Position numbers and translations under genes: made by a program. Under the pieces are notes generated by a model that was not told the origin of the DNA, searched no databases, and saw only the letters and a list, made by a program, of their open reading frames with translations. From Bacilli bacterium (GTDB lineage: Bacteria; Bacillota_I; Bacilli_A; RFN20; CAG-826), in contig JAFSNY010000039.1 of NCBI GenBank assembly GCA_017447305.1, forward strand, positions 1 through 57,329: a DNA stretch of 57,329 bases, in the 5' to 3' direction. Below are positions 1-57,329 of the stretch, in pieces. Numbering within the stretch: position 1 is the stretch's first letter; each line of letters starts with the position of its first letter.

Positions 1-429
1 TCAATATCAGAATTATGTAATAAAGCTTGGGTTTCAAGATGCACATTCTATAGAAATTACAAAGATATGGACGACATCATCTATCAATTTTTCATGAGAA
101 AATCAAAGAATTGGTGGGAAACAAACTACGTCAAGTTTTTAAAAGAAGAAAAAGATGTTAGCGTTAGTCTTTTTGAATACCTATTATCCTTAAAAGATGA
201 AATCTTGACTATTTATCAAAGAGGCTTATCTCATATATTTGAAAAGCACATTTTTGATTCAGCGATAAATGGAAGGAATATTTTTGATAAAGAACAATCT
301 TATTCTTCCGCGAGAGTGTCAGGTTCAATTGTTGGTTTAACTAATGAATGGGTGAGAAGAGGGATGCAAGATTCACCAGAATACCTGGCTAAATTTTTAA
401 ATAAGGAAATTGAATACAAAACGATTTAA
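1..429 (+). CDS. TetR/AcrR family transcriptional regulator (5' end outside window)
   Basis: Frame is open from base 1 and reads SISELCNKAWVSRCTFYRNYKDMDD, a TetR HTH pattern. C-terminal GLTNEWVRRGMQDSPE resembles TetR_C_8-type tails. Confidence 0.8.
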   Translation, partial: SISELCNKAWVSRCTFYRNYKDMDDIIYQFFMRKSKNWWETNYVKFLKEEKDVSVSLFEYLLSLKDEILTIYQRGLSHIFEKHIFDSAINGRNIFDKEQSYSSARVSGSIVGLTNEWVRRGMQDSPEYLAKFLNKEIEYKTI

Positions 430-437
430 AAGAGTTT

Positions 438-1688
438 ATGTTTAAAAACATTTGTAAATATATTGAACTTGCACTGTCATTTTTATTATTAGGGACCACT
501 ATTTATCAAAGTATCATTGGTGGACGATTATTTTTGCTAGTCTCTTTATTATTCTTAATAGAAACAGTTATTTATTCTTTAGCGTTGTTCAATAAAACAC
601 TCAAACTATCATCGTTAATTCAATTTATTCATTCACCACTTGCGATGGTTGTTTTGTTAATATCGGTGGTCTTAAATGGGGAAGCAAAATATTCAATATT
701 GTTAATCATTATTGCTTCTATTTACATCTTCTTAAAAATAGGGATTATCATCTATTATTATCTTATTCATGAGAGGAAAGATGATGTAATTAGCTATGCT
801 AAGTTTTATAACGGATTATGCTCTTTACTATACGTTATCGACTTATTAATTGTCGTTATTTTTAAAAATATCGCCATAGAAGCAACAGCCTTAACATTTT
901 TATTAATTCTCATCATCATTAACGCCTTGTCAACTTTCGCAGTGGCTTATTTCGCTCTAGCTTTTCTTGTTACTGCCTATTCTTTAAAAACACTGTCATT
1001 TAAAGAAAAGATCACTGCTGTTTCTAGATTTTTTATCAAATATGAACTTGGCTTTATTATTAGTGAGATATTTTGCTTTGTCACTATGATAGTGTCTTTT
1101 ATTAACGTAAACAAAAATCAATTCTTCTTCTTTTTAGGCGTGTTTTATTCAATCATATTTACCGCTAGATTGATTACTTTCTTATGGAATAAGAGTTTAG
1201 AAAAGAAAGAGACTAATCCCCTATTATTATCAAAGAAAAAACACGGAATTCTCTTATTTAATTCATTGTTCTTTTTAGCGGCAGGAGATTTATTATCTAT
1301 CTCTTCTATCTTACTATCAGCTCTTAGAGCTTCTTCTAATATACCAGCCTGGTTTTTTGTGGGTTTTATGTTTCCTTTTTCAATATTAAATTTTGTATTA
1401 AGCATGATTCATAGAAAATCCGCGAAAACAATTGATAATGCCTATTTAGATGTTACAGTGGATCAGTCCTTAATTACGTCGTTATTCTCTTTTTTGGCGG
1501 GGTTATCTTATTTCTTTAAATATATTTCTAATAATGATTTATCTGGTTTACTATGGCTTTTATTATGGCTAGGTGTTTTAACAATTATTACCGTTGCCTT
1601 AATCGTATCTTTTGTCCGTTCGTTAATGGGTTTAAAAGGGAAAAGAGGAACACAAAAAAACAGTCCTGATATTACATCAGAACTGTAA
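438..1688 (+). CDS. polytopic membrane protein (~12 TM, apparently two related halves)
   Basis: 416-aa ORF with many hydrophobic stretches, 8 bp downstream of the TetR gene. Confidence 0.75.
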   Translation: MFKNICKYIELALSFLLLGTTIYQSIIGGRLFLLVSLLFLIETVIYSLALFNKTLKLSSLIQFIHSPLAMVVLLISVVLNGEAKYSILLIIIASIYIFLKIGIIIYYYLIHERKDDVISYAKFYNGLCSLLYVIDLLIVVIFKNIAIEATALTFLLILIIINALSTFAVAYFALAFLVTAYSLKTLSFKEKITAVSRFFIKYELGFIISEIFCFVTMIVSFINVNKNQFFFFLGVFYSIIFTARLITFLWNKSLEKKETNPLLLSKKKHGILLFNSLFFLAAGDLLSISSILLSALRASSNIPAWFFVGFMFPFSILNFVLSMIHRKSAKTIDNAYLDVTVDQSLITSLFSFLAGLSYFFKYISNNDLSGLLWLLLWLGVLTIITVALIVSFVRSLMGLKGKRGTQKNSPDITSEL

Positions 1689-1739
1689 TTAACGATTGGA
1701 AGTAAAAGCAAGAAATAATACACATGAGACGCTTCTTAC

Positions 1740-1800
1740 AGATAAATGGTACACCCTCCAAAAAATGGGACAACATTTTCTTAAAATGGTACACCTTTTA
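1740..1800. repeat. direct repeat AAATGGTACACC x2; possible diverged copy of the island ~70-bp element
   Basis: 12-mer at 1744-1755 and 1784-1795, with AAAAAATGGG between them; lies just 3' of the recombinase tail. Confidence 0.5.
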
Positions 1801-1829
1801 TTTCACTACACCTTAAAGAAAAAGGTCAC

Positions 1830-1919
1830 TCAAGGAAGAGCAACCTCAACTTCGACACCAGTGGAAAATTTAAACCTTAATCTATCTTTACTAATGACCA
1901 TCACCTAATCTACTGTCAT
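1830..1919 (-). pseudogene. C-terminal remnant of a large serine recombinase
   Basis: Minus strand reads MTVD*VMVISKDRLRFKFSTGVEVEVALP*, matching the typical recombinase tail (VDkVtV...lvFkFknGxEi). Confidence 0.55.
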
Positions 1920-2049
1920 TACCCATAACCATAATCGTATTGTCTTCTTTAATATCAAATATTTCTCTTGCTTCTTTTAGAATCTTCGTTTATCCCTTAG
2001 GCCCTACTCTAATAGAAACGATGAATCGGTTATCACTAGTTTCTTTCAT
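1909..2049 (-). pseudogene. AbrB/MazE/SpoVT family DNA-binding protein, nonsense-mutated and truncated
   Basis: Reads MKETSDNRFIVSIRVGPKG*TKILKEAREIFDIKEDNTIMVMGNDSR; TAA replaces the Q of the KGQ motif. Confidence 0.7.
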
Positions 2050-2134
2050 AATTATTATTTTTTTTACTTTATATATCGCTATTTCCTATTTCTAATAGAT
2101 ATTATGTGATATCTTTTTATTTGAGATAATTAAT

Positions 2135-2854
2135 ATGCGATTGAACAATAAATTATTTGTATTACCACTTCTCTCTATATTCTTATTTGGCTGCTCTATA
2201 AATAATCCAGCAACTGTTAAACCAATTAGTTTAGAGGAAAGATTGAATAATGCTTATTTAGATGTTATTGAAACAAAAGAAGAAAATATTCGTCCCTTAA
2301 TTAATATCTCTCTTGATGAAAAGAATATCACTTGGAATGAAGATAATAATCGAGTGTTGTTATTTACATTGCATCGATTTCCTGATTCATATCCTGATGG
2401 AGAAGATATTACATTTTCGTGGGGTGAATCTTGGCTTTGCTCAGTAAAAGAATTGCAAGGTTGGTATGTAAATAACAAAGATAATATTAAAGACCCGTTA
2501 CTCAGAATAAAACAATTACTTGGAATGAGCCACGAGAGTAAAAATACATATATTAGTTCGCTTTGGATTGGTGTTGATGATTTGATTCGACCTGCATATG
2601 TAACTGATGTTAATAAACCAATGGCGACATCTTTTGATGAAAATGTATCCGAAGAATATAAAGCTTGGTTCATCAATCAATATTATTATTCATATGATGT
2701 TAATAAACTTCCATGGACAAGACTTGGCTATACATATGATTGGAGCGAAGAAGCAAAAAATAAATATGGATTAAGTGAATTTATCGCATTTAAAGGAACA
2801 ACAGCAAAAGTTGATAAAACACTACCTGTCGAAGTTTTTTTAAAAACTCTTTGA
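2135..2854 (+). CDS. conserved hypothetical lipoprotein
   Basis: Signal peptide with lipobox LFGC; conserved-looking motifs RIKQLLG, RPAY, PWTRLGYTYDW, YGLSEF. Confidence 0.75.
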   Translation: MRLNNKLFVLPLLSIFLFGCSINNPATVKPISLEERLNNAYLDVIETKEENIRPLINISLDEKNITWNEDNNRVLLFTLHRFPDSYPDGEDITFSWGESWLCSVKELQGWYVNNKDNIKDPLLRIKQLLGMSHESKNTYISSLWIGVDDLIRPAYVTDVNKPMATSFDENVSEEYKAWFINQYYYSYDVNKLPWTRLGYTYDWSEEAKNKYGLSEFIAFKGTTAKVDKTLPVEVFLKTL

Positions 2855-2889
2855 TATATTGTTACTAATTTCTATAACGAAGGTGAATT

Positions 2890-4272
2890 ATGATTAGAAA
2901 GAATTACAAAGTTTTTATTGCATATCATGGAACCTATAGTGAAAAAGGTTCAAAACAAGACGCTGAAGATTTAAGAAAATATCTTCTTAATCATGGTTTT
3001 AGTGAATCAGAGATTTTCTTTTTCCCTTCAAAAGAAGGTGGCGCCTATAAGGCCAATGTCATCGACGCATTATCAAGTCAGACTTTCATTCTTGTTTATA
3101 ATGAGAATTTAAAGCTTGAAGATAATGGAATAATCGATCACAAAGAGCATTATGAATTATGCACTGAAATCGATGCTTTTTATGCGCTGACACAGTTAGG
3201 GAATGATGTCGGTCAAAACGACGCGAAAGCGTTATATGTTGGCAACATGGACATCCACCATCGAGGAGACGAAAGCCTTCTCCATCCTTTGTTTAAAGAT
3301 ATTGCTCAATCCGCTACATCAAAAGAAGACAAAGAAACAGCTTTTGAAGGAATTCTTAAATGGATAAATATCCGTCTATCAACACAAGAAAAAGATGATA
3401 ATAACAATCAAATTAGAAATATAGAATTTTTCGATGATAATATCGAAGAAAGAAGAAGATTAGAAAGACAACAAAAATTTTTATTAAAATTTGATGCTTC
3501 TACCTATGATTATCATTTAAAAGACATGAAAAATATCAACATCCTTGATTTAGGTTGCTCTAATGGTAGAGGAGTGATGGAAAGACTTGGTAAAAGAGAA
3601 GGATTATATAATAGATTAATTGGTATCGATTCGAGTGCTTCTAGTATCGATGAGGCTCGCTATTACTACGATAATAAAAATATTTCTTTTTATGTTGTTG
3701 ACGTGGAAAGTGAAGATTTTTTACCTAAGATGCATGGAATAATGAAACAAGAAGGAATCGATGGTTTCGACTTTATTAACTGTCAATCCTTATTACTTCA
3801 TTTAAAGAATCCTTTTAACGTTTTAAAATCTGTTCGTTCGTTGATGAATGATGGAGGAATTATCTTTATTTTAGATGTTGATGATGGCTTGACATTAGCC
3901 TATCCAGATAACGATCATTTAATATCTCATCTATTTGATATTGATTATCAACTTCCTACTACTGGTAACCGTCACTGCGGTCGAACAATCCCTGGTCTTC
4001 TATCTCTTGCTGGATATAAAAATATAGTATTAGAAAAAGCAGGAATTAATACTTGTTCTTTAACTCACGAAGAAAGAGAAACGCTTTTCCGTTTTAATTA
4101 TGATTTCATTAAAGCGGGTTTAGAAAAAACCATTAAAAAAGATCCTGATAATAAAGAAATGCAAAATCATCTTAAATGGGTGATTAAAATGGGTGATGAA
4201 ATGGAAAAACGCTTTTACAGCGATTCCTTCTTCTTCACTTATGGTGATGTAATAATCACTGCAAAAAAATAA
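2890..4272 (+). CDS. TIR-like domain fused to a class I SAM-dependent methyltransferase
   Basis: N-terminus has KVFIAYH...IFFFP...FILVY...ELCTEI (TIR-like pattern). C-terminus has ERRRLERQ, ILDLGCSNG, IGIDSS, FDFI, LLHL and DGG (class I MTase motifs). RBS aaggtga. Confidence 0.7.
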   Translation: MIRKNYKVFIAYHGTYSEKGSKQDAEDLRKYLLNHGFSESEIFFFPSKEGGAYKANVIDALSSQTFILVYNENLKLEDNGIIDHKEHYELCTEIDAFYALTQLGNDVGQNDAKALYVGNMDIHHRGDESLLHPLFKDIAQSATSKEDKETAFEGILKWINIRLSTQEKDDNNNQIRNIEFFDDNIEERRRLERQQKFLLKFDASTYDYHLKDMKNINILDLGCSNGRGVMERLGKREGLYNRLIGIDSSASSIDEARYYYDNKNISFYVVDVESEDFLPKMHGIMKQEGIDGFDFINCQSLLLHLKNPFNVLKSVRSLMNDGGIIFILDVDDGLTLAYPDNDHLISHLFDIDYQLPTTGNRHCGRTIPGLLSLAGYKNIVLEKAGINTCSLTHEERETLFRFNYDFIKAGLEKTIKKDPDNKEMQNHLKWVIKMGDEMEKRFYSDSFFFTYGDVIITAKK

Positions 4273-4291
4273 TTAATAATTGGTTTATGAT

Positions 4292-4501
4292 TTATAGGTG
4301 ACGTAAACTCACTAGTGCTAACAAAACGAAATCAATACCACCGTCGCCACTTTTAGACGTCACCTCAACTTCAGACAATCCAATCGATTCTAAAAATGGC
4401 TTTAAAAATTCTTCGAAATCATAGCCAGTTTCAAATTGATGATAAAATTCATCAAGGATTTTGCCAAGTTCAGCTTTGCTTAATTCTTTAATTGTCCTCA
4501 T
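4292..4501 (-). pseudogene. Mrr-like restriction endonuclease, truncated
   Basis: FEEFLKPFLESIGLSEVEVTSKSGDGGID is the Mrr_cat start; similarity ends before the catalytic Q-x-K. Confidence 0.7.
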
Positions 4502-4980
4502 TGGTTGTCACCATTATTATTTTTTTCATCTTCCATCATTTCTTTGATGGCGGGAATGGACATTAATTGCTGATAGAAGTATTCCATGTTTGCTTTAGCA
4601 TCCTTTTTGCGCTCTTCAATTATCTCATCGTATGAAATTCCTAATATTTCACACAATTCTTTTCCTGTCATTACGTGCTCAATTTCAAAGGCGTTTTTAA
4701 AGCCTTTAACGATTTCTTCTTTGTTAGTTTGATTGAAACAACAAACGTAATAATCGGATACAAATGGTATTTTGGCACCTATATGGAGGTTGAATCTCTC
4801 AAGGTGCTCTTGCTCTCCCCATGCTTTTTTAGTATCAAATGAATCGCCATCTTTTAATTCGATGATTTTGCAAACTCTTTTTTGCTGAACGACAAAAACT
4901 AATAAATCCGGTTCGTTACCATCTAATTTATATGAGCTCTTTTTAAGAATTCTCTTGGTACAGACATATGTCCCGTAAAA
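4498..4980 (-). pseudogene. PD-(D/E)xK type II restriction endonuclease, C-terminal fragment
   Basis: EPDLLVF...IIELKDGDSFDTKK catalytic-type motif. No credible start or RBS upstream (the track's TTG start at 5052 looks spurious). Overlaps the Mrr start by 4 bp. Confidence 0.6.
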
Positions 4981-5052
4981 TGCATAAGTAATACTTTCAA
5001 TTCTATATACTTTGTATATAGATAAAATAAAAAGACATCTTGATGTTAACAA

Positions 5053-5124
5053 AATGTCTCATTTTTTCGAATGTCTCAATGTAACGACATTACTAGTAAA
5101 CACGACCAATCGTAACGACATTAC
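5053..5124. repeat. paired short repeats AATGTCTCA x2 and GTAACGACATTAC x2
   Basis: Copies at 5053-5061, 5070-5078, 5081-5093 and 5112-5124; AATGTC and GACATT are reverse complements. Confidence 0.6.
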
Positions 5125-5455
5125 ACTAATCTTTTACGTTTAATAATATGTAATCGAAATACTTCAAGGTAGAAAACGCATATCTTTTAGCAACGTATTC
5201 ATTTCCACCATGCTTGCTATTACATTCAGAAGTATCTGTGCTGTTGCTGTAATACTTCATGGTTATAACAAATTTTACACTGACAAATATATTATATGCA
5301 TGCATGTTTTACAAAAGTGCCATGCATTTAGCAAACTATAAGATTTTCTTCCTATATCTTTAACTATTATAGTCTAAAAAAACAGTAATATAAAAATGGA
5401 TATTTCTTACATCAAAATATGGAGTGTATATTATAACTTCTTCTATCTTTTTGCC

Positions 5456-7453
5456 TTATATAGGCATTTCTATTTCTGGGATATCAATAAATTGATATGA
5501 GTAATATTCTATTGCGCCATCATCATTTTTTATTTCAATTTGATCAAGTGTATCATATATAAATGTTATTCTAATCGTTTTGCCATTTAGATAATAGCAT
5601 CCTCCAACATCTAAAGTTTCATATGTAGCGTCATCATAATTATATGGTTTTAAACCTGATAAATTAAATAGCCAAGTACGGATATTAGAATCAAATGTCT
5701 TTTGCCATCCTTCATATTCGGGACAAGTATAACGATATCCTCCATTATCTATTATCTCAAAATAATTATCGACAAATTCATTTGTGTTATCAATATATGT
5801 TCTATAGTTGCCTTTATAGTCATTATATAAAACATGATACTCGTCAATAATTTGTTCATTTCTATATTTATAGTAGCTAATATTTATTTTTTTATCGGCG
5901 ATATCAGTTAAAGAGAAGTAGCTATTCCAAGCGTCTTTAGAAACACTGTATTTATCATCAATAAAGTATTTATATTGTGGATTGATACTTATTGATGTGA
6001 TATTTAAATCCATCTTCGTAAACACCCCATTAAAAATCATTCTTAAATTGAATGTATCATTAATAAGTTCTATATCTGCGCTATAGTGACCTAAATAAAT
6101 CTTTTCATCTTTATTAACATCATATAAACATTCAAAATCAATCCTAAATGCTTCATCGTCATAAGAGTTAAAAAGGGCAAAGCCAAGAAGAATTTGCTGG
6201 TTATTTAATACAAATTCTACGTAAAACACATTTTTTTCATTATCAATATCAATTACGAGAAATCCACCAGTAAAGATGTCGATGCCTTTTTCATTATCAT
6301 TTGGGAAGACGACATTACTAATCTCAATCTTTTTATGATTTAAGTAAGATTTTAATTGTTCTTCTGCGTGAGGATATTCATATCTATCTGTTATATCTTC
6401 TTTATTAGTTAATGTAGCAGTTACATCTACATAAACCACTTCTTCTTTCTTCTCGTCTTTAAGCAGCGCAAATTGAAGTTCCATATCATGTTCTTTAATA
6501 ACCGCGCCAGGAATATTAATGAGTCTATTTTCATCACTAGAAGGATCATAGTCTTTACCATAGCCCATTCTCTTATCAAAAGATATGTTAAATGATTTAG
6601 TGGCACTCTTATAGTCTTCACTAACACCAAAATATACTATGACGATATTTCTACTTAAGTTAGTAACTAACTGCACTTCGGTAGATGTATATTTATCACC
6701 AATTACATATAGATATGCATCTTTTAATTCATCTTCTATAACTTCTTTATATTCTGAAGTTTCCACTACAACATTACTTAATTTATGTTTTGTGTACCAA
6801 TATGGATTAGAGTTATCCATCACTTTTCCATCTGGAATATCCACTTTTGTTTTATCGTAATCACGCGCTTCTAAGATATAAGTTGTATCGTTAATAACAG
6901 CCTTAAAGCTTGTCACTTTTTTATTATAAAATTTAAATTCAACGTATTCTGCTTGTATACGCGTAGTAGATTGAGTCTTTTCATCTTTATAATTATCACT
7001 ATCGTAGTTAGTAGCGATATATGCTTCTTTTGTAGAATCATAACTAAACGCTTGATATTCAAATGTATGGATAATCGTGTAATCTAAAATATCCGCTTTG
7101 AAACCATCAATAGTTTTATATTCTTCAATAACCCAGCCTTCGTCTTCACTATTATAAATATGACGATATCCACCTTCATCTAATAGTTGATAATAATCGT
7201 TAATCGTATCTTTAATCTCTACATGAATCTTGCCGTTTTCATTTTTAATAACACCCGTAGAAGTAACCTGATTATTAATTAAAACTTGGCGGTCTAAGGT
7301 GAAATTGTTATCGCTAGAAAATAACCCACCTTGACTTATATTGACATTCCAAAAGTTTTCATCCACTTGACTAGGAGATAATGAAGAAAATGAACAGCCA
7401 CATAAAGAAGTTGATAAAAATAAGATTATTGGAGAAAAAAATCTAGATTTCAT
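5456..7453 (-). CDS. large lipoprotein with internally duplicated domains
   Basis: Lipobox LCGC; 665 aa; N- and C-terminal regions share motifs (GGYR, EGW). Confidence 0.75.
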   Translation of the reverse strand: MKSRFFSPIILFLSTSLCGCSFSSLSPSQVDENFWNVNISQGGLFSSDNNFTLDRQVLINNQVTSTGVIKNENGKIHVEIKDTINDYYQLLDEGGYRHIYNSEDEGWVIEEYKTIDGFKADILDYTIIHTFEYQAFSYDSTKEAYIATNYDSDNYKDEKTQSTTRIQAEYVEFKFYNKKVTSFKAVINDTTYILEARDYDKTKVDIPDGKVMDNSNPYWYTKHKLSNVVVETSEYKEVIEDELKDAYLYVIGDKYTSTEVQLVTNLSRNIVIVYFGVSEDYKSATKSFNISFDKRMGYGKDYDPSSDENRLINIPGAVIKEHDMELQFALLKDEKKEEVVYVDVTATLTNKEDITDRYEYPHAEEQLKSYLNHKKIEISNVVFPNDNEKGIDIFTGGFLVIDIDNEKNVFYVEFVLNNQQILLGFALFNSYDDEAFRIDFECLYDVNKDEKIYLGHYSADIELINDTFNLRMIFNGVFTKMDLNITSISINPQYKYFIDDKYSVSKDAWNSYFSLTDIADKKINISYYKYRNEQIIDEYHVLYNDYKGNYRTYIDNTNEFVDNYFEIIDNGGYRYTCPEYEGWQKTFDSNIRTWLFNLSGLKPYNYDDATYETLDVGGCYYLNGKTIRITFIYDTLDQIEIKNDDGAIEYYSYQFIDIPEIEMPI

Positions 7454-7665
7454 ATCTCTACTTTAATATAACCACGAAACATAAATAAAAGCAAACTAGA
7501 ATCCTAGTATCTCTTCTTATCCAAACTTGAAATCAATTTTTGTCTTTCCTAAAAATAATTATTACATGATTCAATAAATCACATTAAAAACTCGAAGATT
7601 CAAGTCATTTTTGAGCGTTTTTGATTGCAATCATTATTGTTTTTCTTCGTTGCGTAATTCTGGAT

Positions 7666-7713
7666 ATAGAGTGACAAATGGAGAGACAAATGTCACCCTA
7701 GATGTCACTCTAT
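7666..7713. repeat. nested inverted repeat of four GACA/TGTC half-sites
   Basis: ATAGAGTGACA (7666-7676) and TGTCACTCTAT (7703-7713) form a perfect 11-bp IR with an inner imperfect pair. Confidence 0.6.
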
Positions 7714-7785
7714 TTATATTTAATTCATTATAAAGATAATATGCCAATATTTATGCTGTGCAAAGATTTTTTGCCATCGAAATAG

Positions 7786-7816
7786 AAAAAAGAGACTAAT
7801 ATCACTATTAATCTCC
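7786..7816 (-). terminator. intrinsic terminator after element copy 1
   Basis: Minus strand GAGATTAATA-GTGA-TATTAGTCTC followed by a T run. Confidence 0.6.
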
Positions 7817-7829
7817 AATCTCTCATAAT

Positions 7830-7900
7830 GATGGCAGATTACTTAAGTAATACAAATACCATCTAAAAGTTGGGTTATATTCACCACAAGTGATACATTT
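7830..7900. repeat. ~70-bp bipartite element, copy 1
   Basis: GGCAGA...AAGTAATAC (7845)...AAAAGTTGGG...TATTCACCACAAGTGATAC (core at 7888). Confidence 0.75.
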
Positions 7901-7925
7901 TTAGCGTATCTTGGGATGGATTAAG

Positions 7926-8527
7926 TCATAGAGAATAAATGATTTTAGAAATGATAGCTCTTAATTTATCATTATTCCCATTAACACTTTCAAAACTAGC
8001 AACATTATTCTCTTCAGCACTGATTTTAGACCAGTCAAAGCCATATCCGCTTTTAAGACCAATATATCTAATAATTCTCTTTGGGTTCTACCATTGCCTT
8101 CTCTAAAAGGATGAAGAGCATTTATATCCGCTAAAAGATTAGTGACATAGTTAATGAAATCTTCTTTCGGAATGCCTTGAAAGTAGTTATCTCTTTTTAG
8201 ATTAGCAAAAATGTCTTTAGCGTAGGATTCGATGTATTGCGGAAGGCAAAACAAATTACCCTTTGCAATCGCAACAGTCCTTACCTTACCTGCCCAAAAG
8301 AATAAATCTTGAAACAAATAAAAATGAATCGCTTTCAAGTGCTCAAAATCTAGGTTGCCATCTATTGGTTTATTCAATAATTCGGATTGTCTCAAGCCAC
8401 TATAAAAACGTTCGACCTTATAAAAGGTTTCCTCGTCTTGTATATTTAGTTTATTTATTAAAACATCACTGTCTTGATAACAGTAGATGCCCTTTTCGTC
8501 TAAATAAGAATATTTATATTTATCCAT
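7926..8527 (-). pseudogene. Fic family adenylyltransferase toxin with a 1-nt frameshift after the active site
   Basis: Intact HPFREGNGRTQR motif. Adding one T near 8073 gives FIRYIGLKSGYGFDWSKISAEENNVASFESVNGNNDKLRAIISKIIYSL*, a typical Fic tail ending at 7926. Confidence 0.75.
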
Positions 8528-8690
8528 TAATTCCTAAACTGGCGTTGAGCTGTCTAAAAGCCTCTTCCCTAGTAATTTCTCCATCAACAACTTTAGATAT
8601 TAATTCAATATCAAAATCACTTAATGGCATACCTTCTAATGACATAGTTGCATTAACATCTTTGATTATTTTTTCAGCTTTTTTACTCAT
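8520..8690 (-). CDS. VbhA-like antitoxin (56 aa, not in the ORF track)
   Basis: MSKKAEKIIKDVNATMSLEGMPLSDFDIELISKVVDGEITREEA carries the (S/T)xxxEG inhibitory motif and GEIT; overlaps the fic start. Confidence 0.8.
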   Translation of the reverse strand: MSKKAEKIIKDVNATMSLEGMPLSDFDIELISKVVDGEITREEAFRQLNASLGING

Positions 8691-8747
8691 GGATTCATTA
8701 TAACATTATCAATCAAATATAATCATTATTTAATTACTTTAAAAACT

Positions 8748-8775
8748 AAAAAACAGTACCGATTTACGATACTGT
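8748..8775 (-). terminator. intrinsic terminator after element copy 2
   Basis: Minus strand ACAGTATCG-TAAAT-CGGTACTGT followed by a T run. Confidence 0.6.
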
Positions 8776-8782
8776 AATAAGC

Positions 8783-8856
8783 TTTGGGGGCAGAGTACTA
8801 AAGTGATACTTTTTGCCTTAAAAAGTTGGGGTGTATTCACCAAAAGTGATACACTT
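8783..8856. repeat. ~70-bp bipartite element, copy 2
   Basis: TTGGGGGCAGAGTACTAAAGTGATAC...AAAAAGTTGGGGTGTATTCACCAAAAGTGATACAC; cores at 8801 and 8844. Confidence 0.8.
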
Positions 8857-8865
8857 CATAATATT

Positions 8866-9071
8866 TTATGAATTGACAATCTTTTTTATTTGTTCCTTGT
8901 CTAATTCTTTGGCAGTTAGTAATGGAATTAATTTCCTAATTATCTCAACATCCTTGTCCCACCATTTAAGTTCTAAAAGAAACCTTCTTGTTTCTTTGTC
9001 AAAACGATATTTTTTTACTTGAGCAGGATTGCCTACAGCAACTGAATAAGGTGGTATATCTTAGTGACGAT
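8866..9071 (-). pseudogene. 3' remnant of a Vat/CatB-family (xenobiotic) O-acetyltransferase
   Basis: VT(K)DIPPYSVAVGNPAQVKKYRFDKETRRFLLELKWWDKDVEIIRKLIPLLT is the typical C-terminus of hexapeptide XAT proteins; no 5' half present. Confidence 0.75.
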
Positions 9072-9266
9072 GTTGTCAAAACGATAAAGACTCTTTTCTG
9101 AAATGTCGTATTTTTCTGCAGCCCACTTCTCTGCTTTTTCATAATCATCAGCGGTTATGATTCCTTTGTACATTATATTTTTCAGCACAAACACATGACA
9201 TAGGTAATTCATGGCTCGCTCTAAAATATCAGTGTCTTTGTATGACTTGAATTCTTCTTCGCTCAT
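9033..9266 (-). CDS. SHOCT-like small protein of the type found beside serine recombinases; 3' end chimeric
   Basis: KGIITADDYEK...EKY motif; strong RBS aaggagg; runs into the Vat/CatB remnant. Confidence 0.55.
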   Translation of the reverse strand: MSEEEFKSYKDTDILERAMNYLCHVFVLKNIMYKGIITADDYEKAEKWAAEKYDISEKSLYRFDNIVTKIYHLIQLL

Positions 9267-9319
9267 AGTGAAACCTCCTTATAGTTCCACTAATTGCTCA
9301 AAAAATCGTTACTTCAAAT

Positions 9320-9342
9320 AAAAAAGACGTTTTCAAACGTCT
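9320..9342 (-). terminator. terminator of the R-M operon
   Basis: Minus strand AGACGTTT-GA-AAACGTCT plus a T run, directly after the REase stop. Confidence 0.6.
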
Positions 9343-11046
9343 CTATAATGATGGTTTTATCGAATTAACAACATCTGTATATGCTTCAGGTGTTGATTGA
9401 ATTAAGTTTCTTAAATACTCATCAAATTGATTTTTGAAAGCGGAAATACGTGGTGATTTATCAATCATATCAACAAAAGCATCTATTGACACAGGGATGA
9501 TGTTTTCATTTTGATCATCCGCATAATATCTAAAGAAGCTAGCAACTCGAGAACTAACAAATGGCGAAATAACCATGCCCATACAGTCATCGTTGCTTCT
9601 AGCTCTTTCGGTTAAATAATGTTCGCGTACTCCTGTTGTCTCTCTTGTCATCATTTCGGTTGGACTTGTTAACATAGTAGGCTCCATGATAAAAGACATA
9701 TTCAAATATCTATATATTAAATCAGCTCTTCTACTTGGGGCATGATGAAGTGGATAACCATTTTCGTTATAAATGATGTTCGAAATCAAGCCAACTTTTC
9801 CATATGATTTTCCAAGAATCAATGCCAAAACATATTCTAGTCTTAATGGTTCATCAATATCGCTATACATGGAGCGACTATTAATTCTCCCACTTAAAAT
9901 CATGAGTTCTTTTCTTAAAGAGTTAAATTCCGCTTCTTCTATCGCCTGTGTTAAAACGTTTGTATAGAATTCGTTATCTAAATATTCTTCAACAGCAATA
10001 ATATCTGAATAATCTTCTATTACAACACCAAGTTGTGAAGCTTTTCTCTTTGCAATTTCAATTCTAATATCAAGACTTTCTTGCCAAGGAAGATGGATGT
10101 TTTCTAAAAATCTATAATATTCAGTTTGATTTCTAAATTCCTTAAAGGAATAATCTTTATATTTAACTAAAATTGATTTAACTTTTTCAATGTTATATGA
10201 CGAGAAATCATACATTGTATAAGTGGATCTGCCTCTTTTTGTTAAAAGACCAGTCATTTCGAATTTTCTAAACACATCATCTGGATACTCATCAGTTATA
10301 TTATCAAATTTTCCAGGAATCAATCCGAGTTCGTTGTAGCAATAATTCTCTAGGTATTTTTGATTAATTCTAAAATTAAATTTTTTTCTATATTTAATTA
10401 TTTCTTCGGCAGCTTTTTTATAGTCACAATCTTTCATGCTAAGGACAAACGCTCCAAATTCATGTTTAGCAATCCCGGTGTTGTCTCTTCCAAGTGCTCT
10501 CCAAAGTTTATTGACTTCATCGATTACAAACAAAACATTCAAAAAAGGTCTAGCCTTATTGTAATTTGCAGGTCGAGATGGATTGTTTGCATGCATCCCT
10601 ATCATTGCTTTGCAATATACATCAGTTGAATATTCTTCATTGCCAATTAAGTCCCACCCCAATTTAGTAATTGAAATCTTATTTAAACCATGTCGGACAG
10701 GTTCGATCATTAAAAAGCCCTGATCTTTTAATGCTCTAAACTGAGTCATAACGCGTCCGTTAAGTCCACACGCTTGTGGATTATCTCGAATTAATTGCTC
10801 CACTTCCGATCCAGTTAATTCAATGCCTTCTTCCAGTTTAAAACGGACGCCTTCTTGCATTCTAGTGAATCTATATATTCCATCAGCGACAAGTCGTGTC
10901 AAATAACTATGGAAAACTTCTTCTGTAAAAATCCGCCCATCAAAGCCTTTAAAAGCAATTAGAAATTTTTCATTTCTATTAGGGTTTCTAACAGTTGTGT
11001 TGATTGAGAAAATTTTAAATCCTGGTCTATTTCCACTAGTTCCCAT
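9343..11046 (-). CDS. AlwI-family type IIS restriction endonuclease
   Basis: N-terminal FSINTTVRNPNR; C-terminal RLEY...ADL...MEPTM...E catalytic pattern; adjacent to two MTases. Confidence 0.75.
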   Translation of the reverse strand: MGTSGNRPGFKIFSINTTVRNPNRNEKFLIAFKGFDGRIFTEEVFHSYLTRLVADGIYRFTRMQEGVRFKLEEGIELTGSEVEQLIRDNPQACGLNGRVMTQFRALKDQGFLMIEPVRHGLNKISITKLGWDLIGNEEYSTDVYCKAMIGMHANNPSRPANYNKARPFLNVLFVIDEVNKLWRALGRDNTGIAKHEFGAFVLSMKDCDYKKAAEEIIKYRKKFNFRINQKYLENYCYNELGLIPGKFDNITDEYPDDVFRKFEMTGLLTKRGRSTYTMYDFSSYNIEKVKSILVKYKDYSFKEFRNQTEYYRFLENIHLPWQESLDIRIEIAKRKASQLGVVIEDYSDIIAVEEYLDNEFYTNVLTQAIEEAEFNSLRKELMILSGRINSRSMYSDIDEPLRLEYVLALILGKSYGKVGLISNIIYNENGYPLHHAPSRRADLIYRYLNMSFIMEPTMLTSPTEMMTRETTGVREHYLTERARSNDDCMGMVISPFVSSRVASFFRYYADDQNENIIPVSIDAFVDMIDKSPRISAFKNQFDEYLRNLIQSTPEAYTDVVNSIKPSL

Positions 11047-11056
11047 ACAAAAGCTC

Positions 11057-11932
11057 CTAAAAATTTGTAATAAGCACTTCTATCGAATCTGTGATGTTAA
11101 CTTTTTGATAATTGGCGTTTCTATATTGCCTTTTAAGATAATGGATATGATATTTTTCAGCCCATTTTATAAGTTCTTCGTTTTTCTTTCCGTTGGAAAT
11201 AAATACATTTGAGAGAGCTGCTTTAATGCCTGCTTGTGATAACTTATCAAATAAAGTAAATAAATTTAAATCATCTATTTGAGACCATTCACCATTATAT
11301 GGTGCGGTTGTAACCAAGTATGGAGGATCAAAATATACAAACGAATTTTTAGTACAGCAATCATAAAGACTTCTATCTAGATAATCTTTTGTAGAAAAAA
11401 GGGCTTTATATTTCTTGCTTTCATTGCAAAATGCGATTGTTTTTTCTCTCAGCGATTTTGAAAAGTCAACCTTGCCAACAGGTACATTAAATAATCCTTT
11501 TTTGTTAAATCTTAAATAATGATTAAAGCCATATATTATAAGTGCAAAGAGTTTTTTGGTGTCTTTGTCGGAATTGTAATCCGACTTAAGCCTATCAAAT
11601 GGAGCCTTATTATATTTGGACAAACCCTCATGTTTATATTCGATGTAATGATTATCAAGATTTGTTGAATCAGTGAAACCATATTCTTCTATTATTTTAT
11701 TCATTGATTCAATAATAGATTCCCCACTATTCTCATAGAGGTATTTGATTAGTTCGATTGCATGATTGTTAATGTCGTTACAAATGATTTCTTTTGCGGA
11801 ACTATTAAACGAAACCATGCCACTACCTGCAAACGCATCAACAAAAACATCGATATCTTTTGGTATGATATCGAGTAATTCTTTTAGTGATTTTGCCTTG
11901 TTACCAGGATAATTCAACGGAGATATCGCCAT
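11057..11932 (-). CDS. Dam-family (alpha class) N6-adenine DNA methyltransferase
   Basis: SPLNYPGNK, DAFAGSG, RFNKKGLFNVPVG, YFDPPY and EVLITN motifs. Confidence 0.9.
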   Translation of the reverse strand: MAISPLNYPGNKAKSLKELLDIIPKDIDVFVDAFAGSGMVSFNSSAKEIICNDINNHAIELIKYLYENSGESIIESMNKIIEEYGFTDSTNLDNHYIEYKHEGLSKYNKAPFDRLKSDYNSDKDTKKLFALIIYGFNHYLRFNKKGLFNVPVGKVDFSKSLREKTIAFCNESKKYKALFSTKDYLDRSLYDCCTKNSFVYFDPPYLVTTAPYNGEWSQIDDLNLFTLFDKLSQAGIKAALSNVFISNGKKNEELIKWAEKYHIHYLKRQYRNANYQKVNITDSIEVLITNF

Positions 11933-12632
11933 CTAATCTTTCCACCGATTTCCTGTAATAGTTCTCATCTATCTCAGTAGAAACAGAGTTTCTGCCTGTT
12001 AATTTGCATGCTAAAGCAGTTGTTCCAGATCCACTAAATGGGTCAAAAACAACATCATTTGGATTTGTATGAACTTTTATAATTTCTTCAATTACTTCAA
12101 CGCTTTTTTGAGTTGGGTGAATTCTTCTTTTGCCACCAAGAACAACACCACTCTCATATACTGGTTTTAAATATGATTTGTCAGATGGTTTATTAAATGT
12201 CCATCCTTTTTCGCCTTTGACTGCCCAAATTGCAACTTCAAAGTCCGTTACATATCGACTATTAACATTGCGAGGCATTGGGTTTTTCTTTTCCCACCTA
12301 ATAAGGTCTTTAATTACAAAGCCTTCTTCAACAAGTGCTTCAACAAGATAAGAAAGATTTTTCCAATCGTTGAATATGATCATACAGCCACCTTTTTTAA
12401 CGACAGGTGCACATTTTTTTATCCATTCTTTTTGGTCGAATCCATAATCCCATTGGCCATAGTTCATTCCTGATCTTCCCATGTTAGAAAAACCAAGTTG
12501 GTGAGTTCTGCTTACGCAATAAGGTGGATCAGTAATAATTGCATCAACAAAAAGATGCTTATCAACCATCTCTTTTACTGCTTTTTTATAATCACAATTA
12601 ATAAGAATTGTTTTGTTACTCACACGAATCAC
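11901..12632 (-). CDS. beta-class N4/N6 DNA methyltransferase
   Basis: ITDPPY precedes HPTQK and FDPFSGSGTT; GTG start with RBS aaggtgga. Confidence 0.9.
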   Translation of the reverse strand: MIRVSNKTILINCDYKKAVKEMVDKHLFVDAIITDPPYCVSRTHQLGFSNMGRSGMNYGQWDYGFDQKEWIKKCAPVVKKGGCMIIFNDWKNLSYLVEALVEEGFVIKDLIRWEKKNPMPRNVNSRYVTDFEVAIWAVKGEKGWTFNKPSDKSYLKPVYESGVVLGGKRRIHPTQKSVEVIEEIIKVHTNPNDVVFDPFSGSGTTALACKLTGRNSVSTEIDENYYRKSVERLDGDISVELSW

Positions 12633-12725
12633 TCCACCTTAACGTTTGGAATACTTCCCAAATGTATATTAATTATATTTCAGGTGGGTTTTATATGCAA
12701 CGCAGATGTGTATTACAATGCTCAC

Positions 12726-13037
12726 ATGAACGTATTAGAAAAAATAAAGAAAATGCAAGCGGAAAGAGGTTGGTCTACCTACAAGCTTGCATATGAATCA
12801 GGCCTAACTCAGTCAACTTTATCTAACATGTTTTCTCGTGGAACTTGTCCAACAGTAGATACTTTAGAAAAAATATGTGAAGCTTTTGGCATTTCTTTGT
12901 CTGATTTCTTTGATGACAATGACAAAGTAGCTCATGTTTCCGAAGAAGAAATGGAATTATTAAGTAAATATAGAGTGCTTACCGATAAAGAAAAAGAAGC
13001 TGTCAGATCAATGGTCACAGCTTTATCTCATAAATAA
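12726..13037 (+). CDS. XRE-family HTH regulator, divergent from the R-M operon (possible controller)
   Basis: MNVLEKIKKMQAERGWSTYKLAYESGLTQSTLSN...PTVDTLEKICEAFGISLSDFF; ATG at 12726 preferred over the track start. Confidence 0.85.
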   Translation: MNVLEKIKKMQAERGWSTYKLAYESGLTQSTLSNMFSRGTCPTVDTLEKICEAFGISLSDFFDDNDKVAHVSEEEMELLSKYRVLTDKEKEAVRSMVTALSHK

Positions 13038-13059
13038 TAGTTGTCCTTAATTCTATACC

Positions 13060-13079
13060 GAGGCAATGCCTCTTTTTTT
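13060..13079 (+). terminator. terminator after the XRE gene
   Basis: GAGGC-AAT-GCCTC followed by T7. Confidence 0.6.
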
Positions 13080-13105
13080 ATTTAACTTGAAAACTATTAA
13101 CAGTT

Positions 13106-13168
13106 AAATCGTGTTCTAGTTAAAGTTCAAATAGTTTTCTAGTTGAAACAAATCGTGTTCTAGTTGAA
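13106..13168. repeat. three 19-bp direct repeats
   Basis: AAATCGTGTTCTAGTTAAA (13106), AAATAGTTTTCTAGTTGAA (13129), AAATCGTGTTCTAGTTGAA (13150). Confidence 0.7.
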
Positions 13169-13264
13169 CCAATTATTACGGAGAGAGGATTTGAACTACC
13201 TCTATTCTTGTCAAAAAAGCATGAAAAAAGGCACTTTTTGGTTATTTTAGTGCCTAAATTATCA

Positions 13265-13337
13265 ATTGGGAGCAGACTGCCAAATTGGTACTCTTTGTCG
13301 AAAAAACGGGGGTGTTCACTACCAAAGTGATACACTA
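13265..13337. repeat. ~70-bp bipartite element, copy 3
   Basis: TTGGGAGCAGACTGCCAAATTGGTAC...AAAAAACGGGGGTGTTCACTACCAAAGTGATACAC; followed on the minus strand by an AGGCACT/AGTGCCT hairpin plus T run (13224-13255). Confidence 0.75.
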
Positions 13338-13439
13338 CTATTCAATTTCTTCATAGTAATGCACTAGTATGTGGTTAACAAGGGCAATCAGCGAACAAAT
13401 TGAATACTTCACAAATCTGAGGACCAGACTATTTTTATT

Positions 13440-14918
13440 TTAGTTTTGTTTGCAGACATCATCTTTCTTCAAATAATCGCTAATAAGAGGAATTCCATAA
13501 AATCTTCCTGAATACGCAAGCCTTAATTCATTGTTGGTAGAATACTTATCCAAAGCCTCTATACTTTTCTTTATGTCTTCTTCATTTTCCCAACCAAACA
13601 ATGTGTAAAAATCTTTCGAAAGAGATTTCGATTTCAAAGAGAGGGCGATTCTCTTTATAAATGACACATTGTTATCGTTGAGATAGCAATGAGATAAAGC
13701 AAACCAATAATTGCCAGTTAATGAAATAGATATATTAGTCAGCAAGCAATCGGCATCAATAAATTCATTAAAACTTAAATATTTTGCTTGGATATGCCTT
13801 CTCCAATATTCTGAAAACCCAGAATAATAGTAAGCTCCTTTTGCTTTGTCTTGATGAAGTTCCCTACCTAAATTCTCCGAGACATTGTAAAGATTGTTGT
13901 ATGTCAAGCAATAAAAAGCATCCTTAAAATACATAAGTTCTGCCGAAACAGAATAGTTACCAATACTAATATAAGGGGTATTGGTAAGATAAAAGATTGA
14001 TTGGTAGTTTTTGCTCGCTAAAAGTAGAGCTATTGTTTCTACAAACAATTCATGCAAAACGATTTTCGCTAAAGAAAAGAAAGACTGTTTAGAGGTTTTC
14101 ATCTCATTTGTGACTTTAAGTACATCAACGAAAAAACAGTGCAAAGCGTTTCCTACATCATCTTTATATTTTATTTCGGACAGAAATGCTAAATATGGGA
14201 TTTTAAAAGAATCAAAAAGGCTGTAGTTTTTTTCAAATTCTGAAGCGTTATAAAAGTCAAAATACTCAATATTCTCACTAATTTTAGTAAAACTGTCTAA
14301 AAGTTGATTAAAAGAAATAGTCAGCGCACGCTTATCACCAATCTCCTTTTTGTTTGCTTTGAATGTGTTGACAATTATCTGCGACTCTGCATTCATTGGG
14401 TTCGACTCATCAACCCATTCTGGTTTGGTTCCTAGCGGGTTTTCTATATATTTTTCATTCCCGTAAAGTGCTTTTACTAATTCAAAATAGCCTTCTTCAA
14501 AATTTGAATCTTCTGACAAATCAATCCATCTTCTTTGTTTTAGATATGTAGGAATACAAGAATCTACTTCTTCTCCTCTTTTCTCAAACAAAACAGGTAT
14601 AAATTTGGTGTTTTCAACATTCGAATATACTTCACCGGAGATGATTTGAGTTTCCTTTCCAGCTCCACCTGTTCTAGAATCAGCTTTTTTCTTGTAATCA
14701 GGAGACAACAATATCAAAACATTAGTTATCGTTGAATCGTTTACGCATTTTTCCATAAAATTATTCATATCATTGCCAAGTTTCATGTGAAATTGATCAA
14801 GAACAACATCAACTCCATCACCTCTAAGTCTCATCGCGAACTCGACAACTCTATCAATATATTTTTGATTGCTCCAACAATATGAAATAAACACTCTTGG
14901 TTTTTCTATCTTTGCCAT
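13440..14918 (-). CDS. SEFIR/TIR domain protein (anti-phage defence-like)
   Basis: PRVFISYCW, GVDVVLD, FME, YKKKADSRTGGAGKETQIIS, KFIPV and IPTYL form the bacterial SEFIR signature; long helical C-terminus. Confidence 0.85.
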   Translation of the reverse strand: MAKIEKPRVFISYCWSNQKYIDRVVEFAMRLRGDGVDVVLDQFHMKLGNDMNNFMEKCVNDSTITNVLILLSPDYKKKADSRTGGAGKETQIISGEVYSNVENTKFIPVLFEKRGEEVDSCIPTYLKQRRWIDLSEDSNFEEGYFELVKALYGNEKYIENPLGTKPEWVDESNPMNAESQIIVNTFKANKKEIGDKRALTISFNQLLDSFTKISENIEYFDFYNASEFEKNYSLFDSFKIPYLAFLSEIKYKDDVGNALHCFFVDVLKVTNEMKTSKQSFFSLAKIVLHELFVETIALLLASKNYQSIFYLTNTPYISIGNYSVSAELMYFKDAFYCLTYNNLYNVSENLGRELHQDKAKGAYYYSGFSEYWRRHIQAKYLSFNEFIDADCLLTNISISLTGNYWFALSHCYLNDNNVSFIKRIALSLKSKSLSKDFYTLFGWENEEDIKKSIEALDKYSTNNELRLAYSGRFYGIPLISDYLKKDDVCKQN

Positions 14919-14947
14919 ACCTTTCTCCTTTTTAACATAAAATCATT

Positions 14948-15730
14948 TTATATTTTGGTTTCTTCCATAACCTTAAACATCATGTCGTGGTTATATTCAA
15001 AGCCCTTTTCTTTTAAGTTTTTAATATCGTAGATAGCCGCTTTCGGCATTTTTATCCGCCTTCCGTTAACAGTTAAATATTTCCAACGGCCCATCCAAAC
15101 TACATATTCGGCTTTTACGTTCTTTATAATACTAAGGAATTTGCTATCAATGAAACAATTGTGAGGGTAATACTTTCCTAATGGTTCTTTTCTATTTAAA
15201 TCTTCTTTATCAATTACTTGAACATAGCTATTAGACTCATCGCAAACAAATAGAACGCAAGTTTTGCATTTAGGATAATTGCTCCTATATGAATCCACTT
15301 TATTAGAATGGTTTATCAACACTCTTTCAAAGTTCTTTAAATAACCTGTGAAGTTAAAATCTTCGTTATTAAAAGTATTCGGAACAAAATATAAGCTTGC
15401 ATTGTATTTATTCCTGTAATCCTTTCCCATAAGTTTTTTCATGTAAGCATTTTCCTTTTGAAACGCGTTCGCTATTTTCTTTCCATTTTTTTCATTAACG
15501 CAATCATCAATTCTCATAACATCCATCATAATTTTGTGCTTTTCGTTGTGAAAATCTGGGGGAAGACTATCTTTGGAGGAAGAATCAATCCAAGATTTAG
15601 CAAATAAAAAACTCTTTATAAGTCTTTCAATACGAAAACAATGGAAAAAGTTCCCGAAATAAGCGATTTTTCCATAAAGGATCGACTTAAAATTCTTGAT
15701 TACAAAACTTTCGTTATCCATTGTCTCCAT
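14948..15730 (-). CDS. hypothetical protein, possible PD-(D/E)xK-like nuclease
   Basis: 260 aa with LPPDF...MMDVMRIDD and VLFVCDES; 29 bp upstream of the SEFIR gene. Confidence 0.6.
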   Translation of the reverse strand: METMDNESFVIKNFKSILYGKIAYFGNFFHCFRIERLIKSFLFAKSWIDSSSKDSLPPDFHNEKHKIMMDVMRIDDCVNEKNGKKIANAFQKENAYMKKLMGKDYRNKYNASLYFVPNTFNNEDFNFTGYLKNFERVLINHSNKVDSYRSNYPKCKTCVLFVCDESNSYVQVIDKEDLNRKEPLGKYYPHNCFIDSKFLSIIKNVKAEYVVWMGRWKYLTVNGRRIKMPKAAIYDIKNLKEKGFEYNHDMMFKVMEETKI

Positions 15731-15816
15731 AGGTTAGTTATCCTTTGTTAAACAAAAAATAGTATAAACCATTAAGGCAATTGCTACAGCAATAAAATAG
15801 CGATACAGGTTTTTAG

Positions 15817-15855
15817 TTATAACCTGGAGGTCGGTGTAATCCGTCTCTGCAACCA
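15817..15855 (+). pseudogene. degenerate 3' half of a tRNA-Met, inverted relative to the intact tRNA
   Basis: ATAACCTGGAGGTCG...GCAACCA versus ATAACCTGAAGGTCG...GCAACCA in the intact tRNA. Confidence 0.5.
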
Positions 15856-15857
15856 TT

Positions 15858-15886
15858 AAAAAAACGCTGATTGCATCAGCGTTTTG
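15858..15886 (-). terminator. terminator after tRNA-fMet (likely bidirectional)
   Basis: AAAACGCTGAT-TGC-ATCAGCGTTTT hairpin with an A/T run. Confidence 0.75.
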
Positions 15887-15894
15887 TGGACAAT

Positions 15895-15970
15895 TGGTTG
15901 CGGGGGAAGGACTTGAACCTACGACCTTCAGGTTATGAGCCTGATGAGCTGCCAACTGCTCTACCCCGCG
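15895..15970 (-). tRNA. tRNA-fMet (initiator, anticodon CAT)
   Basis: 76-nt cloverleaf CGCGGGG...CTCATAA...TTCAAGT...CCCCGCAACCA with C1:A72 mismatch, A11-U24 pair and encoded CCA. Confidence 0.95.
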
Positions 15971-16011
15971 ATGTGAGGTGACCAAGGCGTGTTTGATCAC
16001 CGTTTTCGTAA

Positions 16012-16188
16012 TTATTTACGATTTTTTCTTCTAGCGTTTTCAGATTTGAGTTTTCTCTTTAAACCTGGTTTAAGATAGAAATCTCTTCTCTTCGCTTCTT
16101 GAATGACTCCCGCTTTGTTAACTTGACGTTTGAAACGACGGAGGGCATCATCTAAGGATTCATTCTCACGAACGACGATCTTTGGCAT
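16012..16188 (-). CDS. rpsU: 30S ribosomal protein S21 (not in the ORF track)
   Basis: [42 protein letters not shown]; RBS aaggaggtg. Confidence 0.95.
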
Positions 16189-16267
16189 TTTTGCTCACCT
16201 CCTTCAGCGGTTCTTTTAACACGCAATAGAGAATATACCATTATCAAATCCCTATTGCAATATAAAA

Positions 16268-16903
16268 TTATACAATTTTTACTCCGTTTGAAGTGCCAAT
16301 TCTATTTGCGCCAGCTTCGACCATAGCGAGTAGATCTTCGTGGGTTCTAACTCCGCCACTAGCTTTGACACCCATATCTGGTCCAACGGTTTCTCTCATA
16401 AGTTTGACATCGTGAACAGTCGCACCGCCTGTTGAGAATCCAGTTGAGGTTTTGACAAAGTCAGCGCCAGCGTTTTTGGAAAGGAGACATGCTCTAACTT
16501 TTTCTTCATCAGTTAATAAACATGTTTCAATAATAACTTTAAGAACTCTCTTTCCAGCAACCGCTTTTAATTCAGCAATTTCCGCTTCGACATAGTCATC
16601 ATTACCTGCTTTAAGCATTCCGACGTTGATGACCATATCAATTTCATCCGCACCTTCTCTAATGGCTTGTTGAGCTTCTTCCACTTTCGTTTTTGGAAGA
16701 TTCATTCCAAGTGGGAATCCGATAACTGTGCAAACTTTAACATCGCTTCCTTTTAACGCTTCTGCAGCGAGTGGAACGTAGGCAGGGTTAACACAGACGG
16801 ACATGAAGTCGTGTTCTTTTGCTTCTTCACAAAGCTTTAAAATTTGTTCAGGAGTAGCATCTTGTTTAAGCAAAGTATGATCAATAAGCTTGTTGTATTT
16901 CAT
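16268..16903 (-). CDS. deoC: deoxyribose-phosphate aldolase
   Basis: [35 protein letters not shown] and RIGTS motifs. Confidence 0.97.
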
Positions 16904-16960
16904 ATATCATTCCTTCTTTTCTACCATTATTATAAAAATAAAGTGGCCTTTCGACCATCT

Positions 16961-17149
16961 TTATTTGCTTTCAGATTTCTTTTCAATTTGAACCTTGCCA
17001 GCGTAATAACCACATTTTGGGCAAACATGGTGGGATTTGATCATTGCGCCACAATTTGGGCAAGTGACTAAACCAGCGGCTTCGAGTTTGAAATGGGTTC
17101 TTCTTGATCTTTTCTTAGTTTTAGAAATTCTTCTTTGTGGAACTGCCAT
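16961..17149 (-). CDS. rpmF: 50S ribosomal protein L32
   Basis: [19 protein letters not shown] with CPNC/CPKC zinc ribbon. Confidence 0.97.
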
Positions 17150-17250
17150 ATTAGTTCGTCCTCCTAAACAACGAGGAAATTATATTCTTATACATAAGGA
17201 GTGTCAATAAAACTTTAGACAAGTTCTAAAAAATTTAAAATAATACTGAT

Positions 17251-18528
17251 TTATTCTTGTTTTTTATATGTAGTTTTCACTACTTTTCCTACGAGATTAT
17301 CCTTGTTTTTGAAGGAAATATCTAGATAGTTGGTGGTGTGCCCTCTATTTATAGAGGTTTTTTCGTCATATTCTTCAACGAGAACATCAACTTCATGACC
17401 ATCGAACCTTTCCGTATATGCATCCCATAATGTTTCTGATAAGTCTAACAAAACATTAACTCTTCTTTTTTTGACATCTGGAGCGATTTGATTTGGCATT
17501 CTAATCGCTTTAGTGTTTTCTCTAGCGGAGAATGGGAAAACGTGAAGCATATTGAAATCACATTTTTTAATAAATTCATATGTTTCGTTAAATTCTTCTT
17601 CGCTTTCTCCTGGGAAACCAACAATAACATCTGTGGTCAAGGCAATATCAGGAATCTCTTTTCTTATCTTTCTTAGTGTCGATAAAAATTCGTCACAGTT
17701 ATATTTTCTGTTCATTCTTTGGAGAACACTTTTGGAACCGCTTTGAAGAGGGATATGTAAGTGTTTAGCGATGTTCTTTCTTTCTTTAACAAGAGTGATT
17801 AATCGTTCATCAATTTCTGATTCTTCGATTGAAGAGATACGTAAAGAATACAGTCCTTCTAATGAAGAAAGGTCATCAATTAAATCAGAGAATTTATAAC
17901 CTACTAAATCGTTTCCGTATCCTCCGACATGAATACCGGTAATAACGATTTCTTTATATCCTTTTTCAATGAGATACTTAGCTTCATCGATGATGTTTTT
18001 TGGATCTCTAGAACGAGATTTTCCTCTTGTGAAAGGAATAATACAGTAAGAGCAGAAATTATCACAGCCATCTTGTATCTTTAAATATGCGCGAACATTT
18101 TCGTTATAGGAAGTAATACCAAGTTCTTCATAAGAAAAGAAGCGACTTTTATCTTCAGTTGCGTCTATTTGTTGATGATTTCTATGAAATTCATCAATAT
18201 AGTCGGGAATTAAGTGACGATTTGATGTTCCAACAACGATATCCGCTTTAATGTCATTGATGATAAAATCATGGCTTTTTTGTGAATAGCAGCCCATGAC
18301 ACAGATAATCGCATTTGGATAATTATTTCTTAATTTACGAATATGCTGACGTGATTTTTGATCCGCGGTCGCGGTGACTGAACAGGTGTTAATTATGGCA
18401 ATTCCCACTTCTTCATTTGGGTGGTCTTTTGCTTCTTCATGACCCCTCTTAATTAATAAAGAAGCGAGTGATTGACACTCGTATGAATTAACCTTACATC
18501 CCAAAGAAATAATTTTAAATTTCATCAT
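17251..18528 (-). CDS. mtaB: tRNA t6A37 methylthiotransferase MtaB
   Basis: SLGCKVNSYE, INTCSVT, KIQDGCDNFCSYC, HIPLQSGS and HVFPFS motifs; exact start uncertain (18534, 18528 or 18525). Confidence 0.9.
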   Translation of the reverse strand: MMKFKIISLGCKVNSYECQSLASLLIKRGHEEAKDHPNEEVGIAIINTCSVTATADQKSRQHIRKLRNNYPNAIICVMGCYSQKSHDFIINDIKADIVVGTSNRHLIPDYIDEFHRNHQQIDATEDKSRFFSYEELGITSYNENVRAYLKIQDGCDNFCSYCIIPFTRGKSRSRDPKNIIDEAKYLIEKGYKEIVITGIHVGGYGNDLVGYKFSDLIDDLSSLEGLYSLRISSIEESEIDERLITLVKERKNIAKHLHIPLQSGSKSVLQRMNRKYNCDEFLSTLRKIRKEIPDIALTTDVIVGFPGESEEEFNETYEFIKKCDFNMLHVFPFSARENTKAIRMPNQIAPDVKKRRVNVLLDLSETLWDAYTERFDGHEVDVLVEEYDEKTSINRGHTTNYLDISFKNKDNLVGKVVKTTYKKQE

Positions 18529-19312
18529 CTCCACCAGTCGTCTTTCTTAAAATGGACATCAACTTTCCAGAGATGAATTTATTGTTATGTAATGTCTCAA
18601 TCATCCTTCCGCGGTCGAAGGCAAAATAAGCATCCACTACTTCTGATATTCTTTCTAACATATGGGTCTTTTGTGGATGATGAATGTATTTATCAAATAA
18701 CACTAGTTTTGCGTCTAATCTTCCTTGGTCATTGATGAAATAAATCGTATCAGTGTCATAATGGAAGAAGGCGGCTTCTTTATGATTTGGGCTTTCTTTG
18801 ACTAAGACGAGACGTGTAAATGATGAGTTATATAGTTTATAACCATATGTATCAAACGGATCAATTAATGATTCAGTGAAAGAGGTTCTAATTTTGTTAT
18901 ATGGCTCAAACAAGAATTTCATTGGGTCATTAACGTAGATGTTATTTAGAACTTTAGTGAAGAAAGCGATGAAGATACGATTCTTTCCATCTTGATAAAA
19001 CTCTAAGTCGAGAGTTTTTTCCATGATTGTTTTGCTAAACGCAGCAGGATCGATTTCGTTGGTCTTTTTTTGATATGCTTCTAGAGATGCGATTTCTTTT
19101 TCAAAGACATTCTTATTTAGATAAGAACGGATGATGATATTCGCTCTCATGATATTGAAATCGTTATGGTCAGAATTATATAAGAAAGCAAACCTTGGGA
19201 GTTTATCAAGGATATAACGATATTTCAAAAAGAAAGAATATTCTTCACTTCTTTCAAAGGAAGTCCTCATTTTCTTTTTGCTTTCTAATAGTTGATAAAG
19301 GGTTTGCGACAT
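18515..19312 (-). CDS. hypothetical protein
   Basis: 265-aa ORF tightly packed between rsmE and mtaB; no family recognised. Confidence 0.75.
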   Translation of the reverse strand: MSQTLYQLLESKKKMRTSFERSEEYSFFLKYRYILDKLPRFAFLYNSDHNDFNIMRANIIIRSYLNKNVFEKEIASLEAYQKKTNEIDPAAFSKTIMEKTLDLEFYQDGKNRIFIAFFTKVLNNIYVNDPMKFLFEPYNKIRTSFTESLIDPFDTYGYKLYNSSFTRLVLVKESPNHKEAAFFHYDTDTIYFINDQGRLDAKLVLFDKYIHHPQKTHMLERISEVVDAYFAFDRGRMIETLHNNKFISGKLMSILRKTTGGDDEI

Positions 19313-19314
19313 AA

Positions 19315-20031
19315 TTATCTTTCTAACATAAAGGAGATGACACTTAAAGCATACATCGCGGCGGTCTCGGTTCTCAAGATTCTCTTTCCAAGAGAAATGT
19401 TTTTAAAGTCTTGGGAATGAAGAATTTCTAATTCGCTTTTATCGATTCCACCTTCACTACCAATGAGAACACTGACACTTTCTCCCTCTTTGATTTCATT
19501 TAATAATTCGTATGTTTTTGATGTATTTCCCGCTTCTTCTTCATAAGCAATGAGATTATGATCATTTAATAATTCAGCAGGTATTTTCTTAATAGGAATA
19601 ATTCCGATGATTTCTGGGATGATATTTCGATGAGATTGTTCACTAGCTTCTTTTAATATCTTTTCATAACGGGCTTTTTTACGGCTGAAATCATCATCGT
19701 TCATTTTCACTACACTTCTAAGAGAGGATAATAAGACAATTCTTTTAACTCCTAGCTCAGTAGCTTTTTGGATGACGAATTCATTTTTCTCTCCCTTGCT
19801 TAAGCAATAAAAGAGAGTGATATCGTGCTTTAATTCATTATTTAAGGAAGAGATATCATCTACTACATATGTTAAAGGACGAAGGGATGTGATTCTCATC
19901 TTATAGATTTTTTCATTAAAGATAACTTCAAAAAAATCACCCACCTTATTCCTCATGACATGAGTAATATGGTGAATGTCACCTTCATCTAAAATGATTT
20001 CTTTTCTTGATAAGGAGAAATATCTTTGCAT
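19315..20031 (-). CDS. rsmE: 16S rRNA m3U1498 methyltransferase RsmE
   Basis: HHITHVMR, QKATELGV, EASEQSHR, IGSEGG and LGKRILRTETA motifs. Confidence 0.95.
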   Translation of the reverse strand: MQRYFSLSRKEIILDEGDIHHITHVMRNKVGDFFEVIFNEKIYKMRITSLRPLTYVVDDISSLNNELKHDITLFYCLSKGEKNEFVIQKATELGVKRIVLLSSLRSVVKMNDDDFSRKKARYEKILKEASEQSHRNIIPEIIGIIPIKKIPAELLNDHNLIAYEEEAGNTSKTYELLNEIKEGESVSVLIGSEGGIDKSELEILHSQDFKNISLGKRILRTETAAMYALSVISFMLER

Positions 20032-20483
20032 TATCGAACGAGTTCCCCGTTAGCGTCTTTATAATCATTCATGATTAAATATTTAATTCCAACTGCGATA
20101 TTGGCTAAATAAGCGATGGACAATGGGATAATTAAAGATAATAGTAGCTTATTATCAAGATTAGTGAAAGCAAGGAAGAATAAAATAGAAAAGACACTTC
20201 CGATAAATAAAGCATTAATTAAAAGCCAAATTAAGCCTTTTTTTAAATATCCAAGATAATAAAAAGGGGTTCCAAAAAATGGGAGAAGAATAGAAAGAAG
20301 GAAGACTGTAATCTTCTTTTTAATTTTCACGCCTCTTTTGAGTTCTTTTTCTAAAGAGATATTAGAAGTTATTTCCACGGTTTCACTATTCTCGGTTGAG
20401 ATAGGGTTAGGAAAACCACAGACAGGACATCTATCTTTATCGAATTTTGATATACGGGCGTTACAATTTTTACAAACTGGCAT
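20031..20483 (-). CDS. zinc-ribbon/TM2-like membrane protein
   Basis: CKNC...CPVCG, FYYLGYLKKG, three TM segments, KDANG tail. Confidence 0.7.
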   Translation of the reverse strand: MPVCKNCNARISKFDKDRCPVCGFPNPISTENSETVEITSNISLEKELKRGVKIKKKITVFLLSILLPFFGTPFYYLGYLKKGLIWLLINALFIGSVFSILFFLAFTNLDNKLLLSLIIPLSIAYLANIAVGIKYLIMNDYKDANGELVR

Positions 20484-20583
20484 ACTCTTTCCTACGTGCT
20501 AACTATATTAGCACATAAAAATTATCTTTTGTATGGAAATCGATTATTTTTAGACAGTGTCTAGTCTATTGTTTATAAACTAA

Positions 20584-20606
20584 AAGAGCGGGGATTTCCC
20601 GCTCTT
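20584..20606 (-). terminator. terminator after the GPH transporter
   Basis: AAGAGCGGG...CCCGCTCTT hairpin. Confidence 0.7.
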
Positions 20607-20619
20607 AATTTAAGATTAA

Positions 20620-22347
20620 TTATTCTTCTTTAGGTTTATTTCCTTCTGACGCAGCAGCGCTTGGTTCACCGCCGATCGATTCGAAGGCTAATTTATCAGT
20701 GTCCGCCACTTCTTCTGATTTATGTTTTTCTTCTAGCTTCGCTAAAACTTCTTTAACTTTATCTTCATCAAGTTTATAGCAGAATCTAAGAAGGATGTAT
20801 GAAGCGGCAAAGACGAGAAGAATAACGCCGATAACAATAACGCCAAAGAGGATTAACTGCCATCTTTCAACGGAAATTGCATCATCGACAGTTGCAGGGA
20901 ATCCGTTTCTATATGCGTCTTGTTCCGCTTTGCTTAATGCTGCAAAATCAGCGGAGTTAAGATAAGCGTTATAATCACCTTCCATATTGGAAATAGTGTT
21001 AATGGCAAGCGCGGTTCCAGTTAAGGCGTAGACTAAGTATTGTAATCCTCTATTTAAACCTGAGGCTAATTTAACATCGAGTGGTCTCCAAGCAAAGCAG
21101 ATGGATTCTTTTCTTTCTCCAGTCATGAGTTCTCCGTAGTCAATCGCGTCTTGGAACATAACTAAGACAGCGAGATAGAAGATACCTGAGGCTCCAAAGA
21201 AGAGGAAGGACATGACATAAAGCAATGACATGCTTCCACCAAAGACCCAGAAAATATTGCTACCATCTGGTGTATTCCAAGCAATTGGTTTATCTCCAAA
21301 GACTGGGAAGGCGATTAAGAAGAAGGCAAGATAAGCAACAAAGATGATAATCGCTGAGACGGTCAAGATTTGTTTTCTCTTAAACTTCTTAGCTAGCATT
21401 GGATAGAAGGCTTGCGCTAAGACGGTCGCGAGAACATAGATTGCCGCAATCGCGGTCGCAACCATTCCTCCTTTTCCACCACCATAACCATAAACCATGT
21501 AGAAATAGTTTTGACCAATACCGGTTAAGATAAAGCTACCTAGGTAATATAAACCCATACCTAACGCAGCAAATAATAATTGTTTGTTCTTTTTAATGAC
21601 GCGGAATAAGTCTAAAATCGATGAATGTTCACTGATTTCTTCTTGTTCGAGGTCACGTGATTTTTCTTTACAGTAGATGTAAATGAGAAGCTGTGAAACA
21701 AAGAATAAAGCGGCAACCCCAATAGCGGCCATCATATACACTTGAATTGTTGATCCAAGACCAGCACCTGGAAGGACGAACATCATGATGTTCATGACGA
21801 AGGTACCGATAGAGGCAGCGATAGCTGTATGAGTGGTGAGTTTTGCTCTTTGCTGTGGGTCACTAGTTAACGCTGGAAGCATCGACCAATAACCGATATC
21901 ATTCATTGAGAAGAAGGCATCCCAAAGAATGTACATGATAATCATAAAGACGACATATCCCCAACCTCTTAAACCAGAGAAGATAAACGGCATAAAGAAC
22001 ATTGAGGCAACCACGAGGGCATTTCCAAGAGAACCCCATAAAATCCATGGGCGGAATTTACCGGATTTGAAGTGACATTTTTCCAAAATGAATCCCATTA
22101 ATGGATCGTTAATGCCATCCCAGACAAGAGCGATAATCATCGCGATGGTAATGACACCATATTGGGCTTTGAAGTCACTTGAGTTCGTTGATAAAACACC
22201 TGCGGTAATCGCATACTGCATGAGGAATGTACCAATTAAAGCGTAACATGCATCCCTAAAAATACCCGACCATGGGAAAATTAATCGCGTAGCTTTAGGA
22301 ACAGTGTTACCCTCAAAGGTGTGACTCCTTGAAGAGTTTGTGCTCAT
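20620..22347 (-). CDS. glycoside-pentoside-hexuronide (MelB-like) MFS sugar:cation symporter
   Basis: WDGINDPLMG, GKFRPW, DIGYWSMLPALT, DAIDYGE and GERKES motifs. Confidence 0.9.
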   Translation of the reverse strand: MSTNSSRSHTFEGNTVPKATRLIFPWSGIFRDACYALIGTFLMQYAITAGVLSTNSSDFKAQYGVITIAMIIALVWDGINDPLMGFILEKCHFKSGKFRPWILWGSLGNALVVASMFFMPFIFSGLRGWGYVVFMIIMYILWDAFFSMNDIGYWSMLPALTSDPQQRAKLTTHTAIAASIGTFVMNIMMFVLPGAGLGSTIQVYMMAAIGVAALFFVSQLLIYIYCKEKSRDLEQEEISEHSSILDLFRVIKKNKQLLFAALGMGLYYLGSFILTGIGQNYFYMVYGYGGGKGGMVATAIAAIYVLATVLAQAFYPMLAKKFKRKQILTVSAIIIFVAYLAFFLIAFPVFGDKPIAWNTPDGSNIFWVFGGSMSLLYVMSFLFFGASGIFYLAVLVMFQDAIDYGELMTGERKESICFAWRPLDVKLASGLNRGLQYLVYALTGTALAINTISNMEGDYNAYLNSADFAALSKAEQDAYRNGFPATVDDAISVERWQLILFGVIVIGVILLVFAASYILLRFCYKLDEDKVKEVLAKLEEKHKSEEVADTDKLAFESIGGEPSAAASEGNKPKEE

Positions 22348-22497
22348 TATATATTTCCTCCAAAATTGAAAGCATAGATATATTAATCTAATGAGGTGTT
22401 TTTCTCAATCAATTCATTTTTTTATCTATAAAAAGGTAATTAAAGTCAACAAATCGGGGAAAAGTGTCGAAAAAAAAGAACCGAAGTTCTTCTTTTT

Positions 22498-23013
22498 TTA
22501 TTCATCGCCATCATCAAGTTCGATGTCGTTTAATTTATCCCATCGATGATCAACCTGAGTGGCTTTTCTTTGATAATATTCATCCTCACTGATGACATCA
22601 TATCCTTTGCCACCTTCAGGTAATTTTGCGCCTTTTTTAACGACTTTAGGTGGAACTAGAGCAATAAGGAGAGAAAAGATATATGGGTCTAAAGAGAAGA
22701 TTGGTTTTGGTTCATATATCATTCCCGCTTCTTCATCATCTTCTTCCTTCTCATCGGTGAAGATGAATTCTTCCCCTCCTTTGATGATGTAATCGACATC
22801 TTCAAGAGTGTAACTACAAGGTAAGATGACATTAGATTTGATATTGATGATGATTCGAACATGACCAAAATATAAAGGAGTAACATCTACTTCGGCGTGG
22901 CAGTCCTTAATTTTCCTTATCAAAATAGGATTTAGCGTTTCACTCGAAAAATCTAAATCTTCGGAATAATGATAGGTTTTTCCTTCCTCTAAGATATTGG
23001 TGTTAATTTGCAT
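22498..23013 (-). CDS. YceD/DUF177 family protein
   Basis: LPCSYTLEDV, PPKVV and DHRWDKL motifs. Confidence 0.8.
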   Translation of the reverse strand: MQINTNILEEGKTYHYSEDLDFSSETLNPILIRKIKDCHAEVDVTPLYFGHVRIIINIKSNVILPCSYTLEDVDYIIKGGEEFIFTDEKEEDDEEAGMIYEPKPIFSLDPYIFSLLIALVPPKVVKKGAKLPEGGKGYDVISEDEYYQRKATQVDHRWDKLNDIELDDGDE

Positions 23014-23014
23014 A

Positions 23015-25414
23015 TTATCCTCTTAACGCAGCGTGATAAGTTTTGGATAATTCAAATTTAATCTTTTCTTCCATGTCCGAAACTTCTTTTTCACTTAAGG
23101 TATGGTCATCGCTTCCATATGTAATGGAAACAGCGATGGATTTTTTATTTTCTCCAAGAGCTTCACCTTCGAAGACATCGAAGATTTCCGCTTCTCTTAC
23201 TAAGCCTTTTCCACTTGTCTTAATCGTTTTAACGATATCTTTAGCGAGGACGTCTTTGTCGACAACTAAAGCAAGGTCACGAACAACGACAGGGAATTTG
23301 GAATATCCTTTGGTTTTGATGAGGCTAACTTTTAGGTCAAATAAATCGTTTAATCTCATTTCGAGAAGAACCGCTTTTGTTTTACCTAAATCGTAGTCTT
23401 TATATTTATTTGGATGAAGTTCTCCAAATGATCCAACTTTGACATTTTGGACATAGATGTCCGCACTTCTACCTGGGTGAAGCTCATCAGTGTGACTCTT
23501 AAGGTTATCAATTCTATAACGGGATGCTTCAATTCCTAATAGATCAAAGATTCCTTCTAATAAACCTTTCATATGATAAAAATCATATGGGATAGATTTC
23601 ATCTTTCCCCAAGTATTGTCATTACCAACAAGGAGAATAGCGAGATGCTTTTCATCCTTTTTCTTTGTAACGATATTTGAAATTTCAAATAAAGCGAGGT
23701 CCTTATTTTGACGAGAAACGTTGTATGAGGCAACTTTTAAGAGTGAATGAGCGATATTCTTTCTGAAATATTCATGATCATCAGTTAATGGGTTGATGAG
23801 TTTATAAGATTCATCTTCATTAACTAAAGCGAAGAGATTATCTTCTTTTTCACTGACAAGAGAATATGTTAAGCATTCATCGAGCCCATTATAAAGAAGG
23901 TATTCTTTGATTCTTCTTTCCTTGAGTTGACTATCGGAGAGCGCTCCAACGGTGGTATCAAGGCATGGGAGGATGGATTTAACATGTTCAAATCCTAATA
24001 AACGAATGACTTCTTCACTTAAATCAGCGTCACAGGTGACATCAAGTCTAAAAAGAGGGACTTTCGCAGTGAAGGTATCCCCTTCTCCTTTTTTCACTTC
24101 AAAGCGAAGTCTAGTTAAGGCATCGGAGATTTCTTCGTAGGTGAAGGTTGTGCCAAGTCTCTTATTGATACGAGTAACACTGCTATTGATAATTTGTTCT
24201 TTCTTTTCTTCGCTTTGATAGGTAGCAATGTTAGAGAATTTCTTTCCATCACAAAGTTCTTTGATTAAATCCGCGGTGAATTCTAAGACATCATCAGCTT
24301 GGAAATGATTTGTTCCTTTAACGAATCTTTGCGAAGATTCACTAACTAAACCGAGTCGATTAGAGGTATGTCTTACAGAAGCAGCGTCAAAGGAAGCGGC
24401 TTCGATGACGATGTTTTTACTATTTTCATCGACCGCGCATTCTAAGGAACCCATCACTCCACCTAAACACATCGCTTTACCATCTGAGGTAATGACGATA
24501 TCTCCAGGGATGATTTTATAAGTCTTTTCATCAAGAGCGACAAAGTCGATATCTAAGTCATCTCTAGCGATAAGTTCATTCTTTGGAAGTTTATCAGCGT
24601 CATACATATGGAGAGGTTGACCGGTCATTAACATCACATAGTTACCAATATCAACGATATTGTTAATCGATCTAACTCCCATACTCATTAAGAAGTCTTT
24701 CATCCATTTTGGTGATTCTTTGATGGTGACATTTTTAACTTCTTTCGCGGAGAACTGTGAACATCTAAAGGTATTAGAGCCCACTTTGGTTTCCACTTTC
24801 ATATCTTCGAGTTTTTTAATTTCTAGTTCGTTGACTTTACGATTAAAAATCGCTCCAACTTCTCTAGCAATATTTAATAAAGATAATAAGTCTGGACGAT
24901 TAGCTAAAATCTTAAGATTAAGAATTGAATCATCAAGGTCTAAATATCCTAAAACATCTTCTTCTCCAACTGGAGCATCACTAGGAAGTTCTTCAATTCC
25001 ATCCATTTGTTCTTGTCTAAGATATTTAGAGTCCACTCCTAATTCGAGTAAGGAGCAGCACATTCCATTGGATTCCACTCCACGGATAACGCCTTTTTTG
25101 ATTTCGATTTTTGGAAGGATAGCACCAACACGAGCGACGATGACTTTTAATCCTTTTCTTGCGTTAGGAGCGCCACAAACGATTTGGTTAATTCCGTATT
25201 TATCTCCAAGATTGACATCTAAAACATGGAGATGGTCGCTATCTGGGTGCTTTTCACATTTAACAATCTCACCAATGACAAGATTTGTTCCACTAGCGAG
25301 AGTTTTAACTTCTTCGACTTCGATTCCGGAGAAAGTTAAACGATCCGCTAACATATTAGCGTCAATGTCGTGTAAATCAACTAATTTGGCTAAGTTTTTA
25401 TAACTAACTAACAT
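23015..25414 (-). CDS. pheT: phenylalanine-tRNA ligase beta subunit
   Basis: HPDSDHL, IVCGAPN, GVESNGMCCS, NRPDLLS, DLSEEVIR, LHPGR and RDLA motifs. Confidence 0.97.
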   Translation of the reverse strand: MLVSYKNLAKLVDLHDIDANMLADRLTFSGIEVEEVKTLASGTNLVIGEIVKCEKHPDSDHLHVLDVNLGDKYGINQIVCGAPNARKGLKVIVARVGAILPKIEIKKGVIRGVESNGMCCSLLELGVDSKYLRQEQMDGIEELPSDAPVGEEDVLGYLDLDDSILNLKILANRPDLLSLLNIAREVGAIFNRKVNELEIKKLEDMKVETKVGSNTFRCSQFSAKEVKNVTIKESPKWMKDFLMSMGVRSINNIVDIGNYVMLMTGQPLHMYDADKLPKNELIARDDLDIDFVALDEKTYKIIPGDIVITSDGKAMCLGGVMGSLECAVDENSKNIVIEAASFDAASVRHTSNRLGLVSESSQRFVKGTNHFQADDVLEFTADLIKELCDGKKFSNIATYQSEEKKEQIINSSVTRINKRLGTTFTYEEISDALTRLRFEVKKGEGDTFTAKVPLFRLDVTCDADLSEEVIRLLGFEHVKSILPCLDTTVGALSDSQLKERRIKEYLLYNGLDECLTYSLVSEKEDNLFALVNEDESYKLINPLTDDHEYFRKNIAHSLLKVASYNVSRQNKDLALFEISNIVTKKKDEKHLAILLVGNDNTWGKMKSIPYDFYHMKGLLEGIFDLLGIEASRYRIDNLKSHTDELHPGRSADIYVQNVKVGSFGELHPNKYKDYDLGKTKAVLLEMRLNDLFDLKVSLIKTKGYSKFPVVVRDLALVVDKDVLAKDIVKTIKTSGKGLVREAEIFDVFEGEALGENKKSIAVSITYGSDDHTLSEKEVSDMEEKIKFELSKTYHAALRG

Positions 25415-25432
25415 TGTTTTCTTCCTCCTTTA

Positions 25433-26470
25433 TTATGCTTTCTTTATGAACTGATGAAGGAAACGAATATCATCAGTGTAGAATTTACGAATATCATCAA
25501 TGCCATATCTAAGCATGGCGACACGTTCAATACCAATGCCAAAGGCAAAGCCGGAATAGACTTCAGGGTCATATCCATTCATCTTTAAAACATTAGGGTG
25601 GACCATTCCACCACCGAGAATTTCAATATATCCGGTTCCTTTGCAGACTGGGCAGCCTTTACCTCCACAGGAAGCACAGGTGATATCAACTTCAACACTT
25701 GGTTCAGTGAATGGGAAATATGATGGTCTCAATCTAATTTCACGTTTTTCACCAAACATCTTTTTAGCAAAGAGTTCTAAGGTCGCTTTTAAGTGACCGA
25801 TATTAATATCTTTATCGATTAATAACCCTTCAATTTGAGCGAATTGATGGGAGTGTGTAGCGTCATCATCATCACGACGATATGTTTTACCAGGACAAAT
25901 AATTTTGACTGGTTTTCCCGCTTTCTTTTCCATCGTTCTTGCTTGAACTGGAGAGGTGTGGGTTCTTAAAAGAAGATTTTCTGTGATATAGAAAGTGTCT
26001 TGCATATCTCTTGCAGGGTGATCTTTTGGAAGATTTAAAAGTTCGAAGTTATAGTGATCAAGTTCCACTTCTGGACCATCCGCGACTTCATATCCCATTC
26101 CTAAGAAGATATCAACGATTTCATCTTTAACGACATGGAATGGATTTTTCGCTCCAACATTAAACTCTCTTGCAGGAAGAGAAATATCGATGGATTCTTT
26201 TTTGAGTTTAAGTTCAAGTTCTTTCTTTTGAAACTCTTTCATCTTTTCATCTAAACGTTCGGTGATTCTTTGCTTAACAGCGTTAATCTTCGCACCAAAT
26301 TCTTTTCTTTGATCCGCAACCATGCTTCCAAGAGTGCTCATCAAAGACATAAGAAACGATTTTTTTGATAAATACTTGTTACGGATTTCGTTTAATTGCT
26401 CACTATTTTCCGCTTTAGAAATCTCTTCTTCCGCTTCTCTAGCGATGACATCAAGTTTTTCATTTTCCAT
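25433..26470 (-). CDS. pheS: phenylalanine-tRNA ligase alpha subunit
   Basis: [27 protein letters not shown] and [10 protein letters not shown] motifs; ATG at 26470 follows RBS gaggtga. Confidence 0.97.
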
Positions 26471-26579
26471 AGGGGTCACCTCTTTAATGCGCTGTTAATT
26501 TTATCATTCCTTGATTTTTTAATCAATGTAATGATATGACTTCCTCATACTCGATAATGAAAAAAGAGACTTTCAAGCC

Positions 26580-27311
26580 TCATTTTTCAAAGTGTTGATT
26601 AAGCACATACATCATTATTGCTCCCGCTTGAGCGACATTTAAGGAGTCAATTCCTGAGATTGGTATTTTGACTTTTATTGTAGCGATATCGAGTGTATCT
26701 TCACTCACTCCATGGGCCTCGTTGCCAAGCACTAAGATGAATGGTTTAGTAGGGTAACAATCATCAATATCAATTGAATCATCAGAAAGAGTCGAAACAA
26801 TGATTTCTCTATTTCCCAAGAATTCAGAAAGAGGGAGATGATGAATTGGCATTTTAAAGAGCGAGCCTTTAGAAGCAGCAATAGCTTTATCATTAAATGG
26901 ATCACACGAATTATCACTTAAAAAGATAGCGTCATATCCTAATGCAAGGGCGGTACGTATCGAAGTTCCTAAGTTTCCTGGATCTTGGATATTTTCTAAA
27001 TAGAGATATTTATCGTGCTTTTTAATTTCAATATTTGGCATTTTACTTATGAAGACGATGCCTTCAGGATTAACGTTTAAAGAGATTTTGTTTAGAAGGT
27101 CCTCGTTAATGATATATTGCATGATATCGTTAGGAAGTTTTAAGGTTTTTGTGGTGTAAACCTCAACGAGGAGTCCGCTTTCCTTAGCCATCTCCATAGC
27201 CTTTCTTCCTTCGCTGACAAAAAGGCCTTCTTCTTTACGTATTCTTTTATTACGTAAAGCGATGACGTGTTTAATCTTATCGTTTTGACGGGAAGAAAGA
27301 TGAATAATCAT
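26580..27311 (-). CDS. TrmH/SpoU family RNA methyltransferase
   Basis: IQDPGNLGT, GNEAHG and SLNVA motifs; upstream of pheS. Confidence 0.9.
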   Translation of the reverse strand: MIIHLSSRQNDKIKHVIALRNKRIRKEEGLFVSEGRKAMEMAKESGLLVEVYTTKTLKLPNDIMQYIINEDLLNKISLNVNPEGIVFISKMPNIEIKKHDKYLYLENIQDPGNLGTSIRTALALGYDAIFLSDNSCDPFNDKAIAASKGSLFKMPIHHLPLSEFLGNREIIVSTLSDDSIDIDDCYPTKPFILVLGNEAHGVSEDTLDIATIKVKIPISGIDSLNVAQAGAIMMYVLNQHFEK

Positions 27312-27949
27312 TTAAAAATCCTCTTTTTTAATTTTACATTATCCTTTTTATAATTCGGACAATATTTATAGACAACGGAATAAAAATTCTTTGAATGGTC
27401 AAAAAAGAAATGATGAGCGAGTTCATGAACGATTAAAGAATCGAGAATATCTCTTGAATAAGAATATAGGTGATTTGCGTAAGATATTGTATGTGTTTGT
27501 TTGGAATTGCTTCCAAATCTCGATTTCATCTTTTTAATCTTCACTTTATAAGATGGAACGATTGACATTAAGCTTTCATAATATCTTGTTCTCTCTATCA
27601 TATAATCGGAATAAATCCATATTAATTTATCAATTAAATCTTCTCTTGAAACAAAGGTCATCTTTTCTCCAGAAGAAAAAGTTGCGACATCCCCTTCTAT
27701 TTTTACTTCATCCCCAAAAAGGAAGAGTCTTTTATCGTTCTCTAAAGACTTATTAAGATTATCTCTTTCAATTAACTTTTTAGCGAATTTATCTAATCCT
27801 TCTTTGATTCTTTTTTGAGTGACCATATAAGGCGCGTTTACAAAGAAAACTCCATCTTTTAATCGATAAGAGATAGACTTCTTCATTTTATATGTCACTT
27901 CAACAGGATATTCCTTGTTGTTATAAATATAGATAAATGATTTTTTCAT
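27308..27949 (-). CDS. YgjP/DUF45-like zinc metalloprotein
   Basis: MKSRFGS, VHELAH and HSKNFY motifs. Confidence 0.85.
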   Translation of the reverse strand: MKKSFIYIYNNKEYPVEVTYKMKKSISYRLKDGVFFVNAPYMVTQKRIKEGLDKFAKKLIERDNLNKSLENDKRLFLFGDEVKIEGDVATFSSGEKMTFVSREDLIDKLIWIYSDYMIERTRYYESLMSIVPSYKVKIKKMKSRFGSNSKQTHTISYANHLYSYSRDILDSLIVHELAHHFFFDHSKNFYSVVYKYCPNYKKDNVKLKKRIFK

Positions 27950-28007
27950 AACGAAATTATACCTTGATATGGCTACTTAGAAAATATATAATTTTCTCGG
28001 AAATTCT

Positions 28008-28475
28008 ATGGAAAAGATTTTGATCTCTGCGTGCCTAGTCGGTGATAACGTCAAATATGACGGGACAAACAATAAATCCTCACTCATTGACGAATTATTG
28101 AAAGATTTTGAGCTCATCCCCTTCTGCCCCGAAGTTGAAGGTGGATTAAGCATTCCTCGCGATAAAAGCGAAAGACTAGGTGAACGCGTAGTGAGTGAAA
28201 AAGGAAGAGATGTCACTCGTCAATTCTCTTTTGGAGCTGAAATGGCATATAACATCTGCCTCTATCTCGGTATCAAAGTCGCCATCTTAAAAGAAACTTC
28301 ACCTTCGTGTGGAGTGCATGAAATATATGATGGAAGATTTACCCATCGTAAAATTAAAGGACGCGGATACACAACTGAATACCTTGAGCAAAAAGGAATA
28401 AAAGTTATCTCAGAAAACGAAATAGAAGATTTCTTAAAAGAGATTCGTCCAGAAGAAAAAGAAGAGTCGAAATAA
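28008..28475 (+). CDS. DUF523 / 2-thiouracil desulfurase family protein
   Basis: ISACLVG, CPEVEGGLSIPR and SPSCG motifs. Confidence 0.9.
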   Translation: MEKILISACLVGDNVKYDGTNNKSSLIDELLKDFELIPFCPEVEGGLSIPRDKSERLGERVVSEKGRDVTRQFSFGAEMAYNICLYLGIKVAILKETSPSCGVHEIYDGRFTHRKIKGRGYTTEYLEQKGIKVISENEIEDFLKEIRPEEKEESK

Positions 28476-28488
28476 ACTCTTCTTTTTT
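28458..28488. terminator. bidirectional terminator
   Basis: AAAGAAGAGT...ACTCTTCTTT between convergent genes. Confidence 0.55.
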
Positions 28489-28502
28489 CATTTAATCTTT
28501 GA

Positions 28503-29426
28503 TTAATACGCCCAAGTGAATGAATTTACATAGAGGGCATATTTCGATTCGTTAGCGATTTTATAATATGTATATGCGCCAGCTTCATAGACATAGGAGA
28601 TATGACCATCGTTAGTTTCGCCCACTTTTGGGGTTAAAACTTCATCAACACTATTGATAGATGTTCCAGCATAGACAGTAGGAACTCCGGTGAAATCATG
28701 ATCTTCGTTGTTATAATATTGGGTTTGTTTTAGGACATTGAACATTAATGTTCCTTGAACAGGGGTAAGGTTATAAATGTAAGAGACTTCTTTTTTCATT
28801 TGGATATGATTAGCGTAGTCTCCTCCACCTTTCATGACTGTATCGAGGTAGAAACGATCTCCACTTGTTGAAGTAACTTCACCAGGTGCAGGATATTGAC
28901 CATTATTTGGAGCAGGAACATCTTCAAATAATAAAACATGAGTGCCGCCTTCTACTGGCTCACTTTCTATAGAAAACTCTACAGGAACGCTATCTTCAGA
29001 AACAGGTTCTTCAAATGTTTCTTCACTGACAATACCTGTTTCGGAATCAATTTCTTTTTCACTAATAACATCGGATTCTTCTAAAACGCTTTCTTCTTCG
29101 CTTGGAAGGATGCTTTCTTCGAGGGACTCTTCGATAGATTCCGCTACTGGTTCTTCTTCAGATGGGATTGCATTCTCTTCTTCAGAAACAATAACCTCTT
29201 CGATAGACTCCTCAATAATTGTGGTTTCTTCTATAGATCCTTCAACTGGAATTGATTCTTCAATAGACTCCTCAGCAGGAATACTTTCTTCAAAAGAAGA
29301 TTCTTCGCTTGAAAATGGAATAGAAGATTCTTCTATAGAGATTTGACTAGAAGTATCATCTTTTTTATTGTTGCAAGCACCTAAAGAGATGATTAAAGGT
29401 AAGATGAGTAAAATAGTTTTTTTCAT
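28503..29426 (-). CDS. lipoprotein with acidic S/E/I-rich linker
   Basis: Lipobox LGAC, repeated SIEES/SEEE units, beta-rich C-terminal domain. Confidence 0.8.
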   Translation of the reverse strand: MKKTILLILPLIISLGACNNKKDDTSSQISIEESSIPFSSEESSFEESIPAEESIEESIPVEGSIEETTIIEESIEEVIVSEEENAIPSEEEPVAESIEESLEESILPSEEESVLEESDVISEKEIDSETGIVSEETFEEPVSEDSVPVEFSIESEPVEGGTHVLLFEDVPAPNNGQYPAPGEVTSTSGDRFYLDTVMKGGGDYANHIQMKKEVSYIYNLTPVQGTLMFNVLKQTQYYNNEDHDFTGVPTVYAGTSINSVDEVLTPKVGETNDGHISYVYEAGAYTYYKIANESKYALYVNSFTWAY

Positions 29427-29428
29427 AA

Positions 29429-29920
29429 TTAATAATTCGTTTCTTGACGATGATAATTTTCTCCGAGTTTTAAGAGGTAAGATGAGTAAATATCATCTTT
29501 ATCCATCATTAATTTCGAAGCGATTAAAAGGAAGGTTTCAAATGTTTTTTGATATGTATCCTCATTCTTTTTCTCATGAAGGAGGTCGATATCATGATAC
29601 ATTTCGATAAATAAATTTGATAAATCTTCGGTGGTTTCTTTTTGATTGAAACTAGTTGTTTTAATTCCAAGAGCGATTCCGATAGATAGAAGAAAATGAA
29701 GGCCATCCGCGTATTCATCCATCACCATATCTCTTGGTTCGCTTGGTTTATTGGACCAATACTTAAAACACCTTGTCGCGTTAGCGAGTTCGCCGATTTC
29801 GACATATAAAGAGAGGAAACGTCTTTCCAGGGTTTCCTCATATGTTACGTTATGTCTTCTTTGAATTTCTTCATCAAGTTCACGTTGTTTGGTGAACAAA
29901 GGTTGAAACTCTATTTTCAT
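29429..29920 (-). CDS. dimeric (all-alpha) dUTP diphosphatase
   Basis: EIGELANATRCFKYWS, EYADGLHF and NYHRQETNY motifs; ATG overlaps the glgP stop (TAATG). Confidence 0.9.
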   Translation of the reverse strand: MKIEFQPLFTKQRELDEEIQRRHNVTYEETLERRFLSLYVEIGELANATRCFKYWSNKPSEPRDMVMDEYADGLHFLLSIGIALGIKTTSFNQKETTEDLSNLFIEMYHDIDLLHEKKNEDTYQKTFETFLLIASKLMMDKDDIYSSYLLKLGENYHRQETNY

Positions 29921-32328
29921 TATCTTGTGACCTTTGGAAGTTTCCAAATTTCTGTCGCATATTGTTTAATGGTACGGTCAGAGGTGAAGAATCCGCTATT
30001 GGCGATATTCATTAAACACATCTTTTGCCATTTACGAGTGTCACGATAGAGTTGATCGACTTTTTCTTGGGCTTTGACATAAGAATCAAAGTCTAAGAGG
30101 ATGAAGTATTGATCATTCTTATTCATGATTTCATCAAAGATCATTCTGAAACGATCTTGACGATAAGCACACCATGGACCATTGAATAATGAATCAAGGA
30201 TATTCTTGATGCGATAATCATCGTTATAGACATCCCATGGGGAATAATCACCCATTGCATAATGTCTTTCCACTTCTTCCGTTAACATACCGAAGATAAT
30301 AGCGTTTTCTTTACCAGCGCGTTCAACGATTTCGATATTCGCACCATCCATCGTTCCTAAGGTGATAGCGCCGTTCATCATTAATTTCATATTGGATGTT
30401 CCACTAGCTTCTTTACCAGCGGTAGAGATTTGTTCGGATACATCAGCGGCTGGGATGATGAGTTCAGCAAGGGTAACGCCGTAATTTTCAATGAAGACGA
30501 CTTTAAGATATTTATTTGTTTCTTCATCGTTATTAACGACATCAGCGACCGCGAGGATGAGTTCGATAATCTTCTTCGCATACACATAACTAGGCGCAGC
30601 CTTCGCACCGAAGATATATGTATGCGGATAAATTCTGAAGGATGGATCAGATTTCATCTTTTGGTATAAGTAGATGATATGGAAGATATTTAAGAGTTGT
30701 CTCTTATAAGCATGAAGTCTCTTGATTTGCACATCAAAGATTGAATTAACATCGACTTCAATGCCGGTCTTTTGATAGATGTAATTAGCAAGTTTGGCTT
30801 TGTTTTCTTGCTTGATGTCATAAAGTTGATCAAGAACATCTTCATCATCTTTGAATTTTTCGAAGTCTTTAATCTTATCAAGATTAGTAATATATTCATC
30901 ACCAATCTTTTCTGAGATGAGATTAGCTAATCTTGGGTTAGCGTTAACAAGCCAACGACGATGTGTGACACCATTGGTTTTGTTATTAAATTTATCTGGC
31001 ATATAGGCATAGAATTCTTTAAAGGTGATGTTCTTTAAGATTTCTGTATGAAGTGCAGCGACACCATTGACGGAGAAGGAAGCATAAATCGCTAAATTTG
31101 TCATATGGATTTGACCATCTTTGATGATGTTCATCGCCCATCTCATTTGTTCGTTGACATTATTTTTGGTCATTTCAATATTGAAACGACGATTGATTTC
31201 TTCGATGATCATATAGCAACGAGGAATGAGATTTTGGACGTATTGAACTGGCCATTTTTCTAAGGCTTCGACCATGACGGTGTGGTTGGTGTAGGCCATA
31301 GCATGAGTTACTTCGTTCCATGCTTCATCCCAACCATAATCATATTCATCCATCATAATTCTCATCATTTCAGGAATGGCGAGAATTGGGTGGGTATCGT
31401 TAAGTTGGAAGACATATTGATTGGAAATACCAATTAATGTTCCGTGGTGGCGATAATATGATTTAAATGTTGATTGAAGACCAGCGGAAACGAGGAAATA
31501 TTGTTGACGTAATCTTAAGATACGTCCACTTTCGGTTGAATCATCTGGATATAGACCATGACATAGTTCTTTTAACGCACTTAAATATTCATTAAAGGAC
31601 ATGCTCTTTGGAAGGTTTTGGGAAGATGGTTCAGCATTCCAAAGACGTAAGGTATTAGTGACGTGGTTACGATATCCAACGACTGGGACATCATATGGAA
31701 CTGCGCGGATACTAACAGCGTTTGTTGTTTTAATTCCGTAGGAACCATCACTCTTAAGGTAGGTTTCTGGAGTGCCATAGAACTGAACTTCAACCGCGTA
31801 TTTTGGTTTTCTAACTTCCCAAACATTACCATTAGTCAACCATTGATCTGGAAGTTCTTTTTGTTTTCCATCGACGATTTTTTGACGGAAGAAACCGTAT
31901 TCGTAACGAATACAGTTACCGTGTCCGACATAACCTAATGAGGCGATGGAATCAAGGAAACAAGCGGCGAGACGTCCAAGACCACCATTACCAAGGCCAG
32001 CGTCGGATTCTTGTTCTTCAAGTTCGTGGATATTAATATCAAAGTCTTCAAGGCCTTCTTTAGCGACTTGATAAATACCCATATTTTGCATGTTGTTAAT
32101 AAGGAGTCTTCCGATAAGGAATTCCATGGAGAAATAGATTAATGTCTTGCGGTTTTCTCCAATCGCGACATCGTGGGTTTCTCCCCAGTCAACGTTTGCG
32201 TAATCTCTCACCATTTCACCTAAGATTTCATATCTTTCGGTGATGTGGGAATTTTCAACGCTGACACCATAACGTTCAAGCATTCTTCTGGCGTATTCCG
32301 CCTTAAAATTTTCTTTATTGTTAAACAT
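29920..32328 (-). CDS. glgP: glycogen/starch phosphorylase
   Basis: LGNGGLGRLAACF, QLNDTHP, KRLHAYKRQ and EASGTSNMK (PLP lysine) motifs. Confidence 0.97.
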   Translation of the reverse strand: MFNNKENFKAEYARRMLERYGVSVENSHITERYEILGEMVRDYANVDWGETHDVAIGENRKTLIYFSMEFLIGRLLINNMQNMGIYQVAKEGLEDFDINIHELEEQESDAGLGNGGLGRLAACFLDSIASLGYVGHGNCIRYEYGFFRQKIVDGKQKELPDQWLTNGNVWEVRKPKYAVEVQFYGTPETYLKSDGSYGIKTTNAVSIRAVPYDVPVVGYRNHVTNTLRLWNAEPSSQNLPKSMSFNEYLSALKELCHGLYPDDSTESGRILRLRQQYFLVSAGLQSTFKSYYRHHGTLIGISNQYVFQLNDTHPILAIPEMMRIMMDEYDYGWDEAWNEVTHAMAYTNHTVMVEALEKWPVQYVQNLIPRCYMIIEEINRRFNIEMTKNNVNEQMRWAMNIIKDGQIHMTNLAIYASFSVNGVAALHTEILKNITFKEFYAYMPDKFNNKTNGVTHRRWLVNANPRLANLISEKIGDEYITNLDKIKDFEKFKDDEDVLDQLYDIKQENKAKLANYIYQKTGIEVDVNSIFDVQIKRLHAYKRQLLNIFHIIYLYQKMKSDPSFRIYPHTYIFGAKAAPSYVYAKKIIELILAVADVVNNDEETNKYLKVVFIENYGVTLAELIIPAADVSEQISTAGKEASGTSNMKLMMNGAITLGTMDGANIEIVERAGKENAIIFGMLTEEVERHYAMGDYSPWDVYNDDYRIKNILDSLFNGPWCAYRQDRFRMIFDEIMNKNDQYFILLDFDSYVKAQEKVDQLYRDTRKWQKMCLMNIANSGFFTSDRTIKQYATEIWKLPKVTR

Positions 32329-32345
32329 ATGTGGTTAATCCTTTA

Positions 32346-34238
32346 TTACTTTTTCGTTGTTCTCTTCTTTTTTGGAGCTTCTTCTTCAAGTTTCTTTTCT
32401 GGCTCCGGACGATGTAAACGGAAGATACAGGCTCCATAGGAGGCTAGTTTAATTGTGATGTGGTATGGTTTATATTCCGCACCACCTTCGAAGGCTTCAC
32501 ACCACATTCCGTTATATTGGTTATTACCACCATAAACATCCTTATCGGTGTTTAAGATTTCTTCATACATTCCTCTTTCCATCACTGGAATTTCGACAAA
32601 TTCATAATAGTTAGGAGTCATGTTGAAGACGAAGACTAATAAGTCATCACCATAGCTTCTTTGGAAAGCATAGATTGATTGATCAGCGTTATCCGCTTGT
32701 AACCATCTAAATCTTTCTGGGTTATGTTCTTCCATGTGCATAGCAGGAGAAGCAGCGTAAATTCTATTTAAGTCGCGAATTAAGCGAGAGACACTATCGT
32801 GTTTTGGGAAAGATTTAAGTTCCCATGGAAGGGACTTAGCTTCATTCCATTCATCGAAGGAAGCAAGTTCATTACCCATGAAGTTAAGTTTCTTTCCTGG
32901 GTGTCCCCATTGATAGCAATATAAGTTACGGATAAGAGCAAACTTAGTGTCATAATCACCATACATCTTGTTGATGATGGTTCCTTTTCCGTGAACAACT
33001 TCATCGTGGGATAATGGTAACATAAAGTTATCACTATAGAAGTACGCCATCGAGAAGGTTAATTTATTGTGGTCATATTTTTTATAAATAGGATCGAGAG
33101 CATAATATTTTAAGGTATCGTTCATCCAACCTAAATCCCATTTGTAATCAAAGCCAAGTCCACCATATTCGATTGGTCTAGTTGTGCCAGAGAAATCGGT
33201 GGAGTCTTCAGCGATCATCATGACTTCTGGATGTTTGTAATGAATCTTGCCATTTAAACGTTTGACGAATTCAACCGCACCATCATTTTGGCCTTTGGAT
33301 TTATCGCCGTTATAGTAAAGGATGTTGCTAACTGCATCGACTCTAATTCCATCGAAATGGAAATAGGTGAGGAAATAATCCATCGCGGACATTAAGAATG
33401 ATCTTACTGGATCTTTTCCTAAATCAAATTGATATGAACCCCATGGAGATACCCTCCATTCGTTGTTATATTCATATAATTTGGTTCCATCAAATTCAGC
33501 AAGGGCGAATTTATCTTTAGCAAAATGGACTGGAGCAAAGTCTAAAATAACACCGATACCAGCTTGATGGAGACGGTCAACGAAGGACATGAGCTGGAAT
33601 GGATTTCCATATCTTGAATCAACGGAATAGAATCCGGTTGCTTGATATCCCCAAGATCCATCAAATGGATATTGAGTGATTGGCATGATTTCAACGTGAG
33701 TAAATCCGAGTTCTTTGACATATGGAATGAGATAATCCGCTACTTCTTCGTAGGAGAGGTTTCTTCCATCGACTTGGCCTTTCCATGAACCAACATGCAT
33801 CTCATAGATGGACATTGGGCGGTCGAAGTTTCTCTTTCTATTTCTTAAAAATTCTTCATCATGCCACATGAATCCTTCGATATTGAATAATCTTGAACAT
33901 GTTGCTGGACGATGCTCACTATAGAAAGCAAATGGGTCAGCTTTATCGACATATTTTCCTTTTGCGTTCTTGAAGTGATATTTGTAGTTTTGATAATTCC
34001 AGAGATTTGGGATGAAGATTTCCCAAACACCAGCATCATCAACTTTGTGTAATTTGTGTCTTGTGAGATCCCAATCATTGAAGTCACCAATAACTGAGAC
34101 ATCGTCCGCCATTGGGGCATAAAGCCTAAAGACGACCCCATCAACGCCTTCCGCGTTTTTGATGAAGTGCGCACCAAAATAATTATAGGCCTCAATCGTC
34201 TGGCCCATTAAGTAATCATATAACAATCCAAATGCCAT
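32346..34238 (-). CDS. glgB: 1,4-alpha-glucan branching enzyme
   Basis: SWGYQ, GIRVDAV, IAEDST and PLSHDEVVHGK motifs. Confidence 0.97.
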   Translation of the reverse strand: MAFGLLYDYLMGQTIEAYNYFGAHFIKNAEGVDGVVFRLYAPMADDVSVIGDFNDWDLTRHKLHKVDDAGVWEIFIPNLWNYQNYKYHFKNAKGKYVDKADPFAFYSEHRPATCSRLFNIEGFMWHDEEFLRNRKRNFDRPMSIYEMHVGSWKGQVDGRNLSYEEVADYLIPYVKELGFTHVEIMPITQYPFDGSWGYQATGFYSVDSRYGNPFQLMSFVDRLHQAGIGVILDFAPVHFAKDKFALAEFDGTKLYEYNNEWRVSPWGSYQFDLGKDPVRSFLMSAMDYFLTYFHFDGIRVDAVSNILYYNGDKSKGQNDGAVEFVKRLNGKIHYKHPEVMMIAEDSTDFSGTTRPIEYGGLGFDYKWDLGWMNDTLKYYALDPIYKKYDHNKLTFSMAYFYSDNFMLPLSHDEVVHGKGTIINKMYGDYDTKFALIRNLYCYQWGHPGKKLNFMGNELASFDEWNEAKSLPWELKSFPKHDSVSRLIRDLNRIYAASPAMHMEEHNPERFRWLQADNADQSIYAFQRSYGDDLLVFVFNMTPNYYEFVEIPVMERGMYEEILNTDKDVYGGNNQYNGMWCEAFEGGAEYKPYHITIKLASYGACIFRLHRPEPEKKLEEEAPKKKRTTKK

Positions 34239-34402
34239 ATTAATTATGCTCCTTATTCTATATTATATTTTACACGCGTGTTTGAAATAATAAAAGTAGA
34301 ATAATGCACCAGCGCGTATGCGTATGAAATTTTTCTTTCTTAAACAATTTAATTTCAATGCGTATTGTGGAATAATTTATATGAAAGTGAGGTCACTTAC
34401 AT

Positions 34403-35599
34403 ATGAGCAAAGTAATGACAATTAACTCTGGTAGTTCCAGTTTAAAATTTAAATTATATGAAATGCCTGAAGAGGTTGTTTTATGTTCTGGTAATGCAGA
34501 ACGAATCGGATTAGATGAAGGTATCTTTACCATTAAATATGGTGCGGAAAAACTTGTCAAAAATCTTCCAATCCCATCTCACGCGGTGGCGGCTAAACTC
34601 GTTTTAGATTCATTAATTGAATTAAAGATTATTAAGAGTTTTGATGAAATCAAGGCAACAGGACATAGAATCGTTCAAGGTGGAAAATATTTCTCTCATT
34701 CCATGCCATTTGACGCTGATACAGAGGCAAAGATTGAATCATTGATTCCTCTTGCCCCACTTCATAACGCTGCACATTTAACATGTTTTAGAGCGTTCCG
34801 TGATGTTTTGCCAAACACTCCAGCAGTCGCGGTCTTTGATACCGCTTTCCATCAAAGTATGGATGAAGAAGACTATACCTTCCCAATTCCATATGAATTA
34901 ACTAAGAATTTTGATATCCGTCGTTACGGCGCCCATGGTACCTCCCATAACTATTTAGCTATCGAAGGCGCTAAATATATCCCTGAAGTTAAACATTCAA
35001 GAATTATTTCTTGCCATATCGGTTCCGGCTCTTCCATCACCGCGATTAGAGATGGAAAATGCGTTGCCACATCAATGGGTCTTACACCTTTAGGTGGAAT
35101 CATGATGGGAACAAGAACTGGCGATATGGACCCAAGTGTCTTCAACTATGTTGTAACAGTGACAGGAAGAAGCGCGGAAGATGTCTATCAAATGTTTAAT
35201 AAGAAATCCGGATTCTTAGGTGTCGGTGGATATTCTGATTCAAGAGATATTCTCGCCCATGCGGAAGAAGGAGATAAGAGATGCATCTTAGCCAATAAGA
35301 TTTTCAATAGAAGAATTGCTGACTTTATCGGTCAATACTATGTCCGTTTAGGTGGCTGCGATTTAATCATCTTCTCCGCTGGTATCGGTGAAAATGAACC
35401 AAGAACTAGAAAGGCTGTTTGTGAACTTCTCCATGACGCTTTAGGTGTTGAAGTTGATGAAGAAGTCAATGCGACATTAAGAGGCAAAGCAGGTGTCATT
35501 TCTAAACCAACTAGTAGGATAAAGGTTGTCGTCATTCCAACCGATGAAGAAGTGATGATCGCAAGAGATGCTTATCACATGGGACTTAAAGGTGAATAA
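34403..35599 (+). CDS. ackA: acetate kinase
   Basis: INSGSSSLK, GHRIVQGG, APLHN, FDTAFH, AGIGEN and PTDEE motifs. Confidence 0.97.
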   Translation: MSKVMTINSGSSSLKFKLYEMPEEVVLCSGNAERIGLDEGIFTIKYGAEKLVKNLPIPSHAVAAKLVLDSLIELKIIKSFDEIKATGHRIVQGGKYFSHSMPFDADTEAKIESLIPLAPLHNAAHLTCFRAFRDVLPNTPAVAVFDTAFHQSMDEEDYTFPIPYELTKNFDIRRYGAHGTSHNYLAIEGAKYIPEVKHSRIISCHIGSGSSITAIRDGKCVATSMGLTPLGGIMMGTRTGDMDPSVFNYVVTVTGRSAEDVYQMFNKKSGFLGVGGYSDSRDILAHAEEGDKRCILANKIFNRRIADFIGQYYVRLGGCDLIIFSAGIGENEPRTRKAVCELLHDALGVEVDEEVNATLRGKAGVISKPTSRIKVVVIPTDEEVMIARDAYHMGLKGE

Positions 35600-35600
35600 A

Positions 35601-36596
35601 ATGAAGATTAACCCGATTGTCTTAGAACAAAATAAACTGTATAAACCTTACTTTAATCGAATTTTAAATGCGATCAAAAGATATGACCGCATTGTTGTTT
35701 TCCGTCATATTATGCCGGACTTTGACGCGCTTGGAACCCAGATGGGTTTAGCGACTTGGCTTAAGGATAATTTTCCAGATAAAGAGGTTAAAGTTGTCGG
35801 TGACAATCACGTGACCTTTACCCCGCGTGTTTATCCAGTGATGGACTCTTTAAATGACAAGTGGTTCGCCAAACCATTTTTAGGGATCGTTGTCGATGTC
35901 GGAAATGTCAATCGTATCGCTGATCCAAGAATTAAAAAAGCTAAATATAAGATTAAAATTGATCACCATCCAGAAACCGAAGTTTTCGCAAAAGTATCCT
36001 TAACTGATACGAGCAAAGCCGCAGCGGCAGAAATTGTTGCAAATATGCTCATTTGCTGGAAGAAACTTGGTTACGTTTTAAGTGAAGACGCAGCAGCGTA
36101 TCTATATTCTGGCATCGTTGGTGATTCAGGAAGATTCCAGTATTCTTCCACTTCTTCTCATACTTTCGCGGTTTGTGAAGAACTTTTACAATCAGGATTC
36201 AACATTTCTCACGTCTATCAAAAGATGTATGAAAAGAAGATTGATGACCTTAAGGTCACTGCTTATATCCTTAACCACTTCTTCGTTAGTAAAAACGGAG
36301 TGGCGTATTACGTTTTAGATAAAGATATCCAACAAGAACTCAAGATTACCACTGAAAGAGGAAAAGAGAATGTCAACCTCTTCTCCAATATTGAAGGTAT
36401 TAATGCTTGGGCTTCTATTACTGAAGATACGAAAGAACCTTGTTGGAGAGTATCGTTACGCAGTAAAGAAAAGGCTATCAATGGTGTCGCAACGATGTTT
36501 GAAGGCGGAGGACACGCGCAAGCATCTGGCTGCAAGCTAAACACTCTTGATGACTTGCCAAGACTTATCGAAGAACTAGATAAACTCTTCGAATAA
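35601..36596 (+). CDS. nrnA: DHH family oligoribonuclease/PAP phosphatase NrnA
   Basis: RHIMPDFDA, IDHHP, GIVGDSGRF and GGGHAQASG motifs; upstream of dnaE. Confidence 0.9.
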   Translation: MKINPIVLEQNKLYKPYFNRILNAIKRYDRIVVFRHIMPDFDALGTQMGLATWLKDNFPDKEVKVVGDNHVTFTPRVYPVMDSLNDKWFAKPFLGIVVDVGNVNRIADPRIKKAKYKIKIDHHPETEVFAKVSLTDTSKAAAAEIVANMLICWKKLGYVLSEDAAAYLYSGIVGDSGRFQYSSTSSHTFAVCEELLQSGFNISHVYQKMYEKKIDDLKVTAYILNHFFVSKNGVAYYVLDKDIQQELKITTERGKENVNLFSNIEGINAWASITEDTKEPCWRVSLRSKEKAINGVATMFEGGGHAQASGCKLNTLDDLPRLIEELDKLFE

Positions 36597-36681
36597 GAAA
36601 GAATATAATTTAGAAAAACATGGACTAGAAAGTTCATGTTTTTTGATGAATTATTATAGATAATTCTATATACTTATTTAT

Positions 36682-39600
36682 ATGAGATTTGCTCCACTTC
36701 ATATTTATAGTGCTTATTCCTTTTTGAAAAGTGGTTTGACCACTGAAAGAATTATTTCTTCCGTGATGAAGAATAAGTATTTTGGTGCAGCTATCACTGA
36801 CCTTGGAGTGATGTATGGAATTCCCGAGTTTATTAAGTCGATGGAAAAGATTAAACATCCATTTGTTGTTGGAATGGAAATCGAGCTTGAAGGTAACCAT
36901 TATGGCCTCTATGCACTAAATGAAGAAGGGTATATCAACCTCTGTAAAATATCATCTTCAATCCAAAATAAATCGTTTGATAAAAATACCCTACTTGAAC
37001 ATAAAAATGGAATTCTTTCTATCGTCGATACATCCCTAGGTGAGATTAAAAATAAGTTTGAAGATGTTCTTCTCGATGAAACCGATTTAGCGCGTTATGT
37101 CAACGAATTATCCAAGATGTTTGAGAAGTTTTATCTAGGTGTTGAACTTAAAGAGAGAAATGAGCTTGAATATGTCAGAACGATTAGAAAGTTCGCGAAA
37201 GAGCATACATATGAAAAGGTCGCCTTCCCTCATATCAAATATCAAAACAAGGATGATGCGATTGTTTTAACGATTGTTGAAGCAATCGCTAATGATGAGA
37301 AAATCACCAAAAAGAGCGAAACGGGAAATGAGTGTTTTTTAACGTTAGAAGATTATCAAAGAATCTATGCAGCGGATGAGATGGAGAACACTTGTAAGAT
37401 TATTGAAATGTCGACATTTAACTTCCATAAAAAAAGAGGAGAAATGCTGCATTTTACCAAATCTAAGTCCGATACATATCTAAAAACACTTTGTTTCGAT
37501 GCTTTAAAAGAAAAAGGATTAGCTGATAATCCGCTCTATATTGAACGACTTAATTACGAGTTAGATGTCATTCATTCAATGGGTTACGATGACTACTTTT
37601 TACTCGTTCAAGATTATGTCAATTGGGCGAGAAGTCAAAATATTCTCGTTGGACTTAGAGGTTCTGCTGCGGGATCTTTAGTCACTCATCTTTTAGGTAT
37701 TGCTCCTCTTGATCCAATTGAAAATAATCTCAACTTTGAACGTTTCCTTAATCCTGCGAGAAAGACGATGCCAGATATCGATATTGACTTTATGGATTCA
37801 AGAAGAAATGAAGTTATTGAATATTGCCGTGAAAAATATGGACGCGATAAAGTCGCAAACATTATCACCTATCAAAGTATCTTAGCTAAACAGTCATTAC
37901 GCGATATAGGACGTATTTATGATTATCCTACTAGACATATCGATTTGCTTTCGAAAACACTTTCGGATCCAAAGCTTAGTCTCCGTGAATCTTATCGGAA
38001 GATTCCAGCTTTTAAAGAGCTAGTCGATTCTGATAAATACTTCTTAGAAATCGTTTCTTTTTCTAGTAAAATCGAAGGACTTATTAGACAGTCTGGACTT
38101 CACGCGGCAGGTATCATTTTAAACAGCAATCCAATCAGCGATATCTTGCCAGTTACCTATGATTTAAGTGATAACATCATTTCTCAATATGAGATGGGTT
38201 ATTTAGAAGAACAAGGCATTTTAAAGATGGACTTTTTAGGTCTTACACATTTAAGTGTTGTCGCTTCTTGTGTTGAACTTATTAACGAAAGACATCCTGA
38301 TGCAAAATTAGACTTATTCCATCTGCCTTATGACGATGAAAAAACTTATGAAATAATCCGTTCGCTTCAAACAATGGGTATTTTCCAACTTGAATCATCA
38401 GGAATGAAAAATGCGATTAAGATTATTAAGCCCACTACTTTTAATGATGTCGCCGCTTTACTTGCTTTATTTAGACCTGGACCAATGAGAGAGATTAAAT
38501 CTTATTCCAAACGTAAAGCAGGATTAGAACCAATTCCTAAGATGAGCAAAGACCAAGAAAAGATTTTAGGTCAAACTTATGGAATTATCGTCTATCAGGA
38601 ACAAATCAGCGAACTCGCTGTTGCAATGGCAGGTATGAAGATGAGTGACGCTGATAACTTTAGATGGGCAGTTTCAAAAAAGAAAATCGAACTTCTTTCT
38701 AGTATGAAGGAAGCCTTCATCAATGGCTCCATTAATAATGGTTATTCTAAGGAAGAAGCAACTGATTATTATGATAGAATCGAAAAATTTGCTTTCTATG
38801 GTTTTAATAAATCACACGCTTATGGCTATGCGCTTCTCTCTTGTCAGATGGCGTATCTTAAAGCTTATTATCCTCTCGAATTTTATTCGATTATTTTAAA
38901 GAGTTCTAGTTCCACAAATGACACGAAATTTAACGAGTATATTTCAGAGATGAAGAAACGCAACATCATGATTGTTTCGCCAAATATCAATCGTTCATCA
39001 TTCGATTTTGAGATTTGTGATGAGGGTATTTTATTCCCGCTTAACGCTATTAGAGGAATTAACATCCTAACCAGTGAAAAGATTGTGGAAGAAAGAAAAA
39101 ATGGCGACTTTAGTGATTTCTTCGATTTCGTTGGAAGGATGTTTATACATAAGATTAACGAATCACAAATTAGTAGACTTATTGACGCAGGTGCGTTTGA
39201 CGAACTTCATCCTTCAAGAACATCATTAAGAAATTCTATTCAAATTGCTTTGCAATACGCTGAACTCGCTTATGATGAAAATGGTCAATTATCCTTATCT
39301 CTTGGTTTAGAAAAACCAGCGTTAGTCGAGAGCAAGGATGACCCAATTGATAATCTTGATAAAGAATATGAAGCAATTGGAATTATGCTTTCTGATAATC
39401 CACTTCGTTATAAGAAAGAGATTATTGAAAGAGAAAATATATACACTATTGAACAAGCTCTTCTTTTAGAAGAAGAAAACTATCGTAAAACATTTAAAGT
39501 CGCTGGCATTGTGAGAAATAAGAAAGTTATCAATACCAAAGCGGGATCTCCGATGGCGTTTGTTAAAATCTTTGATGAAACCTCAGAGATGGAAGTTATC

Positions 39601-39747
39601 TTCTTCCCAATGGTTTATAAAGATGCGATAAGAATTACGGACAAAAATAATATCATCGCTATCAGTGGTCACTTTGAAGATAACAAAGGTGAAAAGAGTT
39701 TTATTGGTGAAAGTGTTAGCTTATTGGAGGAAATAGATCATGCCTAA
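36682..39747 (+). CDS. dnaE: DNA polymerase III alpha subunit DnaE
   Basis: RGSAAGS, FERFLNPAR, PDIDID, KMDFLGL and GFNKSHA motifs. Confidence 0.97.
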   Translation: MRFAPLHIYSAYSFLKSGLTTERIISSVMKNKYFGAAITDLGVMYGIPEFIKSMEKIKHPFVVGMEIELEGNHYGLYALNEEGYINLCKISSSIQNKSFDKNTLLEHKNGILSIVDTSLGEIKNKFEDVLLDETDLARYVNELSKMFEKFYLGVELKERNELEYVRTIRKFAKEHTYEKVAFPHIKYQNKDDAIVLTIVEAIANDEKITKKSETGNECFLTLEDYQRIYAADEMENTCKIIEMSTFNFHKKRGEMLHFTKSKSDTYLKTLCFDALKEKGLADNPLYIERLNYELDVIHSMGYDDYFLLVQDYVNWARSQNILVGLRGSAAGSLVTHLLGIAPLDPIENNLNFERFLNPARKTMPDIDIDFMDSRRNEVIEYCREKYGRDKVANIITYQSILAKQSLRDIGRIYDYPTRHIDLLSKTLSDPKLSLRESYRKIPAFKELVDSDKYFLEIVSFSSKIEGLIRQSGLHAAGIILNSNPISDILPVTYDLSDNIISQYEMGYLEEQGILKMDFLGLTHLSVVASCVELINERHPDAKLDLFHLPYDDEKTYEIIRSLQTMGIFQLESSGMKNAIKIIKPTTFNDVAALLALFRPGPMREIKSYSKRKAGLEPIPKMSKDQEKILGQTYGIIVYQEQISELAVAMAGMKMSDADNFRWAVSKKKIELLSSMKEAFINGSINNGYSKEEATDYYDRIEKFAFYGFNKSHAYGYALLSCQMAYLKAYYPLEFYSIILKSSSSTNDTKFNEYISEMKKRNIMIVSPNINRSSFDFEICDEGILFPLNAIRGINILTSEKIVEERKNGDFSDFFDFVGRMFIHKINESQISRLIDAGAFDELHPSRTSLRNSIQIALQYAELAYDENGQLSLSLGLEKPALVESKDDPIDNLDKEYEAIGIMLSDNPLRYKKEIIERENIYTIEQALLLEEENYRKTFKVAGIVRNKKVINTKAGSPMAFVKIFDETSEMEVIFFPMVYKDAIRITDKNNIIAISGHFEDNKGEKSFIGESVSLLEEIDHA

Positions 39748-42334
39748 ATTAATTGTCATTGATGGTTATTCGCTTCTCTTTAGAGCGTACTACGCGACCG
39801 CATATCCAGGCGTCGAGATTATGAGATGTAAAGATGGCACTCCTACCAACGCGATTTTTGCTTTCTCCAATATGATTAATAAGATTCTTTCTTCATTAAA
39901 GGAAGGAGAAGCTATTTTTGTTGCTTTAGATGCGGGTAAGCCAACCTTTAGACATGAAGCCATGGAAACATATAAGGCTAACCGTAAACCAGCACCTGAA
40001 GATTTAGTGCCACAGTTTGCTATCGTTAGAGAATTCTTAAACGCGATGAATATCTATAACTTCGAAGAAGAAGGTGTTGAAGGTGATGATATTGCAGGCA
40101 CAGTCGCAAAGAAAGCCGAAGCTGAAGGATATGATGTTTATATCTACACTTCTGACCGTGACTTTATCCAACTTGTCAGTGATAAGATTTCTATCAATGT
40201 TATTCGTAAGGGTTTATCCGATGTCGTAGTAATGACTCCTTCATTAGTCAAAGAAGAATATGGGTTCGAACCTCTCCAAATCATCGATTATAAAGGTTTA
40301 AGAGGAGACTCATCTGATAATCTTCCTGGCATTCCAGGTATCGGAGAAAAAACAGCGGTTAAATTAATCCAAGAATATGGAAACTTTGAAAATATCGTCG
40401 CTCACGCAGAAGAGATTGGCGGAAAAATTGGAAAGAGTTTAATCGAGAATCAAGAGACGGGAAGACTTTGTCGTGATCTTGCGATTATTAAAACTGATGT
40501 TGAACTTCCATTTAGCATCGAAGATACGATTTATCATGGTTATTCATTTGAAAAAATCAACACTTTTGCGCAGAGATATGAACTAAAACAATTCATTTCC
40601 AAAGTCGCTCCTAAATGGAAAAAAGCTGATGAAACAATCACCGATTTAAAAGCGGAAGTTTTAACCTCTTTTGCTGATATTAAAAAACCTGAAGAACTAT
40701 CGATCGCTATCGACTTAGAAGGCGAAGATTATACGAGAGACGCTCTTATTGGTATCGCAATTAATGTTAACGGTCGTCACATCTACATGAGAATTGAAGA
40801 TGTCGTTAAAGATGAATACCTGAAAGCGATATTAAAAGATACAGACGTCAAGAAATATTGTTATGATTTCAAAGCAGTTAAGGTTGCTTTATCAAGATAC
40901 GACATTGAAATAGATGGCTGCATCTTTGATTTACTTCTTGCTGCCTATTTACTCGATCCTTCACCAAAGAGTGATGTTAATAGCGTCATGAATTTCTTTG
41001 GTGTTGATATTCCTAAATCTCAGGAAGTAAGTTTATTACAAGAATTCAATCCTCAAAGACCATTAAGAATTGCATTTTATTCGAGGATGCTATACGAAAA
41101 AGTGAAGAAAGAGATGCAAAAGACTGAAGTTTTAGACTTATTTAATACTTTAGAAATGCCTCTTGCGAACACTTTAGCGAAAATGGAAATTGAAGGTTTT
41201 CCGCTTGATTCAAAGACCCTCGATTCTTTTGGAGATGAATACCGCGCTAAGATGGCGGAATATGAAGAATTAATTTATAAACTCGCTGGATATAAATTCA
41301 ATCTTAATTCTCCAAAACAATTAGGAGAACTACTCTTTGATAAATTAGGACTTCCAAATAATAAGAAAGGATCCACTTCTGTTGAAGTATTAAAAGACCT
41401 TATCGATAAACATCCAATCGTTCCTTTAATTATGGAATATCGGAAATACTTTAAGCTTGTTTCCACTTATATTGATGGACTAAAGCCTCACATTTTAAAG
41501 GACGGAAAAATCCATGCGAAATTCAATCAAGCTTTAACCTCCACTGGGCGTTTGTCATCAAGCGAACCAAACTTACAAAATATCTCGATTCGTGACGAGG
41601 AAGGAAAGATGATTAGGAAAGCATTTTTCTATCCTGATGATAATATAGAAATCCTTTCATTAGATTATTCACAAATTGAACTTAGAATCCTTGCTTCTTT
41701 ATCAAAATGTAAAGGATTACAAGAGATCTTTGAATCTGGAGAAGATATCCATTCCGCGACCGCGAAAAAAGTATTCCACCTCGAAGGAGAACCAACCGCT
41801 AGTCAAAGAAGACAAGCCAAAGCGGTGAACTTTGGAATTATCTATGGAATATCAGATTGGGGACTTTCCGAACAAATTGGAACTAGCGTTGTTGAAGCAA
41901 GAGCGATTATTAATCAGTTCTACGCCTCTTTCCCAGAAGTTATGGATTTCTTTAAGAGCATTATCGCTAATGCGACCAAAGATGGATATGTTTCCACGAT
42001 TTTAGGTCGTAGAAGATATTTAAGAGAGCTTAATGATTCTAACTATGCGACACGAGAATTTGCTAAACGAGCGGCGATGAACGCTCCTATTCAAGGAAGC
42101 GCTGCTGATTTAATTAAACTTGCAATGATAAAAGTTGATAAACTATTAGAAGAATACAATTTGCAAACTAAAATGGTTTGCCAAATCCACGATGAACTTA
42201 TCTTTAAAGTTCCTAAAGAAGAAAAAGAAAAAGTTTATGGTCTTGTTAAAGAGACAATGGAACATGCGATGGAGCTTGATGTTAGTCTTGAAGTCGATGG
42301 AGGATTTGGCAAAGATTGGTACGATGCTAAATAG
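39740..42334 (+). CDS. polA: DNA polymerase I
   Basis: 5'-3' exonuclease domain, TGRLSS, DYSQIELR, KAVNFGIIYG and QIHDEL motifs. Confidence 0.97.
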   Translation: MPKLIVIDGYSLLFRAYYATAYPGVEIMRCKDGTPTNAIFAFSNMINKILSSLKEGEAIFVALDAGKPTFRHEAMETYKANRKPAPEDLVPQFAIVREFLNAMNIYNFEEEGVEGDDIAGTVAKKAEAEGYDVYIYTSDRDFIQLVSDKISINVIRKGLSDVVVMTPSLVKEEYGFEPLQIIDYKGLRGDSSDNLPGIPGIGEKTAVKLIQEYGNFENIVAHAEEIGGKIGKSLIENQETGRLCRDLAIIKTDVELPFSIEDTIYHGYSFEKINTFAQRYELKQFISKVAPKWKKADETITDLKAEVLTSFADIKKPEELSIAIDLEGEDYTRDALIGIAINVNGRHIYMRIEDVVKDEYLKAILKDTDVKKYCYDFKAVKVALSRYDIEIDGCIFDLLLAAYLLDPSPKSDVNSVMNFFGVDIPKSQEVSLLQEFNPQRPLRIAFYSRMLYEKVKKEMQKTEVLDLFNTLEMPLANTLAKMEIEGFPLDSKTLDSFGDEYRAKMAEYEELIYKLAGYKFNLNSPKQLGELLFDKLGLPNNKKGSTSVEVLKDLIDKHPIVPLIMEYRKYFKLVSTYIDGLKPHILKDGKIHAKFNQALTSTGRLSSSEPNLQNISIRDEEGKMIRKAFFYPDDNIEILSLDYSQIELRILASLSKCKGLQEIFESGEDIHSATAKKVFHLEGEPTASQRRQAKAVNFGIIYGISDWGLSEQIGTSVVEARAIINQFYASFPEVMDFFKSIIANATKDGYVSTILGRRRYLRELNDSNYATREFAKRAAMNAPIQGSAADLIKLAMIKVDKLLEEYNLQTKMVCQIHDELIFKVPKEEKEKVYGLVKETMEHAMELDVSLEVDGGFGKDWYDAK

Positions 42335-42342
42335 GAGAAGAT

Positions 42343-43755
42343 ATGCCTGAACTACCAGAAGTAGAAACGATTAAAAACCTTCTTAAACCTCAACTTGTTA
42401 ATCGTAAGATTATAAGGGTTGATATTTTAAGAGAGAAAACAATCCTTGGAGATCCAAATGTTTTTAAATCTTCTTTGGAAGGAGAGATGTTTTTAGATGT
42501 TTCTCGTATTGGTAAATATTTAATCTTCCATTTAACTAATGAAATTGTCTTTATTTCCCATCTTCGTATGGAAGGGAAATATTTTGAATATCATAAAGAT
42601 GAACCAAGCACAAAACATGCGCGAGTTATCTTTTATTTAGATGATGATAGAAAGATTATCTATGATGACTCTCGCTGCTTTGGAATTATGAAATTATCAA
42701 ATGAAAAGTCCTATAAAAATGAAGAAGAAATATCTAAATTAGGACCAGAACCATTTGATATAAAAGATGTCGATTATCTAATTAAGAAAACAAAGAAATC
42801 GGCCTTACCAATCAAGAGTGTTCTTTTAGATCAAACGATTATGACCGGTTTAGGAAATATCTATGTTGATGAAACACTATTTAGAAGTAAAGTTCACCCA
42901 CTTAGAAAAGTTAATTCCATCACTAAAGATGAATGGAAAAAGATATTAGATGATTCCATCCTCGTTTTAAATAATTCCATCAAAGCGGGCGGATCCACAA
43001 TCCGTTCATATCACCCAGGAAAAGGAATCGATGGAAACTTCCAAACCGAGCTTCTTTGCTATGGACACAAAGGAGAGAAATGTCCAGAATGTGGACACGT
43101 CTTCCACTTCATTAAAGTTGGTGGCAGAGGAACGACATTCTGCCCGATGTGTCAAGTAGAAAAGAAGGATAAATTAGTTATCGGAGTAACTGGTAGAATG
43201 GCCGCGGGAAAAAGTGCGTTATTAGAGTATGTCAAATCACTTGGTTATCCAATCATTTCATCCGATGATATCGTCGAGGAACTTTATCAATCGAATGGAG
43301 ATATATATCAATTAATTAGTGAAAAACTTAATATTTCATTTGAGAGAAATTATGTCGATAAGGCTGTTTTAAGGGAACATCTCATCAAGCATCCTAAAGA
43401 TAAATCTAAATTAGAAAAAATCGTTCATCCTCTCGTGAGGAAATATATTAATAAATGGGTTAACGTACAACATGGTGGATTAATCTTTGTTGAAGTGCCT
43501 CTTTTATATGAATCTAAGATGGAAGAAGACTTTGATTTTATCATCGCTTTAGATGTTAATTTAGATATTCAAAAAGAAAGATTAAAAAAGAGGAACGAGT
43601 CCTCTTATCATGATTTGTTAATTATTAATCGCAATAACGCTTTTGACGATTATTCTCACCTTGTTGATTTCCTTATAAATAATAATAAAGATAAAGAGGA
43701 TTTATATCGTCAAATCGATAAGGTGATTAATACACTCCAACATCACCTAAACTAA
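42343..43755 (+). CDS. mutM: fused formamidopyrimidine-DNA glycosylase MutM / dephospho-CoA kinase CoaE
   Basis: PELPEVE, HLRMEG, GLGNIYVDE and CxxC zinc finger, then in frame IGVTGRMAAGKS, LEKIVHP and EVPLLYE. Confidence 0.9.
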   Translation: MPELPEVETIKNLLKPQLVNRKIIRVDILREKTILGDPNVFKSSLEGEMFLDVSRIGKYLIFHLTNEIVFISHLRMEGKYFEYHKDEPSTKHARVIFYLDDDRKIIYDDSRCFGIMKLSNEKSYKNEEEISKLGPEPFDIKDVDYLIKKTKKSALPIKSVLLDQTIMTGLGNIYVDETLFRSKVHPLRKVNSITKDEWKKILDDSILVLNNSIKAGGSTIRSYHPGKGIDGNFQTELLCYGHKGEKCPECGHVFHFIKVGGRGTTFCPMCQVEKKDKLVIGVTGRMAAGKSALLEYVKSLGYPIISSDDIVEELYQSNGDIYQLISEKLNISFERNYVDKAVLREHLIKHPKDKSKLEKIVHPLVRKYINKWVNVQHGGLIFVEVPLLYESKMEEDFDFIIALDVNLDIQKERLKKRNESSYHDLLIINRNNAFDDYSHLVDFLINNNKDKEDLYRQIDKVINTLQHHLN

Positions 43756-44635
43756 TTTCTTTTTTACATTCGTTTCGAATGATTTTGAAGATTCTTTCCG
43801 CCTGAATTTGGGCGATTTTATTTACGGAATAAAGCGTTTCAATTTGCTCGATTGAATAGTCGGAAGTAAAGATGGTAAATAACTTCTTAGCACTTCTTTT
43901 GATAATGATTTGCATGAGGATAGCGTCTCTAACGAAATCATTTTTATATTCACTACCGAAATCATCGATAACTAAGACTTGGCATGTCGAATATAAATCG
44001 AGCATTTCTTGGAACTTTCTCTTGTTGCTATAGGAGAGGTCGTTAAGCTCTTTAAATCTTAAAGCGGAATTCATAAAGCAAAGAGGGCCTTTCTTTTGTC
44101 TAGCGATATCAACAGCAATACTCGCGGCTAAATAACTTCTTCCGGTATTTGCTTCACCATTGATGAAAATCCATTCATCGGAGACATCTTTAAGATAGTT
44201 AACGTATTTTTTGATGACTTCTTTTCTGGCTTTCGTTTGATCAATTAAACTCAAGTCGTTAGCGATCCAAGCGTCATCAAAATCTCTCACTCTGAATTTA
44301 CCTTCGATTTCCACTTTGTCCAAAACTCTTTTACAAGGGGTCAATTCCCTTTCTAAAAAGCCAAAGTGATAAACGAGTTTGGTGATTAACAAAGGATTGT
44401 CTTTTTTACAATTTTCAATGCCTGGACATTTTGAACAGTAATTTAAATCCTTAACAAGGTCATAGACTTTGACGATGTTTTTCTCAATTACATCATCTGG
44501 CACTCCTAAGTCTTTGAGATATTTAATGGCTTTTGGACAATCAAGATATGCTTGTTTCATCTTGATGTACATCTCTTCATCATCTAGAGATGAAAGGATA
44601 TTTAAATCTCTAATTTTGTCTTTAACATTATCCAT
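43727..44635 (-). CDS. dnaI: primosomal helicase loader DnaI
   Basis: CSKC...C zinc region, Walker A-like GEANTGRS, VIDDFGSE and TIFTS; ATG at 44635 after RBS ggagg. Confidence 0.85.
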   Translation of the reverse strand: MDNVKDKIRDLNILSSLDDEEMYIKMKQAYLDCPKAIKYLKDLGVPDDVIEKNIVKVYDLVKDLNYCSKCPGIENCKKDNPLLITKLVYHFGFLERELTPCKRVLDKVEIEGKFRVRDFDDAWIANDLSLIDQTKARKEVIKKYVNYLKDVSDEWIFINGEANTGRSYLAASIAVDIARQKKGPLCFMNSALRFKELNDLSYSNKRKFQEMLDLYSTCQVLVIDDFGSEYKNDFVRDAILMQIIIKRSAKKLFTIFTSDYSIEQIETLYSVNKIAQIQAERIFKIIRNECKKEISLGDVGVY

Positions 44636-45905
44636 CTCGTTCGCCTCCTCTGATATCATTCATTAGTTCATCCCAAGAAACATCATCTTCTTCGGATTCT
44701 TCCACTATCTCTTCTTTAGTTTCATTAGTCGTGGATTTGACTTCCTTGGTTTCTTTCTTTCGTTTATTCTTTGTTATCTTTTTAAGATAATTCATCGCAT
44801 CAATAACGGTGGTTATTCCTTCTCGAGCTAAAGAAGCAGCGATCTTCTCGGTGTAAGCTCTAGAAAGGATATTATTGTTGACCGTTAGGACATAATCGAT
44901 GAGGGCATTAATTACACCGGGGGTAAGATGGAATTTTGCACTGAGGTCATCGATTAAGCGAAGATCGCTGCTTGCAGGGGTAGCCCCGCCTTGAAGGATG
45001 GTCAGAAACTCCTTGGGGGAAAGAGTTTCCATCAGATTAATCTTATGTGCTAGGTCACTATCACTAGTCACCTTTGCAGTCTCTTTTCGATGCATTGATG
45101 ATAAGAAGCTGTAATTGGTTTCATTTTGAAGCATGGTTGCCATCTTCTTAAAATCAATACGATTACCTTTAGGTAGGCTTGGATCATATAAGTGACTAAC
45201 GATATTCGCCGCGCTTAATTCATCCACACCATAAAGGGCACATTGTCTTTCGATTTCTTTGAGTTCTTTTTTCGTTAAGCTATCTTGGGTAATTTGTGAG
45301 ATAGACGCTAAAGCTTCAAAGAAACGATCATAGTTGAATTCGGAGTCGATCTTTGCGGTTTTCCTTCCACGATTCTTCGATTCCTTAAGTGTCTTAGCAA
45401 AGATTGGATCGTCGAAGTCTGGATGGAATTCTTCTCCGAATGACTTAGAGATTTCCACTCCTTTTTCTTCATCGACATCTTCGTTGTAGATTGACTTTAG
45501 TCTGTTAGCGTCTTTTTCTCCGATATACTTAATGAGCATTCCGTATAGGAGTGTATTATCGAAGAAGGACTTTGGAGTTTTTGGAGCGTATATCTCGTAA
45601 TAGTAAGTTTTGATTTCTTCAGCAGCGCCTGAGAGGAAGGTTTTAAGTAATCCCACCGCTTCTAATGCGCCTCTTGCTTTTAAAAACTCCTGGGTCGAGA
45701 TTTGCATTCTCACTAATAGTTGCTCATGAGTGGAAACATTGGTAATCTTTTGGTTTTTTGCCTCATAAAGTAAGGACATGTAAAGAGCGCTACCAGATGC
45801 TCCAATCAGAGGTTGATATAAGTTAAAAATCGTTTCCTTATCGTAATCGGCGATGAGGGATTTTCTTTTAACTTGGAAGATGTCGTTTGGTGAGAGGATA
45901 ATCAT
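44628..45905 (-). CDS. dnaB: replication initiation/membrane attachment protein DnaB (Bacillota type)
   Basis: LYQPLIG, LEAVGLLKTF, GVINALIDYVL and YTEKIAASL motifs; coupled to dnaI. Confidence 0.88.
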   Translation of the reverse strand: MIILSPNDIFQVKRKSLIADYDKETIFNLYQPLIGASGSALYMSLLYEAKNQKITNVSTHEQLLVRMQISTQEFLKARGALEAVGLLKTFLSGAAEEIKTYYYEIYAPKTPKSFFDNTLLYGMLIKYIGEKDANRLKSIYNEDVDEEKGVEISKSFGEEFHPDFDDPIFAKTLKESKNRGRKTAKIDSEFNYDRFFEALASISQITQDSLTKKELKEIERQCALYGVDELSAANIVSHLYDPSLPKGNRIDFKKMATMLQNETNYSFLSSMHRKETAKVTSDSDLAHKINLMETLSPKEFLTILQGGATPASSDLRLIDDLSAKFHLTPGVINALIDYVLTVNNNILSRAYTEKIAASLAREGITTVIDAMNYLKKITKNKRKKETKEVKSTTNETKEEIVEESEEDDVSWDELMNDIRGGERDG

Positions 45906-45938
45906 AAAGTAGTGATATTTTTAACTAGAAAGATAAAT

Positions 45939-46071
45939 CTTTCAACAAATAAAAGTTACCCACATATACGCGGATACACTTATCCACATAGGGTGTTTTT
46001 ATTGTATCTTTGATACAAGTGCGTTTTTTCACATTTTTTTAAGAATTATCCACATAAAAATTTGTGGAGAA
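45939..46071. promoter_or_regulatory. DnaA-box cluster upstream of dnaB
   Basis: Perfect TTATCCACA at 45980 and 46046; 1-mismatch boxes at 45956 and 46063 (reverse); weaker ones at 45939 and 46025. Confidence 0.75.
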
Positions 46072-46262
46072 ATAATATCTTCATCTCTAAAAAAGTTGTG
46101 TTAGTAGACTAACGTAATATGATACACTAATAAAAAAGAGGTAAAAGATTTCAAAAATCATCGATTTTATGAAGAATCATTCTGTAAAAAGTGAACACTT
46201 ATCATCGTTGTTGTTTGGAATGTTTTTATCCTTTTTGCTTGGTTGAGAATAGGGCGTGAATA

Positions 46263-46739
46263 ATGAATAAATTTTTTCAACTTTTGCTAAAAAACAAAAC
46301 TCAATTCATTTTGAGAATTTCGTTATTGCTTTTCACAACTTTACTTATCATCGTCTCGGTTTATAACTTGCATTTTCCTTTGATAAGAAGCGTATCTAAA
46401 TACGATGGTTTGCCTGATGTTTATAAGTTATTATTCTATAGCCTTGCGATTGGATCTAATGTCTATAATGCACACCAAAGTGAAGTGTATGATTTTATCC
46501 TAGATTCAATGGCGATTGAATGTATTGTCGTATCAACGATTTTCATGATCCTTCAAATTTCTAATTTGATTAAGAAGAGAACTAGCATTACTTATCCACT
46601 ATTTTTAGTGGGATTTATCATTCACTTTATATGTAGATTATCAAACAACGAATCAAAGGTATTTATAGTACTATTTTTAGCGGTTTTCGCCTTGATATTT
46701 TTTGCCATATTTTTCTTTCTTATATCACTACTCAGTTAA
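46263..46739 (+). CDS. hypothetical membrane protein (possibly 5' part of a frameshifted gene)
   Basis: 158 aa with four hydrophobic segments. Confidence 0.55.
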   Translation: MNKFFQLLLKNKTQFILRISLLLFTTLLIIVSVYNLHFPLIRSVSKYDGLPDVYKLLFYSLAIGSNVYNAHQSEVYDFILDSMAIECIVVSTIFMILQISNLIKKRTSITYPLFLVGFIIHFICRLSNNESKVFIVLFLAVFALIFFAIFFFLISLLS

Positions 46740-47814
46740 GGAAATGTCTATCGAGCAGAAAACAAGACTATACTATTTTGAAAATCGTTTCTCTTTATTA
46801 TTTTTTGCATTCTCTTCAGTGATCATGGTCTCCGTTTTGTTAAGGAGATTCGCTAAAGCATTGGCCGCTGCACTTTGGGGTGATAGCAACATTGAGAATT
46901 TTAACGAGATCGATTCAGTATTAATCGGGTATCACACTTTTCTAAGAATACCATCATTGTTTCAAGTTATTTTCATCGTCAATTTTGTGTTTTTGATCTT
47001 TACAGTATTCAGAAATTACAAATTTAAGATACAAAATATCGCTAAAAAGAGTTATTCGCTTTTAGATAAAATTGAAATAGCTTTAAAAGCTTTGTTAATT
47101 GTTCTTAGCTTCGTTTGTATTGTTTATGTTTTAGGGTTCGACATTTTTGAATATCGCTTTTTTCAAGGTCAAAATAATTTGCTAATCATCCTTCCACTGA
47201 TGATGAATTTTAATACTTTGGGTTGCTCTTCTTTTGCAACTAACTTTGCTATGGAATTCTTATATTTCATGTTGGTAATAAACTTATTCTTTTTCCTAAG
47301 TGTGTTGGTCGTTAATGGAATTAAAAAAGAAAAGAATTATATTTTTGAATCAATTGCATATTCCTTAATGCTTCCATATCTAATCTACTTTATTAAAATC
47401 GAGTATTTTTTAAGTCTAACGGGTCTTAGTTCAATTAATTATGCATTTTTTAATGGGTTATTTAATTGTCTAATATCGATATTGTTACTTCCGTTTCCAC
47501 TATTTTTTATCTATAGAAAGTATAAAGATTCAGATTCAAAGACTTTTCTAAAAGATTCGATTAAGTCCACCATAATTGTGGGTTCAATCGTAACTATATC
47601 AATCCTATTTAATTTGATAATTTTTATCATCGTTAATAAATTTGACAACCCTTCTGAATTAATACTTTGTTTTAAAGATAATTATCATCTAAACATTTCT
47701 GAAAGATTAATTGCCCCAGTTTTCTTTATATCAATACCACCACTAGTGTCCTTAGTTTGGGCTTTGATTAATTATCATCGACAAAGCAATACAAATACTA
47801 TAATCAATAACTAA
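46702..47814 (+). CDS. hypothetical polytopic membrane protein (possibly 3' part of the same gene)
   Basis: 370 aa, very hydrophobic, overlaps the previous ORF at a T6 run. Confidence 0.6.
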   Translation: MPYFSFLYHYSVKEMSIEQKTRLYYFENRFSLLFFAFSSVIMVSVLLRRFAKALAAALWGDSNIENFNEIDSVLIGYHTFLRIPSLFQVIFIVNFVFLIFTVFRNYKFKIQNIAKKSYSLLDKIEIALKALLIVLSFVCIVYVLGFDIFEYRFFQGQNNLLIILPLMMNFNTLGCSSFATNFAMEFLYFMLVINLFFFLSVLVVNGIKKEKNYIFESIAYSLMLPYLIYFIKIEYFLSLTGLSSINYAFFNGLFNCLISILLLPFPLFFIYRKYKDSDSKTFLKDSIKSTIIVGSIVTISILFNLIIFIIVNKFDNPSELILCFKDNYHLNISERLIAPVFFISIPPLVSLVWALINYHRQSNTNTIINN

Positions 47815-47914
47815 TTACGAAATTATTTATATATTTCGTGTTTTTACTTTAATTTTCGTTTATATAAATATAAAATGTTTTTGTATTTCGATTTGTTTAC
47901 ATAAGGAGAATGTT

Positions 47915-48874
47915 ATGGTTAGAAAAATCGCAATCTTAACAAGTGGAGGCGACGCTCCAGGAATGAATGCAGCGTTAAGAGTTTGCATTCGTGCCGGTCT
48001 ATATTACGGCAAGGAGATGTATGTTATCTATGATGGATTTAGAGGCCTTGTTGAAGGTGACATCCACCAAGTTAACAAAGACTTCACACAAGACATCATT
48101 AATAGAGGCGGAACAATTATCCGTTCTGCACGTTTGCCAGAATTTAAAGAACCAGAAGTTATTAAGAAAGCCATCGATGTCTTAACAGACTTTGAAATTG
48201 ATGCCTTAATCGGTATCGGTGGAGATGGTACTTTCCGTGGTTTAAATGATTTAGCAAAAGCTGGATTCCCATGTGTTGGTGTTCCTGCCACTATCGATAA
48301 CGATGTCGGAAGTACTGATCAAACCATTGGTTTTTCCACCGCTTTGAACACTATTTGTGATTGCATCGATAAACTTAAAGATACATCCTCATCCCATCAA
48401 CGTTGTTCCTTAATCGAAGTTATGGGAAGACACTGTGGCGACCTTGCAATGTATGCAGCGTTAGCCGAAGGCGCCGAAGGTGTTATCTGTGTTGAACATC
48501 CATTAAAGAAAGAACAACTCTTCAAAAAACTTAGAAAGATGAAAGCACAAAACAAGAACCACGCCATCATCATCGTTTCTGAAAACTTACTCGATATCAA
48601 CGCTTTAGCCGCTGAAGTTGAAAAGGAAACTGGATTCACCGCTAGAACTGAAGTTCTTGGTCGTTTACAAAGAGGTGGTTCACCAACCGCTAACGATAGA
48701 ATCCTGGCAACCAGATTATCCGCTCGTGCTATCGATATCGTTATTAAAGAAGAAGGATCCAAGATTGTTGGAATGAAGAACAACGCTGTTGTTGATTATC
48801 CAATCCAAGATGCGGTCAACATGAAGCATGAATACGTTCATGGCTTACGTGATCTCATCGATATGCTCCAATAA
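47915..48874 (+). CDS. pfkA: 6-phosphofructokinase
   Basis: TSGGDAPGMN, GGDGT, PATIDND, EVMGRHCG and QRGG motifs. Confidence 0.97.
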   Translation: MVRKIAILTSGGDAPGMNAALRVCIRAGLYYGKEMYVIYDGFRGLVEGDIHQVNKDFTQDIINRGGTIIRSARLPEFKEPEVIKKAIDVLTDFEIDALIGIGGDGTFRGLNDLAKAGFPCVGVPATIDNDVGSTDQTIGFSTALNTICDCIDKLKDTSSSHQRCSLIEVMGRHCGDLAMYAALAEGAEGVICVEHPLKKEQLFKKLRKMKAQNKNHAIIIVSENLLDINALAAEVEKETGFTARTEVLGRLQRGGSPTANDRILATRLSARAIDIVIKEEGSKIVGMKNNAVVDYPIQDAVNMKHEYVHGLRDLIDMLQ

Positions 48875-48965
48875 TTTATCGAATTACTGAATCAACTTGA
48901 TTCACTATCAAATATTTAAGAATACAAAAGAAGCCCGCTATTGTATTGCGGAGGAGATTTTAACT

Positions 48966-50720
48966 ATGAAAGTACAATTACACGATGGTTCAATCATCGA
49001 AATTGAAAAGAATAGCAAAGAAGGATTTGAAGTATTAAATCACTCTACTTCTCACCTTCTCGCTGCGGCGATTCATGAACTATATCCAGATGCCTTATTT
49101 GGATTTGGTCCAGCCATTGAAGAAGGATTTTATTACGACATTGATTTTAAGGAACCAATCTCAGAAGATGATTTCCCTAAAATTGAAAAGAAGATGCAAG
49201 AACTCGCAAAAAGAGATGATCGCATTATTAGAGAACAATTAAGTAAGGCCGAAGCTTTAAAAATATTTAAAGATAATCCTTACAAACTTGAATTAATCGA
49301 AGGAATTGATGAAGACATCACTGTTTTTAGACAAGGTGATTTCGTCGATTTATGTCGTGGACCACATATCATGTCCACCGGATTAATTAAACACTTTAAG
49401 CTTTTATCCCTCGCTGGTGCATACTGGAGAGGCGATTCTAAAAACAAACAATTAGTGAGAATTTATGGCACTTCTTGGTGGAGCGCTGAAGAACTCGCTA
49501 AACACTTAAGTGACATCGAAGAGAGAAAGAAAAGAGACCACCGCTTACTCGGTAAGCAACTTGGTTTATTCCTTCTTTCCGAATATGGTCCAGGATTCCC
49601 ATTCTGGCTTCCAAATGGAATGATTGTCAGAACTGAAATCGAGAATCTTTGGAAAAAGATTCATCGTCGTTATAACTATATGTTAATTGACACTCCAATT
49701 CTTTTAAGTAAAGAACTTTGGATTACCTCAGGTCACTGGGATCATTATAAAGAGAACATGTATACGACTTTAATCGATGAAAAGGAATTCGCGGTTAAAC
49801 CAATGAACTGTCCAGGAGCCATTCTTGTCTATAAGAATTCACTCCACTCCTATAAAGATTTACCACTCCGCTATGCGGAACTTGGTCATGTCCATCGTCA
49901 TGAAGCTAGTGGTGCACTTAACGGATTATTCAGAGTGAGAAGCTTCACTCAAGATGACGCTCACACCTTCGTTAGAGCGGATCAAATTGAAGATGAAATT
50001 AAGTCAATTTTAAAACTATATGACGAGATTTATTCCATCTTTGGTTTAGACTATAAAATCGAATTATCTACTCGTCCTGAAGAAGGATATATCGGAGATA
50101 TCGAGATTTGGAACAAATCTGAGGAAATCTTAGAAAGAGTTTGTAGGGCAACTGGAAAAGACTTCAAAATCAATCCTGGTGATGGAGCGTTCTATGGTCC
50201 AAAACTCGACTTTAAGTTAAGAGATTCAATGGGTCGTATCTGGCAGTGCGGCACGATTCAACTCGATATGAATTTACCAGAAAGATTCGATTGTTCTTAC
50301 ATCAATAAAAATGGAGAAAAAGAACGTCCAATTATGCTTCACCGCGCATGCTTTGGTTCGATTGAAAGATTCATTGGTATCATTACCGAAAATTACGCGG
50401 GAGCGTTCCCAACCTGGTTATCACCAGTTCAAGTTAATCTTCTTCCTGTTAATAACGAATATCATCTTGACTATGTCAACGAGTTATATAAATTACTCCA
50501 AGATGAAGATATTCGCGTTGAGAAGGATGATGATAACGAGAAACTTGGTTATCGTATGAGAAATTCTCAAATGAGAAAGATTCCATACACTCTCGTCATT
50601 GGCGATAATGAAGTCAAAGATAGGACTGTCACTTATCGTAAATATGGTGAGAAAGAACAAATTACCGTTCCATTTGACGATTTCCTAAAAATGGTCAAAA
50701 AGGAAATCAAGATTATCTAA
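48966..50720 (+). CDS. thrS: threonine-tRNA ligase
   Basis: HSTSHLLA, DLCRGPH, KPMNCP, FTQDDAH and GSIERF motifs; ATG at 48966 after RBS ggagga. Confidence 0.97.
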   Translation: MKVQLHDGSIIEIEKNSKEGFEVLNHSTSHLLAAAIHELYPDALFGFGPAIEEGFYYDIDFKEPISEDDFPKIEKKMQELAKRDDRIIREQLSKAEALKIFKDNPYKLELIEGIDEDITVFRQGDFVDLCRGPHIMSTGLIKHFKLLSLAGAYWRGDSKNKQLVRIYGTSWWSAEELAKHLSDIEERKKRDHRLLGKQLGLFLLSEYGPGFPFWLPNGMIVRTEIENLWKKIHRRYNYMLIDTPILLSKELWITSGHWDHYKENMYTTLIDEKEFAVKPMNCPGAILVYKNSLHSYKDLPLRYAELGHVHRHEASGALNGLFRVRSFTQDDAHTFVRADQIEDEIKSILKLYDEIYSIFGLDYKIELSTRPEEGYIGDIEIWNKSEEILERVCRATGKDFKINPGDGAFYGPKLDFKLRDSMGRIWQCGTIQLDMNLPERFDCSYINKNGEKERPIMLHRACFGSIERFIGIITENYAGAFPTWLSPVQVNLLPVNNEYHLDYVNELYKLLQDEDIRVEKDDDNEKLGYRMRNSQMRKIPYTLVIGDNEVKDRTVTYRKYGEKEQITVPFDDFLKMVKKEIKII

Positions 50721-50731
50721 TAAAAAAGTAT

Positions 50732-50760
50732 TTGACTATTATTTAACAATAAGTTAATAT
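50732..50760 (+). promoter_or_regulatory. sigma-A-like promoter of the infC operon
   Basis: TTGACT-17 nt-TAATAT. Confidence 0.6.
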
Positions 50761-50779
50761 TGTCGCGTATAAATTGGTA

Positions 50780-50890
50780 GAAAGCAGAGGCACCCGCTTC
50801 TCGCCAGATCGACAAATGTTGGTTGGCTAACGCTATTAATACTTAGGGCTAGGTATTTGTTAACGGGTGTCATGCGCACCCGTTTTATTA
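50780..50890 (+). ncRNA. L20 ribosomal protein leader
   Basis: AAGCAGAGGCACCCGCTTCTC...CGGGTG..CACCCG-TTTT upstream of infC-rpmI-rplT, matching the Bacillota L20 leader layout. Confidence 0.85.
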
Positions 50891-50908
50891 TGTAAGGAGA
50901 TGATAAAT

Positions 50909-51448
50909 ATCGCAGACAATCAAAAGAAAGGAAACAATAGAGGCGGAGATCTTGTTAATGATTCCGTTCGTTTCCCACAAGTTAGACTCATCGGACCCGA
51001 TGGCGAGCAATTAGGAATTATGTCTTCTAGAGAGGCACAATTAAAAGCGAATTCTTATGATATGGATTTGCTTTGTGTCGCCCCAGGAGCCAACCCACCA
51101 GTTTGCCGCATATTAAATTATTCAAAGTACAAATTTGAACAACAAAAGAAGGCCAAAGAGGCTAAGAAGAATCAACACATTGTCGAGATTAAAGAAGTAC
51201 AACTAACTCCTCAAATCGGTCAACACGATTTAGAAACAAAAGCACGCGCCGCAATGAAATTCTTGCAAGCGGGTAATAAGGTCAAAGTTGGTGTGAGATT
51301 TAGAGGAAGACAACTCTCCCATACCGAAATCGGTATGGAGGTGTTAGAGAAATTCATCTCTTTACTAGCTGAAGTCTGCCAAGTGGAGAAAGCTCCAAAC
51401 ATGGAAGGACGTTGGCTATACGCTACATTAGCGCCATTAAAGAAATAA
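50909..51448 (+). CDS. infC: translation initiation factor IF-3 (probable ATC start)
   Basis: VRLIGPDGEQLG, PPVCRIL and KVKVGVRFRGR motifs; SD aaggag sits 9 nt before ATC at 50909. Confidence 0.95.
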   Translation: MADNQKKGNNRGGDLVNDSVRFPQVRLIGPDGEQLGIMSSREAQLKANSYDMDLLCVAPGANPPVCRILNYSKYKFEQQKKAKEAKKNQHIVEIKEVQLTPQIGQHDLETKARAAMKFLQAGNKVKVGVRFRGRQLSHTEIGMEVLEKFISLLAEVCQVEKAPNMEGRWLYATLAPLKK

Positions 51449-51468
51449 GAAAGTAGGAGGAAAGATTT

Positions 51469-51663
51469 ATGCCAAAAATGAAAAGCAAAAAGGCTCTTAC
51501 CAAAAGAGTTAAAAGAACTGGCAGCGGAAAACTTGTGAGACATTCCGCATACACATCACACTTAGCCCCACATAAGACTCACAAACAAAAGAGACATTTG
51601 AGAAAACAAAGCTCCATCAGTAAGAGCGATTACAAGAGAATCAAATATCTCGTCCAAGACTAG
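51469..51663 (+). CDS. rpmI: 50S ribosomal protein L35
   Basis: MPKMKSKKALTKRVKRTGSGK. Confidence 0.97.
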   Translation: MPKMKSKKALTKRVKRTGSGKLVRHSAYTSHLAPHKTHKQKRHLRKQSSISKSDYKRIKYLVQD

Positions 51664-51676
51664 GAGGTAACCGAAG

Positions 51677-52027
51677 ATGAGAGTTAAAGGTGGAACCGTT
51701 ACACACGCCCGTCGTAAAAGAATTCTTAAGAGAGCTTCTGGTTACTTCGGAAGCAAACACTTACTCTTTAAAACTGCGAAAGAGCAAGTTATGCACTCCC
51801 TCAGATATGCCTATGTTGATCGTAGAAATATCAAGAGAGATTACCGTAGACTTTGGATCAGACGTATCAATGCTGCTTGCAGAATGAATGATATCTCTTA
51901 TTCTAAATTCATGCATGGTCTTAAACTCGCAAACGTCAACGTTAACCGTAAGATGCTTAGCGAACTCGCCATCCATGATCCAAAAGCTTTCTCTGATTTA
52001 GTTAAATTAGCTAAAAAGAGCGCTTAA
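51677..52027 (+). CDS. rplT: 50S ribosomal protein L20
   Basis: [15 protein letters not shown] and NRKMLSELA motifs. Confidence 0.97.
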
Positions 52028-52041
52028 TTACTCAAGATGAT

Positions 52042-52067
52042 AAAACACCAGCATCGCTGGTGTTTTT
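52042..52067 (+). terminator. terminator after rplT (bidirectional)
   Basis: AAAACACCAGC-ATC-GCTGGTGTTTTT. Confidence 0.8.
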
Positions 52068-52089
52068 ATTTTGATTTCTCAATACTATT

Positions 52090-52327
52090 TTATTCAGTGC
52101 CAAACAATTCAATTGGAATACTATTAAATTCTTCCAAAGAGATGTCGAATCCTTGCATTTCTTTTTTTTGCAGCGCCAATTCTTTTTGATGTATTTTTGC
52201 AAACCTGGGTCATCTTAACGAGTGGTTTGCCATACTTTGTAATAATAATGTAATCTTCTTTACCATCAATTAAGCACTGAATTAATTTAGAGAGATTTGC
52301 TTTTGCAGTACTGATGTCAATTTTCAT
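52090..52327 (-). pseudogene. Phd/YefM family antitoxin, probably +1 frameshifted in an A8 run; no cognate toxin
   Basis: AKANLSKLI...IIITKYGKP...KRIGAAK. An A7 run would give KEMQGFDISLEEFNSIPIELFGTE*; as sequenced the ORF ends at 52124. Confidence 0.65.
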
Positions 52328-52366
52328 GTAAACCTCTTTTATGAACAGTTAATTCAATTATAGATT

Positions 52367-53548
52367 TTATAACAACTCATCCTGATTATCTTCTTCAATA
52401 ATCTTAACTTCGACGTTGTTGATTGCTTCAGATATCAGTGATTGATAATCGAATTTTTCTTCTATTGCCTTGCATTCGTCCAAGCGCGGCATCGTCTTTG
52501 GATTTTTAGGCGCAAAGATTGTGCAACAATCTTCATAAGGACGAATCGATATCTCATATGTTCCAATGCGTTTAGCGATTTTAATGATGTCGGTTTTATC
52601 CATTACCACGCATGGACGGATAATTGGTATATTCGTTACTTCGTTAATGACATTCATCGACTGAACGGTTTGAGAGGCAACTTGGCCAAGTGATTCTCCG
52701 CTCGCCACAACAGGGCAATTCCTTCTCTTTGCAAGGATGGTCGCGAGACGGAACATCATCCTTCTCATAATCGTGATTGCATAGCTTTCATCAGCGTGTT
52801 TATAAATCTCTAGTTGTAGGTTAGTAAATGGAACGATATGAAGCCTAATTCTTGGCTGATATTTGTTTAAGATGTGAAGAAGGTCGTTAAGCTTATAAAT
52901 GACAGCCTCTGAGGTATATGGAGGAGAGGCGAAATGAATGCACTCAATAGTCACTCCTCTTTTCATCATTAGGTATGAGGCAACAGGAGAATCGATTCCA
53001 CCAGAAATCATCATCATTGCTTTTCCGCCTACACCTAATGGATATCCACCTGCGCCTAAGATGGTTTTGGTGAAAATATAGGTCCCCTCATCTCTGACTT
53101 CAATTGATAAGGTGATATCAGGATTATGAACATCAACAGTTAAGGATGTGTTTGATAAGATATTTCCAGCGACATGTCTCGTAATTTCATCACTAATGAT
53201 TGGGAAACGTTTATTTCCTCTTTTGCATTTAACTTTAAATGTTTTGCCTTCTTCTTGCTTGATAAGTTCTAAGGAAGCTTGCTTGATTTGGTTTAAATCA
53301 TTTTCACATTTATAGACGAGTGAGAGAGCGTAGATTCCAGACACATCTTGTAAACGAAGAAGAACGTCATCAGGATTTTCATCATTAAGTATGATGTAGA
53401 TATGATCATAACGCTTTTCATATTTGAGGTTCTTAAATTCCTTTAAGGCACGGATGATGTTCTTAAATAGCGTATTGATGAAATCATTTTTGTTTTTGCC
53501 TTTGGTGCTTAGTTCACCAAATCTCACCATGATATGGTCATATTTCAT
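52367..53548 (-). CDS. thiI: tRNA 4-thiouridine synthase ThiI
   Basis: RFGELSTKGKN, SGGIDSPVA, GESLGQVASQT and EDCC motifs. Confidence 0.97.
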   Translation of the reverse strand: MKYDHIMVRFGELSTKGKNKNDFINTLFKNIIRALKEFKNLKYEKRYDHIYIILNDENPDDVLLRLQDVSGIYALSLVYKCENDLNQIKQASLELIKQEEGKTFKVKCKRGNKRFPIISDEITRHVAGNILSNTSLTVDVHNPDITLSIEVRDEGTYIFTKTILGAGGYPLGVGGKAMMMISGGIDSPVASYLMMKRGVTIECIHFASPPYTSEAVIYKLNDLLHILNKYQPRIRLHIVPFTNLQLEIYKHADESYAITIMRRMMFRLATILAKRRNCPVVASGESLGQVASQTVQSMNVINEVTNIPIIRPCVVMDKTDIIKIAKRIGTYEISIRPYEDCCTIFAPKNPKTMPRLDECKAIEEKFDYQSLISEAINNVEVKIIEEDNQDELL

Positions 53549-53550
53549 AT

Positions 53551-54693
53551 TTATCTGATTCCTTTCACTATTTGATCGAGTTTCTTGATTAATTGAGTAA
53601 TATCATCCTCAGTGTTGTCTTTAGATAAGGAGATACGAATCATGTTATGAGAAAGGTTTGGATCGTGGCTCATTTCATAAATAACGTATGACATCCTCTC
53701 TCCTTTTGAGTGACAAGCCGAAACACTAGAGACCATAATTCCTTCTCTGGATAATCCTTCAACAACCACCGCGGCCTTCTTATTTTTAAGCGAGAAATTA
53801 ACGATATATGGGTTTTCTTCAGGCAAAGAGTTTAATTGATATAATTCGGTGTTATTTTTGAGATAATCAACAAGAGGCTGAATTAAGTTTTTAATATGAT
53901 ATCTCCATTGGTTTTGATTTTCTAAGGTAATTCTTAAGGCTTTAGCGAAAGAGATGATTCCTGCGACATCATTGGTTCCACTTCTCTCATCGTTTTCTTG
54001 TCCGCCACCACAGTTTAATGGTGTTAATGAAATGGACTTATTTTTAATAAGACATCCACATCCTTTTAAGCCATGAATCTTATGAGATGTAAAAGTGATT
54101 AAATCAATCTTAGAAAATGGAATATCAACCTTTCCAATTCCTTGAACAATATCACTATGGAAATAGACTTTTGGATGGTCTTTTAAAATGTCCGCTATTT
54201 CTTCAATTGGTTGAATAGCTCCCGTCTCGTTATTAACGGCCATAATTGAGACTAAAATAGTGTCTTTCCTTAACGCTTTTGCTAAATCGAGGGGATTTAC
54301 CTTTCCTTTTTCATTCACTTTTAGGTATGTTACTTCAAACCCGAAAAGTTCCTCTAATTGCTTGAAAGTATTGAGGACTGATGGGTGTTCAATGACTGTA
54401 GTGATAAGGTGTTTACCGCGATTTTGATAATTAAACGCGATGCCTTTAATCGCAAGATTGTTGGATTCTGTCGCTCCACTTGTGAAAATACATTGATGAG
54501 TTCTACTCACATTTAAAAGAGAAAGAACTTGATTTCTTCCTTTCTCAAGCAACGAAGAAGCGTCCATGCCAACTTGATGGATGGATGAGGAATTGCCATT
54601 ATGATGAAGAGCGACTTCTTCGTATGATTTTAAAACTTCAGGGTCAACCTTAGTTGTCGCTGCGTTATCTAAATAAATGATGCGATTAGCCAT
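53551..54693 (-). CDS. cysteine desulfurase (IscS/NifZ-like, ThiI partner)
   Basis: YLDNAATT, TSGATESNN, EHPSV, SHKIHG, RSGT and SACHS motifs. Confidence 0.93.
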   Translation of the reverse strand: MANRIIYLDNAATTKVDPEVLKSYEEVALHHNGNSSSIHQVGMDASSLLEKGRNQVLSLLNVSRTHQCIFTSGATESNNLAIKGIAFNYQNRGKHLITTVIEHPSVLNTFKQLEELFGFEVTYLKVNEKGKVNPLDLAKALRKDTILVSIMAVNNETGAIQPIEEIADILKDHPKVYFHSDIVQGIGKVDIPFSKIDLITFTSHKIHGLKGCGCLIKNKSISLTPLNCGGGQENDERSGTNDVAGIISFAKALRITLENQNQWRYHIKNLIQPLVDYLKNNTELYQLNSLPEENPYIVNFSLKNKKAAVVVEGLSREGIMVSSVSACHSKGERMSYVIYEMSHDPNLSHNMIRISLSKDNTEDDITQLIKKLDQIVKGIR

Positions 54694-56410
54694 TGTTAGT
54701 TTCGACATGGCTCCTTCTAAATAAACTATCTGCTTCGTGATAAACGGTTTCAAATTGTCCTTCGTAGAATTTCTCTTCTAAAGCAGTGAGATATTGATGG
54801 ACTTCTTCTTGATGGACACGATCTCTATTCGCATATACAATCGCGCTTTCAGCGAGCTTGCATTCTCTTTCTTTGCAGTCGATATCATCAAGTAAGATAG
54901 AGGCTTTAACTTTCAATTCTTCGACTTTTTGATTAATCAAAGCAACATCGATTGGACGGATTTTAATTGTTCTATCAATTTCATTGAGGAGTTCATAACA
55001 TTCATTAATTCTTTCGTCATATGTCTTAGCGAATTCTGGAAGATTAATCATGCTTAATGTGAATTCAGCTTCTCTTAGACGATAATAATAAACGAAGATC
55101 ATGTTATATGCTTCTTCAGAAGATGTCTTTAATGACTCAAGATAACTCCTGAAGTTATTAAGTCCAACATATGCGACATCATAATCCGCGTGTAATTGTT
55201 CTAATTTAGAACGTAAAACGGAATATGGTTGAGGGGTTGAGGAATGGACAAAGGCGTCGAGACTTCTTTTAGAAACACCCATGCTGTTGATGTTTTCCTT
55301 AAGAATTTTCATTTGCTCTTGTTGGAGTTCTTCAACGATATAGACTTGTTCTACTTCTGGAAGAATCGAACAAATCTTTAGGAAACTCTTCTCTAAATCA
55401 AGAACGTTCTTATAGATTTCACTATTATTTAGGACAAAGTATTCTTTGTCTTCCACTTCTTTATCAAGCTCTAAAGAGAGAGCATCGATTTCATTTTGGA
55501 TGGTTTCGCACTCCTCACCTATACCCGCGACGTGGAGAGCAATTAATTGTTTCTTTATCGCGGATAAACGATAATTCCAGTCATCAACTTTGCTTCTAAA
55601 AGAAAGATGGAATAATGGATATCCATTGGCTTCGAGGGTGTTGTATTTTTCAGTAATTTCCTCAATTTTTTGAGGAAGAATTTTAGTAACGTAAATGCAG
55701 AAGTTTGGCATTTGTTCCAAGGCTTGTTTTAATGCAGCAACAACGCCAGAAATAACTGGAAGTAATGCATTAGCTTCATCATATTCCGCACTATCGATAT
55801 GTGTTTCAAACTTTGCAAAAGTTTCATCTAGTTTATCAAAAGCTTTATTAAATGAAGGAAGAATAAGTTCAAGGTCACTAGATAAACTAAAGAATAATTG
55901 CTTAACAGCGCGGTAGCTTTCTTTTAAACGTAAGATAGCTTGTCTAGCTTCTTCTTCAGGTTTGATAACGTCATATAAATCACGATCAAGTTCATTGACT
56001 TTATCTTCTAAAATTTGAACAGCGTTTTTAACGTTTTCGATAACTAATTTAATGTTCTTATATTGTTTATTGGCGATTAAGGTCTTAACTTGTTTAATTT
56101 TAGATTCAGCAAATTTATCATCTATTTCATAGATGGATTTGAAGCGGCGTGAGAATTCATTATAAATATCAACATATAAAAGATTTGTTCTAGAAACGAT
56201 TTCTAGACGATGAATATATTGAGAATCTTGTCCGATTAACAAAGCATCGAGATAAGAATATTTCTTTTCTAAATCTTTAACCGTCCTTTTAGCAGCGTTT
56301 CTTGAAAAGACAATGACATAAAGCAAAATGAATAACGCGATGAGAAAAATAGATCCCACGACTGCGACTAAAATGATTAGCCAGGTTTGAATAAGAACAA
56401 CTAACGCCAT
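54686..56410 (-). CDS. ezrA: septation ring formation regulator EzrA
   Basis: N-terminal TM, long coiled coil, AIVYANR patch; rpsD-ezrA-iscS-thiI synteny. Confidence 0.88.
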   Translation of the reverse strand: MALVVLIQTWLIILVAVVGSIFLIALFILLYVIVFSRNAAKRTVKDLEKKYSYLDALLIGQDSQYIHRLEIVSRTNLLYVDIYNEFSRRFKSIYEIDDKFAESKIKQVKTLIANKQYKNIKLVIENVKNAVQILEDKVNELDRDLYDVIKPEEEARQAILRLKESYRAVKQLFFSLSSDLELILPSFNKAFDKLDETFAKFETHIDSAEYDEANALLPVISGVVAALKQALEQMPNFCIYVTKILPQKIEEITEKYNTLEANGYPLFHLSFRSKVDDWNYRLSAIKKQLIALHVAGIGEECETIQNEIDALSLELDKEVEDKEYFVLNNSEIYKNVLDLEKSFLKICSILPEVEQVYIVEELQQEQMKILKENINSMGVSKRSLDAFVHSSTPQPYSVLRSKLEQLHADYDVAYVGLNNFRSYLESLKTSSEEAYNMIFVYYYRLREAEFTLSMINLPEFAKTYDERINECYELLNEIDRTIKIRPIDVALINQKVEELKVKASILLDDIDCKERECKLAESAIVYANRDRVHQEEVHQYLTALEEKFYEGQFETVYHEADSLFRRSHVETNNG

Positions 56411-56680
56411 AATAACTCCTTGATATTTAATTCTTCGTATTAAATACGTACTATTATTTTATTATTTCAGCGATAATAATTAAACTAATTAATAAAAAAG
56501 TTTAAGAAAGCTTTAATTATCCTCAAAAAGCAAAAGAAAAATAAGCGCAAAAAATAATAACGAATTCTTCCAAGTCAAATTATGTTTATGTAGTATAAAT
56601 TTTTCATATGATTTAGGCACTCATTTTTAGCGAATAATATACTCTCTAAAGAACAAAATATTTAAATCTCGAAAAAAGAA

Positions 56681-56709
56681 TTGACTAATGTTTTAAAAAA
56701 ACATATATT
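56681..56709 (+). promoter_or_regulatory. sigma-A-like promoter of rpsD
   Basis: TTGACT-17 nt-TATATT. Confidence 0.65.
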
Positions 56710-56715
56710 AATAAG

Positions 56716-56850
56716 GCATGTAATTGAAGCATGTAAGTACTACCTGTCTGACGTTTGGTAATCGATCTGGTATGAAGTAGCCAAAGCTATGAGGTGAAGC
56801 AATGAGCCAAACACCCGAGGTAAGGAACTTACACCTAGATATTATTTTGC
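56716..56850 (+). ncRNA. candidate S4 autoregulatory leader
   Basis: Nested pairings TGTAAGT/ACTTACA, TACCT/AGGTA and GTTTGG/CCAAAC in a ~170-nt 5' UTR of rpsD. Confidence 0.5.
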
Positions 56851-56883
56851 AAAAGAAATAAAGGAAAGGAAGGAAAAAATCAC

Positions 56884-57329
56884 ATGAGATACACTGGATC
56901 CACATGGAAAAAGTCTCGTCGTTTAGGTTTCTCAGTTCTTGAAACACAAAAAGAACTCGCAAAACGTCCTTATGGCCCAGGCCAACACGGCGCTCCAGGT
57001 CGTAAAAAGAAAAATTCTGAATACGGCAAACAATTAATCGAGAAACAAAAACTCAGAGAAATGTATGGTGTCAATGAAAGACAATTCCGTCGTTTATTCA
57101 TGATTGCTCTTAAATCTGAAGAAGTTACAGGTTTCGCCTTCATGAAATTACTCGAATCCCGTCTTGATAACTTAGTCTATCGTATGGGCTTTGCTCGCAC
57201 GAGAAGAGGCGCAAGACAACTCGTTAACCCTGGACATATCGAAGTTAATGGCAAGAAAGTCGATATTCCATCCGCTCTCTTAAGCGTTGGTGATGTCGTC
57301 AGTGTTAGAGAAGGTTCAAGAAACCTTAA
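56884..57329 (+). CDS. rpsD: 30S ribosomal protein S4 (runs off window)
   Basis: [36 protein letters not shown] and [11 protein letters not shown] motifs. Confidence 0.97.

Follow-up and report, generated by a model that had tools for sequence, protein, structure and literature searches.

The stretch of DNA analysed here, hereafter the window (57,329 nucleotides), carries a gene in which a cryptic TIR domain is fused to a class I methyltransferase-fold module. The fusion recurs across a protein family, and its TIR domain in the window protein has a glutamate equivalent to E642 of SARM1. We favour, tentatively, the interpretation that the product works on its own as a TIR NADase, with the methyltransferase-fold module keeping it dimeric and probably gating it. 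A divergent SARM1-like TIR (aa 1–177, with Glu93) would be tethered by a flexible linker to the module (aa 185–460), whose conserved job would be to form a symmetric homodimer through D331, LAY336–338, R365, T388 and F447, and which is probably also a ligand-binding regulatory part. A trigger would cause the TIR domains, tethered in this way, to associate with one another and cleave NAD+, and NAD+ cleavage would lead to cell arrest, most likely as an abortive-infection-type defence. Coordinates of the features discussed are collected in Table 1.

The fusion gene is real. Its ORF is single and intact and starts with ATG, the 90%-identity cluster of its product has 39 members (460 aa in 13 of the 15 members listed), and another orthologue, 77% identical, has the same length. 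Two contigs from RNA libraries fall within the gene, one of 266 nt at 3589–3854 with 8 differences and one of 194 nt at 3204–3397 with 4 differences; they are no proof of transcription. A promoter scan performed at chance level (20 found vs 19.5 expected), and no terminator was found between the convergent genes at this locus. For the polar linker, pLDDT is 66 in the closing block of the TIR model and 45 in the opening block of the methyltransferase model.

Table 1. Positions of the fusion gene, its parts and the neighbouring island features in the window.
Feature	Positions	Strand	Residues, basis or remarks
TIR + methyltransferase-fold fusion gene, whole	2890–4272	+	460 aa; ORF, Pfam, orthologue clusters
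Shine-Dalgarno-like GAAGGTGA	2879–2886	+	3 nt 5′ of ATG; read directly from sequence
Cryptic TIR-fold domain	2890–3420	+	aa 1–177; AF2, Foldseek, VIA-align, hhalign
First-strand signature F9-x-A11-Y12-H13-G14	2914–2931	+	nearly invariant in TIR subfamily
Glu93 codon (LCTEI), predicted catalytic Glu, SARM1 E642 equivalent	3166–3168	+	conservation, alignments
Polar linker between TIR and methyltransferase domains, low confidence	3415–3441	+	aa 176–184
Class I SAM methyltransferase-fold module with lid	3442–4269	+	aa 185–460; Pfam, AF2, fold matches
SAM-binding motif I ILDLGCSNG, intact	3541–3567	+	aa 218–226
Family signature LAYPD	3895–3909	+	aa 336–340; nearly invariant in family; predicted homodimer interface
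Truncated Mrr_cat restriction-endonuclease fragment, 69 aa	4292–4501	-	profile positions 5–40 of 115
Type II REase-like ORF, 183 aa	4498–5052	-	positions 71–223 of 227-position model
Fic toxin + VbhA-type antitoxin pair	7961–8690	-	
AlwI-family REase + two DNA methyltransferases (D12 class, N6_N4)	9343–12632	-	
Second island TIR protein, 492 aa	13440–14918	-	TIR_2 7.1e-17, SEFIR 4.2e-12
tRNA-Met, far edge of island	15895–15970	-	

A cryptic TIR domain with a SARM1-type glutamate

A sequence-only reading of this gene had suggested an N-terminal TIR domain from the strings VFIAY (aa 8), IFFF (42), FILVY (66) and LCTEI (90), followed by a methyltransferase with the lead-in ERRRLERQ (187). All of these strings are present, and modelling of the N-terminal 180 residues does give a TIR fold. 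The AF2 model (pLDDT 89.9, pTM 0.86) has strands at 6–12, 42–44, 63–70, 112–118 and 141–144, helix alphaC at 88–103 and a long C-terminal helix at 145–177, giving the flavodoxin-like alpha/beta fold with a five-stranded parallel sheet seen in solved TIRs. Foldseek placed the SARM1 TIR in its top rows (best E 1.5e-5) and returned 48 matches at E<=0.001. In VIA-align, ranks 1–23 of 48,161 chains were all TIR or SEFIR domains (Z 13.1–9.9), led jointly by TIRAP (Z 13.1, rmsd 2.8 over 136 aa) and the SARM1 TIR (Z 13.1, rmsd 2.7 over 130 aa). The first non-TIR chain, an uncharacterised protein, came at rank 24, GTPases and deoxyribosyltransferases followed from rank 25, and none of these exceeded Z 9.8.

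Sequence models were blank for this domain. Pfam gave no match on aa 1–200 even at E 0.1, TIR, TIR_2, ThsB_TIR and SEFIR included, and the NCBIfam and PADLOC searches returned no model at all for it. A phmmer search of the PDB with the N-terminal 180 aa found no TIR and only a spurious match to the repeat protein BurrH, and HMMER with the N-terminal family profile reached no solved TIR in the PDB, producing chance matches only (E 0.12 and 1.9). The TIR assignment therefore rests on fold comparison and on profile–profile comparison, in which hhalign matched the N-terminal family to the Pfam-positive TIRs of homologues with 97.35% probability (E 1.6e-11, 85 columns). Separately, feature matches in the ESM Atlas were all to TIR clusters (score 0.85), which we treat as a lead only.

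At its first strand the domain has FIAYHG where canonical TIRs have FISYRR. The FxAYHG signature marks a TIR subfamily that current curated models miss, with some 41 representative clusters among 1.8 billion proteins. Among 43 relatives the domain is joined to DUF5919 (11/43), cupin (3), nSTAND3 (2), NACHT (1), and TPR and LRR_5 (2) partners, a shuffling that is effector-like. A literature search found no papers on DUF5919.

The sequence-only reading had also placed the glutamate of LCTEI at the TIR catalytic position, and our alignments agree. E93 is nearly invariant in the 43 relatives and, together with I94, aligns in hhalign with the conserved Glu-Ile of the Pfam-positive family TIRs. One family TIR, L004, matches the human SARM1 TIR at E 1.3e-30, and its glutamate falls on SARM1 residue 642, counted along the alignment. 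In the AF2 model E93 lies in helix 88–103, after strand 63–70, which is the alphaC location of E642 in SARM1. A MAFFT pairing had offered E77 as the TIR glutamate; E93 was preferred because of its conservation, the hhalign result and its location in helix 88–103. PDB entry 7cm7, "NAD+-bound Sarm1 E642A", was among the Foldseek matches. Four residues before the glutamate, where canonical TIRs have an aromatic residue (the W in DWVxxE), the window protein has E89.

The methyltransferase-fold module, its two clades and its predicted dimer

The C-terminal module is a small-molecule-type class I SAM methyltransferase, as had been proposed from the sequence. Pfam matched aa ~212–376 with Methyltransf_31 (1.6e-11) and Methyltransf_23 (2.7e-11), with further matches to Methyltransf_12, 25 and 11, and the AF2 model (pLDDT 91.8) shows the Rossmann-like seven-stranded fold of the class. 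Foldseek matches include 3mgg, JHAMT, BC_2162, LahSb and TleD. The whole module superposes on 3mgg, an uncharacterised Methanosarcina mazei methyltransferase, with Z 23.7 and rmsd 2.6 over 245 residues at 22% identity, and the same protein was found by sequence at E 9.9e-6. A DNA methyltransferase or restriction-modification (R-M) component was considered and rejected: the protein has neither a [DNS]PP[YFW] nor a PC motif, in line with the earlier reading, and the best folds are small-molecule methyltransferases.

At the sequence level, SAM motifs I–III of the window protein are intact (ILDLGCSNG at 218–226, GID at 245–247 and VDVE in motif III). Because the SAM pocket is intact, the protein should bind SAM or SAH. 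The preserved motifs suggest real methyl transfer, which the favoured model does not require.

The TIR–methyltransferase fusion is recurrent and not a one-off. At least 76 proteins have a C-terminal module with the LAYPD signature, nearly all with an N-terminal TIR; Pfam TIR or TIR_2 was found in 46 of the 54 proteins that match the module profile at E<=1e-15, and fusions of 430–466 aa were found at 18 of 18 genome loci. SAM motifs are intact in the window protein and in 34 of the 76. In the other 42, motif I is replaced by a conserved LF[NA]PA[IV]Y[DE]x, and [LMVI]AYPD is kept. In a quick tree, the two types fall into separate clades, divided by a single branch (SH-aLRT 100). LAYPD outlasts the loss of the SAM motifs, which points to a role of the module beyond catalysis, and the module appears to occur in apparently active and in re-purposed, pseudo-enzyme forms. 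TIRs of sister proteins have weak PADLOC matches, confined to the TIR domain, to ThsB, SAVED-TIR, Aga_TIR and PDC-S66 (E 1e-5 to 5e-10).

Structure prediction points to a homodimer with an ipSAE of 0.54 (runs 0.53, 0.56 and 0.54) vs 0.00 for the best of 3 controls. Solved same-chain pairs pass the mark applied here in 20 of 30 cases and single chains in 1 of 23; the score may also reflect solved methyltransferase dimers memorised by the predictor. Contact agreement between runs was at least 39% and pLDDT at least 78. The predicted interface comprises residues 331, 333–334, 336–338, 362, 365–370, 372–373, 378–381, 384–385, 387–390, 445–448, 450 and 456, and includes 6 residues that are invariant in the family alignment. 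No TIR–TIR contacts were confident in the predicted dimer.

The intact motifs I–III of the window protein and of 34 of the 76 members would also suit a two-step enzyme. Its TIR would act on NAD+ or another nucleotide by cleavage or rearrangement, and its methyltransferase would then methylate either the product or the base set free, so that the outcome is a methylated signal or a dead end that prevents NAD+ from being rebuilt. The closeness of the module fold to small-molecule and carboxyl methyltransferases is consistent with such an activity. We nonetheless consider it unlikely: the proposal that the methyltransferase methylates a signal, raised in the sequence-only reading, is weakened because the architecture is conserved in the 42 members without SAM motifs, whose SAM pocket is replaced, and because the surroundings offer no conserved gene for a receptor or effector. 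Moreover, invariant signature residues lie at the predicted protein–protein interface, which a substrate site does not explain.

The opposite division of labour, an inactive TIR acting as a non-catalytic scaffold with the methyltransferase as sole enzyme, deserves mention since many TIR domains serve purely as assembly modules and since the window TIR lacks the W of the canonical WxxxE. It strikes us as very improbable. The glutamate at the catalytic position is nearly invariant in the N-terminal family, sister proteins have TIRs that very closely resemble the NAD+ hydrolase domain of SARM1, and in the larger clade it is the methyltransferase side that is degenerate.

Within the favoured dimer-gated model, SAM or SAH sensing might gate the TIR in the intact clade. 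A stronger version, which we hold to be quite unlikely, would make the module a metabolite-sensing switch in which occupancy of the SAM pocket by SAM, SAH or an immune signal derived from SAM, for example SAM-AMP, sets TIR assembly and NAD+ destruction. It would be a bacterial counterpart of the allosteric control of SARM1, and the re-shaped pocket of the sister clade would then take another ligand.

Genomic setting

The window copy of the gene sits in a defence island. It is flanked directly by a lipoprotein-like ORF and by R-M relics, the latter matching what had been read as restriction relics beside the gene: the Mrr_cat fragment and the type II REase-like ORF each cover only part of their profiles, and the type II ORF has no upstream continuation in any frame. 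The C-terminal part of the second island TIR protein has no recognised domain.

Homologues of the fusion gene have a different setting. The 100 neighbours at 17 homologue loci are mostly housekeeping genes (Hsp70, PEPCK, TGT, GatB, citrate synthase, Cpn60), and PADLOC matches among them are sparse, several being probably ABC or AAA ATPases. A paralogue in the same genome is flanked by an aldo-keto reductase, a small regulator-like ORF, a GGDEF-type/EAL protein, and two genes that, from reading their sequences, we take to be HPRT and PRPP synthetase. No operon partner common to the whole family was found, and the few unknown neighbours that recur do so within sub-clades only. DNA comparison with same-genus and same-family genomes gave only a 30-base match, these genomes being too divergent for synteny. 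The sequence-only reading had counted housekeeping contexts of homologues, if these also gave no phage protection, against its interpretation; such contexts do prevail, and the defence role is accordingly unproven.

NAD-related neighbours occur at 3 of the 17 loci. A PnuC-type NMN transporter gene adjoins the fusion gene in L006 and lies two genes off in L014, and an NAD synthase gene is also among these neighbours. They would suit the two-step enzyme considered above, but the count is small and PnuC may be common in such genomes.

Taken with the housekeeping neighbours of homologues and of the paralogue, the absence of the family from 50,697 phage records and from plasmids (which gave only generic methyltransferase matches), and the presence of 4 Pfam TIR_2 genes plus the fusion gene in a 1.59-Mb genome, the protein could be a non-immune regulator. 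It would then be a housekeeping-type NAD+ glycohydrolase that ties the NAD+ pool, or growth arrest during stress, to SAM or methylation status and plays no part against phages. We judge this improbable in view of the patchy distribution of the family (family-level matches turned up in 2 of the 30 other related genomes and in 0 of 2 same-genus genomes that are 75% and 84% complete), of the company the window copy keeps in its island, with R-M systems, a toxin–antitoxin pair, a second TIR gene and a tRNA, and of the occurrence of the N-terminal domain at the head of STAND NTPase and TPR proteins, a typical immune-sensor architecture.

The intact SAM pocket and the present and former R-M systems that the fusion gene adjoins are compatible with a special case of the dimer-gated NADase, put forward in the sequence-only reading: loss of SAM or a rise in SAH in the methyltransferase pocket, caused by a phage SAM-degrading enzyme that attacks R-M or BREX methylation, would release the TIR NADase. 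The chance of this seems slim, as the larger sister clade has no SAM pocket and homologues are not generally beside R-M systems.

Relation to known TIR systems and significance

The likeness to SARM1 lies in the catalytic glutamate at the same alphaC position and, conceptually, in a TIR NADase, putative in the fusion, joined to a separate assembly or regulatory part. In contrast, the window TIR is only 17–21% identical to that of SARM1 and has FIAYHG in place of FISYRR. Neither ARM nor SAM (sterile alpha motif) domains occur in the fusion, the TIR partner being a class I methyltransferase fold, and the fusion is predicted to form a dimer, whereas SARM1 is an octamer. It does not belong to the SARM1 family proper, in which ARM and tandem sterile alpha motif domains precede the TIR; in the fusion the TIR is N-terminal.

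TIR-STING and TIR-SAVED resemble the fusion in joining an N-terminal TIR to a C-terminal nucleotide-binding-type domain in one polypeptide, and they were among the best VIA-align matches of the window TIR, with Z 12.8 and 12.1, respectively. Their ligand is made within the CBASS or type III CRISPR operons to which they belong. In contrast, the fusion family has no conserved signal-making partner, and its C-terminal domain is a methyltransferase fold, not STING or SAVED. Thoeris was rejected (no PADLOC match for the window protein and no ThsA-like neighbour, the neighbours matching REase models only), as was membership in CBASS or Pycsar, for which no matching models or partner genes were found. 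No PADLOC TIR model covers the TIR–methyltransferase architecture, and 3mgg and JHAMT are stand-alone enzymes without a TIR domain.

A literature search for TIR–methyltransferase and broader terms found no description of this architecture, in agreement with the sequence-only reading, which had recognised no such system, although a TIR atlas supplement could list it. The accessible parts of the Kongming preprint and of two 2026 preprints likewise do not describe it. Swarozyc, as far as the available part of its preprint goes, consists of DUF4062 TIR-like NADases with a reported assembly with the phage portal (bioRxiv 10.64898/2026.05.01.722283), and by that account is likewise a TIR-like NADase family unrecognised by name; in contrast, the window protein has no DUF4062 Pfam match at E<=0.1.

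A dedicated TIR partner module built on a methyltransferase fold was, as far as our literature search shows, previously undescribed. TIR NADases play a central part in bacterial, plant and animal immunity, and in each the key question is how they are controlled. The hidden subfamily, the dedicated module and the closeness of the bacterial family TIRs to the human SARM1 NAD+ hydrolase domain therefore make the fusion a compact two-domain model for how a SARM1-type TIR may be assembled or gated by a non-TIR part. For the under-studied gut Bacillota that carry it, the fusion is a candidate single-gene defence protein. If the module does sense SAM-related ligands, it would provide a new type of input to NAD+-depletion immunity, and if it acts as a metabolite switch, it would link the methyl-donor pool directly to such immunity.

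TIR and methyltransferase folds of the window protein

The strings quoted in the sequence-only reading were all found where it had placed them in the window protein, and a motif check bore out the absence of a DPPY-type or PC motif. Pfam assigns class I methyltransferase families to residues ~212–376 and nothing to residues 1–200, even at E 0.1; matches in NCBIfam are confined to small-molecule and tRNA methyltransferases and fall below threshold, and PADLOC gives none. The gene is conserved: the 95%-identical representative of its product heads a cluster of 39 members (13 of the 15 listed are 460 aa long), a 77%-identical orthologue also has 460 aa, and gut metagenome runs of several studies, bovine and goat among them, contain near-identical DNA.

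No curated TIR model of Pfam, NCBIfam or PADLOC detects the N-terminal domain, and its profile reached no PDB TIR with HMMER. Exhaustive HMMER searching of 1.84 billion proteins with residues 1–180 returned only 41 representatives at E≤0.001 (17 at ≤1e-10), in which the match is N-terminal except in two short fragments, and F9, A11, Y12, H13, G14, L32, V69, E93 and F97 are nearly invariant. An AlphaFold2 model from the relatives' alignment (pLDDT 89.9, pTM 0.86) has SARM1 TIR domains as its best PDB matches (Foldseek, top E 1.5e-5). When it was compared in an all-against-48,161-chain structural search, ranks 1–23 were TIR or SEFIR domains (TIRAP, Z 13.1, rmsd 2.8 over 136 aa; SARM1, Z 13.1, rmsd 2.7 over 130 aa; TIR-STING, Z 12.8); the first non-TIR chain, at rank 24, is an uncharacterised protein, GTPases and deoxyribosyltransferases follow from rank 25, and none of these exceeds Z 9.8. 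Against the Pfam-positive TIRs of homologues, profile-profile comparison (97.35% probability, E 1.6e-11) pairs window E93-I94 with their conserved Glu-Ile, while MAFFT alone set E77, not E93, against the family Glu. The earlier TIR call agrees with fold model, Foldseek, structural search and profile comparison, and the domain is a cryptic TIR.

Canonical TIRs at several family loci, among them L004 (7644–8063), are strikingly close to that of human SARM1 and have FISYRR, GKF and WP-type motifs in common with it. The L004 alignment (E 1.3e-30, 109 bits, ~131 residues) brings the family Glu, counted along it, onto SARM1 residue 642, which we take to be the catalytic E642; the PDB title 'NAD+-bound Sarm1 E642A' agrees. 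In the window protein, Glu89 stands where canonical WxxxE has its Trp. This substitution speaks for a purely scaffolding TIR and the Glu equivalence against it; we consider such a TIR very improbable.

The C-terminal module (residues 185–460; model pLDDT 91.8) matches 3mgg, an uncharacterised Methanosarcina methyltransferase, over its whole length (Z 23.7, rmsd 2.6 over 245 aa; next best, Z 19.0), and thereafter resembles the small-molecule and carboxyl methyltransferases JHAMT, BC_2162, LahSb and TleD. SAM motifs I–III are intact in the window protein. Among 76 family sequences, which include some near-duplicates and exclude six matches of ≤400 aa, 42 have motif I swapped for a conserved LF[NA]PA[IV]Y[DE]x; of 29 sequences inspected for motifs II–IV, the 7 that lack motif I have lost these as well. 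The loss leaves [LMVI]AYPD and a handful of other residues almost invariant. A quick maximum-likelihood tree (69 rows, 7 near-duplicates dropped) resolves intact and replaced motif I into two clades divided by one branch (SH-aLRT 100), with the window protein in the intact clade. Methyl transfer as such is therefore not what the family conserves in the module. A two-step TIR-plus-methylation enzyme, for which the intact motifs speak and against which their loss elsewhere counts, is unlikely; the SAM-depletion guard proposed earlier, a special case of the NADase reading set out below, meets the same evidence and is more doubtful still.

Two full-length copies, predicted from alignment A1, scored 0.54 (runs 0.53, 0.56, 0.54), whereas the best of three controls scored 0.00; 20 of 30 solved same-chain pairs attain that mark, as does 1 of 23 single chains. 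Runs shared at least 39% of contacts, at pLDDT of at least 78. The predicted symmetric interface lies entirely within the module and includes G333, L334, L336 and six residues invariant in A1 (D331, A337, Y338, R365, T388, F447); no confident TIR-TIR contacts appear. Such a position of invariant signature residues offers a reason for the signature outliving the SAM pocket. Dimerization through the module is a prediction, and recall of solved methyltransferase dimers may be its cause.

The fusion family

TIR-module fusions form a family, not a single case. The first homology search found the module in 437–470-aa proteins with Pfam TIR/TIR_2, a combination seen in 6 of 13 matches by precomputed Pfam and in 7 of 7 module-bearing proteins on rescan. 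A pattern scan of one genome per species (185,579 species) gave 18 loci, each coding a 430–466-aa fusion, in Christensenellaceae and other Clostridia, Bacilli, Acholeplasma, Butyrivibrio, one Methanomethylophilaceae archaeon and one Ornithospirochaeta. Since the copies of two relatives (L026, L028) have the architecture without LAYPD, the scan under-counts the family. A module-only profile drew 54 proteins at E≤1e-15: 46 with a Pfam TIR match, 3 with methyltransferase matches only (the window type and one more) and 5 with no Pfam match, all short (180, 180, 278, 279 and 326 aa). Named members are 'TIR domain-containing protein' or 'hypothetical protein' at NCBI.

The window's N-terminal TIR subfamily is shuffled among partner domains. 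In 43 proteins scanned, the first 25 of 32 families include DUF5919 (11), cupin (3), other methyltransferases (3), LRR_5 (2), nSTAND3 (2), NACHT (1) and several TPR families (1 each). DUF5919 is the commonest partner, among families listed, of this FxAYHG-type subfamily (P0008, P0011, P0014–P0053); the literature searched yielded no mention of it. One relative is from a Thermoplasmatales archaeon.

'TIR-methyltransferase' and its variants occur in no paper of the literature searched, and a TIR atlas supplement could list the architecture; passages and abstracts of the broader literature describe none like it, and the models of PADLOC 2.0 do not cover it. The sequence-only reading likewise recognised no described system of this kind.

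Genomic settings

Features of the window and the own-genome paralogue
Feature	Position	Strand	Remarks
Ribosome-binding site	2879–2886	+	GAAGGTGA, ahead of TIR-MTase ORF
TIR-MTase ORF	2890–4272	+	single ORF, 460 aa, ATG start
Fic-domain protein with VbhA-type antitoxin ORF	7961–8690	-	188 aa, 7.1e-13; overlapping 56 aa, 5.2e-7
AlwI-family restriction enzyme and two DNA MTases, with the divergent small ORF	9343–13037		567 aa, apparently intact; D12 class N6-adenine, N6_N4
Divergent small ORF	12498–13037		resembles a helix-turn-helix controller, by eye only
Second TIR protein	13440–14918	-	492 aa; TIR_2 7.1e-17, SEFIR 4.2e-12
Unannotated ORF	14948–15730	-	260 aa, immediately upstream of second TIR gene
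tRNA-Met	15895–15970		adjoins second TIR gene/260-aa ORF pair
Own-genome paralogue	contig C85 (locus L025), 3187–4563	-	458 aa; canonical TIR_2 3.3e-13

The TIR-MTase gene shares an island with the restriction relics noticed earlier (a fragment of Mrr_cat and a type II REase-like ORF that is cut short), the Fic/VbhA pair, the AlwI R-M genes and the second TIR gene, and the island ends near tRNA-Met. The antitoxin ORF overlaps the start of the Fic gene, and the pair resembles a FicT/VbhA-like toxin-antitoxin. The ~330-aa C-terminal part of the second TIR protein has only 'hypothetical protein' look-alikes (ESM Atlas, best 0.90). In the bovine-gut DNA run X8, one contig of 4,045 nt matches the gene across 3075–4332 with 63 differences and runs on for ~2.8 kb, so the relic-bearing flank may differ from strain to strain. 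At the family level (E≤1e-30), 2 of 30 other related genomes have a match and neither of two same-genus genomes does (75% and 84% complete); three weaker matches are generic methyltransferases.

Homologue neighbourhoods, the check suggested in the sequence-only reading, show no obvious defence islands: for 100 neighbours (up to 3 genes each side of 17 non-redundant loci; a single protein, of 2,030 aa, excluded) most Pfam matches are housekeeping, and PADLOC matches at E≤1e-8 are sparse. No partner gene conserved family-wide was found around family loci, the phage collection held no family member, and a plasmid search gave generic methyltransferase matches only. Unannotated neighbours recurring within sub-clades have no Pfam or PADLOC match and may be sub-clade-specific partners: a 223/279-aa protein directly upstream (L016 6846–7514, L018 6733–7569; 39% identity, E 3.5e-51), one of ~680–690 aa (L013 5957–7996, L018 4697–6769; E 4.9e-31) and one of 793–958 aa (L026 1938–4811, L028 9071–11449; E 2.5e-19).

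Pfam TIR_2 genes number 4 across the window's own 1.59-Mb genome (contigs C15, C35, C34, C85). The last is the distant paralogue, whose methyltransferase-like module has the SAM motif replaced and DGYPD instead of LAYPD. Its setting is of housekeeping type: Pfam points to an aldo-keto reductase and a GGDEF-type/EAL protein nearby, joined, as read from sequence only, by a putative small regulator, HPRT and PRPP synthetase.

PnuC-type NMN/nicotinamide-riboside transporters (L006 6642–7346, -, E 1.7e-28; L014 10981–11763, -, E 1.2e-29) adjoin the TIR-MTase gene or lie two genes off at 2 loci, and NAD synthase is a neighbour at 1; these may mark a link to NAD or be chance. A non-immune metabolic regulator would suit the mostly housekeeping neighbours of homologues and sits less easily with the window's island; we consider it unlikely.

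A candidate NADase effector

We tentatively favour a self-contained TIR NADase effector, held as a dimer and probably gated by its methyltransferase-fold module. Its output would be NAD+ depletion, most likely in a defence setting in the case of the window copy. The analysis establishes the folds, motifs, Glu equivalence and family pattern and predicts the dimer; we infer catalysis, gating and a role in defence. The family would take its place among sensor- or assembly-domain-fused TIR effectors.

Follow-up and report, generated by a model that had tools for sequence, protein, structure and literature searches.

A repeated non-coding element at the 3' ends of gene modules behind a tRNA-Met gene in Bacilli: a candidate att-like joining site

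Integrons place one recombination site at the 3' end of each module, keep these sites in a single orientation and let the modules recombine independently. Their content includes toxin-antitoxin, defence and resistance genes, new modules enter at a fixed primary site that heads the array, and the sites form families that differ in sequence and keep a common plan. Each attC site is a single imperfect hairpin with R/L boxes, the cassette boundary has the consensus GTTRRRY, and the array is accompanied by intI, attI and Pc. In staphylococcal cassette chromosome (SCC) arrays, modules lie behind the end of rlmH with a junction repeat of approximately 15-18 bp. SCC elements use large serine recombinases (Ccr), and some modules have no recombinase of their own. 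Tandem arrays targeted to tRNA or tmRNA genes are found in streptococci, where cis-mobilizable elements accrete with ICEs, and in the ssrA islands of Dehalococcoides. The tycheposons of Prochlorococcus are likewise tandem tRNA-targeted islands (bioRxiv 10.1101/2020.12.28.424599). The DUF1874 motif is a conserved non-coding sequence found in consecutive intergenic regions with no linked integrase, and its authors discussed whether it might be an attC of an unusual kind (Weinberg et al. 2017, PMC5737381).

The array described here lies in the window, the whole stretch of DNA analysed, a 57,329-nt contig from a Bacilli bacterium. It resembles integrons in site placement and orientation, independence of modules, gene content, a fixed point at its head and families of sites built on one plan. 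In contrast to the attC hairpin, its site is composed of two direct repeats and a tail; the arrays are without intI, attI and Pc, a tRNA gene end forms the head, modules have terminators of their own and often more than one gene, and the hosts are Bacilli. As in SCC arrays, modules are found behind a conserved gene end with a short site at every junction, and some have no recombinase of their own. Tandem tRNA-targeted islands extend from a tRNA or tmRNA gene's 3' end with new arrivals displacing older ones outward, as we propose here, and both kinds of array hold partial tRNA copies and integrase-less remnants. In those islands the repeated junction copies the tRNA's 3' part and the integrase gene lies within the element; here the junction is a 75-nt composite that has only a 10-nt tail pattern in common with the tRNA, and modules are 1-5 kb long with no integrase found in approximately 40 loci. 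The DUF1874 motif differs from the element in sequence and fold, and Rfam scans of the window gave no family match for the element.

An earlier note on this DNA described three alignable copies of a bipartite palindromic element in one orientation and attributed the array to a serine recombinase. The array and its surroundings are as follows, in the direction of its genes.

16012..16188, minus strand: rpsU (ribosomal protein S21), conserved gene upstream of the array (ORF, sequence reading)
15895..15970, minus strand: tRNA-Met (CAT) gene, presumably of initiator type (Rfam tRNA, 62.7 bits; ARAGORN)
15857..15886, minus strand: terminator hairpin directly after the tRNA (AAAACGCTGATGCAATCAGCG, then a T-run; sequence reading)
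15818..15855, plus strand: degenerate tRNA-Met 3' half in inverted orientation (tRNA-Met profile in nhmmer, E = 0.005; pairwise alignment)
14948..15730, minus strand: 260-aa ORF, first gene of module A (ORF; no Pfam match)
13440..14918, minus strand: TIR/SEFIR-domain protein, 492 aa, module A (Pfam TIR_2 7.1e-17, SEFIR 4.2e-12)
13338..13355, minus strand: relic, last codons of a Bro-N/Fic gene (flank common to aligned loci)
13264..13342, minus strand: element copy 3, distal end 13267|13266 (alignment, profile)
13218..13256, minus strand: terminator hairpin after copy 3 (AGGCACT...AGTGCCT, then a T-run; sequence reading)
13176..13199, minus strand: degenerate tRNA-Met T-arm and acceptor 3' end in direct orientation (pairwise alignment, 21/25 matches)
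12498..13037, plus strand: Cro/C1-type HTH protein, module B (Pfam HTH_26 1.9e-11, HTH_3 3.4e-10)
9343..12632, minus strand: restriction-modification module, whole (Pfam)
11901-12632, minus strand: N6_N4 methylase of this module (Pfam)
11057-11932, minus strand: D12 methylase of this module (Pfam)
9343-11046, minus strand: AlwI-type endonuclease of this module (Pfam)
9344-9323, minus strand: terminator at the end of this module (terminator scan)
9033..9266, minus strand: 77-aa ORF (sub-threshold SHOCT_2, 22 bits against a curated cut-off of 24)
8869..9060, minus strand: relic of a Vat-like hexapeptide acetyltransferase, C-terminal 64 aa (tblastn)
8782..8861, minus strand: element copy 2, 3' of the Vat-like relic, distal end 8785|8784 (alignment, profile)
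8753..8775, minus strand: terminator hairpin after copy 2, ACAGTATCG...CGGTACTGT type (terminator scan)
8520-8690, minus strand: VbhA antitoxin, module C (Pfam)
7961-8527, minus strand: Fic toxin, module C (Pfam)
7826..7905, minus strand: element copy 1, 3' of Fic, distal end 7829|7828 (alignment, profile)
7786..7826, minus strand: terminator hairpin after copy 1 (AGAGA..TCTCT, then a T-run; sequence reading)

A tblastn search with the window protein placed the same rpsU upstream of the tRNA in six related loci. The tRNA-Met gene has a C1:A72 mismatch, which we take to indicate the initiator type, and its 3' end, ...TCCGCAACCA, is proposed as the primary insertion site of the array. The Cro/C1-type protein is probably the controller of the restriction-modification module, which gives way to the Vat relic at approximately 9062, where contigs of runs X5 and X7 also break. 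The relic is 95% identical (tblastn) to residues 150-213 of an intact 213-aa gene in locus L042 that has a Pfam Hexapep match. The VbhA/Fic module also occurs in L020, L025/L079 and L086, with 92-95% nucleotide identity to other loci. The three copies do lie 3' of the minus-strand fic, vat relic and SEFIR genes, as had been described; copy 3, however, follows the SEFIR/TIR gene but abuts the last 18 nt of a different, lost gene, a 290-aa Bro-N/Fic gene that is intact in L019 and L081 (Pfam on the intact gene).

The copies, each approximately 75 bases long and identified by alignment and profile search, align over about 75-80 nt on the plus strand with 74% mean column identity across 135 columns. 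A profile of the three, searched against the whole 1.59-Mb, 88-contig assembly, recovered them with E = 1.8e-21, 3.9e-18 and 5e-17 and found no fourth copy in that assembly (next match E = 0.47). The core AAGTGRTAC occurs four times in the window against 0.52 expected, always within element copies, and none of 100 shuffles had four or more occurrences; no inverted copies of the core were found in the window. The three same-orientation copies of the earlier note are thus real, and its core spacing of 43, 43 and 42 bp agrees with our reading of the sequence. This spacing is approximately four helical turns. The two cores it distinguished are direct repeats of one unit, and copy 2 has the imperfect inverted repeat that it assigned to the second core (GTGTATTCAC / GTGATACAC), of which copies 1 and 3 have a weaker form.

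The element has a fixed place and orientation. On the gene strand, a gene is followed by two direct units of approximately 28 nt (GTAYCACTT...), a tail TCYGCNNYCA and a terminator; copy 3 reads GTGTATCAC...CTGCTCCCA. At every locus examined the element immediately follows the 3' end of a same-strand gene and precedes a terminator by 5-15 nt. A terminator-like hairpin does follow each copy in the window in the gene direction, one recognized by terminator scan (8775-8753) and those after copies 1 and 3 read from the sequence. A homologue of the copy-3 terminator also follows the element in L014, and the ACAGTATCG...CGGTACTGT type is common to many loci. The only GTTGGG of the element is located mid-element on the opposite strand.

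Relatives among the uncultured gut Bacilli also carry the element, which was found in 15 of 151 genomes of the same family, or 10 of 48 genera. Sixteen loci had at least 3 kb of upstream sequence or a tRNA already found, and in 14 of these a tRNA gene on the same strand lies 1-6 kb upstream (12 detected by ARAGORN, L052 and L085 by profile), so that element loci are found at the 3' end of a tRNA gene, the position characteristic of islands targeted to tRNA or tmRNA genes. Most tRNA-anchored loci have rpsU-tRNA-fMet as the upstream neighbour. The earlier note had overlooked this link to the initiator tRNA gene, as well as the tRNA-end-like tail and the nature of the two cores as direct repeats. 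It is quite improbable that the element is a small non-autonomous transposable element, akin to a miniature derivative of IS200/IS605-type (single-strand) or rolling-circle transposons, that inserts ahead of terminators always in the same direction. Such an origin would suit its discrete ends (GTATCAC... and ...YCA), its direct pair of similar units able to form hairpins, the different element versions on the same gene (L020/L028 and L023/L043) and the one-unit form in L025/L079. However, carriers have 1-3 copies per genome, all at one tRNA-adjacent locus type, the rest of the chromosome showed no copy, a site lacking just the element was not observed, and phage, plasmid and viral collections contained no matches; no transposase was noticed beside any copy in locus searches that covered recombinase homologues only. 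A dispersed repeat or MITE was rejected, the three genomic copies being in one array and none of the cores inverted.

Core DNA and genes are 66-75% identical between carrier genomes and modules 87-99.7% (for example, 99.7% over 994 nt for L026/L040 and 95% over 877 nt for the window and L025), which indicates that modules have been exchanged between genera. The element is also where neighbours change. Comparison of 37 distinct contexts gave 496 pairs that could be judged on both sides: the upstream gene alone was common in 21, the downstream module alone in 5 and both sides in none. Similarity breakpoints fell within -88 to +58 of the YCA end in 24 of 26 cases, and L026 and L040 are identical up to ...CTGCCCCCA and unrelated from the next base on. 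Contigs of other gut metagenomes diverge from the window at the element ends (7830 and 13265), at terminator ends (7786 and 8747) and at the tRNA end (15894/15895), those of runs X3 and X4 at both 7830 and 7786. The element thus marks module boundaries, and differences in gene content, whether between genomes or between metagenome samples, have breakpoints there, as the reading in the earlier note would predict. No excised circle or empty site was found among assembled contigs, which cannot show rare forms.

These breakpoints also bear on another process, in which the element is a portable homology block. Cassettes would be swapped by RecA-dependent homologous recombination without a dedicated site-specific enzyme, the tRNA gene, elements and common terminators serving as anchors and DNA uptake or conjugation as the means of entry. 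Copies on unrelated modules have exact stretches of at least 30 nt in common, breakpoints occur variously at the first unit, at the YCA end and within or beyond the terminator, no linked recombinase was found and some carriers have Xer-like tyrosine recombinases only. We nevertheless regard it as unlikely, for it leaves unexplained why one sharply bounded element sits in a single orientation on unrelated genes, why its tail resembles the tRNA end, why variants unrelated in sequence retain the plan of repeat, tail and terminator, and why a post-tRNA stretch is duplicated around the first module in L035 and L013.

The resemblance to the tRNA end is found at several levels. The tail TCYGCNNYCA is similar to the final 10 nt of the initiator tRNA-Met gene nearby, TCCGCAACCA, with 6-7 of 10 positions fitting; the fit is exact in L082 only, where the element ends in TCCGCAACCA, the last 10 nt of that locus's own tRNA. 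The tail ends where the tRNA gene's own ...TCCGCAACCA would end. Some terminator families occupy both positions, following the tRNA in some genomes and elements in others. The module that starts at the tRNA end in L040 lies in L023 behind an extra module and a variant element. A 68-nt post-tRNA stretch recurs after the element in L035 (66/68), as does one of approximately 40 nt in L013, and the window array holds separate degenerate partial tRNA-Met copies.

We tentatively favour, with slightly less than even confidence, an explanation in which the element is an att-like DNA joining site at the 3' end of each mobile module, comparable to an integron attC or to the attR of a tRNA-targeted island, and the array extends from a tRNA gene's 3' end, in most cases that of initiator tRNA-Met. 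A trans-acting recombinase would bind the repeated units as accessory (arm-type) sites, and strand exchange would take place at or just after the YCA end, joining a tRNA end to an element tail or two tails to each other. A circle made up of terminator, genes and element would thus enter at the tRNA and push older modules outward. Candidate enzymes are a resident XerC/XerD-like pair or the integrase of a transient helper element. Several observations count against an att-like site: neither a linked recombinase gene nor an excised circle or empty site was found, copies are few (1-3 per genome), inverted repeat copies forming a second arm are absent from the modules, nothing connects Xer to the element sequence, not all breakpoints coincide with the YCA end, some being at the first unit and others within or past the terminator, and homologous recombination between conserved elements would leave the same block-end breakpoints. 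A further caveat is that every genome is a metagenome assembly, in which repeats break contigs.

The location of the element between stop codon and terminator, on the gene strand, is also where a cis-acting 3' UTR RNA would be expected. Such an RNA could be a signal for processing or stability, for example, or could imitate a tRNA's acceptor and T arms with their terminal CCA; it would travel with mobile genes, and recombination at it would be incidental. Both units are imperfectly palindromic, the second can lie inside a GGGCA/TGCCC pairing, and G-U pairs (pairs 16-33 and 50-79) occur on the gene strand only. There is little probability in this explanation, however, because RNAalifold gave no consensus fold on either strand for 12 copies, and with the best hand-drawn structure 75.4% of cells pair in 37 copies against 74.6% in shuffles, 43 of 500 shuffles being as high. 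The covariation score of the 37 copies is below the shuffle mean, so the structured small RNA that had been raised as an alternative has no covariation support. Folding energies are ordinary (most z-scores approximately -2 to +1, full range -4.0 to +2.4), and one variant element is located downstream of the gene's own terminator. With Rfam 15 at gathering thresholds the sole match in the window is the tRNA, and in 7700-9000 nothing comes within approximately 20 bits of a gathering score (best E-value 0.64); the element matches no Rfam family, which accords with the reading in the earlier note. It is also unlike attC in sequence, as that note had held, and in fold. An integron attC was rejected on the hairpin, the halves being direct repeats with no consensus fold, and on the GTTRRRY core, since the boundary follows ...YCA on the gene strand; an integron was rejected on intI/attI, with no PF00589 gene on the window contig.

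The proposal that a serine recombinase built the array did not hold. Pfam searches found neither a PF00239 nor a PF00589 gene on the window contig (57 kb), and, unlike SCC arrays with their Ccr enzymes, four of five further carrier genomes (G148, G167, G185 and G136), all five being 93-96% complete, are without PF00239. Because several carriers have no serine recombinase, this part of the earlier idea fails, and a res site of a resolvase-type serine recombinase was rejected. Across approximately 40 related loci, large serine recombinases were seen only in L046 and L079, neither directly beside the element. The L079 array does start beside such a gene, followed by repeats of the inverted tRNA end, and unit 1, unit 2 and many terminators are imperfect palindromes that share a GTATC core and stand three in a row over approximately 130 bp, as a res-like multi-subsite site used by an array-building serine recombinase might. 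Many terminators after the element are, however, unrelated hairpins, and relatives of the L079 enzyme are present in 7 of the 15 carriers, compared with 38 of the 136 non-carriers, which does not bear out the suggested co-occurrence with large serine recombinases; we consider a res-like site very improbable. No integrase gene was found inside an island beside one junction, either on the window contig or in the approximately 40 related loci, and the window genome's own tyrosine recombinases had no tblastn matches in related loci, including a set of eight. Carrier genomes G007 and G185 have just two tyrosine recombinases, with Xer-like scores.

An extension of the att-like explanation is possible, though we would sooner expect it to fail than to hold: a cassette-capture system not described before, in a family of gut and rumen Bacilli with small genomes, where the 3' end of the tRNA-fMet gene would take the role of attI. 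Its composite cassette-end site would comprise phased direct repeats, a tRNA-end-like tail and a hairpin, in several site families reminiscent of attC diversity, and its recombinase would be unlinked, possibly the housekeeping Xer pair or the integrase of a helper element. Such a system would be a functional analogue of integrons in this group of bacteria, from which, to our knowledge, integrons have not been reported. Variant elements sit at other junctions of the same arrays and keep to the same plan, with 0-4 direct repeats at intervals of 21-23 bp, a tail that closes with CCA, and then a terminator. One of these, the TGTAACAT variant, was found in 2 of the 151 family genomes, both of them carriers.

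The three copies of a non-coding repeat claimed in the earlier note are real. They lie at 7826-7905, 8782-8861 and 13264-13342 of the window and can be aligned across some 75-80 nt. When a profile built from them was run against the whole 1.59-Mb, 88-contig assembly, it returned the copies at E = 1.8e-21 to 5e-17 and the next match at E = 0.47, and found no further copies. The 9-mer core AAGTGRTAC occurs four times in the 57 kb, each time inside a copy, against 0.52 expected occurrences. The note had allowed for a match to a described Rfam family; an Rfam scan of the window gave one tRNA only, with nothing near threshold at the copies. Because the genes adjoining all copies are on the minus strand, we read the element on that strand, where its parts are as follows.

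Unit 1, directly after the stop codon, gene strand: GTATCACTT, 3-5 nt, a partly complementary arm, then ACCCCAAC
Spacer, between unit 1 and unit 2: T/A-rich, TTTTTAGGGCAAAAA or ...GGGGGTATTT
Unit 2, after the spacer, gene strand: GTAYCACTTTAGTnnTCTGC
Tail, after unit 2, gene strand: ends in ...YCA
Rho-independent terminator: 5-15 nt beyond the tail

Units 1 and 2 share a motif in the same direction, and therefore the two "cores" described previously, which do stand 42-43 bp apart, are one motif in direct repeat and not separate cores. Positions invariant across 37 copies are found, among others, in unit 1 (GTATCACTT) and in the spacer (CC and TTT), and the copies keep a strict orientation and a defined distal end (the YCA end).

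Gene-content differences between genomes break at this element, as the earlier note had proposed to examine. Between genomes, core DNA upstream of the tRNA gene that heads these arrays is 66-75% identical, and the modules are 87-99.7% identical. We counted 37 contexts after removing the same-contig duplicates among the related loci (L003, L023, L025, L030, L031, L037 and L041) and six copies that were truncated or poorly anchored. Among 496 pairs of contexts judged on both flanks, 21 share the upstream gene only, five the downstream module only and none both; in 170 further pairs one flank was too short for judging. Of the 26 breakpoints, 24 lie in the stretch from -88 to +58 relative to the YCA end, which the element and its terminator occupy. 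Change-point mapping of the crossovers was blurred because elements and terminators are alike in all copies. By eye, divergence sets in right after the tail in L026/L040 (99.7% identical upstream), L013/L035 and window copy 1/L020, and after GTATCACTT of unit 1 in L020/L028 and L023/L043, and agreement starts inside the terminator in window/L025 and L026/L043. The same modules were found in two or more neighbourhoods.

VbhA-Fic module: window, L020, L025/L079, L086
Unknown ORF plus 249-aa protein: L031/L084, L043, L018
AAA_14/DUF4143 ATPase: L013, L035, L017, with a gene-less remnant in L079
Na/H exchanger: L016, L025, L026, L040, L028
Zn-dehydrogenase: L015, L022

Among the further genes carried are those for TIR proteins, GmrSD, GNAT, flavodoxin, glycosyltransferase and HTH membrane proteins. 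The "empty" module of L079 (gene-sense 3300-3480) has the promoter region of the AAA_14/DUF4143 gene fused straight to its element, with the gene missing.

Contigs from four gut-metagenome runs, aligned to window positions 4500-17500, gave a similar picture in other samples. Variant contigs cease to match at 7830 and 13265, no more than 2 nt from the distal ends of copies 1 and 3, and also at 7786 and 8747 (the distal ends of two terminators), at 15894/15895 (the tRNA end) and at 9062 (the junction between a restriction-modification (R-M) module and a Vat relic). Joints with a short side of 20-26 letters were left out. Since these data are assemblies, they make alternative arrangements visible and rare excision products not. 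A joint in run X5 that goes back 857 has some 87 letters unplaced, and another context, not a circle, is its best reading.

The modules may have been exchanged by plain homologous recombination between conserved blocks; we consider this explanation unlikely. Our preferred reading, held tentatively, is that the element is a site-specific recombination site with accessory binding sites, which would fit its phased direct repeats, its strict orientation, its defined distal end and the equivalence of its tail with a tRNA end.

That equivalence begins with position. The window array starts at an rpsU-tRNA-Met pair, whose tRNA is of the initiator type, given its C1:A72 mismatch. Sixteen loci either have at least 3 kb of upstream sequence or showed a tRNA; in 14 of them a tRNA gene on the same strand precedes the first element by no more than 6 kb (12 called by ARAGORN, L052 and L085 by a tRNA profile), the exceptions being L046 and L079. 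The upstream tRNA mostly belongs to the same rpsU-tRNA-fMet pair; one is another CAT tRNA and one a tRNA-Leu. A weaker element copy, L083, lies downstream of tRNA-Thr.

It extends to sequence. The tRNA ends in ...TCCGCAACCA followed by a terminator, and the element tails (TCTGCCCCCA, TCTGCTCTCA, TCTGCTTTCA, TCTGCCATCA and others) have terminators from the same families behind them. None of the genome's tRNAs ends in TCTGCCCCCA. In L082 the tail is the exact last 10 nt of its tRNA, and the terminator after the tRNA in L040, L081 and L082 is also found after elements in L084, L043 and L023. The module that starts at the tRNA end in L040 comes one place later in L023, where an extra gene and a variant element precede it. 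In L035 a 68-nt stretch following the tRNA is repeated after the element (66/68 matching), and in L013 about 40 nt following the tRNA are repeated after the first, variant, element, which is the pattern expected if a circle of the form terminator-genes-element were to insert at the tRNA end. The window array also has one inverted and one direct degenerate tRNA-Met fragment. We rejected a reading of the element itself as a pseudo-tRNA, as neither ARAGORN nor Rfam calls a tRNA there. Elsewhere, contig C79 of genome G000 (1890-8240) carries about 10 tRNA genes without encoded CCA, one of them odd and given no assignment by ARAGORN; the cluster looks phage-type.

Elements of the same plan that are unrelated in sequence sit at other junctions of these arrays (L013, L018, L023 and L079). 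They comprise four CTGTAACATTT repeats with a period of 22-23 bp, three GTACCAYTTT repeats, three GTGTCGG repeats, two GTYCGGA repeats, or a single unit, followed in every case by a tail TGTATYA...CCA and a terminator. The TGTAACAT version in L079 lies downstream of its gene's own terminator, and an exact search found this version in two of 151 family genomes, both carriers of the element. L079 has at least six such junctions in 9 kb.

The earlier note attributed the array to a serine recombinase, and this was not supported: the serine recombinase domain PF00239 is absent from the window contig, as is the tyrosine recombinase domain PF00589, and four of five further carriers have no serine recombinase. 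Searches by tblastn with each of the genome's 17 recombinases against all related loci (about 40) matched only large serine recombinases (LSRs) in L046 and L079, and their genes are not beside an element. The L079 LSR shares 59% identity with an LSR encoded on a different contig of the window genome, and that contig holds no element. The note had proposed to examine co-occurrence with LSRs; homologues of the L079 LSR, present in 7 of 15 carriers and in 38 of 136 non-carriers, do not track carriers. The tyrosine recombinases of carrier genomes G007 and G185 are two Xer-like proteins only, and the window genome has two Xer-like proteins on contigs C63 and C75 besides other tyrosine recombinases. 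Xer, or a transient helper element, would remain as the candidate agent.

Beside the LSR genes are four direct GGTTGCA repeats in L079 (gene-sense 1858-1960, together with a degenerate tRNA-Met 3' fragment) and two direct TGGTCGC repeats in L046 (2860-2900), which are the reverse complements of the tRNA-fMet 3' ends GCAACCA and GCGACCA. In genome G000, a module with LSR genes and a tyrosine recombinase occurs in four copies, in the first 6 kb of contigs C10, C18, C69 and C80, with two LSR genes on C10, C69 and C80 and one on C18. Since every copy of the module stands where a contig begins, it is probably a repeated mobile element at which the assembly breaks.

The position of the element, directly after a stop codon and before a terminator, is also compatible with a role as RNA, which we regard as improbable: there is no Rfam match, no alifold consensus and no covariation support for a three-helix model, and fold energies are unremarkable. 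A structured RNA was rejected on these results. As a candidate recombination site, the element resembles an integron array in logic, but it does not pass the tests that define attC (fold, core and intI). The arrays are likewise similar in logic to tandem tRNA-targeted islands such as tycheposons, but they lack the integrase and the plain tRNA-fragment repeats of classic tRNA-targeted islands. If it is a true recombination site, phased direct repeats with a tRNA-end mimic would form a third design beside attC hairpins and plain tRNA-fragment repeats, in a cassette system that uses an essential tRNA gene as its anchor and has no integrase linked to it. It would then define the route by which defence, toxin-antitoxin, resistance and transport genes pass between genera in a family of uncultured gut bacteria with small genomes. 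The tRNA end and element tail offer a concrete DNA substrate for finding the enzyme, and the element a sequence marker for mobile cassettes in rumen metagenomes.

All genomes compared are metagenome assemblies. Counting the window genome, a covariance model of the three copies found the element in 7 of 101 relatives and in 15 of 151 sampled genomes of the same family (10 of 48 genera, 1-3 copies each). Exact pattern scanning of species-representative genomes yielded 25 stretches. The model confirmed 15, every one from a genome whose title names uncultured Bacilli, Bacillales or Erysipelotrichaceae, and several of these are of ruminant origin; of the other 10, from other phyla, the model confirmed none, save one weak match. 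In metagenomes, 13 of 21 pattern stretches were confirmed. The element was not found in phage, plasmid or viral collections, and such an origin was discarded after pattern scans of viral contigs and BLAST gave chance seeds only. In the main texts of the papers searched, its 16-nt core strings do not occur and its 10-mers occur in unrelated primers only, and no description of the element was found in work on cassettes, on tRNA-Met, on Erysipelotrichaceae or on integron-like systems of Firmicutes.

The genes next to the window copies are as follows.

Copy 1: preceded by VbhA-Fic (Pfam)
Copy 2: preceded by the final 64 codons of a gene for a Vat-like acetyltransferase, interrupted at about 9060
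R-M module cutting the Vat-like gene: HTH, two methylases, an AlwI-type endonuclease and a small ORF with a sub-threshold SHOCT_2 match
Copy 3: preceded by a TIR/SEFIR gene, and directly abutting the final 18 nt of an otherwise lost Bro-N/Fic gene

The lost Bro-N/Fic gene is intact in L019 and L081. No element stands at the junction of the R-M module and the Vat relic (about 9060-9062), and therefore the R-M module would have come by another route. The similarity of the window fic gene (7961-8527, 188 aa) to its L020 and L086 homologues ends past the catalytic-motif region, with homologous C-terminal residues legible in another frame and a single-base indel in this stretch in one metagenome contig; the gene looks frameshifted, or the assembly is in error there. 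At 5060-5140 on the minus strand, a 59-aa ORF is followed by TAATGTCGTTAC twice in direct orientation at a spacing of about 31 bp, by GAGACAT twice and by a terminator, which is the same repeat-then-terminator plan with no recognisable tail.
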